Source of the DNA: a virus
Lineage: Duplodnaviria > Caudoviricetes
Reading direction: 5' to 3' (one strand)
Length of the DNA: 45,740 nt
Virus record (IMG/VR): IMGVR_UViG_3300037046_000301
Location: 1 to 45,740 of that record
Below the pieces are notes generated by a model. That model did not search any database. It was given only the letters and a program-made list of their open reading frames with translations, and was not told the DNA's origin. The translations under genes were made by a program, and so were the position numbers. Numbering within the stretch: the stretch's first letter is position 1; each line of letters opens with the position of its first letter. This document shows positions 1 through 45,740 of this stretch, one piece after another.

Positions 1-30
1 ATGATAAGAAAACAGATTAAAAATGTATTT

Positions 31-81
31 GCATTAAGGATTGCAGTGGGTAGCCTGCCCCTACCTTTTCGGGGTAATGCC
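31..81 (-). repeat. Structured repeat copy 1 (Flavo-1-like)
   Basis: Minus strand GGCATT..GCAGGCT..GCAATCCTTAATGC; 17 bp identical to 28189-28205; terminal GCATT/AATGC pairing. Confidence 0.5.
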
Positions 82-219
82 AGAAAAGTATTAGAATTAA
101 AAAAAATGGATTCATAAGAAAGCCTCTGGCGCACGATCTCAAAGAGGTTCATAGTAAAGTACCACCTGTTTTAGCGATTATAAACAGAAAAAGATAAAAT
201 TGATTCCCGAAAAAATAAA

Positions 220-3200
220 CTAAAATCCACTTAATGCATGCATGGAATCAATTTCTTTTGAAACTTTTGTCAAATCATCATATCGGATATAGCTTTTCCG
301 GTTTTCAGGATCTCTAAAAAACTTTAACAATTCATCATTTTGCTCAATCAACCTGTCTAAACCATTATGATTTGTACTCGTCGAATTGTAGTCTGTAGAA
401 CCCGATGTTGAATTTCGGGAATATTCCGGAACCTTTGGTGACCGGAATAATGACACGGGCGCCTCTCCCGTCCTGACCCTATTTAAACCTTCAATAACAG
501 GTCCGGTATAAGGATGTTCGAGCATCCAGTTGGGTGCGATAAACTCTTTACCCTTTTCACCTGCGCGATAAATCTTATCCCCTTTTGTATAACCACCTTC
601 AGAATATTCGGGAGGTTTCGGCAAAGCGGCAAGCTGTGCGATGCCGGCTGCCGCAGCTAGTGCAGCCATAACAACACCCACAATGAAAGGTTGGGTAGTA
701 GCCAGGGCGTTCATAACAGCCATAGCAGTATTAGAAAGAATAGAAAAAGTAGCAAGTTGGTTGGCTCGCTTTGCCTGATCAGCTTCAATTTTCTTTTTCT
801 TATTGTCCAACTCCAAAGCAATAGCTGCTACCTCTCTGTTGTATCTATCTTCACTGATCAGCCCGGATTTCAAGCGTCTGTCTAAAAGGGCTTTTTTCTT
901 TTCGGAATCTTTCTCGTACTTGGCGAAGTTTGCGTTTTCCTGGTTTGCAATACGTTCATTTACAGAATACCAAATCTGACCAATAGAATCAGCAATTTGC
1001 ATGGCATCCTGAACATGGGACATGAGTTTATCCCAATCGTCTTCGGTCATACCAAATGGATCGGTTTTTTCACCGTCCATGTTAAAACCGGCTGTTTCGG
1101 CTTTGAGTTCGGAAACCTTTAATTTGAGTTCTTCAATCTTAGAAATAAGAGAATCCTTTTCTTCATCAGTGAGCATGGCATTTTCCAGGCTCAATCCATC
1201 AACCCCACCTGAATTAATAATTTCCTCTGAAGCTGCAATAAGTTTTCTGAGATGCTCAATTTGTATTTTAATTTCCTCCTGTCTGAAATTAGCAGTCAAT
1301 TGTTTTTTTGCTTCCTCATTTGTGCCCAGGGCGGCCAGTTCTTCATTGAAAGCTATTTCCCGGATATTGGATTCAGTTTCATAGGATTTCTGAAGATCAA
1401 GTACTATTTGCTCTCTTCCTGATTTGTATGCTTCAGCTTTTTGTTTATTAAGGTCAATGATATAAGCTATTTCGTCACTTCCTATTTTGGAAGGATCATA
1501 AGTTTTAGGAGCTTTACCTGGTTTGGCAGGCTTAACCGAAGGTGAGCCGCCACCAGAACCCGATGGCATCGGACCCGGGACGGGTGGACCTATAAATTTG
1601 GATTGATCTTCAAATAAAATATTATAGCGTTCAGTATAAGATTTTAAAGCATCTTCAACCTCTTTAACGGCTGCTGCTTCCTGAAGGAGCATATTATTGT
1701 AATTGGCAGTCAATTGCAGCTTCATTTGCCAGGCTGCACCATGATTTTCTTTTTCCCACTCTGCACCTATTTTGTTCATGGCAGCTTCTTTTTCAAGCAA
1801 AGACAAGTTACTAAAAAGGATCTGTTCCATCTGTGAACCCCTGGCTTTGTCATACTTCATCATCTTATCCTTCTCTTTGATCAGGTCCTTGGTAACTTGC
1901 AATTCCGCTTCTATTCTGTTCATGGCTGCTTTACCGGCAGCTTTGCGTTTGTCTTCGAGGGTTTCTTCTGAATCCTGAAGGGCTATTTTTTTAATCTGTT
2001 CCTGGTTATAGTATCGCAAATTAGAAGTAAGGTCAGTGATACTGATATTTTCAATTTCAATGTTTCTGATCACCTCCGGCGCTATATCCTTTAATTCATT
2101 GTAAATATCATTGCGGCGTTCGAGTGTGGTAGTTGCATTGGTTAATTCGACAGCCAGGGCATTGACCTTTATTCTTTCATTTTCCATTGTATCCGATAAA
2201 CGCACTCTAACATAGTCAGCAGCAGAATCGGCGGCGTTTTCGAGAAAAGTCATTAAGCCGGAGTTCATCCATTTACCGGCAACCCATTTGGAAAGTTTCT
2301 CCAAATTAGCAGCCATATTGGTATTCTTAACATTAAACTCCTCCTGAAGGGAAGTACCTTTTTCGAATTCATCATTTGATAATTGCTGTTGTATTCTTAG
2401 CGTTTCAACATTATTTGAAAGCACACCCAGGACACTGATTGTCCTTTTACCTTCAAGACCTATATCACCAAGCACTTCAGAAAGCTTAAAAAGCCCTTCA
2501 TTATTACCATTGAGGTTGGATAAAACCTTTATGAAAGCCTCATTTGCATCCTTATTCAAAAGATCGGTAAAATCTTCCAGGCTCATTTTCGCTATCTCAG
2601 CGAAAGTAGCAGTGTCTTTGAACATCTTGGGAACCAAAGCCGAAAATACAGTAGATGAAACTTCGGAGGTTTGACCCAGTGAATCAAGTGTGGCGGCCAA
2701 ACCCATGATATTCTGAATGGAAATGTTTGCAAGCGGAGCAACACCGGCCACCCTTTTCGTAAACTCAACAATAAAGCCTTCATTGGCTGTTGAAGCCATG
2801 CCTAAGGCATTCAGCGCGGAACCGGTTTTGATCAAGGCTGCTTCAGTACCCAGGAAATCTTTGAGTTTGAAAACATCAACCAACTTTGCAATTTGACGGA
2901 TGGCTTCCTCTGCATTGCCTCCCAAATCCTGGGATAAAGCAACGTTAATCATGTCAGTAGCTTTAACAAATTCATAGATTTCCTTTTTGCCGGTATAACC
3001 TAACTTTCCGGCGATCCTGGCAAGGTCAAGCAATTCCTTTCGACCGGAACGGGTATCAATCGCCTTCAGGGACCGGCTGAATTCTTTTACCTCCTGCATG
3101 GTCATTCCGGTTGTTTTGGCTACGTCCGCCATCTTATCCGAAAGTTTTCCCATGCTGGAAACCAAATTAGGAATGAATTGAAGCGCATTTTGAAAAAACT

Positions 3201-3477
3201 GAGAAAGCATATTACCGCCCACAACCCCCATCATGATATTTTTAAAATTGCCCCATGCACTTGCACCCCTGCCGATAGCTTTATTGTGATTATTGATGAT
3301 ACCCTGGAGTTTTTTCATTTCAGAAGCTGCTGCATTATACTCTTTACTACCCAGTGTCATTTTAGACTGGGCGTTTTGAAGTTTAAAAAACTCATTGCGG
3401 ATGGACTTCATATCATTCTGCACCTCTTTACCATTGATGTACAGATTTATCCTGCGGCTTTCTGTTTTTGAACTCAT
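220..3477 (-). CDS. Phage tail tape measure protein
   Basis: 1085 aa helical Ala/Leu/Glu-rich protein with TP901-like core (MADVAKTTGM...LARIAGKLG) and C-terminal YSEGGYT..AGEKGKEFIAP motif. Confidence 0.88.
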   Translation of the reverse strand: MSSKTESRRINLYINGKEVQNDMKSIRNEFFKLQNAQSKMTLGSKEYNAAASEMKKLQGIINNHNKAIGRGASAWGNFKNIMMGVVGGNMLSQFFQNALQFIPNLVSSMGKLSDKMADVAKTTGMTMQEVKEFSRSLKAIDTRSGRKELLDLARIAGKLGYTGKKEIYEFVKATDMINVALSQDLGGNAEEAIRQIAKLVDVFKLKDFLGTEAALIKTGSALNALGMASTANEGFIVEFTKRVAGVAPLANISIQNIMGLAATLDSLGQTSEVSSTVFSALVPKMFKDTATFAEIAKMSLEDFTDLLNKDANEAFIKVLSNLNGNNEGLFKLSEVLGDIGLEGKRTISVLGVLSNNVETLRIQQQLSNDEFEKGTSLQEEFNVKNTNMAANLEKLSKWVAGKWMNSGLMTFLENAADSAADYVRVRLSDTMENERIKVNALAVELTNATTTLERRNDIYNELKDIAPEVIRNIEIENISITDLTSNLRYYNQEQIKKIALQDSEETLEDKRKAAGKAAMNRIEAELQVTKDLIKEKDKMMKYDKARGSQMEQILFSNLSLLEKEAAMNKIGAEWEKENHGAAWQMKLQLTANYNNMLLQEAAAVKEVEDALKSYTERYNILFEDQSKFIGPPVPGPMPSGSGGGSPSVKPAKPGKAPKTYDPSKIGSDEIAYIIDLNKQKAEAYKSGREQIVLDLQKSYETESNIREIAFNEELAALGTNEEAKKQLTANFRQEEIKIQIEHLRKLIAASEEIINSGGVDGLSLENAMLTDEEKDSLISKIEELKLKVSELKAETAGFNMDGEKTDPFGMTEDDWDKLMSHVQDAMQIADSIGQIWYSVNERIANQENANFAKYEKDSEKKKALLDRRLKSGLISEDRYNREVAAIALELDNKKKKIEADQAKRANQLATFSILSNTAMAVMNALATTQPFIVGVVMAALAAAAGIAQLAALPKPPEYSEGGYTKGDKIYRAGEKGKEFIAPNWMLEHPYTGPVIEGLNRVRTGEAPVSLFRSPKVPEYSRNSTSGSTDYNSTSTNHNGLDRLIEQNDELLKFFRDPENRKSYIRYDDLTKVSKEIDSMHALSGF

Positions 3478-3478
3478 C

Positions 3479-3919
3479 TTAATTTATTTTAACGCGTGTT
3501 GATTTCAATACTGCATCTGCTTTCACTACCACCAGGTCATCGGCCAGCTTGGAAATTGTTCTGTCAATTTCAGAATTCAACCAGTTTTTGGGAACTCTTG
3601 CAGCTTTCATAGGACCTTTGGCAGTCCTCACTACCTTTCCACTCACCCTTTTCCATCCCCGGCCAACACCATGATGAAAAAATACCCCGTGCCTGGGGAA
3701 CTGAAACCCGACCATTGAAATCTCGCCATAATCTTTTCGGGTACTGGAAAGAATTGATTGAGATAGTTTACTTTCGGTTTTCTGTGTCAAAATGCTTGAA
3801 TAGGCACCGGCTTTCCCCTGGTCAGACATTTTCAAAACATTGGAAATGGCGGACCTCCTGACTGTATTTTTCCACCGGATCAGGATCCCATTGAAGGTGG
3901 AAGATGATTTATCGGCCAC
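3479..3919 (-). CDS. Basic phage protein, possible tail-completion (HK97 gp10-like)
   Basis: 146 aa, GFQFPRHGVFFHHGVGRG motif, directly upstream of the tape measure gene. Confidence 0.5.
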   Translation of the reverse strand: MADKSSSTFNGILIRWKNTVRRSAISNVLKMSDQGKAGAYSSILTQKTESKLSQSILSSTRKDYGEISMVGFQFPRHGVFFHHGVGRGWKRVSGKVVRTAKGPMKAARVPKNWLNSEIDRTISKLADDLVVVKADAVLKSTRVKIN

Positions 3920-6119
3920 CGGATCCGGAATTAGATTTCAGAAGAATCATTTCGGTAGTGATAATCCCGGAAGAAGAAAAAACAAAAGTTGCTTTCTTCG
4001 GAATACAATTCATTGATTCAAACCTGATCTTTCTTACAGGATTAACCTTTTGCGGAAGAAAGAGGGAAGCTATATTAAAGAAGTCAACTGAGGAACAAAG
4101 GAAAGAGCGCTTGAACTCCTCTGAGGTTTCAAGGAAGTCATACCAGGGCTTTAGAAATTTGTTATAAAGCCCGTTGTCACCATTCATCTTAGTCTGATAG
4201 TCTCCAATGAGCGCACCGGAAAGCGAATAATTAACCGATGAGGCCATAGGATAATCATCATTTTTTGCATCTTTCTGCATACCGCGATAAAAAAGAAGTG
4301 TAAAGGGAAATTCATTATCACCGGTATCGAAACATGGCGATGTACCCAAATCTTTTGTTTGTGCAGTCAGTAAATTATTTCCAAGATGCAAAGGGAGTGT
4401 GTTAAAGTCGGAAATAATTTCCTCTTTCCCCTCCCCTACTACTACTTTGTAAATGTTATCAGAATAAAAATGCCAGGAAAAAACATCTTCATCTGCATTG
4501 CGCTTAAAGATAACCACTGTATTCGAACTCTTATCAATGGCAGTTTTATTGGGAGCATTTGGAACTGGAAGGTCATCCCAGGTGGGGAATTCTCCGATAA
4601 ACTCATAAGTTTCAAACGGATAAGTGTCTTTGTTGTATGAAATATTCAATTTATAGCCTTTATGATCCGGTAATTCCAATTCTTTATTACCCTGAAGGAC
4701 CTTGTCTGAGAGGTCAAGAACAAAAGGAGAATTTATAATATCAGTGATGAAGGAAAACTCTACGTTCCTGGTAACAAAATCAAAGAAAACCCCAAGTCCG
4801 AAGGCATTTTTGAGGGAATTAATAAAAGTTGAATATGATACGGGAGGCAAATGTTTGGCAATATTCAGTTTATTTGAATATTGATTCAAATTCTGATAGC
4901 TGACGTTTGTGGCTATCAGGGTTTGTTGTTTTGCACTGCCTATTTGACCCTCACCATATTGATTTGTGTATCTCAAATGAAGATAAACCAGAGTACCGAT
5001 CATGGCAAAGGGAAAGAAATAAATTAATTCATAATCGAAGGTATCCCAGGTTTCCGACACCAGGGTAAAGTTATCCTGATCCAGAACATCACCTGCATTG
5101 GTTTTCAAAGAAAGCCTTGCATTGACATTACCGCCATTAATATCACAATAGCAGGAAACCTTAACTTTAAATGTATGATAGCCACTGGATTTAACTTCAT
5201 AACGATGCGTAGCTATATTCCAGCATGAATCAGCATCTTCAAGATCACCGCCGGATTCAACATTAAAATACAAAGGATCACCAGGTTGACTTATGGTCTG
5301 AACACCGGAAGGATATGAAGCCCGGACAAAGTATTTTTTATACTGCTCATCGAGGGGGAAATTATAAAACAGAATGAGTTTCTGAAGCTCTGCATCAGAA
5401 AGGAAGTCACCGAAGCATGAAAAGCCAATTTCAGAGAACATTTTCCTGATAACAGGAAAAAGGAAAGGGCAGGGAATCAAAGCTGACGTATTATCGCAAA
5501 GAGGATCTTCGCGGATAAGATTTACAGGAAACGTGCCGGAAGGTGCGTTGTAATTGTTAAGATACTTACCCACAGGACCGCTGCCTGTATCTCCACCCCA
5601 ATCCGGATTGGCTTCAGGAATACCATCATCATCAGGTTCACCATAGAAGTTGTTGGCAAATATGACAGGAAAAGTATAATCCCGGATAAGTATTCCCTTA
5701 ACAACCTGTTCTGCATGAAAAGCGACATTCGTTGATGAATGAGGCGTTCCTCCAATTGTGATATCGGAATAGGAAAGGTCGTTCAATTTGAATTCTGAAA
5801 AGCCTTCAGGGAAACCGGAGAAAATGATACTCCCCCTGTAATAATCGGAATTGATTGTTTTGATGTAGAATTTTCCGGTAAGTACGGCCAGGTCATCAAA
5901 ATAAAAAGTGACATTAAAAACTTTGGTTCTGGTCCCGATCAGATCATAATGACAATATTCAAAAATACTTTCATTTTTGAAGATGGGAATATTAAAGGGG
6001 TAAATGACGGGTGAAGGAATTGCTTCAGAATCAAAAAAAGGCATAGAAAACTCAATCCTGAGATTGGTTTTCGGTTCAAGATAGACCGGGTATTGGTTAT
6101 CTATTAATAATTTGATCAT
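3909..6119 (-). CDS. Putative tail/baseplate structural protein
   Basis: 736 aa ORF in tail module, overlapping its neighbours. Confidence 0.6.
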   Translation of the reverse strand: MIKLLIDNQYPVYLEPKTNLRIEFSMPFFDSEAIPSPVIYPFNIPIFKNESIFEYCHYDLIGTRTKVFNVTFYFDDLAVLTGKFYIKTINSDYYRGSIIFSGFPEGFSEFKLNDLSYSDITIGGTPHSSTNVAFHAEQVVKGILIRDYTFPVIFANNFYGEPDDDGIPEANPDWGGDTGSGPVGKYLNNYNAPSGTFPVNLIREDPLCDNTSALIPCPFLFPVIRKMFSEIGFSCFGDFLSDAELQKLILFYNFPLDEQYKKYFVRASYPSGVQTISQPGDPLYFNVESGGDLEDADSCWNIATHRYEVKSSGYHTFKVKVSCYCDINGGNVNARLSLKTNAGDVLDQDNFTLVSETWDTFDYELIYFFPFAMIGTLVYLHLRYTNQYGEGQIGSAKQQTLIATNVSYQNLNQYSNKLNIAKHLPPVSYSTFINSLKNAFGLGVFFDFVTRNVEFSFITDIINSPFVLDLSDKVLQGNKELELPDHKGYKLNISYNKDTYPFETYEFIGEFPTWDDLPVPNAPNKTAIDKSSNTVVIFKRNADEDVFSWHFYSDNIYKVVVGEGKEEIISDFNTLPLHLGNNLLTAQTKDLGTSPCFDTGDNEFPFTLLFYRGMQKDAKNDDYPMASSVNYSLSGALIGDYQTKMNGDNGLYNKFLKPWYDFLETSEEFKRSFLCSSVDFFNIASLFLPQKVNPVRKIRFESMNCIPKKATFVFSSSGIITTEMILLKSNSGSGGR

Positions 6120-7645
6120 GCAGTCGGGGATAAAGTGCCGTTAATGGTATATCTATAATCAAATTTGACGGTAAAAATATCATCCGCTTCATCGGATAAT
6201 TCAAGGGTGCCTTTTTCGATTATTATGGGTATGAACTGAAGTTTACCTACAATATACACTTCATTATTGGAAAGCATTTCACACAGGTGATCAGCCAAAA
6301 CCTTTTTCATTGTACCGGTGCGGATGGTAAACTTATTATAGGAACTTTCAGGTTTAACTACAAGCTGACCTTTGGGAAGCTGGTAATCGTATGACAACTC
6401 TTTTTGAAAGACCTCAGTTTCAATGTCAAATTTATTAAGAACCTTTTCGGCACAAAGGAATTCATAGACCCCGAAATCATTTTTGAAAAGCAATTGTTTT
6501 GAAAATTGCTTCTGAGGTACCAGGGTAAATGTAACAATTTGAGAAAGCGGAACCGGTGGAGAATTCTCAAACATTTCAGCAACAAAGACTTCATACTGAT
6601 AGCAATCGCCATATAAACCCATGTAAAGTTGATCATGTCCGGAAGGACAAACCAAAACATCAAATTGATTGATGTTGTAAGCCCAATCCCTTGCCAACTG
6701 CATATAACCCGGAACGGCCTTTCGGTAAGCTCTGACAATTAAACCAACCTGATTAATTCTTCTGTCTTCACAATTCATCCAATATAAAACCTGCTGTGCA
6801 GATTTATATGTTTCAACTGGAAAACCCTGATTTGTAAGGAACTGTTTGGTTTGTTGCAGCTTCTCTATTGTATCATGACCGGGATACTGATCGAAAGGAA
6901 GCTTCCCGTTTAAAACATGTAAAACATCGGTTGAATTTAGCCCTTTAACAACTCCCGGAGATCCAAAACATTCAGCAAACTTCACAAAATAGTGAAAAAC
7001 AGTTTCTTTTGACTCAGAAAAGAAGTGAGAATTGAAAGCCGGAAGGAAGGTCAATTTTTTGTCTTCACAAATGGTTTTTAACTGTTTATTAAGATAAACA
7101 ACGCATTGGGAACTACTGTCAACGTCAAAATACTGACCAGGCATCTTTGAATAACTGAGCATGAATTTGGATTTAAAATAGAGCTGTACGAATATTTTAA
7201 AGTTTGGATTGAAAGTTAAATCAGTCCCGGGGTAAACCTGAGGAATGATTTGTAGCGCTGAAATTTCTGAAACATCAACAGAAAGACTGAAAGCACTGCC
7301 TACATTTAAAGCCCTGATAAAAAACTCATCGTTATCATGAACATAAATTTCAAAAAATTGAGTTAAAATATAGTTTTTGTTAAACCAACCAACTACCGTT
7401 GTACAGGAAAGACTGCCGGCTTGTAAGTATAAACCGGAGTCAGGATCACCCCCAACAGAAAAGACAAGAACATAATCCAGGAAGGATATTGTTATTTGAT
7501 GCGTGTTAATGAAATTACCGGCAATGCGGAGTTTAACGTAGCTTTTAGATCCCTGCGAAGTAATGTAATTATCAGAGGTAAAAGGAAAAGCTATGGGATT
7601 GCCTGTAAATTCAATTTCATTTGGATAAGAATGTATTGTTATCAT
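6116..7645 (-). CDS. Putative tail structural protein
   Basis: 509 aa ORF, 4-bp overlaps with both neighbours. Confidence 0.55.
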   Translation of the reverse strand: MITIHSYPNEIEFTGNPIAFPFTSDNYITSQGSKSYVKLRIAGNFINTHQITISFLDYVLVFSVGGDPDSGLYLQAGSLSCTTVVGWFNKNYILTQFFEIYVHDNDEFFIRALNVGSAFSLSVDVSEISALQIIPQVYPGTDLTFNPNFKIFVQLYFKSKFMLSYSKMPGQYFDVDSSSQCVVYLNKQLKTICEDKKLTFLPAFNSHFFSESKETVFHYFVKFAECFGSPGVVKGLNSTDVLHVLNGKLPFDQYPGHDTIEKLQQTKQFLTNQGFPVETYKSAQQVLYWMNCEDRRINQVGLIVRAYRKAVPGYMQLARDWAYNINQFDVLVCPSGHDQLYMGLYGDCYQYEVFVAEMFENSPPVPLSQIVTFTLVPQKQFSKQLLFKNDFGVYEFLCAEKVLNKFDIETEVFQKELSYDYQLPKGQLVVKPESSYNKFTIRTGTMKKVLADHLCEMLSNNEVYIVGKLQFIPIIIEKGTLELSDEADDIFTVKFDYRYTINGTLSPTA

Positions 7646-8142
7646 GTAAGATCAAGCCATTTTGATTTATCAATAATATGAGATTGTCTGACCATAAGTG
7701 TAAAAGTAAACCTGACCCCGTATGAGCGTCCGGCATCATTGGCAACGAGGTTGGCAATGACTGTATTAAAGTCAAGTTTATAAATTAATCCCAGGCGTGT
7801 AAATTTTTCATTGTAGATCCGGACTAAAATATCAAGGCCAATATTTTCACACTCATCCCAGATTTGATGGATGGCATCAACATCCTGTTCATGTTCTAAA
7901 TGCTTCAGGACAGCAAAAGCGCAATTTACATTTTTGAGGATGCTGTTTGTTTCTCTATCAAAAAAAGAAAGATCAAAACCTTCAAGGACAAAAGCCGGAA
8001 AATTTACGGATGAAGGTATGCTTGAAAGATATTCTTCAATTTCAAGACGAAAGAAATGCTTTTCTTCATCCTGGTGGAGAATATGAACATGCTGCCTGGC
8101 AAGGTTCTCAAAAAAGGAAACAAATTCATTTATAAAACTCAT
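7642..8142 (-). CDS. Hypothetical phage protein (tail terminator-like position)
   Basis: 166 aa acidic ORF coupled to neighbours. Confidence 0.5.
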   Translation of the reverse strand: MSFINEFVSFFENLARQHVHILHQDEEKHFFRLEIEEYLSSIPSSVNFPAFVLEGFDLSFFDRETNSILKNVNCAFAVLKHLEHEQDVDAIHQIWDECENIGLDILVRIYNEKFTRLGLIYKLDFNTVIANLVANDAGRSYGVRFTFTLMVRQSHIIDKSKWLDLT

Positions 8143-8360
8143 GATTCTTCGATTTCAGTAATGTCCATGTTGTCAATAGCCGTGCAAATGGCCTCTTTAT
8201 CAAAAACCAAGGATAAATTGATAACCAGTTTGAGAACGGTTTTGATACCGACTATTTTTTCATTGTACCATTCAACTATTGCAGCTTCAAGTTCAGCGGC
8301 CTTATCAACGTCTGTAAAGAAGGAAGCTGCAATATCAGCGGGTGTGATTTCAGGATTCAT
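8139..8360 (-). CDS. Hypothetical protein
   Basis: 73 aa ORF filling the operon gap. Confidence 0.6.
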   Translation of the reverse strand: MNPEITPADIAASFFTDVDKAAELEAAIVEWYNEKIVGIKTVLKLVINLSLVFDKEAICTAIDNMDITEIEES

Positions 8361-8362
8361 AA

Positions 8363-9154
8363 TTATGGTTTAGATTTGATTTGTACTTTGATGGTATGGT
8401 TCATATCATAGAGGACAGTGTGCAAAAGCGTTTTCAGAATTTCATCCTGAAGCGTGTAGTTCCCTGCTACCAGGGAACGGATAAAGTCCCTCCAACCCTC
8501 TGAGCTATTACCCTCTTTTCTTTCAGACTTTTCTTTGGGAAAAACATAAGGATACTTATTCTGTATCCAGGTGCGAATGTTTTTATAATTAAAAAGCAGC
8601 GCAAGTTTGGTATCCTGATCAAGTTTGCTGAAAAACAGCGAATTTTCATCTACATAAACCGGATTGAATTTCATTCTTAAATCTTTGACTGTCTGGTTTG
8701 GATTGGGATAATGATTTTCCGGACGGTAAAGGCAGGCAATCATTTTGAATAAAAATGATTCGTCTTTTGTCTTTAAGAATTTAAGAAAGTTGGAATCAGC
8801 AAAGGCAAATTCACCGATTGAAACATTCCGAAACTGATTGGAAGGACCTATAAAAACCTGCTTATCAATAATTAGTTTTTTAATTACCCAATCACTGAGC
8901 GGAGTGGTGAGCTTGACGAAATCATGCAGCACCAAAATCTCAGGTGGAAAAGATTGAAGCGGGGATTTAAGATTTAAGAGGGAATTTACTAAAACAACCT
9001 GGTTCTCGACGGTAAAAGGCTTGCTTAGAAAGTCAACAACAGTAATAAACTGAAGCGTGGAAAGTTCATTCCACGATGAAGGATGTTTACCCGGGATAGT
9101 AATATTATAAGGTATCCAGGGGATCGGGCGATATTTGATTTTAACATCATGCAC
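8363..9154 (-). CDS. Hypothetical phage protein
   Basis: 263 aa ORF in operon. Confidence 0.65.
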   Translation of the reverse strand: MHDVKIKYRPIPWIPYNITIPGKHPSSWNELSTLQFITVVDFLSKPFTVENQVVLVNSLLNLKSPLQSFPPEILVLHDFVKLTTPLSDWVIKKLIIDKQVFIGPSNQFRNVSIGEFAFADSNFLKFLKTKDESFLFKMIACLYRPENHYPNPNQTVKDLRMKFNPVYVDENSLFFSKLDQDTKLALLFNYKNIRTWIQNKYPYVFPKEKSERKEGNSSEGWRDFIRSLVAGNYTLQDEILKTLLHTVLYDMNHTIKVQIKSKP

Positions 9155-9156
9155 TG

Positions 9157-9741
9157 CTATTTCTTTTTACGTTGTAAATGATAATAACCTTTAACTATCA
9201 GATTTTGTCCCATCACATCATAGCCAGCGCCAAAGGCGATGCCGGAAGGATACAAAAGCAAAGCGTCAACAGAAATAAATGGTTTGCCTGGTATGATCCC
9301 CATACCGGCACCGATCAGGAATTTCTTTCGTATATCAGATTGTGTGATGATGGTCGTATTGATTTGAGTAGCCCTTTTATTCTGGAAAAATAGTTTGTCA
9401 TAATACAAACGATTTTCAAAGGTATGGGACAAAACTCTGATGAGAGCTGAAGTATCATTCTGAAGCGTATCATCATAATAATATTTGGAATAATAATCAG
9501 CAAGGATGGCCATGGTATCTATGGGTAAATCCATCCACCGGGTCGAACCGGTATCCCGATAAACCGGTATAGGGAAAGGCTTTAAAACAGGGACTTCATA
9601 GGGGATACTATCGCCAGGAATTATTTGAGTGGTTCGAATCGTATCCGTTGTAAACGGATTACGAGAGCATCGGGTGGCCTCTCTAAAGAAGATAAATGCG
9701 AGCAATGCGACCATGACAAGGATTAACAATGGATTTTTCAT
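9157..9741 (-). CDS. Membrane-anchored/secreted protein, possible spanin-like lysis component
   Basis: N-terminal hydrophobic helix, DT-rich middle, C-terminal amphipathic beta strands; follows holin-like genes. Confidence 0.45.
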   Translation of the reverse strand: MKNPLLILVMVALLAFIFFREATRCSRNPFTTDTIRTTQIIPGDSIPYEVPVLKPFPIPVYRDTGSTRWMDLPIDTMAILADYYSKYYYDDTLQNDTSALIRVLSHTFENRLYYDKLFFQNKRATQINTTIITQSDIRKKFLIGAGMGIIPGKPFISVDALLLYPSGIAFGAGYDVMGQNLIVKGYYHLQRKKK

Positions 9742-9746
9742 AGAAA

Positions 9747-9953
9747 TTAATCTAAAGGTGAATGGTTATCAGAAAAGAAATTGGTCAAAAACTTACCCAA
9801 AACAGAAAGGATTACAGAGCAAATGGCGAACCATTTGAACTCCTGGTAGATAGAAATACCGGAAATAAAAACTCCGGAGGCAAGCAAAGCGTCTCCGAGT
9901 TTGCGCCAGAAAACAGGCGTAGGTTTGTAAAAACCATTTAAAAGATTTTTCAT
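9747..9953 (-). CDS. Small two-TM protein, holin-like
   Basis: Start moved to ATG at 9953 (MKNLLNGF); two hydrophobic segments. Confidence 0.5.
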   Translation of the reverse strand: MKNLLNGFYKPTPVFWRKLGDALLASGVFISGISIYQEFKWFAICSVILSVLGKFLTNFFSDNHSPLD

Positions 9954-9957
9954 AGTA

Positions 9958-10221
9958 TTATTTTTTATGATGATCACAGTTAAAATCCTCAATGTATAAA
10001 AGGCGCTTATCAATATCAGCGTGTTTTAAATCACACAATTTCGATGCTGCCTTATTTTCAGACTTAATCAATTCAACCAGAAGCCGGAGATTATTGACGG
10101 CTGTTTTCAAATTATCAATGGCAGTGATAAGCGATTTGAGAAATACGCCTATAATTCCAAGAAGCAGGAGGATTACACCTCCTGCTACTGTTAAAATTAA
10201 ACCGATAATATCAAAAGGCAT
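9958..10221 (-). CDS. Single-TM coiled-coil protein, holin-like
   Basis: Hydrophobic N-terminus followed by heptad helix. Confidence 0.5.
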   Translation of the reverse strand: MPFDIIGLILTVAGGVILLLLGIIGVFLKSLITAIDNLKTAVNNLRLLVELIKSENKAASKLCDLKHADIDKRLLYIEDFNCDHHKK

Positions 10222-10230
10222 GGCGGATAA

Positions 10231-10764
10231 TTATTTGGGTTTAGATTTCCGGAATTTCAAAACAACTGCTGTTGTAAAGATTGCAAGCATTGCGGCAATC
10301 GTAAAGTCAAGCCATCTTTCCTTTAATGCCTGGATAAGGGTAATGGTAAAGAAATCATAGAGATTTAGAGGATACCAAAAAACAGCAAGAAAGATTAAAA
10401 TGAAATAGGATGGGATATAGAATTTCCCAAAGTATTTATCCATGAATGATTTTGTGCCGGAGGCAGAGGAACCTACATAAAACCAATTTTCATGATTGAA
10501 GGAATTGTAAACGATATTGTAAAAGGGAAAGAAAAGAATTCCGGCAATCAAAAGCACAAATAACAAAGATTCAAAAGGTATTTCAAGAAAAACACCCAGG
10601 ATGATGATAAAGATTACCCAGGTGAAGCGAATAGCGCCACCGGCACGATGGACCAGCTTATTATAATAAGCGTCCCGGTTGGATGACATGGCGAAGATCC
10701 ATGCGTTGTAAAACGCAAGGATCAAGCCTATCATTGATGTAAAAGCAATCAGGATAAGTTGCAT
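10231..10764 (-). CDS. Multi-pass membrane protein
   Basis: 177 aa with about 5 hydrophobic segments. Confidence 0.65.
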   Translation of the reverse strand: MQLILIAFTSMIGLILAFYNAWIFAMSSNRDAYYNKLVHRAGGAIRFTWVIFIIILGVFLEIPFESLLFVLLIAGILFFPFYNIVYNSFNHENWFYVGSSASGTKSFMDKYFGKFYIPSYFILIFLAVFWYPLNLYDFFTITLIQALKERWLDFTIAAMLAIFTTAVVLKFRKSKPK

Positions 10765-10771
10765 TGCCTTA

Positions 10772-11008
10772 TTATTTAGGAGAAGTGTTCGATGTGGAAG
10801 TCCCGTTGATCAGATAATTTACAATCAGCTTGAATTCTGACCATACATTAAAAGTCGGATTGGTAACAATCACGATAGAATGGCATTTTACCGGCTCGCT
10901 GTTTAAAGGCGGTAAAGCCAGGGAGTTGACATACAGAACACCCTCATGCAGATACATAGTATCTTTCTTGATGTTCAAAACTTCAATTTCATTAATTTCA
11001 GGATTCAT
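10772..11008 (-). CDS. Hypothetical protein
   Basis: 78 aa ORF in operon. Confidence 0.55.
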   Translation of the reverse strand: MNPEINEIEVLNIKKDTMYLHEGVLYVNSLALPPLNSEPVKCHSIVIVTNPTFNVWSEFKLIVNYLINGTSTSNTSPK

Positions 11009-11020
11009 AATTTTAAATAT

Positions 11021-11890
11021 TTAAGATTTAGGAACTTTTTCATCTTCTCTACGAAGCCACATATATACTGAAACATAAGGATTAAGAGAACTAGTAGATT
11101 TACCGGAAAAACTTGGAGCAGATACTGTACCCGATGCCCGGCCACCGGAAACTGCATCATGTTGGTGAGCTGCTAAGGCAGTGCCGGTAAAAGCGTGCGT
11201 ATGATTACTCGCACCCGCAGTTGTAGATAAACCACCGACAGCAACAGTAACACTTGGAACACCCAGTGAGCCGGCAGGAGTACCTGCTGATTTGGAAGAA
11301 TGAATATGGGTAGGCAAATTATTACCATTAAAAACAGGTTCGGAAACAGTACCCGTAGGAAGAAATTCTTTACTTCCGCCAGTTAAAAGAGATGTTTCAA
11401 AATCCCGATCATCAGGATCTACACCGATTAGCATTTTGCCTACGGCAAATCGTTCCCAGGAACCATAACCTAAAATAATATCAGGACTATCAGCATTTAT
11501 GGATAGGAATATGCTTCCTATCGGAAAAGCCTCAAAAGAATTGGGTTTGTTTAGAATAAAAGAATCTTCATTTTCATCTCTTTGGTCCCAATCTGACTGC
11601 ACGTTTCTTTCAGCATCAGGTGTAGCATGATCAGTGCCCGCATGATTTTTAGCTATGTCTATAGCATCACGTTCTGCACTTGTCATTATTTTGGCATCTT
11701 CCGATTCCTTCATATTCGCCATGCTGAAAGCATCTGCACCAACACCAATGGGGTCATAGACACTTTTAAACATATCCCCGCCGATCTGTCCCAGGTCACG
11801 GATACCCATCATAACCTGAGAAACAACAATCAGTTTTTGGGGAAACGAAATGTTTAATCGCAAGGCCGGTATAAGGATTGTTACTTCCAT
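11021..11890 (-). CDS. Short tail fibre/baseplate protein with gp10 C-terminal-like domain
   Basis: FPIGSIFLS..P..GYGSWERFAVGKMLIGVD, HxH repeats, NPYVSVYMWLR ending. Confidence 0.7.
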   Translation of the reverse strand: MEVTILIPALRLNISFPQKLIVVSQVMMGIRDLGQIGGDMFKSVYDPIGVGADAFSMANMKESEDAKIMTSAERDAIDIAKNHAGTDHATPDAERNVQSDWDQRDENEDSFILNKPNSFEAFPIGSIFLSINADSPDIILGYGSWERFAVGKMLIGVDPDDRDFETSLLTGGSKEFLPTGTVSEPVFNGNNLPTHIHSSKSAGTPAGSLGVPSVTVAVGGLSTTAGASNHTHAFTGTALAAHQHDAVSGGRASGTVSAPSFSGKSTSSLNPYVSVYMWLRREDEKVPKS

Positions 11891-11892
11891 GT

Positions 11893-12252
11893 TTAATTAC
11901 CTACCGCAACCATTTTAATAACAAATTCTTCACTGAGGGAAATGGTCGTTTGAAAGCCATCCTGTAATTCAGGGGCAATTTCCTGAATACTTGTTTGTAA
12001 TTGCATCTTTTTATTGGCAAGCAATTGCGTAACGGCGCTTTGTATCCACAACCTGACATGGGTAGGTTCAACAACCAGGTTATCAAACTGAGGATCATCC
12101 GGAAATTGATACGTTCTATGTACCACTTTTTCCGAATCTACAAGCATTATTTTGATTAGTTCCAACGTAGTTGGATCAATCACTGAGCCATCATAATTTT
12201 TAAGGATCAGATCAATGGCTATATCTTCTCCTGTGTATCTTGTTTGTGCCAT
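11893..12252 (-). CDS. Putative baseplate upper (BppU-N-like) protein
   Basis: YTGEDIAIDLILKNYDGSVIDPT pattern; adjacent to fibre gene. Confidence 0.45.
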   Translation of the reverse strand: MAQTRYTGEDIAIDLILKNYDGSVIDPTTLELIKIMLVDSEKVVHRTYQFPDDPQFDNLVVEPTHVRLWIQSAVTQLLANKKMQLQTSIQEIAPELQDGFQTTISLSEEFVIKMVAVGN

Positions 12253-13250
12253 TACGTCCAGAATGTTAGTTTACCGTCATTGTTTCTTATATGAGATTTA
12301 TTTGATGAATCATAAGCATTTGAAGCAGAATAAAGAGGATAGTCCTGAATATTTGTATGAAGGAAATCCTTTAGAAGTGACATATAATCATCCGCCGTAT
12401 CGCGGGCTAATTTGCTTATATTGAAACTCTCTTTCATATCAAGGGCTGCATCCTTTTTATGATCATACTGGCCACCGGTCGTAGTTTGATGAAATATTCC
12501 GTTGTCAGTGATTGAAATTCCAAGCTGAAGTATTCCTTTTGAAATTGCAAAACCGGCTATAGCCTTGCGTAAAAATTCTACTACTGGAATATTAGCTTCA
12601 GATAATGAATTATTCAGTAATTCATTTTTAAGAAGATCAAAAAAAGGCTTACCAATGACAGGAAGGATATGGAAGTTTTCAGCATCAATCATATATTTCC
12701 GTAATTTTAAGAATACAATCCGGCTGCCACCGATGGGAAAGCAATCATCAAATTGTGCGGTTGTATGAATAAAGTTTTGTTTGAAGATGGTATAATTCTG
12801 CGAGCTTGCAAAAAGCGGAAAAGATTCAATGTTATTTTCAAGGTATTCAAGGACTGCATCAAGTCCATTAAAACCATCGGTTTTAAACATTTGCTTTAAT
12901 TCCGCTTCCTGGTATTTAAATAGTGGCTTTTGAACATCGGTTTCATTTCTGTAGGCTCCTCCATCCCCTATTTTAGCTACCAAAATTGGAAAACCTCTGA
13001 AATAGGCAAGGTTGATTAAGGATTTTTGAACCAATTTAAGAAGATCACCCAGGTGGGATTCAGGTTCGACATGATCCTCATAATACTCAACCAACTCATA
13101 GTACTGTGCATCCCCAAGAAGTTTTTTGATGTACTCAGCTTCAGCAGTTTCAATATACGGCTTAATCGTAATGAAATTGGTTGTTACATTGACGGAAATA
13201 TACTTTTTAATTTCCTCTCCTTTGATATTTTTTATTTCATTGAATAACAT
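12252..13250 (-). CDS. Conserved phage protein (DUF6712-like, possible head-tail connector)
   Basis: 332 aa with internal two-fold repeat, directly after portal-like gene. Confidence 0.55.
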   Translation of the reverse strand: MLFNEIKNIKGEEIKKYISVNVTTNFITIKPYIETAEAEYIKKLLGDAQYYELVEYYEDHVEPESHLGDLLKLVQKSLINLAYFRGFPILVAKIGDGGAYRNETDVQKPLFKYQEAELKQMFKTDGFNGLDAVLEYLENNIESFPLFASSQNYTIFKQNFIHTTAQFDDCFPIGGSRIVFLKLRKYMIDAENFHILPVIGKPFFDLLKNELLNNSLSEANIPVVEFLRKAIAGFAISKGILQLGISITDNGIFHQTTTGGQYDHKKDAALDMKESFNISKLARDTADDYMSLLKDFLHTNIQDYPLYSASNAYDSSNKSHIRNNDGKLTFWT

Positions 13251-14635
13251 TAGCTTACTATTTTTTGAGTTCCTTTACCCTGATCGAGTGTAGTTAAGAT
13301 TGTATTACGGAAGCGTAGTTCCACGTCTTTAATGCCATTGTAGGAAAGAAAAGTTTCAAGCGGATCAAGAATGTTTTGTCTATCCAACCATGCAAGTGCG
13401 ACATTTACAAGGAATGACTCCCTGATGTCCGAACCTCCGGTTTTACCTGCATAAGGACCTGCCCCAGGCAGTCCGGCACCCATTACAGTTGGATTGACAC
13501 CGATTGAAAAAAGGATATTGCTGTCAGCCACAGCAGATTCAATCATTTGCTGATCACTTTTATACTTATTGTCAAGGGCTTCGATAACCCATTGTTCTTC
13601 GGGCTTGCCTGAATGATTGACTTCAAACATTGAAAAAATAGCCTTCCTGGCAGCTTCAGTACCGGTCAGGTTTTTTTCAATGAGATCCATGTCAGCCTGA
13701 ATTAATGCCTCTCTTTCCTTTTGGAGCTTGTATTGATTAGGTGGATAGCGCCTTTCCCAATAGGCATAAGGAATTTTAACATGCCAAAGCCAGGAAATCT
13801 GATTGTTGTAAACATTCTTCAGGAACTCAGGAATTTTTGCGCTTATATCAAACCAACCTGCGTTGTATGCCGTCAACCAGTCAGGGGTTGGGTAATAGTC
13901 GTTATTGGAAAAATAATTACCGATAGGATAAATAAAATTATTTCCGGAAAGTTTGCGAGAAAGGCGAAGTCTTTCCAGATCAGCATCAGGATCATAGGAA
14001 TCTAAAACAGCCAATAAAGAATAGTCAGATTTTTCAGCCGGAGTCACTGCTGATTTACCATCAGGCGAAGTAAATTTAGCGGAGGCCACCAGGCCGGAGA
14101 TTAATCCATTTTTGGCTTCAATGAAACGGCAGTGCCTGGCGTTGATTGTATTAATGCCTACTATTTGGGAGGCATCCTTATTGAATATTAATTCTGGAAA
14201 GGAAATCCCATACTTCAGTACATCACGATAAGAATTTTGAAGGTATCTTCTCACCATGCGGCTACGAACAAAATTCTTTATGACAGGATCGGAAAGAATT
14301 TCTAAAATTTCATCTCCTGAATCATTAAAGCCGGTAACGCGGCAGGGGAATATCCCCTGCCCCATGAAGAGCTGCAATTTGTACTTGAGGCCTGACCAAA
14401 GGACGACACTGGAAGATATTTTAGCTTCAGCTAAAATAGGAAAGTCATTGTTTGTCCCCCAGGGGCAAACTTTAACTTTTTCATTATCTGCCAATGAAAA
14501 AGAAAGATCCGCATCCTGGATGGGATTTGACGGGGTAGCATCCTTATTTAATGGACCACCAACTGAGGAAAAGAAATATTCTTTTCCGTAACCAAGCAAT
14601 GGGTATCCATCACTATTAAATAATACTTCTGCCAT
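13250..14635 (-). CDS. Putative portal protein
   Basis: 461 aa; PWGTNNDFP, YYPTPDW and GGSDIRESFL motifs; size and position. Confidence 0.65.
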   Translation of the reverse strand: MAEVLFNSDGYPLLGYGKEYFFSSVGGPLNKDATPSNPIQDADLSFSLADNEKVKVCPWGTNNDFPILAEAKISSSVVLWSGLKYKLQLFMGQGIFPCRVTGFNDSGDEILEILSDPVIKNFVRSRMVRRYLQNSYRDVLKYGISFPELIFNKDASQIVGINTINARHCRFIEAKNGLISGLVASAKFTSPDGKSAVTPAEKSDYSLLAVLDSYDPDADLERLRLSRKLSGNNFIYPIGNYFSNNDYYPTPDWLTAYNAGWFDISAKIPEFLKNVYNNQISWLWHVKIPYAYWERRYPPNQYKLQKEREALIQADMDLIEKNLTGTEAARKAIFSMFEVNHSGKPEEQWVIEALDNKYKSDQQMIESAVADSNILFSIGVNPTVMGAGLPGAGPYAGKTGGSDIRESFLVNVALAWLDRQNILDPLETFLSYNGIKDVELRFRNTILTTLDQGKGTQKIVS

Positions 14636-14913
14636 TAGTAAGTAACTTTAAATCCATTGTACTCAATGATATTCCAGATTTTAACAGGGGTTGGATGGCC
14701 AATCCAATCGTTTTGATCATCTACGGCCACAACACCACGGAAAGCATTTTCAAGTAAATTCATCCTGGCTAATCCTACCTTAATAGATTTTCGGATGAAT
14801 ACCAATTCACCATCCTTTTTAATGAATTTGATTGAAAATGTAATGGGCTTTCCGGAAGGAGTCAATTTTGAGTCCAGATCAGCGAGGGCAGCGGAAAGTT
14901 TTATTGTACCCAT
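14635..14913 (-). CDS. Small conserved phage protein preceding portal
   Basis: 92 aa, 1-bp overlap with portal start. Confidence 0.65.
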   Translation of the reverse strand: MGTIKLSAALADLDSKLTPSGKPITFSIKFIKKDGELVFIRKSIKVGLARMNLLENAFRGVVAVDDQNDWIGHPTPVKIWNIIEYNGFKVTY

Positions 14914-14920
14914 GAGGATA

Positions 14921-14956
14921 CAAACATATTACAAGGCTTACCCTAAAAAAAGGACA
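14921..14956 (-). promoter_or_regulatory. Putative phage late promoter (TGTCCTTT-N20-TATGTTTG)
   Basis: Same motif and spacing at 32469-32504 and 37162-37197. Confidence 0.65.
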
Positions 14957-15001
14957 GTATATTATTAATATCAAATTTCTTTTTATTAATTACATTTATG
15001 T

Positions 15002-15009
15002 TAAATTTG
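15002..15009 (+). promoter_or_regulatory. Bacteroidota -7 promoter box TAAATTTG
   Basis: Matches TAnnTTTG, 21 nt before ATG 15031. Confidence 0.5.
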
Positions 15010-15030
15010 CTTGGTTCTTTTCCATTGTTT

Positions 15031-15909
15031 ATGAAGAAAATATATTTCCTTTTAATATTTATGCTTGGTTCAGTTTTTTCATTTTCCCAGAAAATAGAAA
15101 ATGTACATGTTGAACAACAGGGAAAACAAGTTGTAATAAATTATGATATTACAGGAGCGCAAGCAGAACAAACGTTTGAAGTAAGTCTGTTATATTCACA
15201 GAATGGTTATGATTGGAAACAGGCAACTAAAGGATTAACCGGAGACATAGGAACAATTGCCCATACAGTGATGAAAAATACCATAACATGGGATGCTTTG
15301 CAGGATGTTAATAAGCTTGTTGGAACAGGGTTTATGTTTAAAGTAAAGGTTAATGTAAATAGTAGAAATATTAATATCAGTTCTTTTAAAGATAGCAGGG
15401 ATAACAAAATCTACAAAACGGTAAAAATTGGGAATCAAACTTGGATGGCAGAAAATCTTAACTATAAAACAAGCAGTGGAAGTTGGTGTTATAATGATTT
15501 TAGTAGCAATTGCCAAACATACGGTAGGTTATACAATTGGGAAACAGCCAAAACGGTTTGTCCTGATGGCTGGCATTTGGCCTCAGATGATGAATGGACA
15601 GAATTGATTGATTTTCTCGGTGGGCCAAGAATAGCTGGAGGAAAGATGAAACAAAATGGTACAACTTTCTGGAAAACCCCTAATAAAGGTGAGAAAAATG
15701 GTAGCGGATTTTTAGCTTTACCTGGGGGTGATCGCGACTATAATGGTAAATTCGGCAATATGGGTTACCATGCAAGTTTTTGGTCTTCTACAGAGGATTA
15801 TTCCATTGGCGCCTGGCTCAGACTTTTGTACTATGATGACACAAATGTACTCCGCTACAGTTATAATCTGGACTTCGGTTATAGTGTTCGTTGCGTTAAG
15901 GATAAATAG
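15031..15909 (+). CDS. Secreted FISUMP (Fibrobacter succinogenes major paralogous) domain protein
   Basis: Signal peptide MKKIYFLL...; DSRDNKIYKTVKIGNQTWMAENLNY, YGRLYNWE, CPDGWHL, GYSVRCVKD. Confidence 0.88.
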   Translation: MKKIYFLLIFMLGSVFSFSQKIENVHVEQQGKQVVINYDITGAQAEQTFEVSLLYSQNGYDWKQATKGLTGDIGTIAHTVMKNTITWDALQDVNKLVGTGFMFKVKVNVNSRNINISSFKDSRDNKIYKTVKIGNQTWMAENLNYKTSSGSWCYNDFSSNCQTYGRLYNWETAKTVCPDGWHLASDDEWTELIDFLGGPRIAGGKMKQNGTTFWKTPNKGEKNGSGFLALPGGDRDYNGKFGNMGYHASFWSSTEDYSIGAWLRLLYYDDTNVLRYSYNLDFGYSVRCVKDK

Positions 15910-16084
15910 TCAAATATTTGACATTTCGTCAAAATGTTAAATGGTTAGTTATAATTACGTGCAAGAAAGAAAGGAGATAAGGATCTTTTATTCCGGGAAT
16001 AAAAGGATGCGGCAATCTTGTGACAACAAACGTTCTATTTATCTCAGCCTTTGTTCAAAATTTTTAAATAAATATTCAATTAAT

Positions 16085-17794
16085 ATGAGTTCAATGACAT
16101 CCATATCGACTAGACTAATTTTTAGTGTAGGATTTTGTATTTTACTATTTGTCATAAATAGCTATTCTCAAACTACGATTGAAGGAATAAGTAATAAAGT
16201 TGATTTAAATATAACCAAAGATCCTCCAGTACTATTGTTATCGGATGGATCATTAAAATTTACAGACCAGAATGGCAATAATTGCATTGATGCAAATGAA
16301 ATGGTTAAGATTTCTTTTGAAGTAGAGAACAGGGGTAAAGGAGAGGCTTCAGGATTAACTTTAAACGTAAGTGAAACAGGCAATATTGGTGGGTTGTCAT
16401 TCGGAAAAATAGCATCGAAAGGCAATCTTTCAACTAGCACTAAGAAAACAATTGAAATACCAATCACTGGTGATATGAATTTAAAAACAGGTGTTGCCAA
16501 TTTCGTCATCAAACTTGATGAGGAAGGTGGATTCGGTTTAGATGAGATGCAAATGGAAGTAAAAACAATGGCTTTTGTCAATCCGGTTGTTAAAATTCCC
16601 GATTATACTATTACAAGCGAGATCGGAAATACTCTTAATAGAAAGAAGCCTTTCGATCTTCAGATTTTGATTCAAAATGTTGGAAAAGGAATTGCAGAAA
16701 GTGTTAGAATTGATATGAGTATTCCACAGAACGTATTATGTTTCTCAGGGAATGAGACTACTCAATTTGATAAGATTATTTCAGGTGAAACGCAAACCAT
16801 AGTATACAGCTTAATCGTGAACGAGAGATATTTAGCAAGCAGTATTCCCGTTGAATTCAAACTCTCTGAAAAATATGGCAAATATGCCGAGAATAAAACT
16901 ATAACCCTTGAACTGAACCAAGCGATGGCAGCATCAAAATTGATAGTAGAGAGTTCGGTTATTGCTGATAATACACTTATTTCTGAAGCCTATCTTGGTT
17001 CTGATGTGGACAAAAATATCCCTTTCAACAGCATGGACAAACCCAACACTTATGCACTTATTATTGGAAATGAAGATTATTATTCTTTTCAGTCCGGACT
17101 AAGTAGAGAGATCAATGTGGACTATGCAATGAATGATGCCAGAACGATTAAGGAATATTGTAGTAAAACGCTTGGTATTCCAGATAAGCAGATCATGTTG
17201 CTTACAAATGCAACGACAGGAAAAATGAACCAGGGAATTACATGGCTTAGTAATCTTGCTAAAGTTGACAATGGCAAGGCAGAATTGATTTTCTATTACT
17301 CCGGTCATGGTTTACCTGATGAAGTTACTAAAGAAGCATACCTGATTCCGGTTGATGTCAGCGGAAGCAACCTTACAGAAGGTATTAAACTTGCTGATGT
17401 ATATAGCAAACTGAGCGAGTATCCAGCGCAGAAAGTAACCGTATTTTTAGATGCCTGTTTCAGTGGTGGCGCCCGTAATCAGGGATTGATTGCACAGAAA
17501 AGTGTTAAAATAAAACCAAAAGAAAACCTGATTACCGGCAATATGGTTGTGTTTACATCAAGTACAGGAGAAGAATCGTCCGGCGTTTACCGGGAGAAAC
17601 AGCACGGATATATGACTTACTATCTTCTGAAAAAACTACAGGAAACCAAAGGGGACATTACCTATGGGGAATTGGCAAACTATATTACCGATAAAGTTAC
17701 CAAGGAAACAGCATTAAGTGGAAAAACTCAAACACCGCAGGTGATTTATAGTTCAGCTATTGAAAATACTTGGACAAACTGGATGATAAAATAA
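16085..17794 (+). CDS. Secreted caspase-family (peptidase C14) protein with N-terminal Ig-like domains
   Basis: YALIIGNEDY, YYSGHG and DACFSG catalytic His/Cys motifs; start uncertain (ORF open from 15941). Confidence 0.85.
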   Translation: MSSMTSISTRLIFSVGFCILLFVINSYSQTTIEGISNKVDLNITKDPPVLLLSDGSLKFTDQNGNNCIDANEMVKISFEVENRGKGEASGLTLNVSETGNIGGLSFGKIASKGNLSTSTKKTIEIPITGDMNLKTGVANFVIKLDEEGGFGLDEMQMEVKTMAFVNPVVKIPDYTITSEIGNTLNRKKPFDLQILIQNVGKGIAESVRIDMSIPQNVLCFSGNETTQFDKIISGETQTIVYSLIVNERYLASSIPVEFKLSEKYGKYAENKTITLELNQAMAASKLIVESSVIADNTLISEAYLGSDVDKNIPFNSMDKPNTYALIIGNEDYYSFQSGLSREINVDYAMNDARTIKEYCSKTLGIPDKQIMLLTNATTGKMNQGITWLSNLAKVDNGKAELIFYYSGHGLPDEVTKEAYLIPVDVSGSNLTEGIKLADVYSKLSEYPAQKVTVFLDACFSGGARNQGLIAQKSVKIKPKENLITGNMVVFTSSTGEESSGVYREKQHGYMTYYLLKKLQETKGDITYGELANYITDKVTKETALSGKTQTPQVIYSSAIENTWTNWMIK

Positions 17795-17855
17795 TTTTTC
17801 AATTAAGAGAAGCTAAAGCTTTTCAATATCGTATGACACGAGTCGATAGAATGGC

Positions 17856-18791
17856 CTAAATTGAAATTGAAAATGGTAATGATTTAATATAGTTTTCCAT
17901 AAAATCAAAGTCTGGTTTGCCTGCGATATCAACAGGCAATTTTATTCTGGATTTATTCATCTTTCCAGTTTCCCATTTTCTGCCATAGTTAAACCGAAAT
18001 TTTTCTAACCGGATTAATGTTATTAGAAAGAATGCAATGTATTTGTTTAGTTTAAATTTTGAATATAGAACATTTACATCGTCACTTGCCCAGAAGGGAT
18101 TAGGTTGATAAAATGATTCCCCAACAGAACCATTATAATTCACAGTGATTGTATTGCCTTGATGTATTGGCTCTTGCCCAATAAAATCTCTATAACCATT
18201 ATTTGAATCTATTGCACCAATGAAGGGTGTGTTTCCAGGAATGAAATCTTCCTTTGTTAATCGTTTGCCCTTTTTTATGTCAAATAGTTCGTTGTAATTA
18301 AAGTATTTCCAATTACTAGTATTTAGATTAAGGGTTTTATTTTGTGCACTTTTTTTTGAAGGAATACTTGGTATTTGGATTTTTTCAACCCAAACAGGGA
18401 TTTCTGAAACACTTGGAATTAAAATATCTCCTAATGTTTTATTTGCTTGTCTACCGTAGCTATAACGATATTTGTTTGCTCGTATGCACAGACAATAAAA
18501 CAACTTTTGTTTTTCTGATAATTCTATTTTAGGGCGTAAACAAAATATATGATAGCTAGTATAAAAATCCGATGTCTGTAAAAAAGTTTCTAATACAGAC
18601 CCTCCAAGTGAAACAGTTATCAAGCCTGCTTTAAACGGCTCAACATCAATTAACTTTTCAACTTTTGCTGATACTCCGTTATTTTTGGCAGTTCGAGAAA
18701 TAAAATTTATACCTGTCTTATTTATAGACAATCTGTTTAGTTCAAATCCATTACCATAGGTAATGTCAAATATGTTTGACAATTTTTCCAT
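17856..18791 (-). CDS. Restriction-modification specificity (S) subunit, BcgI-beta-like
   Basis: Two repeated TRD halves (FISRTAKNNG..YSYGR; FIGAIDSNNG..FNYGR). Confidence 0.8.
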   Translation of the reverse strand: MEKLSNIFDITYGNGFELNRLSINKTGINFISRTAKNNGVSAKVEKLIDVEPFKAGLITVSLGGSVLETFLQTSDFYTSYHIFCLRPKIELSEKQKLFYCLCIRANKYRYSYGRQANKTLGDILIPSVSEIPVWVEKIQIPSIPSKKSAQNKTLNLNTSNWKYFNYNELFDIKKGKRLTKEDFIPGNTPFIGAIDSNNGYRDFIGQEPIHQGNTITVNYNGSVGESFYQPNPFWASDDVNVLYSKFKLNKYIAFFLITLIRLEKFRFNYGRKWETGKMNKSRIKLPVDIAGKPDFDFMENYIKSLPFSISI

Positions 18792-18793
18792 TT

Positions 18794-20605
18794 CTAATTA
18801 TTTAAAAATTGAAAAGCTATGTAGTTTTTGATGACATCAATAAAATTGTTTTCATTCATCTCCGAATAATCCGTTTCCATATATGCTTCAGCACACCATT
18901 CATCTTCAGCATTAACTTCTTTTATTACGCTATGACCTACAATTACTTCTTTGTTCAAATAAGCATTAACCCATTGCTTTTTTATCTCATGCCATTTTCC
19001 TTTTGCATCAATTCTGCCTTTGTTTTTAACTTTAACAAATCCATCGTCTTTCCAGTAACCAAACCAAGTTTTTTTACCTTTTGGATGTGGAATATGTGAA
19101 GTAAAAACCATTGTACAAGTAACAACCCCGACTTTTGAATTATGAAATAATTCGTCTGGCATTGACATAACAGCCTCTAAAGTATGATTTTCTAAAATTT
19201 TTGTTTTCCAACTTAGCATTTCTCCACTTTGTGCCAAAGCACAGCTCATTGGAACGATTGCAATGCACTTACCTTTCTTTTGAAGCATTTCAAGATTGTT
19301 CCATATAAAAGCAAACTCTTCTATATCTTCCTTCTTAATTGCATATGGAGGATTTAGTAAACCTACATTTGGTTTAAATTTATCTTTTATTTGTTTTGCT
19401 GTATCATCTTCAAAACAATCTCCAAGCATAATATTGCTTTTACCATCATTGTGAATAATCATATTAGATACAGCCAATGCGTAAATTTCATCTTGAAATT
19501 CAATACCGATAATTTGTTTCAATTTTATTTTATCAATTAGTTTCTTTTGACCATTCGCAAACGCAATCATTTTTTTCATTCCACTGATCAGGAAACCACA
19601 AGTTCCGCAGCAATTATCTAATAGGATACTGTCAACATTTAATTCAGCTAAATCGCAAAATAATTCTGTAATATGAGGGGGGGTTAGAACAATACCTAAT
19701 CCCTTATCATTATTAGCATACCTAAGAAACTCAATATAAAACTGTCCAAGCGTGTCAAAATATTTGTGCGTTTTTATAAATGAATTTACTTTTAAGTCAA
19801 TGTCAGAAATTAAATTTTCAAAAAAATGCTTGTTGGTTGTTAAAGTTGTATTTGAGTCAATAAAGGAATACGCTGTTTCCAATTTATTTATTTTGTCAAC
19901 AGGAATATTGGAATTTTTTAATTGCGTTTTAATTGTAAAAAAAATAGCTCCAGCCAAGTCTTTTGCTTTTATGTGTTTAGTGTAACTATTATGAAAAGCT
20001 ATATCTTGTAACGCAATCAAAATACCACTAATTAATAAACTTCTTTGAGATTCCTTTATCTTCTTTATGTGAAGAAGGTTGTTTAGTTCCTTTGTATAAG
20101 CCAATAAGTTTTCGTAATCCTGTTTGAATTTCCTCTCATCATTTATATATGCGTTGTAGTAATCATCAAAATTCAAAATCTTATTCTTGACGAATGAAAA
20201 TGGTTTATTGTCCTTTTTCAAATTCAAAAACTGAGAAATTCTAAACTCGGATATTTTTTCTCCACTAACTGCAATAGCAATTACATCATACTCTTTACTT
20301 AAAAAGGAAGCATATAATAATACTCCATCAACAGCATATTCAGAATACTTATCACGAGTTTTCGATTCGTGTTTTTTAAAGTCTGCTTTACATTCAATAA
20401 CAATAATAAGATCGCTGTATTTTTCTGACTGAATAATAAATTCCGGATATCCTTTGCTACCTCCTTTTTTAGATGCATTTTTTAATAGCTTATCAATTTT
20501 AGGATTATCGCATTGTTGTTCATAAACATTAACCCCTTTTTTATAATATCCGAGTTTGGTAAGTGTTTCCCGGACAATCTTTTCAGTTTTCCTTTCGTTC
20601 GCCAT
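18794..20605 (-). CDS. Fused endonuclease/N6-adenine methyltransferase (type IIB, BcgI-alpha-like)
   Basis: N-terminal YPEF..IECK nuclease motif; DNCCGTCGF motif I; NPPY motif IV. Confidence 0.85.
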   Translation of the reverse strand: MANERKTEKIVRETLTKLGYYKKGVNVYEQQCDNPKIDKLLKNASKKGGSKGYPEFIIQSEKYSDLIIVIECKADFKKHESKTRDKYSEYAVDGVLLYASFLSKEYDVIAIAVSGEKISEFRISQFLNLKKDNKPFSFVKNKILNFDDYYNAYINDERKFKQDYENLLAYTKELNNLLHIKKIKESQRSLLISGILIALQDIAFHNSYTKHIKAKDLAGAIFFTIKTQLKNSNIPVDKINKLETAYSFIDSNTTLTTNKHFFENLISDIDLKVNSFIKTHKYFDTLGQFYIEFLRYANNDKGLGIVLTPPHITELFCDLAELNVDSILLDNCCGTCGFLISGMKKMIAFANGQKKLIDKIKLKQIIGIEFQDEIYALAVSNMIIHNDGKSNIMLGDCFEDDTAKQIKDKFKPNVGLLNPPYAIKKEDIEEFAFIWNNLEMLQKKGKCIAIVPMSCALAQSGEMLSWKTKILENHTLEAVMSMPDELFHNSKVGVVTCTMVFTSHIPHPKGKKTWFGYWKDDGFVKVKNKGRIDAKGKWHEIKKQWVNAYLNKEVIVGHSVIKEVNAEDEWCAEAYMETDYSEMNENNFIDVIKNYIAFQFLNN

Positions 20606-20619
20606 AATGCAGGTAGTAT

Positions 20620-20943
20620 TTAAAAGTTAAAGCTTCCTTGCTTTATTTTTATTGATTTGTAATACTTTGCTTTTTCTTCTGCCAACTGAAATACTGTTTC
20701 AGGGCATTTGTATTTGTAACAATCTTCCGCAAATTTCTCGCTGAAGTATTGCTTCTTTATATCAGCGACATCAACTTTAAGCGCCTTGGCAAGTAGTTGT
20801 AATTTTTCTTCTTTCAATTCCTTTTTCCCATTTTCAACCTTACTTATGCCCCCACTGTCAAGCCCTATTTTAGCTGCAAGTTCAGTTTGATTTAGCCCCT
20901 TTTCAGTTCTAAGCCGCCGTATGTAATCTCCGAAACTTTCCAT
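20620..20943 (-). CDS. XRE-family HTH regulator (possible RM controller)
   Basis: FGDYIRRLRTEKGLNQTELAAKIG..ISKVENG; start at ATG 20943. Confidence 0.85.
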   Translation of the reverse strand: MESFGDYIRRLRTEKGLNQTELAAKIGLDSGGISKVENGKKELKEEKLQLLAKALKVDVADIKKQYFSEKFAEDCYKYKCPETVFQLAEEKAKYYKSIKIKQGSFNF

Positions 20944-21222
20944 TTTTAACCTTGTCAATTTAACCTTGGTAATTTTTGACAAATATAAATATTATTTTGA
21001 ATAGGGTGGTTGAAAATTTTTAGCTCCTTTTGGTCTCGGAGCAATCACCCGTGCGATGGTGCAACCAAATAAACGAAAAGCGATTCAAGTTAATTAATTG
21101 CTTACACAAGAGGTTGTACCAAGCAAATGTATAAATAAAATTTACTTATGGAGTTGAAAAATATATTATTATTGATATTTGATGAACAAAAAAAAGGGAG
21201 AGACCAGAGATTAGCTGATTTA

Positions 21223-22173
21223 TTATTGATATGTGAACCATTCTTTAATTAAGTTATTTTCATATTTTGTGAGCAAGACCTCTTTGTTTCGCTGTGCTCT
21301 TGATTTTGCATCGATTAAAATTTGTAAATAATTTGTATTTGTTCTATAAGCTCTATTAAAATTATTATTTTGAAATTCTTTCCACTTTCCATTTGTCTCA
21401 ATAATATATCTAATTTTTACATCTTGTGGAATTGTTTTAATTGTGCCATTGAGAAAATTAGCATTATTGTCTCTAATATAAGAGAATGATTTATTTAAAA
21501 GAGAATCAAAACAGAATGCAATTATTTTCGACTGTATAATAAAACTTTCTAAGTCTGTTAATAAAGAATCTGCGTTAGAATTATGAGCAGATTTATGTCT
21601 ATTGTTTGCAAAATTGCTAAAAATTTGGCTTGGATTTAATATTGAACAATTAATATTAGAACTTAGGGTTTGAATGCTATTCCAACCTCCATCAACATTA
21701 AATGTTTTTAAAAACTCTGAAATATCTGTAGAATTTAAGTTTGATTTATCCCAACCCATTGAAAATTCAGAAAACTCATAGACAGATTTCTTCGTGCTTG
21801 AAACGAATTCAGTTTCATTTTGAATAAATGTTATGTAATCTTCTGAATTCCTTTTTAATAATTCAGCTCTACTACTTATTCCTTTTAAAGCATAAAATGT
21901 TACAGCTTCTTTTAGCTTTTCTGGCAATGCATTAAAAGCACAACTTATCGAACTTATTTCTTTTAAGACTTCGCCAGTTCTTCTTTTTATGAAATCTTCA
22001 AGAATTGTAAATCCAATAATTGACATTCCATTTCTTAACATTCTAACTTTTTCGTTATGTAAGGTTTCAGTTAGTGCTTTGGAATTTAGTTTTATATCAT
22101 CTATATTTTCAGGATAGATAATACTACTGAATGTACTTATTCGTTCAATAAAAAAGTTCTTTGCAGTAGCCAT
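21223..22173 (-). CDS. HEPN-domain protein (putative RNase)
   Basis: Rx4H motif RHKSAH and N-terminal LEDFIK helix; coupled to DUF262 gene. Confidence 0.65.
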   Translation of the reverse strand: MATAKNFFIERISTFSSIIYPENIDDIKLNSKALTETLHNEKVRMLRNGMSIIGFTILEDFIKRRTGEVLKEISSISCAFNALPEKLKEAVTFYALKGISSRAELLKRNSEDYITFIQNETEFVSSTKKSVYEFSEFSMGWDKSNLNSTDISEFLKTFNVDGGWNSIQTLSSNINCSILNPSQIFSNFANNRHKSAHNSNADSLLTDLESFIIQSKIIAFCFDSLLNKSFSYIRDNNANFLNGTIKTIPQDVKIRYIIETNGKWKEFQNNNFNRAYRTNTNYLQILIDAKSRAQRNKEVLLTKYENNLIKEWFTYQ

Positions 22174-23240
22174 TATTTTAAGATTTCATCTAATAAATTA
22201 ATCATTGTCCCTATTCTATAATTTACTTGTTTAATATTTGAAGTAAATTGACGCATAGAAACTTGAAATTCCTTATCTTGAAAATACTGGTTTTCAAATT
22301 TGTCAGAAATTTGTTTTTTTCTTTCTATGATAATATTTGATTTGTCTAAAAAAAATGATAATCCAACTGTTTGAACATCAAAAATCCCTTGAATTATTTC
22401 ATTCCTTCCATCGGGTCTTTTAAATGCTCTATCTCCCCAAATTGTTTCACATAATTCAATAGTTTGATTGAACATATATTTGTATTTATCTATATTTAAA
22501 TCTTTACTACGATAATTCATTTCCATAAAATTATCCATAGCGATTTTCATATTACCATTGAAATTATTCCAAGTGTCTCTTAAAGTAAAAAATCGCAAGA
22601 CATATTCAACATCCAACATTTCTTTGTAAATTTTTGACTTTTCTCTTTCCCTTTCTGTTTCTAAATTAAATTGTTTTCTGAAAATGTTGTTTTCTGATAG
22701 CTCAACAAGTAAATCATTGAGTGTTCCTTCAAAAGAAGCATTTCTGATTTCTTGTGGTAATAATTTATCACCACCAGTGTTAAGCCTATTAAAAACTTCA
22801 TATTTTAATAAACTATCCGATTGTTTTAATAAAGTGATAACTCTTATATAAGGTCTAATTTTTAAAGCGTTATTTAATGGCGATGGAAGTTGTTGAAAAT
22901 TTAACCCTTCGATTTCAACAAACTTTTCTAAGTTTACTAGCCTCTCTTTAAGTATAATAAAATTATAAATTGCTGTTATTCTTTGTTTGCCATCAATAAC
23001 AGAATATGACCCATATTCGTCTTCTGCTAAATATATTGGTGGTACAGGAATATTCAATAGAAAAGATTCAATAAGAGCAGATTGTTTAACTTTATTCCAT
23101 CTTTCCCTTCTTTGATACTTTGGTTTAATGTTGATAGCCCCACCTTTAACCATATTTGCAATTGCTTCCAATGAAAGGTCGGAAGATTGGAATACCAGTC
23201 TGTTTTGTGCTAATAAAAATTTCTCAATAATGTTGTCCAT
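22173..23240 (-). CDS. DUF262 (GmrSD N-terminal/ParB-like) protein
   Basis: PKYQRRERW, LIESFLLNIPVPPIY, IDGKQR, FNRLNTGG motifs. Confidence 0.9.
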   Translation of the reverse strand: MDNIIEKFLLAQNRLVFQSSDLSLEAIANMVKGGAINIKPKYQRRERWNKVKQSALIESFLLNIPVPPIYLAEDEYGSYSVIDGKQRITAIYNFIILKERLVNLEKFVEIEGLNFQQLPSPLNNALKIRPYIRVITLLKQSDSLLKYEVFNRLNTGGDKLLPQEIRNASFEGTLNDLLVELSENNIFRKQFNLETEREREKSKIYKEMLDVEYVLRFFTLRDTWNNFNGNMKIAMDNFMEMNYRSKDLNIDKYKYMFNQTIELCETIWGDRAFKRPDGRNEIIQGIFDVQTVGLSFFLDKSNIIIERKKQISDKFENQYFQDKEFQVSMRQFTSNIKQVNYRIGTMINLLDEILK

Positions 23241-23510
23241 TTTATTTATTTTATTTCGGTTTTAAAAATATATCAGCCAACTTGAATTTGTTAATATGTA
23301 TGCTCCTTATCCTCCTAAGATATATCTATACACCCAATTTTGAATGTATTTTATTTTAATCAATTTTGAGTTCATTTATTATTTAAATTAATCATTATTG
23401 AATATTAAATTGAACCTACCAAAAGTAAAAAATAAATTACCATAGCATTTATATTTCTTTTTTGATATAATGCAATTTATAGAAAATTTGAGAAAATAGG
23501 TACGAACAAT

Positions 23511-23544
23511 AAAAAGCCTCAATCGGTCGCAGACCGATTGAGGC
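23511..23544 (-). terminator. Intrinsic terminator
   Basis: GCCTCAATCGGTC stem followed by T-run on minus strand, after the 23561 stop. Confidence 0.85.
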
Positions 23545-23560
23545 AGTTAAGCTGAGTGAT

Positions 23561-23980
23561 TTAAAACTGAATCTTCGCTTCCGTTGAAGCCAATCCATCA
23601 TCAATGGAATTCTTCAATACATTGATGATCTTCTCAATGGCATCTGATTGAGAAGTTAAAAACTGGTTTCCTTCCTGATCCTGGATCGTGATTCGGGTGG
23701 TGTGTTCTTCCCGCTTCAGGTTGAAGGAAGCCAATTTCATCTTCGCTTCCAGGAAACGTTCCCGTTTTGCAATCAGATCGTTTAAATCCGAAACCTTCTG
23801 AATCTTCTGCTCGATGTTAAGCTCGGGCTTTTGTACTTCCGGCTTAACTTCGGGAAGGACTTCCGGTTTAACTTCAGGAACGACCGGATTCTCTTTGGTC
23901 GGTTTACGGTCAACAATTGCAAGGTCACGGCCGTTTTTTCCATTCTTTCCAACTGTTTTAACTTCTTTTACTTCATTCAT
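23561..23980 (-). CDS. Hypothetical protein with PEVK-like repeats
   Basis: 139 aa, VPEVKPEVLPEVKPEVQKPE; preceded by leader motif. Confidence 0.75.
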   Translation of the reverse strand: MNEVKEVKTVGKNGKNGRDLAIVDRKPTKENPVVPEVKPEVLPEVKPEVQKPELNIEQKIQKVSDLNDLIAKRERFLEAKMKLASFNLKREEHTTRITIQDQEGNQFLTSQSDAIEKIINVLKNSIDDGLASTEAKIQF

Positions 23981-23986
23981 TGTTTT

Positions 23987-24027
23987 TGCTGCTGCCTTGC
24001 AGACTTATTTTGGCATCAAGCTCGCCG
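23987..24027 (-). ncRNA. Pseudoknot leader motif copy A
   Basis: GGCG-AGCTTGA-TGCC-AAAATAAGT-CTGC-AAGGCA-GCAG-CA, 6 nt before ATG 23980. Confidence 0.75.
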
Positions 24028-24292
24028 GGTTAAAAAAATTTATGGCAATCCATTACCGGATTGAAAATTTTTGAACAAGCCTTCAGGTCAGGTTTTTGGA
24101 AGTTTTGATAAAATCTGAATGAACCCGGAGGGACTTCGGAGCTTTCTGATGGTTCTTGTTTTGCTTTAAGCGACGAAGTGGCTTAGAGAGAAATATTTTC
24201 AATGCAGGTACCTTTGCCCAGAAATTTGAGTAACCAAGTGGTAGGGGGTTTTCTTTGGTTCTTTCTTTTGTTAACAGATGAAAAGAAAGAAC
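24028..24292 (+). promoter_or_regulatory. Putative ssDNA (Frpo-like) promoter foldback 1
   Basis: Arms 24028-24081 pair with 24180-24235; TACCTTTG at 24209-24216; close repeat of 26462-26698. Confidence 0.65.
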
Positions 24293-24316
24293 ATTATCAT
24301 TCGGGCAGTTCCGAAC

Positions 24317-24343
24317 AAAAAAAGGGGGCTTTCGCCCCCTTTT
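24317..24343 (-). terminator. Intrinsic (possibly bidirectional) terminator
   Basis: AAAAAAAGGGGGC-TTTC-GCCCCCTTTT at radC stop. Confidence 0.8.
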
Positions 24344-24800
24344 ATGAAAGATTTCCTTCATCAGCGAAGGAATAGTAAGCCTCTGAACCGACAATCAGAT
24401 GATCAACGATTGGAAGATCCAGGAAGTCACCCGCTGCTTTCAATTTACGGGTGAGTTTAATGTCAGCATCTGAAGGTTGCAGATTTCCTGAAGGATGGTT
24501 ATGTAAAAGGATAATACTGCAAGCATTGCCCTTTAAGGCAACCTGGAAGATCATTTTAGGATCGGCAACCGTACCTGAAACCCCGCCTATTGAAACTGTG
24601 TGAAAGCCGAGCATTTTATTTGCCCGGCTTAATAAGAGCATGAGAAAAGATTCCCGGTAATCAATGGGTTCAGGCCAGATGCTCAATGCGATATCATAAG
24701 CATCGCGCGAAGAAGTGATCTTTCTCATTTCGCTGTGTCGCAGTTTCATTGAATACTGGACTTTGATTTCAGCGAAGGAATTATTGAATAAATTATTCAT
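24342..24800 (-). CDS. radC: RadC-like JAB domain protein
   Basis: E..LLLSRANK..SIGGVSGTVADP..HNHPSGNLQPSDAD..DHLIV; start set at ATG 24800 because the longer ORF runs through a terminator and another gene. Confidence 0.9.
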   Translation of the reverse strand: MNNLFNNSFAEIKVQYSMKLRHSEMRKITSSRDAYDIALSIWPEPIDYRESFLMLLLSRANKMLGFHTVSIGGVSGTVADPKMIFQVALKGNACSIILLHNHPSGNLQPSDADIKLTRKLKAAGDFLDLPIVDHLIVGSEAYYSFADEGNLS

Positions 24801-24806
24801 TATCTT

Positions 24807-24847
24807 TGCCCATGCCTTTGGGACTTTTAAAGGTTTCAAGCGCACCA
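24807..24847 (-). ncRNA. Pseudoknot leader motif copy D
   Basis: GGT-GCGCTTGAA-ACC-TTTAAAAGT-CCCA-AAGGCA-TGGG-CA, 6 nt before ATG 24800. Confidence 0.7.
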
Positions 24848-24861
24848 GGTTAATTAATTTG

Positions 24862-24895
24862 AAAAAAAAAAGCCCCCGATCCCTGGGGGCTTTTT
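24862..24895 (-). terminator. Intrinsic bidirectional terminator
   Basis: A-run, GCCCCC..GGGGGC stem, T-run. Confidence 0.8.
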
Positions 24896-24897
24896 GA

Positions 24898-25125
24898 TTA
24901 ATAAGGATTTCCGACTCCGTGAAAGGTATCTTCATCCGCTTTGTCTGAAAGAAACTGCCGAAAATCAGATTCACCGCAAGGGGAACAATAAGCCTTTTGA
25001 TTACTCGGCCAATAAAAAATGTCATCGCCTTTTTTGATCGGACAATGACATTGAGCGCAGGTACTGGTGAACTTAGCAGTGATCTGTCGTGGATCTCCTG
25101 CATAGGTGGTTGAATAGCGTCTCAT
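24898..25125 (-). CDS. Small zinc-finger-like protein
   Basis: 75 aa with CAQC and CSPC; ATGA overlap with upstream gene. Confidence 0.75.
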   Translation of the reverse strand: MRRYSTTYAGDPRQITAKFTSTCAQCHCPIKKGDDIFYWPSNQKAYCSPCGESDFRQFLSDKADEDTFHGVGNPY

Positions 25126-25499
25126 ACTGCGCTCCTTTCTGTGACTTGTTTGTCACTGAACAGGTAGCAAATCGGCCAGTATTTGTACTGATCTTCAGAT
25201 TCTGTCGGGGATTCATCGCCCATCTTGTCGGCACTTTCATCCAGCCGACTGACATCTTTGGGCGTACCCCAGACCAAAAAGGCTTTGCTGTCTTTTATGA
25301 TGGACTTTCCGAGTTTCTTCCATTCATGGAAGGTTTTAAACTCGGAATGACCGGCTTCTTTTCTGTAAAGCTCGATCAGTCCATCATTGACAGTGGAAGC
25401 ATGAATCTGTCCCATTTGCATGAGCAGTTTTACAGTGGCAGACAAACCCTTCAGCTTGTCGCGGTTCTCCAGGTAATGAGAAATTTTTGAATCATTCAT
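25122..25499 (-). CDS. ArdC N-terminal-like ssDNA-binding protein
   Basis: FKTFHEWKKLGKSIIKDSKAFLVWG..YLFSDKQV pattern typical of ArdC-N. Confidence 0.7.
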   Translation of the reverse strand: MNDSKISHYLENRDKLKGLSATVKLLMQMGQIHASTVNDGLIELYRKEAGHSEFKTFHEWKKLGKSIIKDSKAFLVWGTPKDVSRLDESADKMGDESPTESEDQYKYWPICYLFSDKQVTERSAV

Positions 25500-25505
25500 T
25501 TTAAA

Positions 25506-25546
25506 TGCTGCTGCCTTGCAGACTTATATTGGCCTCAAGCACGCCA
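25506..25546 (-). ncRNA. Pseudoknot leader motif copy B
   Basis: TGGC-GTGCTTGAG-GCCA-ATATAAGT-CTGC-AAGGCA-GCAG-CA, 6 nt before ATG 25499. Confidence 0.75.
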
Positions 25547-25562
25547 GGTTATAAAATTTCAA

Positions 25563-25892
25563 TTAAGCATTGACTGCAAGCTGGGAGTGGTATTCAAATT
25601 CCCAGTGAATGTGTTTTATCGGCTGTGATTGAAAAACTGTGATCCAGACTTCCTGAAGATAAAACTCAGAGCAGTCAGAATAAGGAACCAGTTTGGAAAA
25701 GCACCAACCAATTTTCCGGGGTGGTTTTCCGCTGGGTTGATCAATGTAAATTGAAGAAGCCTTTCCATAAGTTTTTTGAAGGCTTCGGAACAATTTTCCC
25801 AGGTCATTGGTGAATGTTTCGTATGCTTCCTGGTCAGCGAAGCGCCATCCTTTAGAAGCATTGACGAAAGATTCATGAATCCAGATATTCAT
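25563..25892 (-). CDS. Hypothetical protein
   Basis: Start moved to ATG 25892 (MNIWIHES), after leader motif. Confidence 0.7.
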   Translation of the reverse strand: MNIWIHESFVNASKGWRFADQEAYETFTNDLGKLFRSLQKTYGKASSIYIDQPSGKPPRKIGWCFSKLVPYSDCSEFYLQEVWITVFQSQPIKHIHWEFEYHSQLAVNA

Positions 25893-25900
25893 AAAAAAAG

Positions 25901-25941
25901 TGCCCATGCCTTTGGGACTTGTTTTGGCAACAGGCACGCCA
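25901..25941 (-). ncRNA. Pseudoknot leader motif copy C
   Basis: TGGCG-TGCCTGT-TGCCA-AAACAAGT-CCCA-AAGGCA-TGGG-CA, 8 nt before ATG 25892. Confidence 0.75.
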
Positions 25942-25950
25942 GTGAATTAA

Positions 25951-26361
25951 TTAATCTTCGTTTGGAAACAGGATGGTAATTGCCGGTGATGGATCATCAA
26001 TGTCAACCGGACCAACCAGGGCTTTTAAGGTAATGAGCCGTTGAAATTCCCCTTCTTCTGAATGCTCATTATCGAGCCAGGGCTCTTCTTTCGACAATTG
26101 ACAGATGAATTTGAAAAGCAATTCAGCGCCTGGTGTTTTCCTTGCGCTGACTGCAAACATCCAGAGGATATCCCAGAGCCGTCCGGCTTCATCCTGGTAC
26201 CCGGTCATTTCTTTGGGAACTTCAACATAGCGATCCCAAACTGTCCGATTCATGTAAACCGGATAGCGGATACCAGCGGATCGGCTTGTTTTCTGATCAA
26301 TTTCAACCTGGAAGCCATCAGAAATAGCATCCTTTCGTGTGTAAGCATAAATAAGGTCCAT
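25951..26361 (-). CDS. DUF6573-like protein
   Basis: IYAYTRKDAISDG..QDEAGRLWDILWM..ITILFPNED pattern. Confidence 0.6.
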   Translation of the reverse strand: MDLIYAYTRKDAISDGFQVEIDQKTSRSAGIRYPVYMNRTVWDRYVEVPKEMTGYQDEAGRLWDILWMFAVSARKTPGAELLFKFICQLSKEEPWLDNEHSEEGEFQRLITLKALVGPVDIDDPSPAITILFPNED

Positions 26362-26367
26362 TGAAAA

Positions 26368-26430
26368 TGCCGCTGCCCTGCGGACTTATTTTGGCTTCCT
26401 GAAGTTTATTCAGAAATTGTCTGGCACGCC
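26368..26430 (-). ncRNA. Pseudoknot leader motif copy E (extra hairpin in loop 1)
   Basis: GGC-GTGCCAGA-[TTTCTGAA TAAAC TTCAGGAA]-GCC-AAAATAAGT-CCGC-AGGGCA-GCGG-CA, 6 nt before ATG 26361. Confidence 0.75.
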
Positions 26431-26435
26431 GATTA

Positions 26436-26698
26436 TTACTGCAATTTTTGCTTCGGAACAATACCGGATTGAAAATTTTCGAACAAGCCTTCAGGTCAGA
26501 TTTTTGGCAGTTTTGATAAAATGTGAATGAACCCGGAGGGACTGAGCCGCTTTCAGATAATTCCCTTCCGCTTTAAGCGGTGAAGTGGCTTAGAGAGAAA
26601 TAGTTTCAATGCAGGTAACTTTGCTAAAAATTGTAGTAAGTAGTGTGGGGTGGGTTTTCTTTGGTTCTTTCTTTTGTTGACGGATGAAAAGAAAGAAC
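26436..26698 (+). promoter_or_regulatory. Putative ssDNA (Frpo-like) promoter foldback 2
   Basis: TTACTGCAATTTTTGC (26436-26451) pairs with GCTAAAAATTGTAGTAA (26623-26639); TAACTTTG at 26616-26623 lies opposite a mismatch bubble. Confidence 0.65.
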
Positions 26699-26792
26699 GA
26701 CAATCCATCAAGCGGAGCTTGATACCAGGCGGTATAGCTGAAGTATCATTCCCTTCGGGGAATGATGAAGTATTTTTCTGACCTGTACGAAC

Positions 26793-26826
26793 AAAAAAAG
26801 GGAAGCCGGCGTCAGCCGGCTTCCCT
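26793..26826 (-). terminator. Intrinsic terminator
   Basis: AGGGAAGCCGGC stem followed by T7 on minus strand. Confidence 0.85.
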
Positions 26827-26844
26827 ATGCTTCGTATCAGCATC

Positions 26845-27342
26845 TTAGAATGGAGCTTCTTCGAAGGGATTACTGAACAATTCAGCTTCTTTTGGTCTTT
26901 CAGGTTCAGGAATACCTGCTTCCCTGCGCCTTCTTTTGAAGTTTGAATTAGGGTAAGGATCCTTTGCAGTTTCATTTGCCTGGGAAACTTCAACAGCAGG
27001 AATTTCTTCCTTTGATTTGCTTACCTGATTATTCGAGTACAGGTAGATGACAGGAAAAAACTTTTTCTGATTTCCGTCAGCACCTGTGGACATGGTGGGT
27101 TTGCCCCAGAACAGGTAAGCCTTTGCTTTGGCCTTTACTGTGAATCCTTCCTCTTTCCACTGACGGGCTGACTTAAACTCGACATTTTCTTTTCCATTCG
27201 AGTAAGTCGACATTAAAGCGGCTTTCATGTTTTGAAAACTTCCTTTAGCTATTTCAGGTTTCAAAATCTTCGAAAGCTCGGAAAGTTTTTTAACGTTTTC
27301 AGGGTGAGAAGCTAATTCAGGACGAAATTTTGTTGTATTCAT
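26845..27342 (-). CDS. ArdC N-terminal-like ssDNA-binding protein with acidic PF tail
   Basis: FKSARQWKEEGFTVKAKAKAYLFWGKP..YLYSNNQV; ends FEEAPF. Confidence 0.7.
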   Translation of the reverse strand: MNTTKFRPELASHPENVKKLSELSKILKPEIAKGSFQNMKAALMSTYSNGKENVEFKSARQWKEEGFTVKAKAKAYLFWGKPTMSTGADGNQKKFFPVIYLYSNNQVSKSKEEIPAVEVSQANETAKDPYPNSNFKRRRREAGIPEPERPKEAELFSNPFEEAPF

Positions 27343-27348
27343 TTTATA

Positions 27349-27391
27349 CGCCGGTGGCTCGCCGGACTTTTTTTAGGTATTAGCCACACCA
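27349..27391 (-). ncRNA. Pseudoknot leader motif copy F
   Basis: GGTG-TGGCTAA-TACC-TAAAAAAAGT-CCGG-CGAGCCA-CCGG-CG, 6 nt before ATG 27342; compensatory changes in all three helices. Confidence 0.75.
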
Positions 27392-27405
27392 GTTAAAATG
27401 TTTAA

Positions 27406-27537
27406 TTAATTTGAATAATTTTCTGAAAATTGATTAAATTCAAAATTGAGAGATTCGGCATCAAGCGAATCAGCGTAACCCGGATAAAAAACTTCATCCA
27501 GGAAAGCAATAAAAATTTCATATAAGGAAGAATTCAT
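27406..27537 (-). CDS. Small acidic protein (43 aa, not in ORF track)
   Basis: MNSSLYEIFIAFLDEVFYPGYADSLDAESLNFEFNQFSENYSN; ATG 6 nt after leader motif. Confidence 0.7.
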   Translation of the reverse strand: MNSSLYEIFIAFLDEVFYPGYADSLDAESLNFEFNQFSENYSN

Positions 27538-27543
27538 TGTGTG

Positions 27544-27584
27544 TGCCGCTGCCCTGCGGACTTATATCAGCGTCTGGCTCGCCA
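27544..27584 (-). ncRNA. Pseudoknot leader motif copy G
   Basis: TGGCG-AGCCAGA-CGCTG-ATATAAGT-CCGC-AGGGCA-GCGG-CA, 6 nt before ATG 27537. Confidence 0.75.
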
Positions 27585-27860
27585 GTTAATTAAATTTTTG
27601 CTGATAAATGCGAAAAGGCATTGAGCAGACCCGATTCATGTCAAGTATTAGGGTCATCCCGCATTTGCGGGATGAAAGAACCCAACGGGCGCTCAGTACT
27701 GAAACCCATCCTATAAATGATCAAAGGTTTCAGGACTGAGCGTACTTTACTTTTCGGGGATGCGTAAATAACTTTGCAAATAATTTGAGTAACTAACGGT
27801 GGGCTGGTTTTCTTTTTTGCTTCTTTATTCTTTGGGCAATCATGAAAAGAAAAAAGAAGC
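27584..27860 (+). promoter_or_regulatory. Putative ssDNA (Frpo-like) promoter foldback 3 (divergent interior)
   Basis: 27584-27601 pairs with 27776-27794; TAACTTTG at 27769-27776; internal hairpins 27654-27674 and 27690-27742; similar trailing TTCTTT/AAAGAA hairpin. Confidence 0.55.
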
Positions 27861-28190
27861 CGCCGGAGGCACAAGGCATTCTCTTTTATTATTTTATACC
27901 AGGCTGTATATTAGTTAAATGGCAAATTTTCACAGGAAATTTGCCACCCTACCACGTAGTGTATGCCTGCCGTGCCCTATCGAAAAAGCAATAAAAAAAG
28001 GCAATAATAGAGGATATATGAAACGATCAGGGGCTGATTTATGGTTTGTATCAATTGCTTATTGCCTTGTATAATTGCCCTCTAAAGATGTTCTGAAAGG
28101 TTTATGAATAAAGGGAACAAGCCCAAACCCAGTCCTCATGTGCGGGGGATCTGTGGGCAGTCCTCAATAGCATCGGAGATACCTATTATT

Positions 28191-28495
28191 GCATTAAGGA
28201 TTGCAACGTCATCCTTTTATAGAATTGCCTGGTGCGTTGCTGACGGACGTAATGGAAGAAAGAGGAATGAATGAACGAGATGTGCAGGGAAGACTTCGGC
28301 CTGTGTGAAGGAAAAGAAATACTCAGTCCTTTAGCGAAGCGGGGGACTGTGTATTTGTGCAGAACAAAGTCGCTGCATGACGAGAGAAAGAATGACGATG
28401 AATGTAATGAAGTAAGGAAGCAGCAACCAGGATTGGGGAGCAGTATAAAAGATACAGTGTAAAGCCTGACCCCCGCCAAAGCGGGGAAAATGCCC
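28191..28495 (-). repeat. Structured repeat copy 2 (Flavo-1-like, expanded)
   Basis: Begins right after terminase stop: GGGCATT..GTCAGGCTTTAC..[long insert]..GTTGCAATCCTTAATGC. Confidence 0.5.
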
Positions 28496-30172
28496 TTATA
28501 TTCTTGCAGGTACAAAAACTCCGGGCGTCCTTGTGATTCGGAAAAACCTGTACCAAACAATCTTATCGGCTGCATCCGTACTGTGTGTAGCTTCTTCCGG
28601 TGGTATGTTAGAACCCGTATTCTCACTGGATTTATCCTTCTTAAACTTATTGTCCCTTTCAATTACCCTGGTATTCTGCGCAGCGATCAGAAAGTATTTA
28701 CAATTATTGCCATTGATTCGGATAACAGGAAACAAAGGATTATTCTCCTTCAGGATATTGCCCCACAACAAATACTTCTCATGAACCGGCGGCTCTTTGC
28801 CCCTGTATTTCTGAACAACTACATTCCAGCCCTTTTGCTCGAGGCGGTTAATTGCCTGAGTGTTGTAAGTATCTGAGGAATTAGCCAGGCGTTCATCCCC
28901 ATACTTATCCCTCCAGAAAATAACAGTACGGTCATTATGAAAATTATAATAGCCGACAAATTCATCTATCAGTGAATCAATCATGACAGTGGCTTTCTCC
29001 GGTTTGACAAAGAATTCCTTGAGGAAATTAAAAGATGTATCCTTGCGGACTTTGCAACTCTCCTGGCAAATGAGCATGAATGAAATATTTGAACCCCAGT
29101 CAATGACCATTTCCAAAGGTTGATTGGTATCACAATCAGAATCAAATCTGCTGTCAGGCCTACCCAAACGGGTAAAATCCCAGTCACTGTCTTCCGCCAG
29201 GTCACGAATAAAACCATTATCAAAAGATTCATAGTACACATGCTTATCCGGGTCAATGTTATAATAGCAGTCCTCAACTTTATCAGGGATCCAGTTCATG
29301 ATTTCAATCATGAAGATAAGGTTGGTCAGCTTCTGATACTCCCGTTTGATGTATTCAAGCCCGACATTATCCAGGTTATCAAAGGCATTTGAAAGCGTAA
29401 AAAGCAAACCATCTTTGGATACAAAAGGGGCAATTTGTTTTTTTATCCTGGCAATTTCATTCCACTGTGCAGCAAATTCACGATGATCCGTAATTTCAAG
29501 GAGCTGCAATTGCAGCTTCACGATCCGGTTCCAGGTATCAAAAATCCTGATGCCGGCTTCAGTTTCGTAATAGTTGCCAAACTCTAACAGGTATCTGCCG
29601 GCAGCAGAATAAGGCATGGATGAAACAAAGTGAAATCCATGATGAAATGAAACCGGGTGGTTACCCTTTACACCCCATTTGTCAAGGTTTCCCCTGTTGG
29701 TAGGTGAAACTTCCTGATCATAGCGCTCTTTGTCAATGGTCAAAAACTCATCCCCTATTTCATAATCTGTGTTGGGTCCTCTGGATGACCCTGCCCGATC
29801 CTGGGAAAGTAATAAGTAGCCGGTACCATTGAGAAAACTAACATAATTATCATGCTTTAGGATTCTTTCGAATGGATCCCTGAAGTGATCGGGAGGCTTC
29901 CGGTTAATGACATAATGGACATTCTTCACATAACCAAAATAAGATTCAAGAAACTTGAAAGTAGAAGGTAAAGTCCGGGTGAGCAACTGACCAAAAGTTT
30001 TACCAGTGATGGAAGTGACCGACTGGGGCATGTAGGTATTGATCAGGTGAACCTTATGGCCTATAATGGCAGACTTGCCCTGTCCACGTCCTGCGACCGT
30101 AACTTCACACCTGGGATGCAAAATAACAGGGGTATTCTGGGCAGGATTATAATTGACTAATTTAAGTCCCAT
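28496..30172 (-). CDS. terL: Terminase large subunit
   Basis: Walker A AGRGQGKS, Walker B YEIGDE, nuclease IDWG and THSTDAAD. Confidence 0.85.
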   Translation of the reverse strand: MGLKLVNYNPAQNTPVILHPRCEVTVAGRGQGKSAIIGHKVHLINTYMPQSVTSITGKTFGQLLTRTLPSTFKFLESYFGYVKNVHYVINRKPPDHFRDPFERILKHDNYVSFLNGTGYLLLSQDRAGSSRGPNTDYEIGDEFLTIDKERYDQEVSPTNRGNLDKWGVKGNHPVSFHHGFHFVSSMPYSAAGRYLLEFGNYYETEAGIRIFDTWNRIVKLQLQLLEITDHREFAAQWNEIARIKKQIAPFVSKDGLLFTLSNAFDNLDNVGLEYIKREYQKLTNLIFMIEIMNWIPDKVEDCYYNIDPDKHVYYESFDNGFIRDLAEDSDWDFTRLGRPDSRFDSDCDTNQPLEMVIDWGSNISFMLICQESCKVRKDTSFNFLKEFFVKPEKATVMIDSLIDEFVGYYNFHNDRTVIFWRDKYGDERLANSSDTYNTQAINRLEQKGWNVVVQKYRGKEPPVHEKYLLWGNILKENNPLFPVIRINGNNCKYFLIAAQNTRVIERDNKFKKDKSSENTGSNIPPEEATHSTDAADKIVWYRFFRITRTPGVFVPARI

Positions 30173-30761
30173 CAGAAAGCAATTCGGCAGCAGTGTCCTC
30201 AGTCATGGTACGGGTAAAGATAGCATCGGACAACTCTTTGCGGGAAAGTGCAGGGAGTGCCTGGAAAGCTTCAAAGTCAGCCTTAACCTGACGTCCATCT
30301 ACATTTATGATCATATAGAACTGATGCGCCTGAAGGATTTCAGGATCAACCTGGATATCATCTTTGTGATCGAGGCCGACGGCTTTGATCAGGTTTGCCT
30401 GAGCCGCTATCCATGTCTTAAAGCCTTTTGGACCCCAGGACTTGGCAGCTTCAATTAACTTGAAGATGTCATTGATCACCCAGCGCCTGATCCATTCCTT
30501 ATCAAATTTCTCAAAATTGCAGAACAACCGCTTGGCATTATCAAAATCTCTGTAAATCTGGCTATCGTCAAGATCAGGAAACCTAACCTTGTAAAGTTTC
30601 ATGGCTGTCTTGTACTGCGGATATTTGCAAAGGATATTATCTGCACACTTGTATCTTTCCAGGATAACTTTGTGAGAATCACTCAATGAAAGTGATTCAG
30701 GGTTAAGCAAATAATCAAGTATTCGCTTATGGTCAACTTCTTCTATGGGAATCCTACTCAT
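30162..30761 (-). CDS. Hypothetical protein, candidate terminase small subunit
   Basis: 199 aa helical protein overlapping terL start. Confidence 0.5.
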   Translation of the reverse strand: MSRIPIEEVDHKRILDYLLNPESLSLSDSHKVILERYKCADNILCKYPQYKTAMKLYKVRFPDLDDSQIYRDFDNAKRLFCNFEKFDKEWIRRWVINDIFKLIEAAKSWGPKGFKTWIAAQANLIKAVGLDHKDDIQVDPEILQAHQFYMIINVDGRQVKADFEAFQALPALSRKELSDAIFTRTMTEDTAAELLSDGT

Positions 30762-31041
30762 AAATTTTGGCTAATACTTTTGAATCTTCAAAGAATTTAA
30801 GCATTTGCATTTGTGCAGGGTGACTGCCCTGGGAAGCAGATTTCATGATGGACGTCCTCACCTTAATTTCACCCGTATTAACACCTGTTTTAAAAGCATT
30901 ATAAATATCCGAACCGGGTATGGCAAGTTGCTCAAGAAAAACATCTTCAGGAATTTCAGCATTGACCGAAATCTCCTGCGGCGTAAATCCAAACTCAGCC
31001 ATTTGCAGAATACAATCCTGTATCGCCTTCTCCAATTTCAT
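30754..31041 (-). CDS. Small HTH-like packaging-module protein
   Basis: MAEFGFTPQEIS..ASQGSHPAQ resembles small-terminase-type HTH. Confidence 0.5.
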   Translation of the reverse strand: MKLEKAIQDCILQMAEFGFTPQEISVNAEIPEDVFLEQLAIPGSDIYNAFKTGVNTGEIKVRTSIMKSASQGSHPAQMQMLKFFEDSKVLAKIYE

Positions 31042-31618
31042 CTAAAATCCATTTTTTATCAAATTCATAAACTTCCGGAAATGGTAAAATTACTCCCCTT
31101 TCAATACGGGGATTTTGTGTCATGTTTGCGCTTCCTATTACGGATATCTTCCAGGACTCATTCCCGATCAGTGTAACCTTTGCATGGCAGGCCTTAAACT
31201 TATATTTGAAATTTGCAATAAGCATTTGCAAAGGTTTGGGGTTTCTATTCTTAATCCTGGGATCTATAAGGAATCCGATTGAACGGATGATCTTTTCTTC
31301 ATATTTCTGGACAATAGACCGGATTGCAGCTTCAGATATTGACCAGGTACTGATCAGAACATCGGCAGGACCGGTCTGCTTCAGGATATAAAGCAGCAGG
31401 TCATGGGCGCTGTACCTTCCCGATGTAATGAAATGAACTGCCCGGTCTTTTGGGATCTCGCCGATGTGTTTTTTAAGTATCTCATTGGCAAAACCAACAA
31501 ATTCATGCTTTGTCGTATCCTGATTGAAACTCTCCACACTGAGCGGATGGGGTTCATCATCGGGCAATTCAATGATGATGTCCTCAATCGTTACCAGCAC
31601 GATGTGTTTGAATAGCAA
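30995..31618 (-). CDS. Phospholipase D-like (HKD-variant) nuclease domain protein
   Basis: HAKVTLI..GSANMT motif; start uncertain. Confidence 0.7.
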   Translation of the reverse strand: MLFKHIVLVTIEDIIIELPDDEPHPLSVESFNQDTTKHEFVGFANEILKKHIGEIPKDRAVHFITSGRYSAHDLLLYILKQTGPADVLISTWSISEAAIRSIVQKYEEKIIRSIGFLIDPRIKNRNPKPLQMLIANFKYKFKACHAKVTLIGNESWKISVIGSANMTQNPRIERGVILPFPEVYEFDKKWILDEIGEGDTGLYSANG

Positions 31619-32444
31619 TTAATTCAGCAAGCTGTGATTGTTTAATACCGATCCTGGTCTCAATTTCTTTTCTTTTGGGACCCGGAGGCATTGGATTTTC
31701 AGCATTATTCGTCCTGGACTTTGATTGAAAAAGCAACAAGTTTTCATCTTTGCTGATATAGGAACGTAAATTACTGATACGGCTGCGTAAGTCATCATCG
31801 GTGATGGCAGAAAAATCCTTTTTCCCCGGTTCTGCTTCATCCTGCGGAAATTCTGACCAGATCAAAATATCATCCGAAGGAATGATTTTTGAATCATTAA
31901 AAGCCGTTATAGCCTGGTAAAGAAAATCTATTCGTTTGGAATAGTGATCAATAATGGCAACAATATCCCTGCGTATAGCAATATGCTTATCGGTATTGTC
32001 CTCCGGTACCTGCTGCAACTTAGCAAAGAGCAAGTCCTTCTGAAGCCACAAATGCCCTTTCTGTCTGATAAGCTCCTGGATGATCAGGGGCAATCTGTTA
32101 AATGCAGCTTTTTTGACCGGTGCAACATCAGACAACCTATCAGCAACAATTTGTTGCTGAGACGGTTTTAACCCGCCCCTGGAAAGTATATTGCCGGCAC
32201 CAACAGACAATTTACCTTTTACCTTCTGAACATTTGATACTTTGGATTTCTCTGAATATAAGTGCTTTAAACCTGCTAACTTCAATAAAAGGTAGAGGAG
32301 TTTATCGGCCTTTACAGGGGTAATATTTCCGGAAAGATAAGTAAGCAATGTGCGGTTATTGCAATTGGCATTAAGGATCGTGAATCCATCATTGTAATTT
32401 TTTGTTTTAAGCCATGCCTGGACTTCAGCTTGAATGTTTATCAT
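31584..32444 (-). CDS. Hypothetical phage protein
   Basis: Start moved to ATG 32444, downstream of promoter motif. Confidence 0.7.
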   Translation of the reverse strand: MINIQAEVQAWLKTKNYNDGFTILNANCNNRTLLTYLSGNITPVKADKLLYLLLKLAGLKHLYSEKSKVSNVQKVKGKLSVGAGNILSRGGLKPSQQQIVADRLSDVAPVKKAAFNRLPLIIQELIRQKGHLWLQKDLLFAKLQQVPEDNTDKHIAIRRDIVAIIDHYSKRIDFLYQAITAFNDSKIIPSDDILIWSEFPQDEAEPGKKDFSAITDDDLRSRISNLRSYISKDENLLLFQSKSRTNNAENPMPPGPKRKEIETRIGIKQSQLAELIAIQTHRAGND

Positions 32445-32468
32445 ATTTATATGAAATTTAATATTAGT

Positions 32469-32504
32469 CAAAAATAGAATACGGCAATTGCTAAAAAAAG
32501 GACA
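32469..32504 (-). promoter_or_regulatory. Putative phage late promoter (TGTCCTTT-N20-TATTTTTG)
   Basis: Identical spacing to the other two copies. Confidence 0.65.
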
Positions 32505-32506
32505 GA

Positions 32507-33121
32507 TTAATCAAGGTCCGTTGGTTTTCCTCTCAACCCTTTATTTCCTATCCTGATAAATACTTCATCAATCCAGATTTTCTCCGGAACCTGGTTATAA
32601 AGTTGTCCAAAAAAACGAAAGTCAGCAGCTTTGAATAAATCAAATCGGAAAGCCTTTCCCCAGGAATGATGATAAAGAAAGCAAGGCATCCCGATCTGTC
32701 CCCGGTCCGGTCGTTTGCGCCAACCATCAAATTGAGGTATGACAGTGCCGTCCGGCCACTGCATACGCCAGATCAAAAGTCTTTCGGAGGTGGTAACGTT
32801 GATGGCAATATGCTCAAGCACACGGTCATGAGCAAGGGTATCATCGTCATCGAGGATAAGGATAAAGCCGGAGTGAACCTGATCCGTCAGGGTGTTAAGA
32901 TAAAGGTTGTAAGGGGCAGCCTGGAAAATGGACAGGAATTTTTTATCTACTTTAAAATAGTCCAGACCATAAGGAATAACATATTGCTCTGTTGCCAGGT
33001 CATCAACCGAAACAATAATTCTAAAATGTTTATAGGATTGTGAAAGGATACTTTTGATACAGCGGGCAAAATAGTTGGGGCGGTTACTGGTCCTCACCAG
33101 GATATTGATCAGCGGTTTCAA
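32507..33121 (-). CDS. Glycosyltransferase family 2 (GT-A)
   Basis: INILVRTSNRP..SILSQSY..VSVDD..ILDDDD. Confidence 0.85.
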   Translation of the reverse strand: MKPLINILVRTSNRPNYFARCIKSILSQSYKHFRIIVSVDDLATEQYVIPYGLDYFKVDKKFLSIFQAAPYNLYLNTLTDQVHSGFILILDDDDTLAHDRVLEHIAINVTTSERLLIWRMQWPDGTVIPQFDGWRKRPDRGQIGMPCFLYHHSWGKAFRFDLFKAADFRFFGQLYNQVPEKIWIDEVFIRIGNKGLRGKPTDLD

Positions 33122-33660
33122 AGCAAATGATCTTTGAAAAATCTTCCTTCAAGGAACCTGTAATAATGAAGCATATAAACCCCTTTCATCAAAAGAATTT
33201 TACGGCCGGAATAAAGAAGATCATTTGAGAAAGCATAATCCACACCAAGCAATCCATCAGTAAACTTTATCTTTTTCCAGGTCTTCTTCTGAACGAGCAT
33301 CAGGAAACCGGATGCCCGCATATTAAAATCCTCAACCGTATCATAAAATTGCTTCTGCAATTTCATGGCAATAACCCGATGATGTTTGATGTCGGGATCT
33401 TCCGAGACAATGCCTTTGTAGCGTTGCCTGGTTGTACCAACCCGGTTGGTTACGGCCACAAACATTCCGGTATCAGGATATTTTGAAACGATGGAATGAA
33501 TCTGAGTACCGAAGTCAGGGGTTAAAAACATGGCATCTGCATCGAGGAAGCAGGCCCAGTCCTCATCGTTTTTGATCAGGCTCATATAGTGATTATAAGC
33601 CGCCCCCAGGTTTTTATCCAGATCGTAGGGAGTGAAATAGTAAATCTTAAATTTTCTCAT
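33118..33660 (-). CDS. GT-A fold glycosyltransferase
   Basis: NLGAAYN..WACFLDAD DxD motif..GFLMLVQKKTW. Confidence 0.7.
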   Translation of the reverse strand: MRKFKIYYFTPYDLDKNLGAAYNHYMSLIKNDEDWACFLDADAMFLTPDFGTQIHSIVSKYPDTGMFVAVTNRVGTTRQRYKGIVSEDPDIKHHRVIAMKLQKQFYDTVEDFNMRASGFLMLVQKKTWKKIKFTDGLLGVDYAFSNDLLYSGRKILLMKGVYMLHYYRFLEGRFFKDHLL

Positions 33661-33669
33661 GATTGAAAG

Positions 33670-33705
33670 AAAAAAAGAAGCCCTGAAAATGCAAACAGGG
33701 CTTCT
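33670..33705 (-). terminator. Intrinsic terminator
   Basis: AGAAGCCCTG/CAGGGCTTCT stem plus T-run after capsid operon. Confidence 0.75.
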
Positions 33706-33735
33706 GGAAATATATACTTGCTTAAAAAGGGAATT

Positions 33736-33957
33736 TTAAGTTTTCGATGATCTTAGTGATTTAGGCAGATATTTTTTTTCACCTTCAGCAGTAAGCTGAA
33801 TATTTTTAATACCTGCATCATACAGATCCTTCATAAAGTCAACTGAATAAGAATCATTTGAAAGATCAACGGGAATAAAGATACCGGATACCGCGAATTT
33901 AGTCGGGTATCCGGTTCTCGCCATAAAATATTTAGTCCATTTTACCTTTGAAGCCAT
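33736..33957 (-). CDS. Hypothetical protein
   Basis: 73 aa ORF closing the capsid operon. Confidence 0.6.
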   Translation of the reverse strand: MASKVKWTKYFMARTGYPTKFAVSGIFIPVDLSNDSYSVDFMKDLYDAGIKNIQLTAEGEKKYLPKSLRSSKT

Positions 33958-33959
33958 GA

Positions 33960-34685
33960 TTATGATTCTTCAGTATATAAAGGAATAACAATGCTTTTTG
34001 GCAAAATAGGAACAGGTCCATTCCCATAAGTCCTGAAATTCATAACTGTTGCGCTTTCCCCTTCCGGGCCAGTACCGGTACCTGCCTGACCTTCCGGCAT
34101 TTTCTGTACAGGATAACCAGCGGAACCCAGGAAATTGACAACACCCTGAGCATCGGGTATCGCAAAGACCAAATCCTGGCAATTCGTTGCACGGATAAAG
34201 CCACGCATTTTAGCAGAAAGATCGGCACGTTTGACTTTGAGGGTATATTTCTGAGATATACCACCAATTTTACCAACATCAGTGGACACAATTTCACAAT
34301 CATCAACATCCATTCTGAAAGGAAAGAAATATTTCCCTGGCTTCATGGTAAGATTACCTGTAAGAATCTGACAGTCTTTAATACCGACAAGTTCCATTCC
34401 TACCGGAGTATCCGGAACAGGTATTCCAGGCCAGACGGCAATGTCAATATACCTGGCAATATAACCAACAGACTGAACACCTGCCATGTTATCAATAGGA
34501 TGTGCATAATTCATGTCAATGAAGTCCATGCCCAGGACACCTTCAGGAGCAAATCGGGAAGCAAGGAATAAACCGGCGAAAACAAAAGGAATCACAATGA
34601 AGGGAGAGAACTCAGTTACGGAGGCAAAGAGCATACCAAGCATCACCGAGAAAAACAAAGCAGTAAGAAATTTTATCGTTTTCAT
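33960..34685 (-). CDS. Putative major tail/structural protein with hydrophobic N-terminal extension
   Basis: Follows capsid gene; DNMAG motif; two N-terminal hydrophobic helices. Confidence 0.5.
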   Translation of the reverse strand: MKTIKFLTALFFSVMLGMLFASVTEFSPFIVIPFVFAGLFLASRFAPEGVLGMDFIDMNYAHPIDNMAGVQSVGYIARYIDIAVWPGIPVPDTPVGMELVGIKDCQILTGNLTMKPGKYFFPFRMDVDDCEIVSTDVGKIGGISQKYTLKVKRADLSAKMRGFIRATNCQDLVFAIPDAQGVVNFLGSAGYPVQKMPEGQAGTGTGPEGESATVMNFRTYGNGPVPILPKSIVIPLYTEES

Positions 34686-34708
34686 TCTATGAATTTTAAG
34701 GTGAATAA

Positions 34709-35794
34709 CTAAGAATCCTGGTCAATGTTCGTCCAGACAGCTTCATTGATACCGAAGCCCACACCTTCCCACCAATCGGTTAAGGTCTTCACCTGGCGGT
34801 CAACACCCTGAAGTTCAAATTTGGTTTTATTAACGTCCTTCTTGGTGATATGAAGGAAGTTCTCTTTCGGAGTTGCAAAGATTTCACCACTGCCGGCCAT
34901 TGATGGCAGGGAAACAAGGGATAAACCTGTAAAATCAACCGTTGGGTGGATTTCCTTTTCGGAAGTTATGGTATAAAAACCCTGATTTCTTTTTTCCTTC
35001 AGATACCATTCACCTATCGTGGGATCACAAAAGATATTCATTTTGAGTGTCCTGTATAAATCAGGAATGCCCTGGGCGAATTCTTCAATCTGATCAAACG
35101 TGTTGGAATCAGTGAAAGGATCAAGATCAGCAGTATTGATGGATCCGTCATCTACTCCTGCATGAAGTTTTATCCGGATGCCATCCATTGAATTGATGGT
35201 ATTACCGGCAACACCATTTTGCGGAGCAGAGAAAACACCTTTATAAATAACCTGGTTTTCAAGATTTTCCTTGATTTTAGGAATAAGATAATTTTCATAG
35301 ATGAATCTGATCAGCGGCCAGTCAGTGCGTTTCAGGTCACCGGATGACAGGAATCCCAACCAGGTAGCTTCAATATCATCAGGAAAAACTGTAAAGTCAG
35401 CCTTCAGGTGATGAAGTTCGATAGGTTTAGGGGTAAATGTTACAACTCCTTTAGCAGTGAAAGCGGTTTGGAAAGGCTGTACAATGTCATCAACAATCCC
35501 GTTGGCAAGTTTATAAATGGTATCATCCGTTTTAATTGCAGTCATCCACTTTTCAGTTTCAGTAGGCTGCATTAACATTCTTAAAAGTCTGGAAGTATTC
35601 TGGTTGCCTTTTTCATAATAAGCACCATATTCTGTGATAATATCACCAACAGCTACACCCATTGCGATATGAAGGCCGTCTGTGGGTGTAATCCAAAAAG
35701 GAAGATCGGACAAAAAGTGAACATCTGCCAGTCCTGAGCTAACGATGGCAAAACATCCCAAAAGGATTATTGCCAGGATTCTGAGTTTTTTCAT
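34709..35794 (-). CDS. Putative major capsid protein
   Basis: 361 aa after protease and scaffold-like genes, MDGI motif; signal-peptide-like N-terminus. Confidence 0.65.
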   Translation of the reverse strand: MKKLRILAIILLGCFAIVSSGLADVHFLSDLPFWITPTDGLHIAMGVAVGDIITEYGAYYEKGNQNTSRLLRMLMQPTETEKWMTAIKTDDTIYKLANGIVDDIVQPFQTAFTAKGVVTFTPKPIELHHLKADFTVFPDDIEATWLGFLSSGDLKRTDWPLIRFIYENYLIPKIKENLENQVIYKGVFSAPQNGVAGNTINSMDGIRIKLHAGVDDGSINTADLDPFTDSNTFDQIEEFAQGIPDLYRTLKMNIFCDPTIGEWYLKEKRNQGFYTITSEKEIHPTVDFTGLSLVSLPSMAGSGEIFATPKENFLHITKKDVNKTKFELQGVDRQVKTLTDWWEGVGFGINEAVWTNIDQDS

Positions 35795-35832
35795 GTTAAT
35801 AGTTAAATTAGTTATACAAGGGTTTAAAGCAA

Positions 35833-36255
35833 TTAAATTTGATTTTGATCAGCTTCCTTATTGTGCGGAAGCTCATTGATTGTTTTCCAATCAGGACCAC
35901 CATTTTGAAGAAAAACATTATCTTCAGTTGGAGCAATATGTGTGGCGGATGATCCTGGTTTTGCGGCAAGCAAAACCTTAACAGCTTCTATCTTAGCAAT
36001 GGGATCAGCAGCTTCTTTAACTGAAGCGCCCAGGTCGTCAAGTGAATTGACGACAGCAGTGATACCGTCTTTCGATGACTGAAGGGCAGTTTCGGATTCA
36101 GTGATGGTAGTTTGCAATGATTGAATTGCTGTGAGGGCTTCCTCATTGGTAGCTTCTTCAGTCAATGAAAGAGCAGTTAAAAATTCCTGTCTTGCAGTCT
36201 GGGCATTTGTGAGCTGCAATAAGAGCGCGTCAAATTTTTCTTTGGAGATAAACAT
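35833..36255 (-). CDS. Coiled-coil scaffold-like protein
   Basis: Ala/Thr/Glu-rich helix between protease and capsid. Confidence 0.5.
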   Translation of the reverse strand: MFISKEKFDALLLQLTNAQTARQEFLTALSLTEEATNEEALTAIQSLQTTITESETALQSSKDGITAVVNSLDDLGASVKEAADPIAKIEAVKVLLAAKPGSSATHIAPTEDNVFLQNGGPDWKTINELPHNKEADQNQI

Positions 36256-36259
36256 AGTT

Positions 36260-37141
36260 TTATGATTTAAAAGAATTTTCGAGTGATTGTATTACTTCCC
36301 GGAATGATGCAATTTCATCTACGAGTCCTAAACTCAGGGCTTCTTCAGCAAAAAAGGTTTTACCTGTTCCCCAGGTTTCCTCTCCGGCAGTCAGTCTGGA
36401 TCCGCGGCCTGATTTAATTTCAGCCAGGAAAAATTCATTGAATGTATCTGCATTAGCCTGAACCAAGCTGGTATTACCTTTCAGGGCCTCATAGTAATCT
36501 TTGTTTTTGTCAGAAGACTTTTGGGCATAAACTTCAATCAACCGGATACCCTCATTTTTCCAATACTGTTCTAAATCAGCTATGGTAATATAGGTACCGA
36601 TAGAGCCAACAACAGCGGAAGGTGTATTTGCGGTGATCCAGTCACATGCAGCAGCGATTTCATAAGCTGCGGACATGGCATAATCTTCGACAAATGCGAT
36701 AACCGGTTTTTCGATTTTGCTGATTTCATTGGAAAACTTCTGGCTGGCAAAACCTTCTCCCCCACCCGACCGAATTTCAAGGACTATGGCATTGATGTTT
36801 GGGTTCTGCGCCATCCTGTCCAGCAGATTTGTTTTTGTGGACATTCCCGATGAACCACAGTACTGATCATAATAAGTAATCGCACCATGGACCTTTAAAA
36901 GAGCTATTGAATCAGAAGGCGCGGCTTCCGGGGAAGCGTAATCGCCATAAGAAGATAAGGTATAAACGCCATTTTTGAAAGTGACATACCTGGGGGAAGA
37001 TTCAAGGCGATCATGGGAAAAATCCTGATTGGAAAGATTTCCGTCAAGGAAACTTTTAAGCAGGGGCAAATATCCATCGGCAAAGGATTTTTCGATTCTC
37101 CAGTTGCCGTTATAAATTTCCTGAATAAGTCCGGTTGTCAT
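36260..37141 (-). CDS. S49 (SppA-like) peptidase, prohead protease
   Basis: IRSGGG, AMSAAYEIAAACD, VGSIGT, AEEALSLGLVDEI. Confidence 0.88.
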   Translation of the reverse strand: MTTGLIQEIYNGNWRIEKSFADGYLPLLKSFLDGNLSNQDFSHDRLESSPRYVTFKNGVYTLSSYGDYASPEAAPSDSIALLKVHGAITYYDQYCGSSGMSTKTNLLDRMAQNPNINAIVLEIRSGGGEGFASQKFSNEISKIEKPVIAFVEDYAMSAAYEIAAACDWITANTPSAVVGSIGTYITIADLEQYWKNEGIRLIEVYAQKSSDKNKDYYEALKGNTSLVQANADTFNEFFLAEIKSGRGSRLTAGEETWGTGKTFFAEEALSLGLVDEIASFREVIQSLENSFKS

Positions 37142-37161
37142 TCAATTGCCTGTAAAAGAGG

Positions 37162-37197
37162 CAATAATACTACCAGGCAACAAAAAGACAAAGGACA
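37162..37197 (-). promoter_or_regulatory. Putative phage late promoter (TGTCCTTT-N20-TATTATTG)
   Basis: Same spacing, one mismatch in the -7 box. Confidence 0.55.
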
Positions 37198-37216
37198 TAA
37201 AAGAGAAAAAGGCAAT

Positions 37217-37387
37217 CTAAGACGCTATGTTTTGCTTTGTTTCATTAAGCAATCTGCAATGCTCAATGGCAAGACTTTCATCAGACCACCGGGAATCTTC
37301 ATTGTATGAAAGACCAATGCCATCCCAGTGAATCAATAAAACAATGAATAAAAGGCCATGCTGTTTAATATCGTAATAATCATTCAT
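37217..37387 (-). CDS. Small hypothetical protein (56 aa, not in ORF track)
   Basis: MNDYYDIKQHGLLFIVLLIHWDG...KQNIAS fills the gap between 37397 and the promoter. Confidence 0.45.
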   Translation of the reverse strand: MNDYYDIKQHGLLFIVLLIHWDGIGLSYNEDSRWSDESLAIEHCRLLNETKQNIAS

Positions 37388-37396
37388 ATCATAAAA

Positions 37397-37888
37397 TTAT
37401 TGAGGTGTATAGAAAGCAGGAAGAGCTAAAGAAAATGGTGATCTCTCTCTGAGTTTACGCGTAAAAGCAATGGTATAGCCATTTAATTTTGATTCAATAT
37501 TCCCGGAATCGAGTTCTGCGGAAACGTGCATCGGCTCTGTGGGGGTTCCGATAACCTTAAACTGACCGTTGTTATCAAGAAAAACAACAATGTATTTTGT
37601 GAATTCCAAAGTGTTTATGAATTCCTGAAGTTCAATTCTGTCCTTTGGTACAACGAATTCAAGTTTGGTATCATAATAATCCCCGGTATCAGAAAATTTA
37701 AGCTCCTGACTGAATTTGATGGAGTCCTGGATCACATACAAAGGTGTAAGATCAGTCCCGGTATAGACACTGAAGGCGTGTATTTCGGAATTGAAAATTT
37801 TGGCAAAATTATAGATGGATGAAACCATTATCGGATAGATTTTCTGGATGCCACCCATGTTGTCGGTTTGTGCAGTGTAATTACTCAT
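37397..37888 (-). CDS. Hypothetical phage protein, paralog-like to 33960-34685
   Basis: DNMGG and DNNGQFKVIGTPTEP motifs. Confidence 0.6.
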   Translation of the reverse strand: MSNYTAQTDNMGGIQKIYPIMVSSIYNFAKIFNSEIHAFSVYTGTDLTPLYVIQDSIKFSQELKFSDTGDYYDTKLEFVVPKDRIELQEFINTLEFTKYIVVFLDNNGQFKVIGTPTEPMHVSAELDSGNIESKLNGYTIAFTRKLRERSPFSLALPAFYTPQ

Positions 37889-37898
37889 TTTTTAGGCT

Positions 37899-38435
37899 TT
37901 AGTGCAATAGTATGATTTCAGACATTTGCTCCACAAATATTTCTTTGTGAGCGTCCATTAAATTTTGCATTGTTTCATAATTAAAATATCGGTTATTGCG
38001 GTAAAAATCCTTTTTGATTGTTTCATAAGGAAAGCAATCTTCATCGAAATTATAGTAATCCCGAAAGGATTTTATGGAATCAGAAATTGAAATTCCGTAT
38101 GACTGCTGGAAAGCGATAAAGTTTCTCATCGCTAATTTTATTTTAGCTTCCACCCTGGAATTCATTCGAAGCATGTCTGTTTTAGAAATATACCATCCAT
38201 AATGGTAAAAGTCATTATTTGAAATAACAAAGCGGGTTTCGACTTCAAAGGAATGGTTATGAATCCGTTTTTCATATTTATAGCAGGGTTTCCGTAAAGA
38301 GTCCAGCATTAAATATCTCAATTCACGCCCTCTCCCACTTTCATGATAAAGATTGACAGGATCACCAAATAAATTAGTCAGGTGTTTGCTGACGTAGGAT
38401 TTTAGATAGATGCCAACGGTGAAATCATTTTGCAT
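37899..38435 (-). CDS. Hypothetical protein, candidate transcription regulator
   Basis: 178 aa with C-terminal HTH-like segment (ISISDSIKSF..YETIKKDFYR); position before late genes. Confidence 0.45.
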   Translation of the reverse strand: MQNDFTVGIYLKSYVSKHLTNLFGDPVNLYHESGRGRELRYLMLDSLRKPCYKYEKRIHNHSFEVETRFVISNNDFYHYGWYISKTDMLRMNSRVEAKIKLAMRNFIAFQQSYGISISDSIKSFRDYYNFDEDCFPYETIKKDFYRNNRYFNYETMQNLMDAHKEIFVEQMSEIILLH

Positions 38436-38754
38436 TCAGTAATGAATTGAGGCGTTTTTTTACGTCGAATTGATGTTTCGTATTCCTGGCTCCGGTTGTA
38501 CCCAGGCTGGTGCAGTAAAAACATTGTTTCTCAACATCAAGAAACTTCAGCGGTGTGCGATCTTTTCTCCTGGCGCCCTGATTATAGCGTGTGACGTTAT
38601 CATTGTTAATTACCTTCAACCGATAGGAACTTATGGGAATTACGAAATACCTTTTTCCGGTTAATTTATGAAGTTGATTGGCTCTGTATCTGAGATAGCG
38701 AAATTGGGTATAGATAAAAAAGGTAATAAGCTGATCTGTTATCCATGTTTTCAT
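38425..38754 (-). CDS. Hypothetical basic protein
   Basis: ATG at 38754, overlaps next gene. Confidence 0.55.
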   Translation of the reverse strand: MKTWITDQLITFFIYTQFRYLRYRANQLHKLTGKRYFVIPISSYRLKVINNDNVTRYNQGARRKDRTPLKFLDVEKQCFYCTSLGTTGARNTKHQFDVKKRLNSLLNAK

Positions 38755-38889
38755 GGGCAGTAAAATTAACATAATTTCAATACCAGTTTAATTATTGAAC
38801 AAATATTTCATATTATGGACTTTTTTAAAATATTTTGATCTTAAAATCCCATCCGCCTTCGCGTAAAATTTTGGAATTTCAGCCTGATT

Positions 38890-39170
38890 TTGTAACCGGA
38901 TAGTTAAATAAATGAATGATAGATAATTATGAAGTTACAAAAAATAATATGAATTTGTAACTGAGGGCTAAAATGGTCTATATCAGTGGTTACATTTTTA
39001 GCACGATTTCGATGAAAATTGTAACCGGAGCAAAAAAAGGAAGAAATAAGACTAAAAAAAATGAATTAATCTTAAAAGTTACAAAATCAATATTAATTTG
39101 TAACCAGTTTTGTAACCAATTTAACTTATTCATCTTGCACGTTTTAGAGTACTTTGGTTACAGGTTACAA
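38890..39170. repeat. Cluster of 10 TGTAAC repeats, putative replication origin
   Basis: 5 forward and 5 reverse copies in 281 bp of AT-rich intergenic DNA. Confidence 0.65.
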
Positions 39171-39908
39171 AATTATCAGTGAATTCTGTACTGGGGTTGG
39201 GGGTAAAAAAACTTAAGGAGGTCAAAATTTGAACTAAAATGAGAAAAGAGAGAGTTGGAATAAATTTTGCAAAGGGCAAAATTTATGGTCATTAAACCAG
39301 TTTCGCCAGGGCTTGGATTTTGAATGATCCTGGATAAAAGGAATATGTAAGTATGGAAAAATCCCTGTGGCATCCACAGGGATTTAAAATGAGAAATTAA
39401 ACAAACTACTAACTGCTTTTTATCTATTTTTGAATTGCTGAGGTTTGAGAAATTATTATAGAATAATGTATTTTTGAAAAATAATGATAGCAATCGTACA
39501 AATACAACCAAATTGGGGTGCAATAGTATGATTATGTCATACATATAAACAAGTTACCAAAAAGGCGAAGAAAAGACAGCAATATCGAAAATGATAGAGG
39601 TAATGATTTGAGAATGAAAAAAAATGACATAAAAGGAAAAAGATTTAGTTTTTTGCCGACCCGCAAGAAAGAAATGCAAAAAGCCAACCCACAATTGGCA
39701 CATTGCCTTTTGCCCACACACAAGCCGACGCTTCGCAAAAGTCAAAGAGCCAAATTTTACCTACACCATCTAAATGAACTGAACAGATGAATACATAAGT
39801 TTAATCTAAAATACTGAAGCTTTAACCATGGTTACAGTTCCAAGCTTCTTTTATAAAAAAAAATTACCGCTTTCGGACACTGGTGCGGCAACTTAAAATC
39901 TTAAAAAA

Positions 39909-41510
39909 ATGAAAAGATTTTTTACAATTTTCGGTTTGCTCACCTTAATTGGTTGGAGCGGAGTTTCTAATGCACAAAACCTCATTGTTTCTTATCCCTT
40001 TAGCGGCAATGCGAATGATGTTAGTGGAAACAATCTAAATGGTACTGTTACAAATGCAGTATTATCAACTGACAGATATGGAAATGCTAACAGTGCATAT
40101 TATTTTGATGGCACTTCGGCATTAATTACCATACCTCATAATACAATCCTTAATGCTTTTCCCTTAACCATCAATGTTTGGTTTAAAACAAATACATCAG
40201 GCGGTGGTGGCGGCAGTATAGTTAACAAATACCAGAATGGAAGTCTTAATGGATACAATTTAAGTTTACTTGCATCTAATGGTCACTATAAAACTCAATA
40301 TTATTATAATGGTTCTAATAATGTTACTGGCGAAACAACGACTACTTATAATGATAACCAATGGCATATGGCTACTGCTGTTTATAGTAATTCTGATTTA
40401 AAAATGTACATTGATAATTCACTAGTGAAAACTGTGAGTTGGACAGGAACACCACAAGCTACTACAACTACAAGAGACTTATTAATCGGCAAGTTAGATG
40501 AAGCTGTAAATTATTTTTATCAGGGTTATATTGATGATATCAGTCTTTATAATAGTGCTTTAACTTTGTCACAGATTGACTCGCTTTATATTATTATACC
40601 TAATACAAATTGCCTTATTGCGTCTTATCCCTTTAATGGTAATGCAAATGATGTGAGCGGTAATAATCTTAATGGTACTGTTGCAAATGCTGTAATATCA
40701 ACTGACAGATTTGGAAATGCTAATAGTGCATATTATTTTAATGGCTCAACTGCATTAATTACAGTTCCTCATAATGCAATTCTTAATACTTTTCCATTAT
40801 CTATCAATGTTTGGTTTAAAACAAATACATCAGGCGGTGGTGGCGGTAGTATAGTTAATAAATACCAGAATGGAAGTCTTAATGGATACAATTTAAGTTT
40901 ACTTGCATCTAATGGTCACTATAAAACTCAATATTATTATAATGGTTCTAATAATGTTACTGGCGAAACGACAACAACATATAATGATAATCAATGGCAT
41001 ATGGCTACCGCCGTTTATAGCAGTTCTGACTTAAAAATGTACATTGATAATGTCCTCGTTAATACTGTAAATTGGACTGGAACACCCCAAGCAACTACAA
41101 CTACAAGAGATCTATTGTTTGGCAAATTAGATGATGCAACTAATTATTATTATCAAGGTTATATTGATGATATTTCACTTTATGATTGTGCATTGTCAAC
41201 AATTGATATTGATTCATTATTCAACATCACAGTGACAGGGATCAATCAAAATTTCCCTCAAAATTCAATATCAATTTATCCAAATCCAACTAATTCTATT
41301 ATTAATATTGATTTTGGTAATGAGATGTCAAAAACAAACTATTCGATTATTATGGAAAACACACTTGGACAAGTTGTTTTTCAAACTTTGACAAATCAAC
41401 AAAATTTTCAAGTTGATGTAAATTCTTTTAGCCGAAAAGGAATTTACTTTGTAAAAATCATTAATAATACAAGTAATGCAATTACAACAAAAAAAATAAT
41501 ATTAAACTAA
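39909..41510 (+). CDS. Secreted tandem LamG-like jellyroll protein with T9SS type A sorting domain
   Basis: Signal peptide, two YPFxGNAND..DRxGNANSAYYF..GYIDDI repeats, ISIYPNPT..GIYFVKI..KKIILN C-terminal domain. Confidence 0.9.
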   Translation: MKRFFTIFGLLTLIGWSGVSNAQNLIVSYPFSGNANDVSGNNLNGTVTNAVLSTDRYGNANSAYYFDGTSALITIPHNTILNAFPLTINVWFKTNTSGGGGGSIVNKYQNGSLNGYNLSLLASNGHYKTQYYYNGSNNVTGETTTTYNDNQWHMATAVYSNSDLKMYIDNSLVKTVSWTGTPQATTTTRDLLIGKLDEAVNYFYQGYIDDISLYNSALTLSQIDSLYIIIPNTNCLIASYPFNGNANDVSGNNLNGTVANAVISTDRFGNANSAYYFNGSTALITVPHNAILNTFPLSINVWFKTNTSGGGGGSIVNKYQNGSLNGYNLSLLASNGHYKTQYYYNGSNNVTGETTTTYNDNQWHMATAVYSSSDLKMYIDNVLVNTVNWTGTPQATTTTRDLLFGKLDDATNYYYQGYIDDISLYDCALSTIDIDSLFNITVTGINQNFPQNSISIYPNPTNSIINIDFGNEMSKTNYSIIMENTLGQVVFQTLTNQQNFQVDVNSFSRKGIYFVKIINNTSNAITTKKIILN

Positions 41511-42057
41511 TAATTATGGATAATCTAAATTGGGAAGAAACCATTAAGGTGAATCGAGCAGGAAAAAAACAAAAAAGCCGAGTTGGATAAGTTTGAAGAT
41601 TGGTTAAAATCTGAATTGACAAAAACAACTACTCCTTGTGCTTTTTTAAAGGACTTTTTGGCAAAAATTTGGCTTGACAATGACATTCCAGAGCATTATA
41701 AAAGGGATATGTCAAAAATTATTGAGAAATATTTGTTTCAAAATAAATGCACATAAATCTATCACACACAGGCTGGCACATTGTCGGGTCGCTCAATGCC
41801 AACGCTAAAGTCAAAACCCGCCAAAGAGCCAGCCTGTTTTCAACGCAATTTGCCTGCAATAAAAAAACTAAATCTTTTAAGACAAAGAAAACGGAATGAC
41901 AGAATTGAAATATCTCAAACCATTGACAGACAAGAACGCCCAGTTGGTAACAACTTGCCAGAATCAATGCGGCAAAAAAAAACGTGCACAATGCTAGCCT
42001 GATGGGCATCGCAGAGAAAAGAATGGATACGTACTGCACTCTTTCTGCACCTAAACG

Positions 42058-45000
42058 TTAAAAAGGCATTTCAGTTTCAGGTTCCGGATCAGGTTCATGA
42101 ACAGTTCCGATTGAGTTCATTGGTCCATCAATTGCATGGAAAGCAGTGGAATCCCTTTTGGGAGCTGTGGAAATATAGAAAGCCTCTTTTGCTACCCCTT
42201 CTAATTTTCTTATGCCTCTCCTGGCATCAGTAGTTGTATCCCCTGTGCATTTGTCTTTTGGGTTAAATTCAAAACCCCAGTAATCGCAATAAGCAGCTAA
42301 TGATTTTTTAAACTGTGTTGCCTTGTACTTTGCTGAAGTAGCTTTAGGAAGCGTATCAATAAAAGATTGAAATGTTGCATCTTTAAAGTTATACTTGTTG
42401 TATAAACCGCCTCCTTTATCAATGGGACAATTTTCATCTGTATCCTTTTCAGTAGGATAGGTAAACCATGTATTAGCCCAGATCCAAAACTCCTCATCCC
42501 TGGTGAGACCTTTTGTCATTTCTCTTCTCAACTGACGCTTTTCAAGGTTTGACATGGGTGGCTGAATTTTAAAGAACCTCATGGAGAGCTGGATGGCATA
42601 AGCACAAATATTATAAAACTTGTTCCATTCTTCATCCGTGAAATCATCGTACAATCGTTTCCCGAATTTGGTCAATGGGGTCCTGGTTTCTTTATAATCA
42701 TTGTACTTGGTGCGCTCATGATAATAGTCCGATACACCGGCATTTAAAATTCTGGCCAGGGTGGAGCTGTCTGTATTGGCTAATTCGAAGTTGGAACTGA
42801 TCAGCATTTTGCCTGATTCGGAATAATCAAGGATCTGTTTGCTTATAAATTTACTGTTGACTTCGCGCTTGCCAGTGACCTGTGTATAAAAGAAATTAAA
42901 ATCGGCGTACTCATAAAGGTCATCAACTTCGATATTATTATGAAAGCGGGTATAACCGTCGTAAATGAATTCTGTTTTTTGGGTGATGTCCTGGCGGCGG
43001 CCACCGATGTAAAAGCTGGGGCGCACATGGGTTATGGCAGCGGAGTAAAGGCTTTTGCCGGAACGACCTGACGACTTTCCGACCTGTGATATCTTCATGT
43101 CCTGAAGGAAGGTCAGCCAGGGGCGGCCTGGGTCTTTATACAGGGAAATTTGCCATCCCAGGTTAAATAATAGATTGATGAACAGAAGGTCCTGCTCTTT
43201 CTTCTGATCATCCGAAAGCTCAATCTTTTGTTCTAACTCATCCCTCCAGTAGATCTGACTTAAATCTTTTAGGAAACGAATAAAGATAAAGTCAGGATCA
43301 TTAATTTTCAAAGTGTATTTATCGAGTTCCGCGAATTGGGCAAGCTTAAAATTGATGTTCTCACGTTCTTCTGTTGTTTTGGCTGAATCAAGACGTTCAA
43401 GAAGCTCATTATATTCTTTCGAAGGATTGATTTCAATCAGGGGCTTTTCCGTAAGGAAAGCTTTGCGGGGTATATAATGGCTGATGAGTTTATCATTGAT
43501 CTCCAGTTTCCCCAGGATAAAATTCGGTACCTGTTCATGTTTTATCCGTTCAATTTTATCCCTTGTGATCTTCAGGGAACCATTATTGAAATGAATATAC
43601 TCCGCATCTTTGGAATGGTTTTTAAAGTTCGGATTGAAGCTTGGAAGCTCCTGCAGATTCATTTCATTGATCTGATTGCTTGTATTGATTTTATTGAGCA
43701 GGGCAATCTCATCCAGAAGATTTTTTTCCCTTATCCAGTCCTTTGTAAACCGTTTGATTATCTTTTTAATCTCGTCCGGGTGGATCAGCTCCACGACTTT
43801 ACCTGTGATCCTGGCATAACAGTAACTTGCTTTCCGGTGGTATTTGGAATCCATTACCCTGAAACCGTGAGCATTTAAAAAATGATAATAATATTCGAGG
43901 TTCAGGTTATACGTCACCTTTCCTGTTTTATCATCTATGGCCTTATGCCAGAATTTCATCGGTATGGCACGGCGGCAGAGAACATCAAAATTATCTTTGG
44001 TTTCTTGCTTGTCTTTGCCGGAAAGGTTAATAAAATCTTTGGCATCTTTGCATGGATTCCCGCGCCAGTCCATCCTGTATTTAATCCATTCCGGTAAGTA
44101 GAGGGTAAAAAGACTGATATTTTTAAGAGCGAATTTATAGGCTTCGTTGCGACCGGTTTCATCCAGGTCCATGACCTGGTAATGATTTTGACACAGATCA
44201 TCGATCTCCTTCCAGGTGTCAAAATCAAGACTGGCTGTTTCCGAGTTCAGCCAGTAAACATGAAGCCCCAGGCTTGCAAGGTTTAAAGCATCACTCTCTC
44301 CTGAGCATCTGAAAATATCAACGGCAATGGCCTCTGGCTTTTCTTTTGGCGGAGTATATGGATTTATGGCATTAACATCTTGAGACTTAAATGCACGTTC
44401 ACTGGATAAAATTTGTTTTAATCCATAAACATAATCTTTGGGTTTTGTTCCTACATATAAAAACCGGTATCGTTTTTCAGGATCAAGGGGTTTGTAGATT
44501 TTTTTGAATTTACCATAATCAAAAACATAAATGGGATATGTTGGTGTAGATTTAAAGATATGGACTATATCACCGGGTTGAGCTTTTGATTTGCCTACAA
44601 ACTCATATTGTTCAACCACCCTGCAATTATATTTTTTCAGCAGTTCCGGCGTTACATACCTTCCGATTGACTGAAGGTCATTCTCAGAAGGCGTTTCTTT
44701 ATAAGTAAAATGGTATTCGCCCTTATGATCCTCCGGTGTAACTTCACGATGGGAATATTCAGCAGAATACTGTGGTTTTACAAACTGAGAAGCGCTTATT
44801 TTCTTACTCAGTATAACATCATTGATAAAGTTTACCGCATCAATGAATTGCATATTCTCCCTCCATCGGACAAAGGATATGGCAGGGAGGGAATTGATTT
44901 CTCCCTGATTGCCAAAATCAGTAATGCGCCAAAGGCCATTAAAGTAAGTTATCCTGGCCGATGCAGTTTTTTCAATATCTCTGACCTTAAGGAATGCTTT

Positions 45001-45096
45001 TGAACTGCCGTAATCGTAATTGGGAAAATAGTATTTAAAAATATCCAGCCCCTCAGTGGACGATTTGTAAATTTCTGATTGATCTACGTATTTCAT
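42058..45096 (-). CDS. Primase (TOPRIM)-helicase replication protein
   Basis: CSGESDALN and DLDETG TOPRIM motifs; Walker A GRSGKS; VDD Walker B-like. Confidence 0.75.
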   Translation of the reverse strand: MKYVDQSEIYKSSTEGLDIFKYYFPNYDYGSSKAFLKVRDIEKTASARITYFNGLWRITDFGNQGEINSLPAISFVRWRENMQFIDAVNFINDVILSKKISASQFVKPQYSAEYSHREVTPEDHKGEYHFTYKETPSENDLQSIGRYVTPELLKKYNCRVVEQYEFVGKSKAQPGDIVHIFKSTPTYPIYVFDYGKFKKIYKPLDPEKRYRFLYVGTKPKDYVYGLKQILSSERAFKSQDVNAINPYTPPKEKPEAIAVDIFRCSGESDALNLASLGLHVYWLNSETASLDFDTWKEIDDLCQNHYQVMDLDETGRNEAYKFALKNISLFTLYLPEWIKYRMDWRGNPCKDAKDFINLSGKDKQETKDNFDVLCRRAIPMKFWHKAIDDKTGKVTYNLNLEYYYHFLNAHGFRVMDSKYHRKASYCYARITGKVVELIHPDEIKKIIKRFTKDWIREKNLLDEIALLNKINTSNQINEMNLQELPSFNPNFKNHSKDAEYIHFNNGSLKITRDKIERIKHEQVPNFILGKLEINDKLISHYIPRKAFLTEKPLIEINPSKEYNELLERLDSAKTTEERENINFKLAQFAELDKYTLKINDPDFIFIRFLKDLSQIYWRDELEQKIELSDDQKKEQDLLFINLLFNLGWQISLYKDPGRPWLTFLQDMKISQVGKSSGRSGKSLYSAAITHVRPSFYIGGRRQDITQKTEFIYDGYTRFHNNIEVDDLYEYADFNFFYTQVTGKREVNSKFISKQILDYSESGKMLISSNFELANTDSSTLARILNAGVSDYYHERTKYNDYKETRTPLTKFGKRLYDDFTDEEWNKFYNICAYAIQLSMRFFKIQPPMSNLEKRQLRREMTKGLTRDEEFWIWANTWFTYPTEKDTDENCPIDKGGGLYNKYNFKDATFQSFIDTLPKATSAKYKATQFKKSLAAYCDYWGFEFNPKDKCTGDTTTDARRGIRKLEGVAKEAFYISTAPKRDSTAFHAIDGPMNSIGTVHEPDPEPETEMPF

Positions 45097-45097
45097 G

Positions 45098-45415
45098 TTA
45101 TGCCCTCTCCATCAGCCAAATTTCAAAACGGGAATCCTGAACATATAATTCGGGGAATGTCGCTATTAAATGTTTAAGAACGGGCCTGGCTTTAATTCCG
45201 AAAGCCAGTTGAAAAAGGAAATCTCCCTTATCTCCATTAACACAGGTATCCATAAAGCAATCAATAAACCTGGCTTTAGTTACTATTTTGGTCTTGGGAT
45301 CTTCAATTTCAAAAATTTTATCTTTATGCGAAAGCATGCGTTTTGAGTGCCATGTCCCATCTGATGGCTGTAAGATCGCGAAGTATTTTTGTTTGGGAAT
45401 TATGTGACTGATCAT
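45098..45415 (-). CDS. Hypothetical protein
   Basis: 105 aa directly upstream of primase. Confidence 0.6.
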   Translation of the reverse strand: MISHIIPKQKYFAILQPSDGTWHSKRMLSHKDKIFEIEDPKTKIVTKARFIDCFMDTCVNGDKGDFLFQLAFGIKARPVLKHLIATFPELYVQDSRFEIWLMERA

Positions 45416-45429
45416 AATTACTTTTTAAA

Positions 45430-45515
45430 GCGTTAAGGATTGAAACGTAAATCCCACAGGGAAACGAGGAATTGAAGTGAACGCCTGCTCACGATTACAA
45501 AGAGGGAGAACGCCC
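45430..45515 (-). repeat. Structured repeat copy 3 (Flavo-1-like)
   Basis: GGGCGTT..GCAGGCGTTCAC..GTTTCAATCCTTAACGC; GCGTT/AACGC covaries with GCATT/AATGC in the other copies. Confidence 0.5.
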
Positions 45516-45524
45516 AAATAAAAT

Positions 45525-45740
45525 TTAAAAGGTGCATTGTTCGGGTACTTCAGCAATTTCTTTAAGACGTTCAAGGTGGAATGAGCCATTAGGTTGAAAT
45601 TTTAGCAATTTGCTCAAATTTTGAACTTTTAGTTTTAAGGTGGCAGCTTCCTCATCATCACTTAGTATTTTAATTGAATTTACCTCCGGTAGTGGAAAAT
45701 CAAATAAATCAGGTTGCTTAGGTTGAATGGATTGTTTCAA
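45525..45740 (-). CDS. Hypothetical protein (5' end possibly outside window)
   Basis: ORF runs to the window edge. Confidence 0.5.
   Translation of the reverse strand: MKQSIQPKQPDLFDFPLPEVNSIKILSDDEEAATLKLKVQNLSKLLKFQPNGSFHLERLKEIAEVPEQCTF

Follow-up and report, generated by a model that had tools for sequence, protein, structure and literature searches.

A leading-region-like island of likely anti-defence genes with predicted single-strand promoters at the probable packaged end of Bacteroidales phages

Organization of the island between terL and portal

The window analysed here is the whole 45,740-nt stretch of the viral record IMGVR_UViG_3300037046_000301 (IMG/VR; Duplodnaviria, Caudoviricetes; positions 1 to 45,740). 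It belongs to a Bacteroidales phage family in which a small array of genes, likely anti-defence, occupies what is most probably one physical end of the packaged DNA. In the window, this island (23511..27860) is framed by three DNA foldbacks on the + strand and by seven copies of a gene leader of ~50 nt and four terminators on the - strand. The framed genes, also on the - strand, encode RadC, two ArdC-N-like proteins, a DUF6573 protein and small ORFs.

The large terminase gene terL (28496..30172, - strand, 558 aa) was identified by tblastn to records annotated as terminase large subunit and by one UniRef name, a search of its profile against PDB giving no match; the portal was identified from that of phage Leef_1. 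Read from the terL side, the island starts with motif C copy 1 (27795..27860), a T/A-rich hairpin with a repeated tract that is mostly phage-borne, followed by foldback B3 (27585..27795) and a gene leader, or motif A (27539..27590), with two covarying stems and a possible kissing loop. Then come a 43-aa ORF (27406..27537; relatives in phages and one ICE), a degenerate leader (27345..27400), a 165-aa ArdC-N-like protein without a protease domain (26845..27342) and an intrinsic terminator (26799..26826). Foldback B2, then motif C (26430..26700), precede a leader with an inserted hairpin (26363..26433), the DUF6573 gene (25951..26361; 53-55% identity to ICE copies), a leader (25896..25947), a 109-aa ORF with no family match that overlaps a short B1/B2-like piece, repeat D9 (25563..25892), another leader (25501..25552), a 125-aa ArdC-N-like protein (25122..25499), a 75-aa C4 zinc-finger-like protein (24898..25125; relatives in phages and ICEs) and a terminator (24867..24895). 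The RadC/JAB-domain gene (24342..24800) has its own leader (24802..24853) and terminator (24320..24343). Last are foldback B1, then motif C (24027..24295), a leader (23982..24033), a 139-aa ORF from an 11-member family among leader-headed genes (23561..23980) and the terminator closing the island (23516..23544).

A repeat search returned the leader family D2 (six copies of 45 nt), D1 (four copies of 75 nt), the foldback repeat D3 (105 nt, 89% identity) and D5 (three copies), and all seven leader copies could be aligned. With the foldback z-scores given below, this bears out the repeated modular layout of the preliminary description. That description had drawn three units, each running from foldback through leader-headed genes to terminator. 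The three foldbacks are there, but the terminators number four, so that RadC stands alone behind a terminator with only a leader. Terminator-like sites number 17 against 6.3 +/- 2.5 in shuffles. The proposed position between terL and portal also holds, within a slot of 13.6 kb that houses in addition a DUF262 pair and a type IIG RM system.

Family matches were obtained for RadC (E 6e-37) and DUF6573 (E 2e-19), and below the cut-off for the 125-aa ArdC-N-like protein (E 0.0013) and the zinc-finger-like protein (E 1.6e-4). The 165-aa protein has no Pfam match by itself and can be aligned with ArdC-N proteins; a profile of the ArdC-N-like proteins, which included two full-length ArdC N-termini, matches PDB ArdC at E 1.5e-12. 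ArdC of plasmid R388 (PDB 6I89; PMC7213743) has this N-terminal domain in common with the window proteins, which stand alone, are divergent and lack the metallopeptidase that completes ArdC. The same domain is found in the ArdC-N/RadC domains of polyvalent proteins (PMC5512222). Full ArdC occurs in relatives (E 6e-48), which also carry methyltransferase, DnaJ-like and toxin-antitoxin genes. RadC is co-oriented in 49/51 loci and ArdC-N in 23/24. The island thereby appears to have the enrichment in anti-defence or ssDNA-related gene families, in one orientation, that marks conjugative leading regions. No relaxase or T4SS family was detected among the 55 window ORFs, as first described, and a genome-wide search for PF03432 and TraG revealed no sign of the oriT with cognate relaxase that lies beside such regions.

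The site after terL and its gene slot in related phages

A conserved site follows terL in 114 of the 169 non-redundant loci with enough sequence, with two matches elsewhere. Among 41 contigs ending less than 700 nt from terL, 11 stop exactly at a conserved TAG, and one more (L068) ends in TAG plus adapter-like letters. Two others (L511 and L525; 100% identity) begin 11 nt past the TAG and L460 begins 4 nt after it. Because contigs stop at the TAG and others start 11 nt later, we infer an 11-nt 3' cohesive end (cos) at 27966..27976 of the window (- strand; HMM match E 5.7e-10), the island-side packaged end beginning at 27965. End repair removes 3' overhangs (PMC5557969), and the relatives' contig ends seem to display the fixed staggered cut with a short uncovered gap that characterizes 3' cos ends. 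A conserved element, CATAT(A/T)TCCT (28010..28020, - strand), lies ~35 nt to the terL side of the cut and is a candidate terminase-binding site. The island slot is most likely the genome end, an assignment that is new here, and the island likely begins ~100 nt inside the 3' cohesive end of the packaged DNA. One sequence-pattern search matched mostly unrelated contigs.

The 3' cos termini of HK97 packaging (PMC11331095) are the comparison type for the window phage. The temperate siphophages Leef_1 (Helgolandviridae) and Duneviridae (PMC8776804) have terL/portal homology (22-30%), gene order and 3' cos in common with it, and Leef_1 has small genes between genome start and portal; they are nonetheless distant from the window phage, whose cos lies after terL. 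The Leef_1 record, called 3' cos in that study, has a similar motif at its end, 83 nt past terL; this likeness was judged by eye because the cos profile had no match to Leef_1. The paper describes no relaxase in Duneviridae.

The island had been expected downstream of terL in relatives. The leader is present there in only 37/109 informative loci, and 22/65 closed slots are empty; the phage family therefore does not depend on leader or foldback. Many relatives have the same genes in the slot without a foldback. For example, the closest complete relative (G001, 73% terL) and the provirus G005 each hold ArdC-N or RadC there. The cultured lysogen Draconibacterium aestuarii Z1-6 (locus L021) has the leader in this slot, but no cos-proximal foldback was detected in it. 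The slot also accumulates RM and other defence cargo, and the terL tree gives 13-15 gains or losses. A comparison of the island with plasmid and phage collections returned only short radC-like or spurious matches.

In chromosome G002, all 22 leader matches lie in four prophage slots. A co-resident ICE might transfer such a prophage, or its circle, as ssDNA, and the island would then function as a genuine leading region of conjugation. ICEs bearing these cassettes are frequent in the hosts, and a CATATATCCTG element presumably resembles a MOBP nick site. However, a search with the cos profile of 367 kb of ICE DNA, relaxase-upstream regions among it, gave no match (best E 1.2), the site has the behaviour of a staggered cut through both strands, and a nick of the gene strand at cos would move the wrong strand. 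G002, with its four prophages, has no PF03432 or TraG match, nor do the complete relatives, searched genome-wide for both. We regard such transfer as very improbable, and the earlier suggestion of mobilisation by conjugation in trans finds poor support.

Foldbacks and leaders in phages and conjugative elements

Folded as + strand DNA, the three foldback regions gave z-scores of -3.9, -3.2 and -5.5, and none of 200 shuffles was as good. The + strand is the template strand of the genes, and the template strand was the better folder in 26 of 30 phage units. In all 30, an arm pairs better with its own partner than with one from another unit, and the same is true of 14/17 in a phage-only clade (permutation p < 1e-4). 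The -33 and -7 boxes stand at the correct spacing on the + strand. In B3, a -33-like TTTA (27746-27749) is followed after a 19-nt spacer by the -7 box TAACTTTG (27769-27776) on the 3' arm; the boxes of B2 (TAACTTTG, 26616-26623) and B1 (TACCTTTG, 24209-24216) have weak -33 elements. All three -7 boxes fit the Bacteroidota consensus TAnnTTTG (PMC9723704) and lie on the far arm in an unpaired bubble. Pairing at box positions 1-5 is 0.22-0.27, compared with 0.6-0.9 in the flanking stems. A consensus scan found no such box on the - (gene) strand within the island. The same promoter geometry is present in the 30 phage units, and the -7 box also in 36 ICE units. The foldbacks appear to have the geometry of Frpo, a template-strand stem-loop upstream of a gene with boxes on the non-template arm, and are predicted to act as promoters on single-stranded DNA only. 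The preliminary description is supported on leading-region-like content, foldback promoters and + strand polarity, through box geometry, template-strand folding and the ICE polarity described below.

In 27/30 units, the -7 box lies 188-407 nt from the genome end. The first one of the window is 190 nt inside the cos end, and B1 lies 3.7 kb from the end. A profile of the B1/B2-type foldback matched the window alone, and an exact 19-mer from it had no match in viral contigs. A sigma-70 promoter scan was uninformative (12 versus 9.5 in shuffles, not enriched).

In duplex DNA, the correctly spaced boxes on the + strand could also act as a conventional promoter directed at cos, and this might account for why they are conserved. 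The product of such a promoter would be a small RNA (motif C) or an RNA antisense to terL, the foldback being secondary. Motif C follows the boxes in phages and hardly in ICEs (one match in ICE loci). This leaves unexplained the complementary arm 150 nt away with its covariation, as well as the matching arrangement in ICEs, where it is on the transferred strand, and leaves the genes promoterless; we consider it rather improbable.

The gene leader is supported by covariation, and by itself folds no better than shuffles. In its candidate kissing-loop helix, two pairs are invariant, one varies one-sidedly and one pairs in 21/73. An Rfam scan gave nothing above the gathering threshold, and the leader was present in 0/150 genomes, besides the centre, of a phylum-wide sample.

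Bacteroidales ICEs have these gene families too, preceded by foldbacks and leaders of the same family, and the foldback is present at 36/52 distinct ICE leaders. Near a MOBP relaxase, 49/50 leader matches are on the relaxase strand. Known ssDNA promoters lie on the strand that a conjugative element transfers; this would therefore hold for the ICE homologues and not for the window, which is a phage. In the foldback tree, phage copies form their own clades, and there were at least 4-6 phage/ICE exchanges, one pair being 89% alike. The cassettes do seem to come from a pool common to phages and ICEs. These exchanges, the gains and losses in the terL tree, the defence cargo of the slot and the many relatives without foldbacks would suit ICE cassettes caught repeatedly in a tolerant slot by leader recombination, and then transcribed by read-through from the terminase operon, expressed when supercoiling extrudes the hairpins, or left silent. 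Yet compensatory pairing persists inside the phage-only clade, four strong terminators would block read-through, the place beside cos is fixed, and no near-identical ICE copy of the island was found in 401 Bacteroidales genomes. We judge this account unlikely, if worth keeping in view. The absence of a near-identical copy and the phage-only clades with compensatory pairing also leave unsupported the earlier idea of an intact recent capture.

Possible use of the foldbacks at genome entry

Location of the island at the inferred 3' cos end favours exposure of the + strand at entry or by resection. Our leading interpretation, held at slightly less than even confidence on these sequence grounds, is that ICE-derived single-strand promoters are reused at the phage end and likely fired by 5'-to-3' resection after entry. 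Resection by the host or the phage would expose the + strand as ssDNA soon after entry; a scan of ORFs in the window, G001 and G005 identified no exonuclease. The + strand, the gene template, would survive 5' resection because its 3' end lies at the cos terminus. Folding would place TTG/TAnnTTTG on its non-template arm, where the -7 box would already be melted, so that housekeeping RNA polymerase would transcribe into leader and gene; duplex DNA would offer no forward -7 box. The leader may be an RNA element setting translation or stability, and a swap point between cassettes. The ArdC-N ssDNA binders, RadC and the full ArdC, methyltransferase and DnaJ-like proteins of relatives would protect the incoming DNA. 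As the 3' cohesive tips would survive resection, the promoters would fall silent later, once the genome circularises and its gaps are filled.

Alternatively, the foldbacks might work while the phage replicates (by rolling circle, by strand displacement or in lagging-strand gaps) or after prophage induction, as promoters on single strands or as sites for priming. The same geometry and covariation fit this use, Frpo also primes DNA synthesis (PMC12672017), and these phages encode a large primase-like protein, with no polymerase found among the ORFs scanned. Replication by itself, however, leaves the tight spacing to the genome end unexplained, and the cargo resembles entry-stage genes. We find this use unlikely.

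Going beyond the resection interpretation, and more tentatively, these dsDNA cos phages may have a programmed single-stranded phase at the end that enters first. Resection or one-strand entry would act as a timer, switching on an ICE-type anti-defence island before circularisation. The tailed phage would then have a genuine leading region, in which the ssDNA promoters form a new class in Bacteroidota and the pseudoknotted leader RNA is likewise new. Against either form of exposure, no dsDNA phage is known to expose kilobases of ssDNA on entry.

Single-strand promoters have been described from enterobacterial conjugative plasmids, whose entry as ssDNA accounts for them. If ICEs and phages of Bacteroidota share a version of their own, the mechanism would reach a further phylum and a different sigma factor, and if the foldbacks act in this way, a dsDNA phage would briefly unpair its genome end to express an array. 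With its fixed place at the cos end, one 300-nt element offers a test of what becomes of linear phage ends after injection and before they circularise, and of the way temperate phages set the timing of anti-defence genes. For mining Bacteroidales anti-defence candidates, the leader is also a handle. In the openly readable literature, no paper was found that describes ssDNA promoters in either tailed phages or Bacteroidota.

Frpo/ssi classes 1-3 (F, ColIb-P9, pESBL; PMC9849209, PMC12672017, PMC11541004) have in common with the phage foldbacks an imperfect fold of ~200 nt that precedes small establishment genes, a stem that rebuilds promoter boxes and a folded strand that is the template, the ICE copies lying on the relaxase strand. 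They carry sigma-70 boxes rather than the Bacteroidota -7 box and are likened to them by layout. Unlike them, the phage foldbacks have a separate covarying leader, lie at a phage cos end without a relaxase, and have a predicted activity. Anti-defence islands of plasmid leading regions (PMC11541004) resemble the phage island in their clustered small genes in one orientation and in the ArdC-family, methyltransferase and toxin-antitoxin genes of the phage relatives. The phage island differs in being bounded by cos and not oriT, in its dsDNA virion and in that its anti-defence genes are putative. The EGeRS1 leaders of pLS20 (PMC8708921) are likewise structured DNA repeats, which precede ardC and further variable operons. 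However, they span 400-600 bp on the non-template strand with no promoter in the fold, whereas the phage foldbacks contain boxes and have a polarity in ICEs that fits ssDNA transcription.

Organization of the island and its gene leaders

The 45.7-kb virus record represents a temperate siphophage of Bacteroidales, whose tape measure, S49 protease, portal and terminase share 22-30% identity with those of Helgolandviridae and Duneviridae. A slot of 13.6 kb separates terL (28496-30172, - strand) from the pre-portal gene and holds the island (23511-27900), followed by a DUF262 pair, a type IIG RM system and a caspase-like gene. The repeated foldback, leader and terminator layout proposed in the preliminary description was borne out, with three foldbacks (z -3.2 to -5.5), seven copies of the 50-nt leader and four terminators. 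From terL inward, unit 1 consists of foldback B3, a 43-aa ORF, an ArdC-N-like gene and a terminator; unit 2 of B2, DUF6573, a 109-aa ORF, ArdC-N-like and zinc finger genes and a terminator; unit 3 of RadC and a terminator; and unit 4 of B1, a 139-aa ORF and a terminator. The defence part of the slot is a block of 26-31% GC (17856-23240) encoding the DUF262 protein and its unannotated 316-aa partner, a control-protein-like HTH, and the type IIG restriction-modification protein with a separate specificity subunit. The caspase-like gene, a CARDB-caspase, lies with a Fib_succ_major lipoprotein-like gene on the opposite strand (14998-17794).

The leader profile gave 117 matches in 57 terL loci, 115 of them on the gene strand. 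The 1.56 Mb lying upstream of the terL end contained no match. An ATG follows the second stem by 7-9 nt in 99 of 109 parsed copies. Leaders head genes encoding RadC (24), full ArdC (15), DnaJ-like proteins (11) and the 139-aa family (11), as well as a methyltransferase and a SymE-like protein. The stems were compared across 73 of the 115 copies, selected with a pattern of fixed loops and lengths, duplicates and four longer rows being removed: both are paired in 100% of cells, and two-sided changes number 104, vs 28 in shuffles. Their G-U pairs indicate the mRNA strand as the probable folded form, and no Rfam family matched the leader. Leader-like matches were also found immediately 5' of a RecT gene in phages that are unrelated and have terminases of other types (L344 9995, L346 9995, L351 10000).

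Predicted foldback promoters and their sharing with ICEs

The template strand forms a foldback in 30 phage units, its 3' arm reading TT(G/T)A, about 20 nt, then TAnCTT(T/C)G. TT(G/T)A, at this spacing, is presumably a -33 element. TAnnTTTG is described as the -7 box used by the housekeeping sigma factor of Bacteroidota (PMC9723704). In the foldbacks the box is mostly unpaired (0.22-0.27) and flanked by paired stems (0.6-0.9), and own arms outpair foreign arms in all 30 units. No TAnnTTTG occurs on the gene strand within the island, whereas the adjacent defence operon carries a conventional forward one at 23427. This layout is that described for Frpo-type promoters, the ssDNA promoters of conjugative plasmids (PMC9849209, PMC11541004, PMC12672017). 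Against an ssDNA promoter, EGeRS1 of pLS20 shows that a structured leader does not have to be one (PMC8708921). Motif C, a T/A-rich hairpin containing a repeated tract, occurs at 27795-27860, 26645-26700 and 24245-24295. Most phages that carry it have it about 100 or 205 nt away from the cos end, in some cases with no foldback; ICE loci almost lack it.

The leader model matched 54 of 151 genomes of one Bacteroidales family, strongly matched 10 of 151 across the order, and matched none of 150 phylum-wide besides the centre. Among the 148 matches listed (a further 40 fell outside the listing and two were left out), 50 had a MOBP relaxase no more than 70 kb away, 49 of them being on the strand of that relaxase (26 of 27 relaxase loci). 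Another 17 were near terL, seven of these 27-33 kb from a distant homologue, and 81, mostly on short contigs, were near neither. Since leader and relaxase are co-oriented and the relaxase gene is described as normally the last to enter (PMC11541004), the transferred ICE strand would be the template. The same foldback was present in 36 of 52 distinct ICE leaders, heading the same gene families, one ICE being read gene by gene. This sharing and strand bias are the best evidence that the foldback may be a real single-strand promoter. One ICE (L298-L299, G082:C31) carries a prokaryotic Argonaute within a type I RM locus that has a foldback cassette on either side. A single leader match 1.6 kb from a short relaxase (L353, G353:C4 140652) suggests that small mobilisable elements may also carry the cassette.

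A predicted 3' cos end beside the island

Downstream of terL, 114 of 169 loci carry the motif CATAT(A/T)TCCT, about 30 nt, then TAG GGCGRG. Of 41 contigs ending ≤700 nt from terL, 12 showed the end-at-TAG pattern, 11 exactly; L111 is a pattern match ending 5 nt past TAG, and L068 ends with TAG plus adapter-like letters. Of 82 locus starts examined, two (L511 and L525) lie 11 nt past TAG, one (L457) about 12 nt past it by weak alignment, and one (L460) 4 nt past it. Stops at TAG with starts 11 nt later are the signature of a predicted 3' cos, as expected from the end pattern described in PMC5557969 and in agreement with the cos 3' call reported for Leef_1 termini (PMC8776804). The putative overhang is 27966-27976, with the first box 190 nt inside. 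Of 84 loci with a long slot, 21 have a box with a strong partner arm ≤900 nt from the end site, as does 1 of 15 with a short slot; among 654 control windows the frequency is 0.8%. The HK97 small terminase is reported to bind 15-29 bp from the cut (PMC11331095), and the conserved CATAT(A/T)TCCT is on the terL side of the cut; by analogy, the island might tentatively be taken as the last-packaged, first-ejected end. An endonuclease-like ORF just upstream of terS (30995-31618; phrog_16945, E 3e-16) is a candidate cos-cleavage helper. No copy of the end motif occurs in 367 kb of ICE DNA; it is therefore not the oriT of ICEs.

The + strand serves as the template and, at the cos end, also carries the 3' tip. 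Resection in the 5'-to-3' direction would therefore leave precisely the strand that folds into promoters; cohesive tips would survive it. That foldback promoters, located and oriented as observed, fire from a + strand exposed in this way is the reading we favour, at slightly less than an even chance, the ssDNA phase being what we infer. Against it, the same boxes in duplex DNA would also fire towards cos, and no exonuclease was identified among the ORFs scanned in the window, G001 and G005. ArdC-N is described as binding ssDNA and RadC as a predicted nucleic-acid enzyme (PMC5512222), and ArdC is reported to counter restriction (PMC7213743); the functions of the island's own proteins are putative. 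The island would work like a conjugative leading region, but is not a member because it has no oriT or relaxase. It can be read as belonging to a family of Frpo-like cassettes of Bacteroidota type, placed at the probable cos end of a phage.

Maintenance of the island in related phages

Intact recent capture of a leading region, one origin proposed initially, was not supported. A search of 401 Bacteroidales genomes gave no near-identical island, the best match being 69-70% over 310 nt of radC, and island proteins share 44-60% identity with ICE copies. The nearest ICE foldbacks are 57-58% identical for B1 and B2 and 70% for B3. The foldback tree has six phage/ICE changes (at least four) and a phage-only clade of 17 members (100/98), within which own arms outpair foreign ones in 14 of 17 (p <1e-4). 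Contigs from four other studies carry the island at 90-99%; terL was not covered in them at 85%, and because some cross the end site or run towards the terL stop, these close relatives look phage-borne. In the G002 chromosome, all 22 leaders lie in four prophage slots, and neither PF03432 nor TraG was matched.

The terL survey fetched 241 loci, each scan represented by its best 80, giving 203 non-redundant rows including the window; 109 were informative (slot closed, or at least 5 kb downstream present). Among these, RadC was found in 40, ArdC or ArdC-N in 27, either in 50 and the leader in 37, and 22 of 65 closed slots were shorter than 700 nt. Two further observations count against exposure by resection: the slots of G001, the closest complete relative, and the provirus G005 hold ArdC-N or RadC without leader or foldback, and cassette presence switches 13-15 times on the terL tree, in part from truncated loci. 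G001 (46.4 kb, terminal repeats; L245-L247) has no integrase among its scanned ORFs, and its slot continues after ArdC-N with SNF2 helicase, PAPS reductase and ParB-like genes. In related contigs, the non-coding stretch of about 480 nt between terL and cos (28020-28496) is more conserved than terL.

Follow-up and report, generated by a model that had tools for sequence, protein, structure and literature searches.

The textbook ribosome-binding signal is not used in Bacteroidota, and the Pedo-repair (RF01715) and radC (RF01754) motifs are associated with radC-type genes. The closest known family to the motif described here is the orphan DUF805/DUF805b clan (CL00115), and we know of no test of DUF805b function. 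Pedo-repair and the GUCCY-hairpin are listed for Bacteroidetes (PMC2864571). According to PMC9976891, Bacteroidia ribosomes keep the anti-Shine-Dalgarno (anti-SD) sequence buried and initiation normally prefers low structure and an A at -12/-13. In other systems, pseudoknots dock on the 30S platform (PMC3858243), a pseudoknot is required for 30S/S1 binding (PMC7708055), and Aca2 binds two 5' UTR hairpins and blocks the translation of anti-defence genes (PMC13551039). A candidate viral motif from a 2023 catalogue, DNAVirus_2749 (Fremin et al. 2023, PMC10690425), is 41 nt long with 3 covarying bases, and in 12/12 sequences it stands ahead of an ArdC gene at a distance of no more than 25 bp.

Seven motif copies and their surroundings

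The window, by which we mean the whole stretch of 45,740 nt analysed (IMG/VR record IMGVR_UViG_3300037046_000301), contains exactly seven copies of the motif, all on the minus strand, according to a structural descriptor scan for which the chance expectation was a mean of 0.03 and a maximum of 1 in 100 dinucleotide shuffles of the window. A covariance model returned the same seven copies and no others, which bears out the first-pass annotation both in its placing of the copies and in its view that none lies outside the island. Its further observations of a spacer to the ATG that is 6 nt long in all copies but one, where it is 8 nt, of covariation in P1 and P2, of an 8-bp hairpin within loop 1 of one copy and of an ATGA overlap at the one gene that lacks the motif also proved correct. 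It had given the 3' end as CA, and this holds for every window copy except copy 2.

Copy 1 (27544..27583; spacer 6 nt to the ATG at 27537; descriptor and covariance model, 62 bits) precedes the first gene of unit 1, a 43-aa acidic ORF (27406..27537, minus strand, as are all the island genes) that has no family and whose relatives stand behind the motif elsewhere. Copy 2 (27349..27390; spacer 6; 23.4 bits with the covariance model) lies 18 nt from an upstream stop and has a swapped kiss pair, G13-C38, a 7-nt loop 2 and a 3' end of CG; the 165-aa ORF behind it (26845..27342) has no Pfam match, and in tblastn one and the same locus is matched by it and by the ArdC-N-like ORF below. Copies 3 to 7 were found by descriptor and covariance model alike. 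Copy 3 (26368..26430; spacer 6) carries the hairpin insertion and precedes the first gene of unit 2, which encodes a 136-aa DUF6573 protein (25951..26361; E 2e-19). Copy 4 (25901..25940; spacer 8; upstream stop 10 nt away) and copy 5 (25506..25545; spacer 6; upstream stop 17 nt away) precede a 109-aa ORF without a family (25563..25892) and a 125-aa ORF (25122..25499) with a weak ArdC N-terminal match (E 0.0013, below the Pfam cut-off). The 75-aa four-cysteine protein (24898..25125), whose ATGA overlaps the upstream stop, is encoded by the sole island gene without the motif; its homologues elsewhere usually have one. Copy 6 (24807..24846; spacer 6) follows a terminator-like hairpin and precedes the gene for a 152-aa RadC-like JAB protein (24342..24800; E 6e-37), and copy 7 (23987..24026; spacer 6) precedes the first gene of unit 3, a 139-aa ORF with no credible family (23561..23980).

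Four terminator-like hairpins were read by eye on the minus strand. One with a U run (26792..26825) ends unit 1, one with an A run before it and a U run after it (24862..24895) separates the four-cysteine gene from copy 6, and the others follow radC (24317..24340) and the 139-aa gene (23511..23544). The units open with long leaders whose ends are approximate. In leader 1 (27584..27800) a Bacteroidota -7 box on the plus strand at 27769-27776 pairs, when the template strand is folded, with bases immediately upstream of copy 1, and this is a candidate ssDNA promoter. The box of leader 2 (26431..26660) lies on the plus strand at 26616-26623, and its pairing partners are the bases 19-32 nt upstream of copy 3; folding the minus strand as DNA over 26431-26800 gives a z of -4.9. 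Leader 3 (24027..24250), which in two blocks has an identity of 89-93% with leader 2, has its plus-strand box at 24209-24216, pairing with bases 19-28 nt upstream of copy 7. Across the family the reverse -7 box is present in 80 of 177 sites, against 10.1 expected, while the forward box occurs in 7, against 6.9; in 43 of 71 cases (6.75 expected) the reverse box pairs close to the motif. Judged from sequence, many motif units appear to start at candidate fold-back promoters of the ssDNA type. The Frpo/ssi single-strand promoters (PMC11541004) likewise consist of fold-back DNA with promoter boxes before the anti-defence genes of conjugative elements, and our leaders share the Frpo-like placing of the box within a template-strand hairpin, where it stands on the arm facing the expected -7 position. 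Unlike Frpo/ssi, they carry a -7 box of the Bacteroidota type in place of sigma-70 boxes and occur also in a tailed provirus; the string 'Bacteroid' is absent from the text of PMC11541004.

Structure and spacing across the family

The motif is a sense-strand RNA structure made up of P1, P2 and a three-pair kiss. Its family comprises 315 distinct 40-mers from Bacteroidales proviruses, conjugative transposons and gut phages, and covariation among them defines a 3-bp P1 whose 9-nt loop 1 can take up an extra hairpin, then an A-rich linker, and finally P2 with a 6-nt loop 2. P2, which carries the four strongest covariation signals, consists of one pair, a bulged pyrimidine and then four pairs; the additional closing pair joins the G of 'AAGT' to the C of 'CA' across the bulge and is G29-C45 or A29-U45 in 68 of 69 cases. 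Because G.U wobbles in P2 (28) exceed A.C (8), it is the sense strand that folds. Many bases of the loops and linker are near-invariant. Nested folding showed no extra stability over shuffles (z -1.3 to +1.5), the mean unpaired probability of the spacer is 0.70, and no alternative pairing was found among the top 12 covarying column pairs or seen with the spacer.

The loop-loop pairing proposed earlier stands as a covarying kiss of three pairs. In its five-pair form it is rejected, since among the window copies five pairs can be formed in just 3/7, four in 3/7 and three in 1/7, whereas the three pairs hold across the 315 relatives. These are columns 12/39 (G-C in 272, A-U in 42), 13/38 (C-G in 313) and 14/37 (C-G in 274, U.G in 41), followed by an A.G/U-A pair. 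Column pair 15/36 is mostly A.G, and 11/40 is U-A in 146 of the 315. Variant scans added few cases, so the support for 13/38 consists of three compensated examples, window copy 2 and loci L397 and L444. A viral scan with column 13 forced to non-C gave 12 loci (9 distinct rows) and no convincing motif; a metagenome scan for the fully specified G13-C38 variant had 0 matches; a looser metagenome scan of that type gave 6 loci, comprising one compensated U13-A38, one uncompensated G13.G38 and four that look like chance; and forcing column 14 to a purine gave 0 matches.

The distance from motif end to AUG is 6-8 nt in 258 of 274 cases (shorter in 3, longer in 4, no qualifying ATG in 9), and an ATG requirement was absent from both first scans (181/191). 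The last paired base is 7-9 nt ahead of the AUG, the 3' pairing strand of the kiss is 12-14 nt from it, and P2 spans -9 to -24, within the ribosome footprint. An A at -12 is found in 57% of 228 control genes and in 10% of motif genes, and SD-like 4-mers occur in just 9 of 261 motif leaders. The motif is missing from 10 of the four-cysteine gene's 41 homologues, 7 of which show an A-rich leader instead when read by eye. The scarcity of A at -12 behind the motif and the A-rich leaders of motif-less homologues suggest that the motif replaces the ordinary start signal. It is placed both first in the transcript and inside operons, with an upstream stop at most 40 nt before it in 57 of 177 dereplicated sites. 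Since it often follows closely upon a stop and precedes 43 unrelated protein clusters, each cistron seems to carry its own copy.

Among the matches listed, 76 of 80 genome rows have Bacteroidota titles. The neighbour met most often, at 34 of 160 loci, is the four-cysteine protein, which in the Atlas falls into unnamed clusters only. A phylum-wide model search of 150 other genomes, with 39 candidates scored per genome, produced two weak matches only; shares in sequencing runs were below 0.1 (contigs only); and cultured phages left the motif unmatched, a gut-phage locus matching one unannotated record.

Proposed role and rival explanations

The first-pass annotation had left enhancer, riboswitch and operator unchosen; what stands of its reading is that, in mobile elements of Bacteroidota, a sense-strand RNA structure is tied to the starts of arrival-phase genes. 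It had not remarked on the likeness to DUF805/DUF805b, the fifth pair of P2 or the fold-back promoters upstream. Our data favour an action at translation initiation and lean towards a putative ribosome-docking enhancer. We give a probability of roughly 45% to the reading that the motif is a putative ribosome-docking initiation element lying where the Shine-Dalgarno helix would, a portable mRNA element that would set translation initiation gene by gene. The knot would stay folded during binding of the 30S subunit, would sit at the mRNA exit/platform in the position of the Shine-Dalgarno helix and would fix the AUG in the P site, its partner probably being a host component such as the 30S platform proteins or bS1. 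As Bacteroidia ribosomes keep the anti-SD buried, an incoming element would gain fast SD-free translation of its establishment and anti-restriction genes from its first transcripts, many of which would come from the fold-back promoters. Docking is favoured by a spacing that is bounded on both sides, because a blocker would be expected to tolerate shorter spacers and an out-of-the-way structure longer ones. Also in its favour are the separate copy at each cistron, the apparent replacement of the ordinary start signal, the scarcity of SD-like 4-mers, the folding of the sense strand and the pseudoknot precedents above. The single-copy gut phage G005 counts here too: beyond its own gene it has no window protein and no protein that stands behind the motif elsewhere. 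Against it, P2 covers exactly the -12/-13 positions, which fits an OFF state equally well; near-invariant loop and linker bases without nested stability are as in ligand-binding aptamers; and a similar core can work outside the Shine-Dalgarno position, since the related DUF805b lies about 21 nt from the AUG. It is possible, though less likely than not, that a natural, portable ribosome-docking kissing-loop of 40 nt, whose closing helix would take the place of the Shine-Dalgarno helix on Bacteroidia ribosomes, forms with ssDNA promoters a putative arrival cassette through which phages and conjugative elements would express anti-defence genes at once.

Other explanations share parts of this evidence. 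The knot could be a translational operator at which an element-encoded, Aca-like or host protein blocks 30S loading and shuts off the arrival genes after establishment. The position of P2 inside the ribosome footprint, the one copy per gene that suits a regulon and the precedent of Aca2 on anti-defence operons all agree with this, yet we consider it unlikely: the sharp lower spacer limit is left unexplained by a repressor, and the motif is nearly identical from ICEs to proviruses to gut phages, unlike Aca motifs, which according to PMC13551039 follow the lineage of their protein. A search for a shared partner, which covered only proteins adjoining the motif, gave no common candidate; the four-cysteine protein was rejected as a universal repressor, its query being unmatched in 4 of 5 motif-bearing genomes, and the window HTH had no match in any of 160 motif loci. 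A gut-phage protein considered as a RegA-like repressor on the lead of an Atlas score of 0.78 found no support: its model has a pLDDT of 73 and a best Z of 3.7, and none of its viral matches had an E below 0.4. A riboswitch, in whose pocket, made by the kiss and the bulged P2, a small molecule or ion (one that signals stress or immunity, for example) would bind and toggle translation, seems a little less credible still. A compact pseudoknot with many near-invariant unpaired bases, marginally stable without tertiary contacts and adjoining the AUG, would suit one; against it are the lack of a metabolic theme among the 43 clusters and the lack of a covarying alternative pairing among the top 12 column pairs or of one seen with the spacer, and riboswitches are seldom repeated ahead of each gene in an operon.

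Placement at cistron boundaries (the 57 of 177 sites), closeness to 5' ends behind promoters and the position of copy 6 after a terminator-like hairpin would agree with an mRNA processing or stability element, be it a nuclease block, a cleavage signal or a small ribozyme, yielding protected single-gene messages from polycistronic RNA. It would give no reason for a distance to the AUG that is only 3 nt wide, and no ribozyme family in Rfam matches, so that we regard it as improbable. More improbable by far is a DNA-level element forming part of an ssDNA promoter, primase site or cassette recombination site; the modules do contain ssDNA-type hairpins and shuffled gene order, but the wobble bias points to the sense strand whereas the promoter hairpins favour the template strand, and the motif is tied to the AUG and in gut phages is also found behind an ordinary promoter.

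The presence of the motif before many unrelated arrival-phase genes suggests an unrecognised mode of ribosome loading or control in Bacteroidota. It touches on how start sites are chosen, and their strength set, without Shine-Dalgarno pairing and on how incoming DNA outruns host defences. Both questions become testable by reporter and 30S complex because a single small, well-resolved structure keeps a sharply defined spacing, takes insertions naturally in loop 1 and comes with hundreds of natural variants in which compensatory pairs are already at hand. As an enhancer it would be a new expression part for Bacteroidota; as an operator or riboswitch it would mark a regulon of arrival genes, most of them unknown and good candidates for a part in anti-defence.

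Comparison with known RNA families

The motif is absent from Rfam: no model, including Pedo-repair, radC, DUF2693 and the ribozyme families, matched it in the window or in relatives' loci, which settles a comparison that the earlier annotation had called for. Three weak leader-type matches (E 0.15-6.8) overlap copy 6 on the other strand by way of the neighbouring terminator hairpin. Membership of Pedo-repair and radC is rejected, there being no Rfam match, and so is that of the GUCCY-hairpin; in the published alignments (PMC2864571) Pedo-repair is about 210 nt long and the GUCCY-hairpin, which is not in Rfam, is a single 35-nt hairpin in its first rows, both unlike the motif. A literature search gave no description of it, and its strings are missing from the readable supplements, the alignment files of PMC5737381, PMC8040213 and PMC10690425 lying outside that search. 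DNAVirus_2749, compared by description only, may be the same motif; its 12 sequences are all from human gut with no host given, and an ArdC scan of viral contigs that put this to the test confirmed nothing.

Like the motif, the hairpins bound by Aca2 and Aca1 are RNA structures that precede anti-defence genes in mobile elements. In the accessible text of PMC13551039 they differ in that the word pseudoknot has 0 occurrences, there is one element per operon with a co-encoded HTH protein, and the Aca1 motif ends about 20 nt before the AUG. What is proposed for the motif has a parallel in the E. coli rpsO and tisB pseudoknots, which, as described in PMC3858243 and PMC7708055, attach to the 30S platform or to S1 when translation initiates; they belong to single-gene, SD-containing messages and are not portable repeats, that of rpsO must unfold, and that of tisB acts about 100 nt away.

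DUF805 (RF03081) has a 5' hairpin loop that by eye resembles loop 1, but it consists of two hairpins followed by a free tail over 68 positions, and membership is rejected, with no window match at E<=1 (gathering cut-off 51.1 bits). DUF805b (RF02914) is, like our motif, a Bacteroidota cis element before the start codons of unrelated genes, with a hairpin carrying a GCC-type loop triplet, an A-rich linker ending in AGU and a GGC-A able to pair with the loop. It too is rejected as a family assignment: the best window score was 8.2 bits, off the motif copies, against a gathering cut-off of 35.6, and none was found in 20 and 6 relatives' loci. The two models do not score each other, and where both elements occur in the same genomes they are in different places. 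DUF805b has a 12-nt loop 1 (9 nt here) and no P2, leaving its 3' pairing strand free in H-type fashion, whereas here that strand makes up the loop of a hairpin with strong covariation; the distance from pairing strand to ATG is 15-29 nt in 28 of 33 DUF805b loci (median 21), compared with 12-14 nt here. Pairing of a loop triplet with a downstream GG-containing triplet is nevertheless shared by the motif and the DUF805b examples. The motif may also explain the orphan DUF805 clan.

A pseudoknot before island genes and its covariation

The first-pass annotation had described seven copies of a pseudoknot before start codons of the minus-strand island (window ~23561-27537). A structural descriptor returned seven copies, all in the island, against 0.03 per shuffled window, and a covariance model run on the window recovered the same seven. 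The spacers to the ATG (6 nt in six copies, 8 nt in one) and the insertion in loop 1 of one copy were as described. The proposed five-pair kiss between the two hairpin loops stood in three copies; the other four have fewer pairs.

Covariation had been claimed for both stems, P1 and P2, and for the loops; the wider family upheld it for both stems and, in part, for the loops. The seven best corrected mutual-information pairs all belong to the model: 33/42, 34/41 and 32/43 in P2, 29/45, 9/19 in P1, and 12/39 and 15/36 between the loops. They come from 315 distinct 40-mers (effective number 97) picked from our own scans for an ATG and mostly paired stems, so their base frequencies are not the natural ones. 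Pair 29/45, absent from the first-pass annotation, forms the end of P2, beyond a bulged pyrimidine that is U or C. In the first alignment, of 80 rows, stem pairing reached 99-100% and the six-pair kiss 62%; an extra hairpin lies within loop 1 in 25 of 247 motifs. To avoid circularity, we also ran scans in which one column was barred from its consensus base while its partner was left unconstrained. With G barred from column 12, 40 of 42 distinct rows showed A12-U39 with an ATG at 5-7 nt, the two leftover rows being chance-like; these pairs come mostly from one gut-phage lineage, with an independent case before radC in a bacterial genome. With G barred from column 29, A29-U45 appeared in 68 of 69 rows. 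Column 13 is almost invariant, with three compensated cases and one uncompensated. The nested folding energy is unremarkable, so the motif must be held by tertiary contacts or a partner. A 7-nt-loop scan also gave six matches (L347, L350, L351) to another conserved sequence, which has no ATG but does have a stem that resembles P2 and is paired.

Mobile elements, the island and its leaders

The family scan left the ATG and the three inner pairs of P2 unconstrained; it matched 117 viral stretches and at least 132 genome stretches. Among its 191 distinct matches, 164 have four Watson-Crick P2 pairs and 181 an ATG 6-8 nt past the motif. Bacteroidota, mainly Prolixibacteraceae and other Bacteroidales, make up 76 of the 80 titled rows among the genome matches listed; the other four, three of them contigs of bins, may be misbinned, and one has 44% GC and a RadC resembling those of Bacteroidales. 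The motif is unevenly distributed: counting the centre genome each time, it was present in 12 of the 401 genomes from the order and in 11 of 41 belonging to one family, and 150 other genomes sampled across the phylum gave two weak matches. On complete chromosomes the copies are clustered, up to 15; two clusters sit amid conjugative-transposon genes (relaxase, coupling protein, TraG, TraM) and one within a provirus resembling the window. One element has radC and its motif oriented toward the relaxase genes, as would be expected of leading-region genes. Group II intron reverse transcriptases lie antisense inside two clusters of one genome, G002 (L372:4659-6386 and L375:10588-12315).

The window, a 45.7-kb provirus record, encodes tape-measure, head-protease and tail genes, and a Bacteroidota host is indicated by a Por secretion tail together with the motif's distribution. 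Cargo lies between structural genes (14998-23240): Fib_succ_major, a caspase-like peptidase, type I restriction S and M subunits, an XRE HTH protein and GmrSD. Among the products of the eight-gene island are RadC, DUF6573 and a protein that weakly matches ArdC-N. On one side of it lies a 558-aa ORF that belongs to no known family, on the other the GmrSD/type I restriction cluster, and defence genes adjoin a putative anti-defence island here. A terminator-like hairpin (24862-24895) stands between radC with its motif and the upstream unit; no obvious promoter lies between, and radC may therefore need read-through. The motif-less island gene (24898-25125) encodes a four-cysteine protein, the motif's commonest neighbour (34 of 160 loci), which is a candidate anti-defence protein; its family is large but has no name, its Atlas clusters having 53-408 members. 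Besides the ATGA overlap, which was borne out, it has an SD-like AAGGAG 6 nt 5' of its ATG (25126-25140), and two motif-less homologues (L195, L066) likewise have GGAGG, although SD pairing is reportedly not used in Bacteroidia.

The island's three units start with related 220-nt leaders (24027-24250, 26431-26660, 27584-27800). All three have a fold-back and a reversed Bacteroidota -7 box, the layout of a single-stranded-DNA promoter within a tailed provirus; on double-stranded DNA this box would fire in the opposite direction. Among relatives, a reversed box lies 95-225 nt upstream of the motif in 80 of 177 (10.1 expected), while forward boxes are at chance (7 versus 6.9). In the template-strand fold the reversed box pairs with bases 8-40 nt before the motif, the site of the forward box in gut phages, in 43 of 71 leaders (6.75 expected); the template strand has the more stable fold in 55 of 71, uncorrected for strand composition. 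The layout is that of Frpo-type promoters (PMC11541004). Pedo-repair alignment rows in the PMC2864571 supplement contain a -7-box-like word inside a long hairpin, and Pedo-repair may be a further fold-back promoter instead of an RNA.

Position before genes and mode of action

Among 274 distinct sites, 132 have a spacer of 6 nt, 102 of 7 nt and 24 of 8 nt; the remainder have 0 nt (two), 5 nt (one), 9-12 nt (four) or no qualifying ATG (nine). Counting pair 29/45, 7-9 unpaired bases separate helix from AUG, which is also the range of SD-to-AUG spacing. The genes downstream encode 276 distinct proteins in 43 clusters, nine of whose representatives have a Pfam match (E<=0.001), including ArdC, RadC, DUF6573, a SLOG domain and a J-like domain. 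A stop lies within 40 nt before the motif at 57 of 177 dereplicated sites. Gut phages of 150 kb have one copy, ~20 nt downstream of an ordinary -7 box; in one of them (G005) a canonical promoter and the lone copy precede a conserved gene (L378:9688-10254) whose 176-aa product matched nothing in family and fold searches.

Structure, strand, spacing and context are shown by the data; the motif probably acts at initiation (probability about 0.8). The first-pass annotation had offered an initiation enhancer, a riboswitch or an operator. We lean, at somewhat under even odds, towards a ribosome-docking element, because the spacing is limited on both sides, each cistron has its own copy, the motif interchanges with A-rich leaders among homologues of the four-cysteine gene, and no protein common to the motif-bearing elements was found among the motif neighbours tested. 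Against docking, initiation in Bacteroidia favours low structure and an A at -12/-13, according to PMC9976891, and P2 abolishes both: A stands at -12 in 10% of motif sites versus 57% of control genes. Hairpin-based repression of anti-defence-type genes by Aca2 (PMC13551039) also counts against docking; an operator, bound by a protein, is unlikely, and a riboswitch slightly more so. A processing or stability element appears less probable still. G.U outnumbers A.C in P2 (28 versus 8), so it is the sense strand that folds; an element working as DNA is very improbable.

Kinship with known RNA families

The motif is a real RNA pseudoknot, unusually well supported and uncatalogued, carried by mobile elements of Bacteroidales. 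The Rfam comparison that the first reading had called for gave no match on the motif in the window; 20 related loci, judged by the gathering score, and six variant loci, judged at E<=1, were likewise without a match. The literature search, among whose papers were PMC2864571, PMC13478746, PMC10798248, PMC3858243 and PMC7708055, found no description; the alignment supplements of earlier surveys (PMC5737381, PMC8040213, PMC10690425), which lay outside it, bear on novelty. DNAVirus_2749, a 41-nt candidate before ArdC genes in PMC10690425, could be the same motif.

DUF805b (RF02914) has, like the motif, a hairpin, a loop triplet, AGU and GGC-A in its consensus, but lacks P2, and its median distance from the ATG is 21 nt over 33 loci, of which one was mis-extracted. 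Each family's model fails to score the other family, the best values being 8.2 bits and, over 26 loci, 9.6 bits. The motif is thus a member of neither DUF805 nor DUF805b, but it and the DUF805 clan may work similarly and descend from a common stock. At one locus (L424) the 10 nt before a DUF805b copy match the motif where its loop 1 ends, together with P1, a hint that forms intermediate between the two families may exist. The motif is of an orphan kind, with a fold and a position of its own.

Follow-up and report, generated by a model that had tools for sequence, protein, structure and literature searches.

Foldback elements beside the predicted cos end of a Bacteroidota prophage: probable single-stranded DNA promoters shared with conjugative elements

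The cos-Proximal Gene Island

The window (the whole stretch of 45,740 nt analysed here, an incomplete genome) carries the terminase large subunit gene (terL) of a Duneviridae/Helgolandviridae-like temperate phage (28496..30172, - strand). A predicted 3'-cos site lies at 27966..28021 (- strand), with the motif CATAT(A/T)TCC at 28012-28021, TAG at 27977-27979 and a predicted 11-nt overhang at 27966-27976; the window itself runs through this site. The motif is present in 37/74 terL loci, 3 of those being doubtful. Four contigs stop at its TAG, contig G007 has both ends inside the predicted overhang, and the record of phage Leef ends 13 nt past the TAG; Leef_1 is listed as “Cos 3'” in Table 3 of PMC8776804. 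A reading of CATAT(A/T)TCC as a relaxase nick site was dropped, as its strand is wrong for one and contigs run ~30 nt past it before stopping. The terL-cos-cargo-portal layout resembles that of phages Ingeline, Leef and 6H (Duneviridae/Helgolandviridae), Leef having 3' cos ends (PMC8776804). The interval between cos and portal is a hot spot for cargo, with Type IIG RM and GmrSD-like genes.

Leftward from cos, the - strand island encodes a 43-aa acidic ORF (27406..27537; 8 D/E, no K/R; no atlas match), the first gene behind foldback copy 3; a 165-aa ArdC-N-like protein (26845..27342) without a Pfam match of its own and 28% identical to the product of 25122-25499 (E 9e-14); a DUF6573 protein (25951..26361; PF20213, E 2e-19), first behind copy 2; a 109-aa ORF (25563..25892), its start picked from the leader motif at 25902; a 125-aa ArdC-N-like protein (25122..25499; PF08401, E 0.0013, under the curated cut-off); a 75-aa zinc-finger protein (24898..25125; weak zf-FLZ and LIM matches); a RadC/JAB protein (24342..24800; PF04002, E 6e-37), which has a leader motif, lacks a foldback of its own and is preceded by a terminator; and a 139-aa helical-hairpin protein (23561..23980), the sole gene behind copy 1. 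ArdC, an anti-restriction protein, is described as binding ssDNA through its ArdC-N domain (PMC5512222). The 139-aa gene is common in cos islands of these phages, with a relative in phage 6H. A role of its product as a Gam-like end protector was not supported: the modelled fold is generic, a helical hairpin with best Z 8.0, and Foldseek gave no match at E <=0.001.

The leader motif (23988..24028, - strand) comprises two small hairpins just upstream of a start codon, which is 7-9 nt away in 187/229 leader matches. The earlier note had placed it beside the foldbacks, and it does occur there; yet its seven - strand copies (23988, 24808, 25507, 25902, 26369, 27350 and 27545) precede every island gene, beyond the three foldbacks, and it is probably an mRNA element separate from them. 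Four terminator-like sites on the - strand, known from pattern matches only (23516-23544, 24320-24343, 24867-24895 and 26799-26826), split the island into units; terminators stand directly before copies 1 and 2.

Structure of the Three Foldback Elements

The three predicted foldback promoters are situated on the + strand at 24028..24235 (copy 1; box TACCTTTG at 24209-24216 on the 3' arm), 26436..26639 (copy 2; box TAACTTTG at 26616-26623) and 27584..27794 (copy 3; box TAACTTTG at 27769-27776). All three match TAnnTTTG at -7, the consensus given for Bacteroidota sigma-ABfr promoters (PMC7366714). The foldbacks and boxes announced by the earlier note at + 24209, 26616 and 27769 are real. Folded as DNA, the + strands of copies 1, 2 and 3 reach -31.3, -31.9 and -44.1 kcal/mol (z -3.0, -3.3 and -5.4; 60 dinucleotide shuffles per element) and the - strands -26.2, -24.5 and -41.9 kcal/mol (z -1.7, -1.5 and -5.3); copies 1 and 2 clearly prefer the + strand, copy 3 only slightly. 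Of 434 GC-adjusted window tiles, 11, 13 and 0, respectively, are more stable. The arm pairings named earlier recur in the fold ensembles, mostly at probability 0.8-1.0. The spans proposed with them were too long: the stems end at 24235, 26639 and 27794, and the remainder is a separate T-rich/A-rich accessory hairpin (24258..24292, 26664-26698 and 27819-27860), a pattern also seen behind 16/57 family members. A hairpin follows 40-80 nt beyond each right arm.

The box does face a mismatch bubble overall, but in copies 1 and 2 its first TA is paired and nnT alone is open, unlike most family members, where the bubble opens at the box A. Mini-hairpins close the inner junction at 24124-24132 and 26532-26540 (GGA triloops) and at 27681-27689 (triloop AAC, not GNA), copy 3 belonging to a subfamily that includes copies borne by integrative and conjugative elements (ICEs). 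Start sites, predicted 5-7 nt past the box and mapped onto the pairing arm, would fall at ~24041 (leftward), ~26446 and ~27595, within 2 nt of the sites suggested previously (near 24040, 26444 and 27595).

A Family With Covarying Arms

The foldbacks belong to a family of 67 non-redundant copies in Bacteroidota prophages and conjugative elements, in which the 3' arm holds a TAnnTTTG box pointing away from the genes and the 5' arm pairs with its flanks. Members were selected by TAnnTT(T/C)(G/A), and their -7 match is therefore no test. Across these copies, which are related and whose counts are not independent, Watson-Crick pairing is 87-97% at box positions -2 to 0, falls to 28, 10 and 22% at the three positions after position 0, and is 83-96% at +13 to +17. 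Outside the box, 131 G·T against 34 A·C oppositions favour the template strand of the genes, bearing out the G-T bias toward the + strand noticed in the window; the ratio is 58 to 15 in 28 copies picked without a G·T-aware filter, and 46 to 13 in the 28 phage-borne copies.

The covariation check proposed for homologs was run, and the arms covary, with compensatory changes. In two sets of copies, both-sided changes affect 13/29 and 20/43 pairs, with 0/500 shuffles as high (relatedness among copies inflates this test; slid controls agree), and pairing reaches 89.5% and 76.6% against 29-44% and 32-53% in the slid controls. Structure, and not sequence alone, is conserved. GNA triloop mini-hairpins number 61 on the folding strand versus 5 on the opposite one, and UUCG loops are absent from the family copies; according to PMC13037366, GNA-type mini-hairpins have much greater stability when made of DNA and are present at ssDNA origins and in the promoters of N4. 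No Rfam family reached gathering score in the window and 10 homologous loci.

General foldback detectors without a family profile proved unspecific: one run was full of chance matches, and 34/1438 control boxes passed one detector versus 29/992 downstream boxes. For this reason, the tallies use profile-based counts only. A right-arm pattern scan of viral contigs returned 28 loci, of which ~6 belong to the family; most of the rest represent a single coding sequence. The phylum-wide search gave a match in 1/151 genomes (the centre genome), with 15 candidates scored per genome, too few to establish absence.

Promoter Boxes in Duplex DNA

As stated in the earlier note, the island genes have no - strand box upstream: of the 40 TAnnTTTG matches of the window, the - strand has none from 23428 to 32468. 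Likewise, the left arm plus loop contains a gene-facing box in 0/67 copies and the left arm never restores one; both counts, for the window and the 67 copies, score the primary-sigma box only. The TTTG -33 consensus is absent from all elements, the window copies having TTAG or TTTA; the -33 motif was likewise not found in F. johnsoniae, according to PMC7366714. Family members carry TTGA (25), TTTA (24), TTAG (10), TTGC (4) or TTTC (2), spaced 18-22 nt in 63/65, a loose motif having served as selection filter. An ordinary gene-facing box takes the place of the element in the closest phage relative (73% terL identity) and in two inverted-cos islands. Full extrusion of the stem from duplex DNA would cost 193-212 kcal/mol versus ~150 available at sigma -0.06, with generic supercoiling constants. 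One RNA run, consisting of contigs only and giving no strand, start or level, contains short pieces similar to island genes.

Orientation Relative to cos and Conjugative Relatives

The first box is 200 nt from cos in the window, and in 15/21 phage loci the distance from cos to the first antisense box is 200-400 nt. Elements are antisense to terL in 12/14 terL clusters, the two exceptions lying in a clade with inverted cos; their orientation seems to follow cos and not the terminase gene. Loci L257 and L280 contradict a strand rule caused by co-orientation with terL. No cos site was visible on the contigs that carry inverted elements, which possibly stop short of it. Three related phages have an extra copy 11-12 kb away across terL on the same strand; the stem is intact in the two distal copies checked, and one box is the variant TAACTTTA. 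The element is present in only 9/65 loci retrieved by terL alone, and searches of Ingeline, Leef and the retrieved part of 6H turned up no member of the foldback family.

The same cassette family is found in conjugative elements of Prolixibacteraceae and related Bacteroidales, with cargo matching that of the phages (RadC, ArdC, N6-methyltransferase, DUF6573). The folding strand is antisense to the relaxase in 6/6 conjugative loci (about three ICE types), and three of the six have the element 2-10 kb upstream of mobC. For all six, the T-strand rule predicts that this strand is the one transferred. The nearest neighbour of copy 3 is an ICE copy (75%); 24/28 phage copies are closer to another phage copy than to any of the 10 ICE copies sampled, and phage copies make up their own clades, retaining the bubble and the G·T bias. 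Both the cos site beside copy 3 and the ICE-borne relatives were missing from the earlier note.

No relaxase occurs in 5/5 element-bearing phage records, and neither relaxase nor oriT was found in the window, an incomplete genome in which an unfamiliar oriT would escape the search. Rep, SSB and exonuclease gave no match in the 106 of 172 ORFs scanned from three element-bearing phage records. ICE oriT regions have no match in element-bearing phages and 1 weak match (E 0.046) among 184 terL loci. Blastn of 23900-27900 against plasmids matched a radC gene only.

Discussion

The elements are, in our judgement, likely to be ssDNA promoters of the Frpo kind that serve the Bacteroidota primary sigma factor and express ArdC-N, DUF6573 and further genes of the establishment type. 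This is the reading of the earlier note, and all of its computable predictions held. On the unpaired + strand, the 3' arm, with the -33-like element and TAnnTTTG, would anneal to the 5' arm and form a duplex promoter with a pre-opened bubble inside the box; RNA polymerase would then use the 5' arm as template, start 10-15 nt before the leader motif and read the island genes. In duplex DNA these genes would be without a promoter, and their expression would therefore be brief, ending once the second strand is present. In the phage family, the cassette is located at the cos-cleaved genome end, on the strand whose 3' end is there. The anatomy, the covariation, the bubble, the strand bias, the contexts and the position at cos are observed, whereas polymerase binding, the start sites and an anti-defence role of the cargo are inferred.

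Alternatively, the elements may be true ssDNA promoters of ICEs captured by the prophage and silent or incidental there: family and cargo are common to ICEs, copy 3 is closest to an ICE copy, the terL survey finds elements missing from most phages of the family, and the cos-portal interval gathers cargo anyway. Against such a relic, which we consider improbable, stand the separate clades of the phage copies (within the ICE sample above), the retention of bubble and G·T bias, the side and strand fixed relative to cos, and a driven 139-aa gene typical of phage islands. Each right arm is also a good duplex promoter that may fire rightward, with a hairpin further on, which would suit ordinary + strand promoters making short RNAs (antisense or toward cos), the stem being RNA structure or a by-product; such RNA, however, would include the last 15-20 nt of the stem only, leaving the pairing upstream of the start unexplained and the island genes without a promoter, and the loops are of DNA and not RNA type, without an Rfam match, making this account very improbable.

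We find it similarly hard to believe that priming is the main job, the hairpin making an RNA primer for second-strand synthesis (ssi/sso-type origin). Such a role is compatible with transcription, Frpo-type promoters also supplying primers according to PMC12672017 and bioRxiv 10.64898/2026.01.09.698686, and GNA mini-hairpins are known at ssDNA origins; but the start codon lies at a set distance from most leader matches, the copies head separate terminator-bounded operons, and priming would not call for as many as three copies within 3.8 kb. Palindromes of the MITE/REP kind, mobile or repeated and without promoter function, would be multi-copy with inverted ends, as here, and some inner loops contain what we take to be REP-like sequence. 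This idea is largely refuted by the position-specific bubble and has next to no probability left: the arms are imperfect with the mismatch fixed at the box, orientation relative to the genes is single, and the 14 terL clusters have no opposite-strand insertions except in the cos-inverted clade.

Should these ssDNA promoters work in the phage, the slightly favoured way for the strand to become single is exposure linked to cos in a cell just infected. Of its two forms, 5'->3' resection or unwinding from the island end is a tentative possibility and single-strand entry a slightly weaker one; the distal copy counts against resection, because resection from the nearest end would remove this copy rather than expose it. 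Outside cos-linked exposure, replication intermediates are unlikely, supercoil extrusion quite unlikely and conjugative carriage improbable. We know of no single-stranded stage for any cos siphovirus, and it is rather unlikely that cos-type Bacteroidota phages have one in the newly infected cell, with a cos-fixed strand entering or exposed 3'-first from the island end. Were it true, the island would be a phage “leading region”, with ssDNA promoters in common with conjugative elements and ArdC-N protection, and the stage would account for the cos-adjacent island, the flip of the element with cos, the ssDNA-binding cargo and the copy that stands on the same strand ahead of a distant methyltransferase operon.

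Like Frpo/ssi-type ssDNA promoters, the elements are long imperfect stems on the template strand rebuilding a host promoter, have several copies heading short establishment-gene operons, and in conjugative elements lie on the transferred strand (here a prediction for the ICE relatives). They differ in the Bacteroidota -7 box replacing -10/-35, the conserved box bubble, the GNA mini-hairpin at the inner junction and the occurrence also in cos-type dsDNA phages, and no common sequence was seen. Frpo1/2 of the F plasmid fold on the template strand, and the consensus scan did not locate their boxes. Leaders that recur upstream of anti-restriction, radC and methyltransferase genes on mobile elements are also known as the conserved upstream (CUP) repeats of IncN/IncW plasmids, which are duplex promoters. 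The Rfam radC and STAXI motifs (PMC2864571) are further leaders of this sort. The present loci have no Rfam match, and their seven-copy leader is separate, probably at the mRNA level. The early hairpin promoters of coliphage N4 also combine a dsDNA tailed phage, a one-strand hairpin, a GGA/GAA triloop and early genes, but N4 relies on a virion polymerase of its own and on a stem of 5 bp (PMC13037366), against ~55 bp per arm and a host sigma box here.

The ssDNA promoters described in the accessible papers come from plasmids and conjugative elements and have -10/-35 boxes. Searches of openly accessible papers found none described for Bacteroidota or for cos phages, and the accessible ssDNA-promoter papers name no Bacteroidota or phage examples, “bacteroid” occurring 0 times in the main text of PMC11541004. 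The family would extend ssDNA promoters to a phylum with a different sigma consensus and reveals a design combining a mismatch inside the -7 box with a DNA mini-hairpin. Its fixed cos-end position raises the question of whether incoming phage DNA is single-stranded long enough for transcription, and whether end exposure or resection lets phages switch their anti-defence genes. Copies of the ICE type exist in cultured strains, so that the promoter claim can be tested at once; the elements may also furnish a self-limiting promoter for Bacteroidota genetics. Finally, an inverted repeat (27920..27946) is situated directly inside the cos end, and many relatives have comparable inverted repeats, differing in sequence, after cos.

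Proposed Mode of Action of the Foldback Elements

The three + strand foldbacks of the window (copies 1, 2, and 3, at 24028..24235, 26436..26639, and 27584..27794), each bearing the Bacteroidota box TAnnTTTG, are most likely single-stranded DNA (ssDNA) promoters, on which the unpaired + strand folds and polymerase copies the 5′ arm leftward. Once unpaired, this template strand of the minus-strand island genes would fold so as to set the box and an upstream element opposite their complements; holoenzyme would bind, opening at the built-in bubble, and the 5′ arm would be copied leftward from predicted starts at about 24041, 26446, and 27595. The resulting short leaders would terminate in the leader motif (two small hairpins before the start codons), and pairing with the second strand would turn the island genes off. 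The elements would be Frpo-like in their mode of working, in reference to the F-plasmid promoter active on folded ssDNA: structure and placement in conjugative elements (ICEs) both agree, and activity is predicted. In the literature searched, such promoters were not reported from cos phages or from Bacteroidota; this work contributes the relatives carried by ICEs, the DNA-type loop, and the link to cos.

The three + strand boxes and their arm pairings described in the earlier note are present, and its statement that the island has no conventional minus-strand box holds in the window. DNA folding, which it had proposed as a check, gave z-scores of -3.0, -3.3, and -5.4 for the + strand of copies 1, 2, and 3, and of -1.7, -1.5, and -5.3 for the minus strand folded as DNA. 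Minus-strand terminator-like sites lie directly ahead of copies 1 and 2 and also behind each unit; the units being bounded in this manner, transcripts from upstream should not serve the island genes. The radC region (24342-24895) has a leader and a left-arm remnant directly behind a terminator, with no foldback, and + strand TATCTTTG (24801-24808) adjoins the radC leader.

Genome Layout and Cargo

The window comprises an entire virus record of 45.7 kb and encodes a tape measure protein, an S49 protease, capsid-region genes, a portal-like protein (13250-14635) and a terminase large subunit (terL, 28496-30172), the latter matching Leef, Ingeline, 6H, and related phages at 21-30%. The terminase-portal interval is cargo, comprising a small minus-strand gene island (23561-27537) followed by GmrSD-like and Type IIG restriction genes. 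The island encodes RadC, two ArdC-N-like proteins, DUF6573, a zinc finger, a 43-aa acidic ORF, a 109-aa ORF and a 139-aa helical protein; ssDNA binding is reported for ArdC-N (PMC5512222). The 43-aa ORF (27406-27537, minus strand), the first gene after cos, has 8 acidic and 0 basic residues and is possibly a DNA mimic; a similar ORF is present in a related locus (L257, 242-451). The unannotated helical-hairpin protein (23561-23980, minus strand) has 153 relatives with E-values of 0.001 or lower in a search of 50%-clusters, is recurrent in cos islands, and has a probable relative in phage 6H.

From island to portal, the minus-strand defense cargo (17856-23240) consists of a Type IIG restriction-modification pair, an HTH regulator, a 316-aa unknown and a GmrSD/DUF262 protein, matched by PADLOC to NsnA and PD-T4-2_A; an ordinary minus-strand box (23420-23427) stands ahead of it. 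Opposite-strand cargo (14998-17794 and 39909-41510, + strand) encodes a Fib_succ_major protein, a caspase-domain protein, and a LamG protein with a T9SS C-terminal domain.

Pairing, Covariation, and Loops of the Foldback Family

Leader-motif scans yielded 24 viral loci and at least 131 genome stretches. Among the 229 distinct leader matches listed, 122 were accompanied, at a distance of 110-380 nt, by a box with flanks that paired strongly with leader-adjacent DNA; 114 folded below -15 kcal/mol, 109 carried a loose -33-like motif, and a limit of <90% identity left 67 copies, one of which, with a wrongly picked box, was excluded from later steps. When the right arm was compared with the reverse complement of the left arm under Watson-Crick scoring only, pairing in the 67 copies was 87-97% at the first T of the box and the two bases preceding it, fell to 28, 10, and 22% at the box A, n, and n, and returned to 83-96% at the predicted start region. 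The mismatch bubble said to face the box is thus borne out by this drop across the family. By analogy with the -11A of sigma-70 promoters, the profile has the form expected of a promoter whose fork junction is already open. A gene-facing box was restored by left arm and loop in 0 of 67 copies, and the family's -33 element is not the TTTG consensus.

The bias of G·T pairs toward the + strand type, also claimed for the window, extends to the whole family (G·T 131 vs. A·C 34 outside the box; 58 vs. 15 with G·T-blind selection at <80% identity). The covariation test proposed earlier likewise upheld the stem: 13 of 29 and 20 of 43 pairs had changed on both sides in two subfamily alignments, exceeding all 500 shuffles and the slid controls, although these ranks, the sequences being related, are not probabilities.

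A conserved mini-hairpin occurs in 54 of the 67 copies, 39 with a GNA loop and 46 with a C-G closing pair; at its loop position the window has GGA in copies 1 and 2 and AAC in copy 3. Among all inner triloops, GNA numbers 61 on the folding strand vs. 5 on the other (background 7.5%), and in the inner loops of the 67 copies there are no UUCG loops and no strand bias of GNRA loops. Mini-hairpins of GNA type are described as far more stable as DNA and as known from ssDNA origins and N4 promoters (PMC13037366). For the leader motif, 187 of the 229 matches listed show a start codon at a distance of 7-9 nt, and the small number of wobble pairs in the motif favors the mRNA strand (13 vs. 5); from these sequence features we read the motif as an mRNA element. 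In the window, two-hairpin leaders with compensatory changes occur at 23988, 24808, 25507, 25902, 26369, 27350, and 27545. This leader, which has no Rfam match, is a candidate for an element that affects translation or stability in genes of mobile elements.

Conjugative Relatives

In three conjugative loci (L134/135, L140, L166), the elements are situated upstream of toprim-mobC-relaxase-coupling-protein genes, their own genes pointing at mobC; in three others (L107, L158, L116), the relaxase of the enclosing CTn-like element is 12-40 kb away, these distant assignments being inferred. The folding strand is antisense to the relaxase in 6/6 of these loci, representing about three ICE types. By the usual rule, the strand antisense to the relaxase is the transferred one, and the folding strand is therefore the predicted transferred strand in all six. 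Frpo-type promoters operate in just such a setting (PMC9849209, PMC11541004, PMC12672017). Copies of the family are also present in cultured strains, namely Mangrovibacterium lignilyticum BM_7 (L125 and L143), Sunxiuqinia indica (L138), and S. rutila (L167). An inverted repeat conserved upstream of mobC (L166:13380-13480; also L134, L140, and L232) is a candidate oriT of these ICEs.

Linkage to cos and Proposed Exposure of the Folding Strand in Phages

Of 74 terL loci, 37 (3 of them doubtful) have a signature CATAT(A/T)TCC-N~30-TAG with a GC-rich run after terL; Leef and the window are among them, and in the window the signature predicts a cos site with a GC-rich overhang at 27966-28021 (minus strand), adjoining copy 3. 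According to Table 3 of PMC8776804, the cos ends of Leef are of the 3′ type; the Leef record ends 13 nt beyond the TAG, four contigs stop at this TAG, and both ends of phage record G007 fall inside the predicted 11-nt overhang. The island consequently lies at a physical genome end, with the 3′ end of the folding strand at the cos-side end. In 15 of 21 loci, many of which are closely related, 200-400 nt separate cos from the first antisense box. Elements occur in 40 of 184 terL loci, mostly fetched by leader motif, so that this is not a prevalence; they form 14 clusters, 12 antisense to terL and 2 reversed. Phage copies form their own clades, keeping the bubble and the G·T bias (46 vs. 13). The reversed elements fall within a terL clade that includes L257, L280, and L285, and in which the four longer members have cos inverted, 1.8-3.0 kb past terL; cos was not seen in the reversed-element contigs themselves. 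Phage 6H has cos and island likewise inverted, with no foldback detected. Co-orientation with the late operon is excluded as the cause of the strand rule, as the elements are reversed in the inverted-cos clade; inversion of the whole interval would move cos and elements together, and the joint flip does not therefore prove a functional link.

The cos link points to exposure in the newly infected cell, by island-end resection or unwinding or by single-strand entry; the island end could be the last ejected, by analogy with lambda cosQ. Three phage records (G006, G007, G009) carry an extra same-strand copy 11-12 kb beyond terL as viewed from the island; in G006/G007 its stem is intact and precedes small genes and a C5 methyltransferase, and the fold has little strand preference. 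If resection were short and began at the closest end, the folding strand of that copy would be lost; for it to work, one strand would have to be exposed over long stretches, or the copy would have to act by another route. Full extrusion costs 193-212 kcal/mol vs. about 150 available at sigma -0.06 and 250 at -0.10 (estimated from supercoiling constants), and would thus be possible only under strong supercoiling. Relaxase was found in 0/5 element-bearing phage records, no Rep, SSB, or exonuclease among 106/172 ORFs scanned, and no ICE-type oriT in the phages. Carriers numbered 9 of 65 loci fetched by terL only; in a second set of 80, the profile identified 2 and inspection two more; three loci (L025, L286, L306) have ordinary gene-facing boxes near cos in place of the foldback. 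Leaderless copies lie far from cos at L237:14590-14751, L244:13011-13139, and G009:C1:51384-51500; those of G006 and G007 precede a C5 methyltransferase operon. At L257:450-950, a different repeated element, in part self-complementary, is present in two copies ahead of an acidic ORF and a 91-aa ORF, possibly representing a further promoter class.
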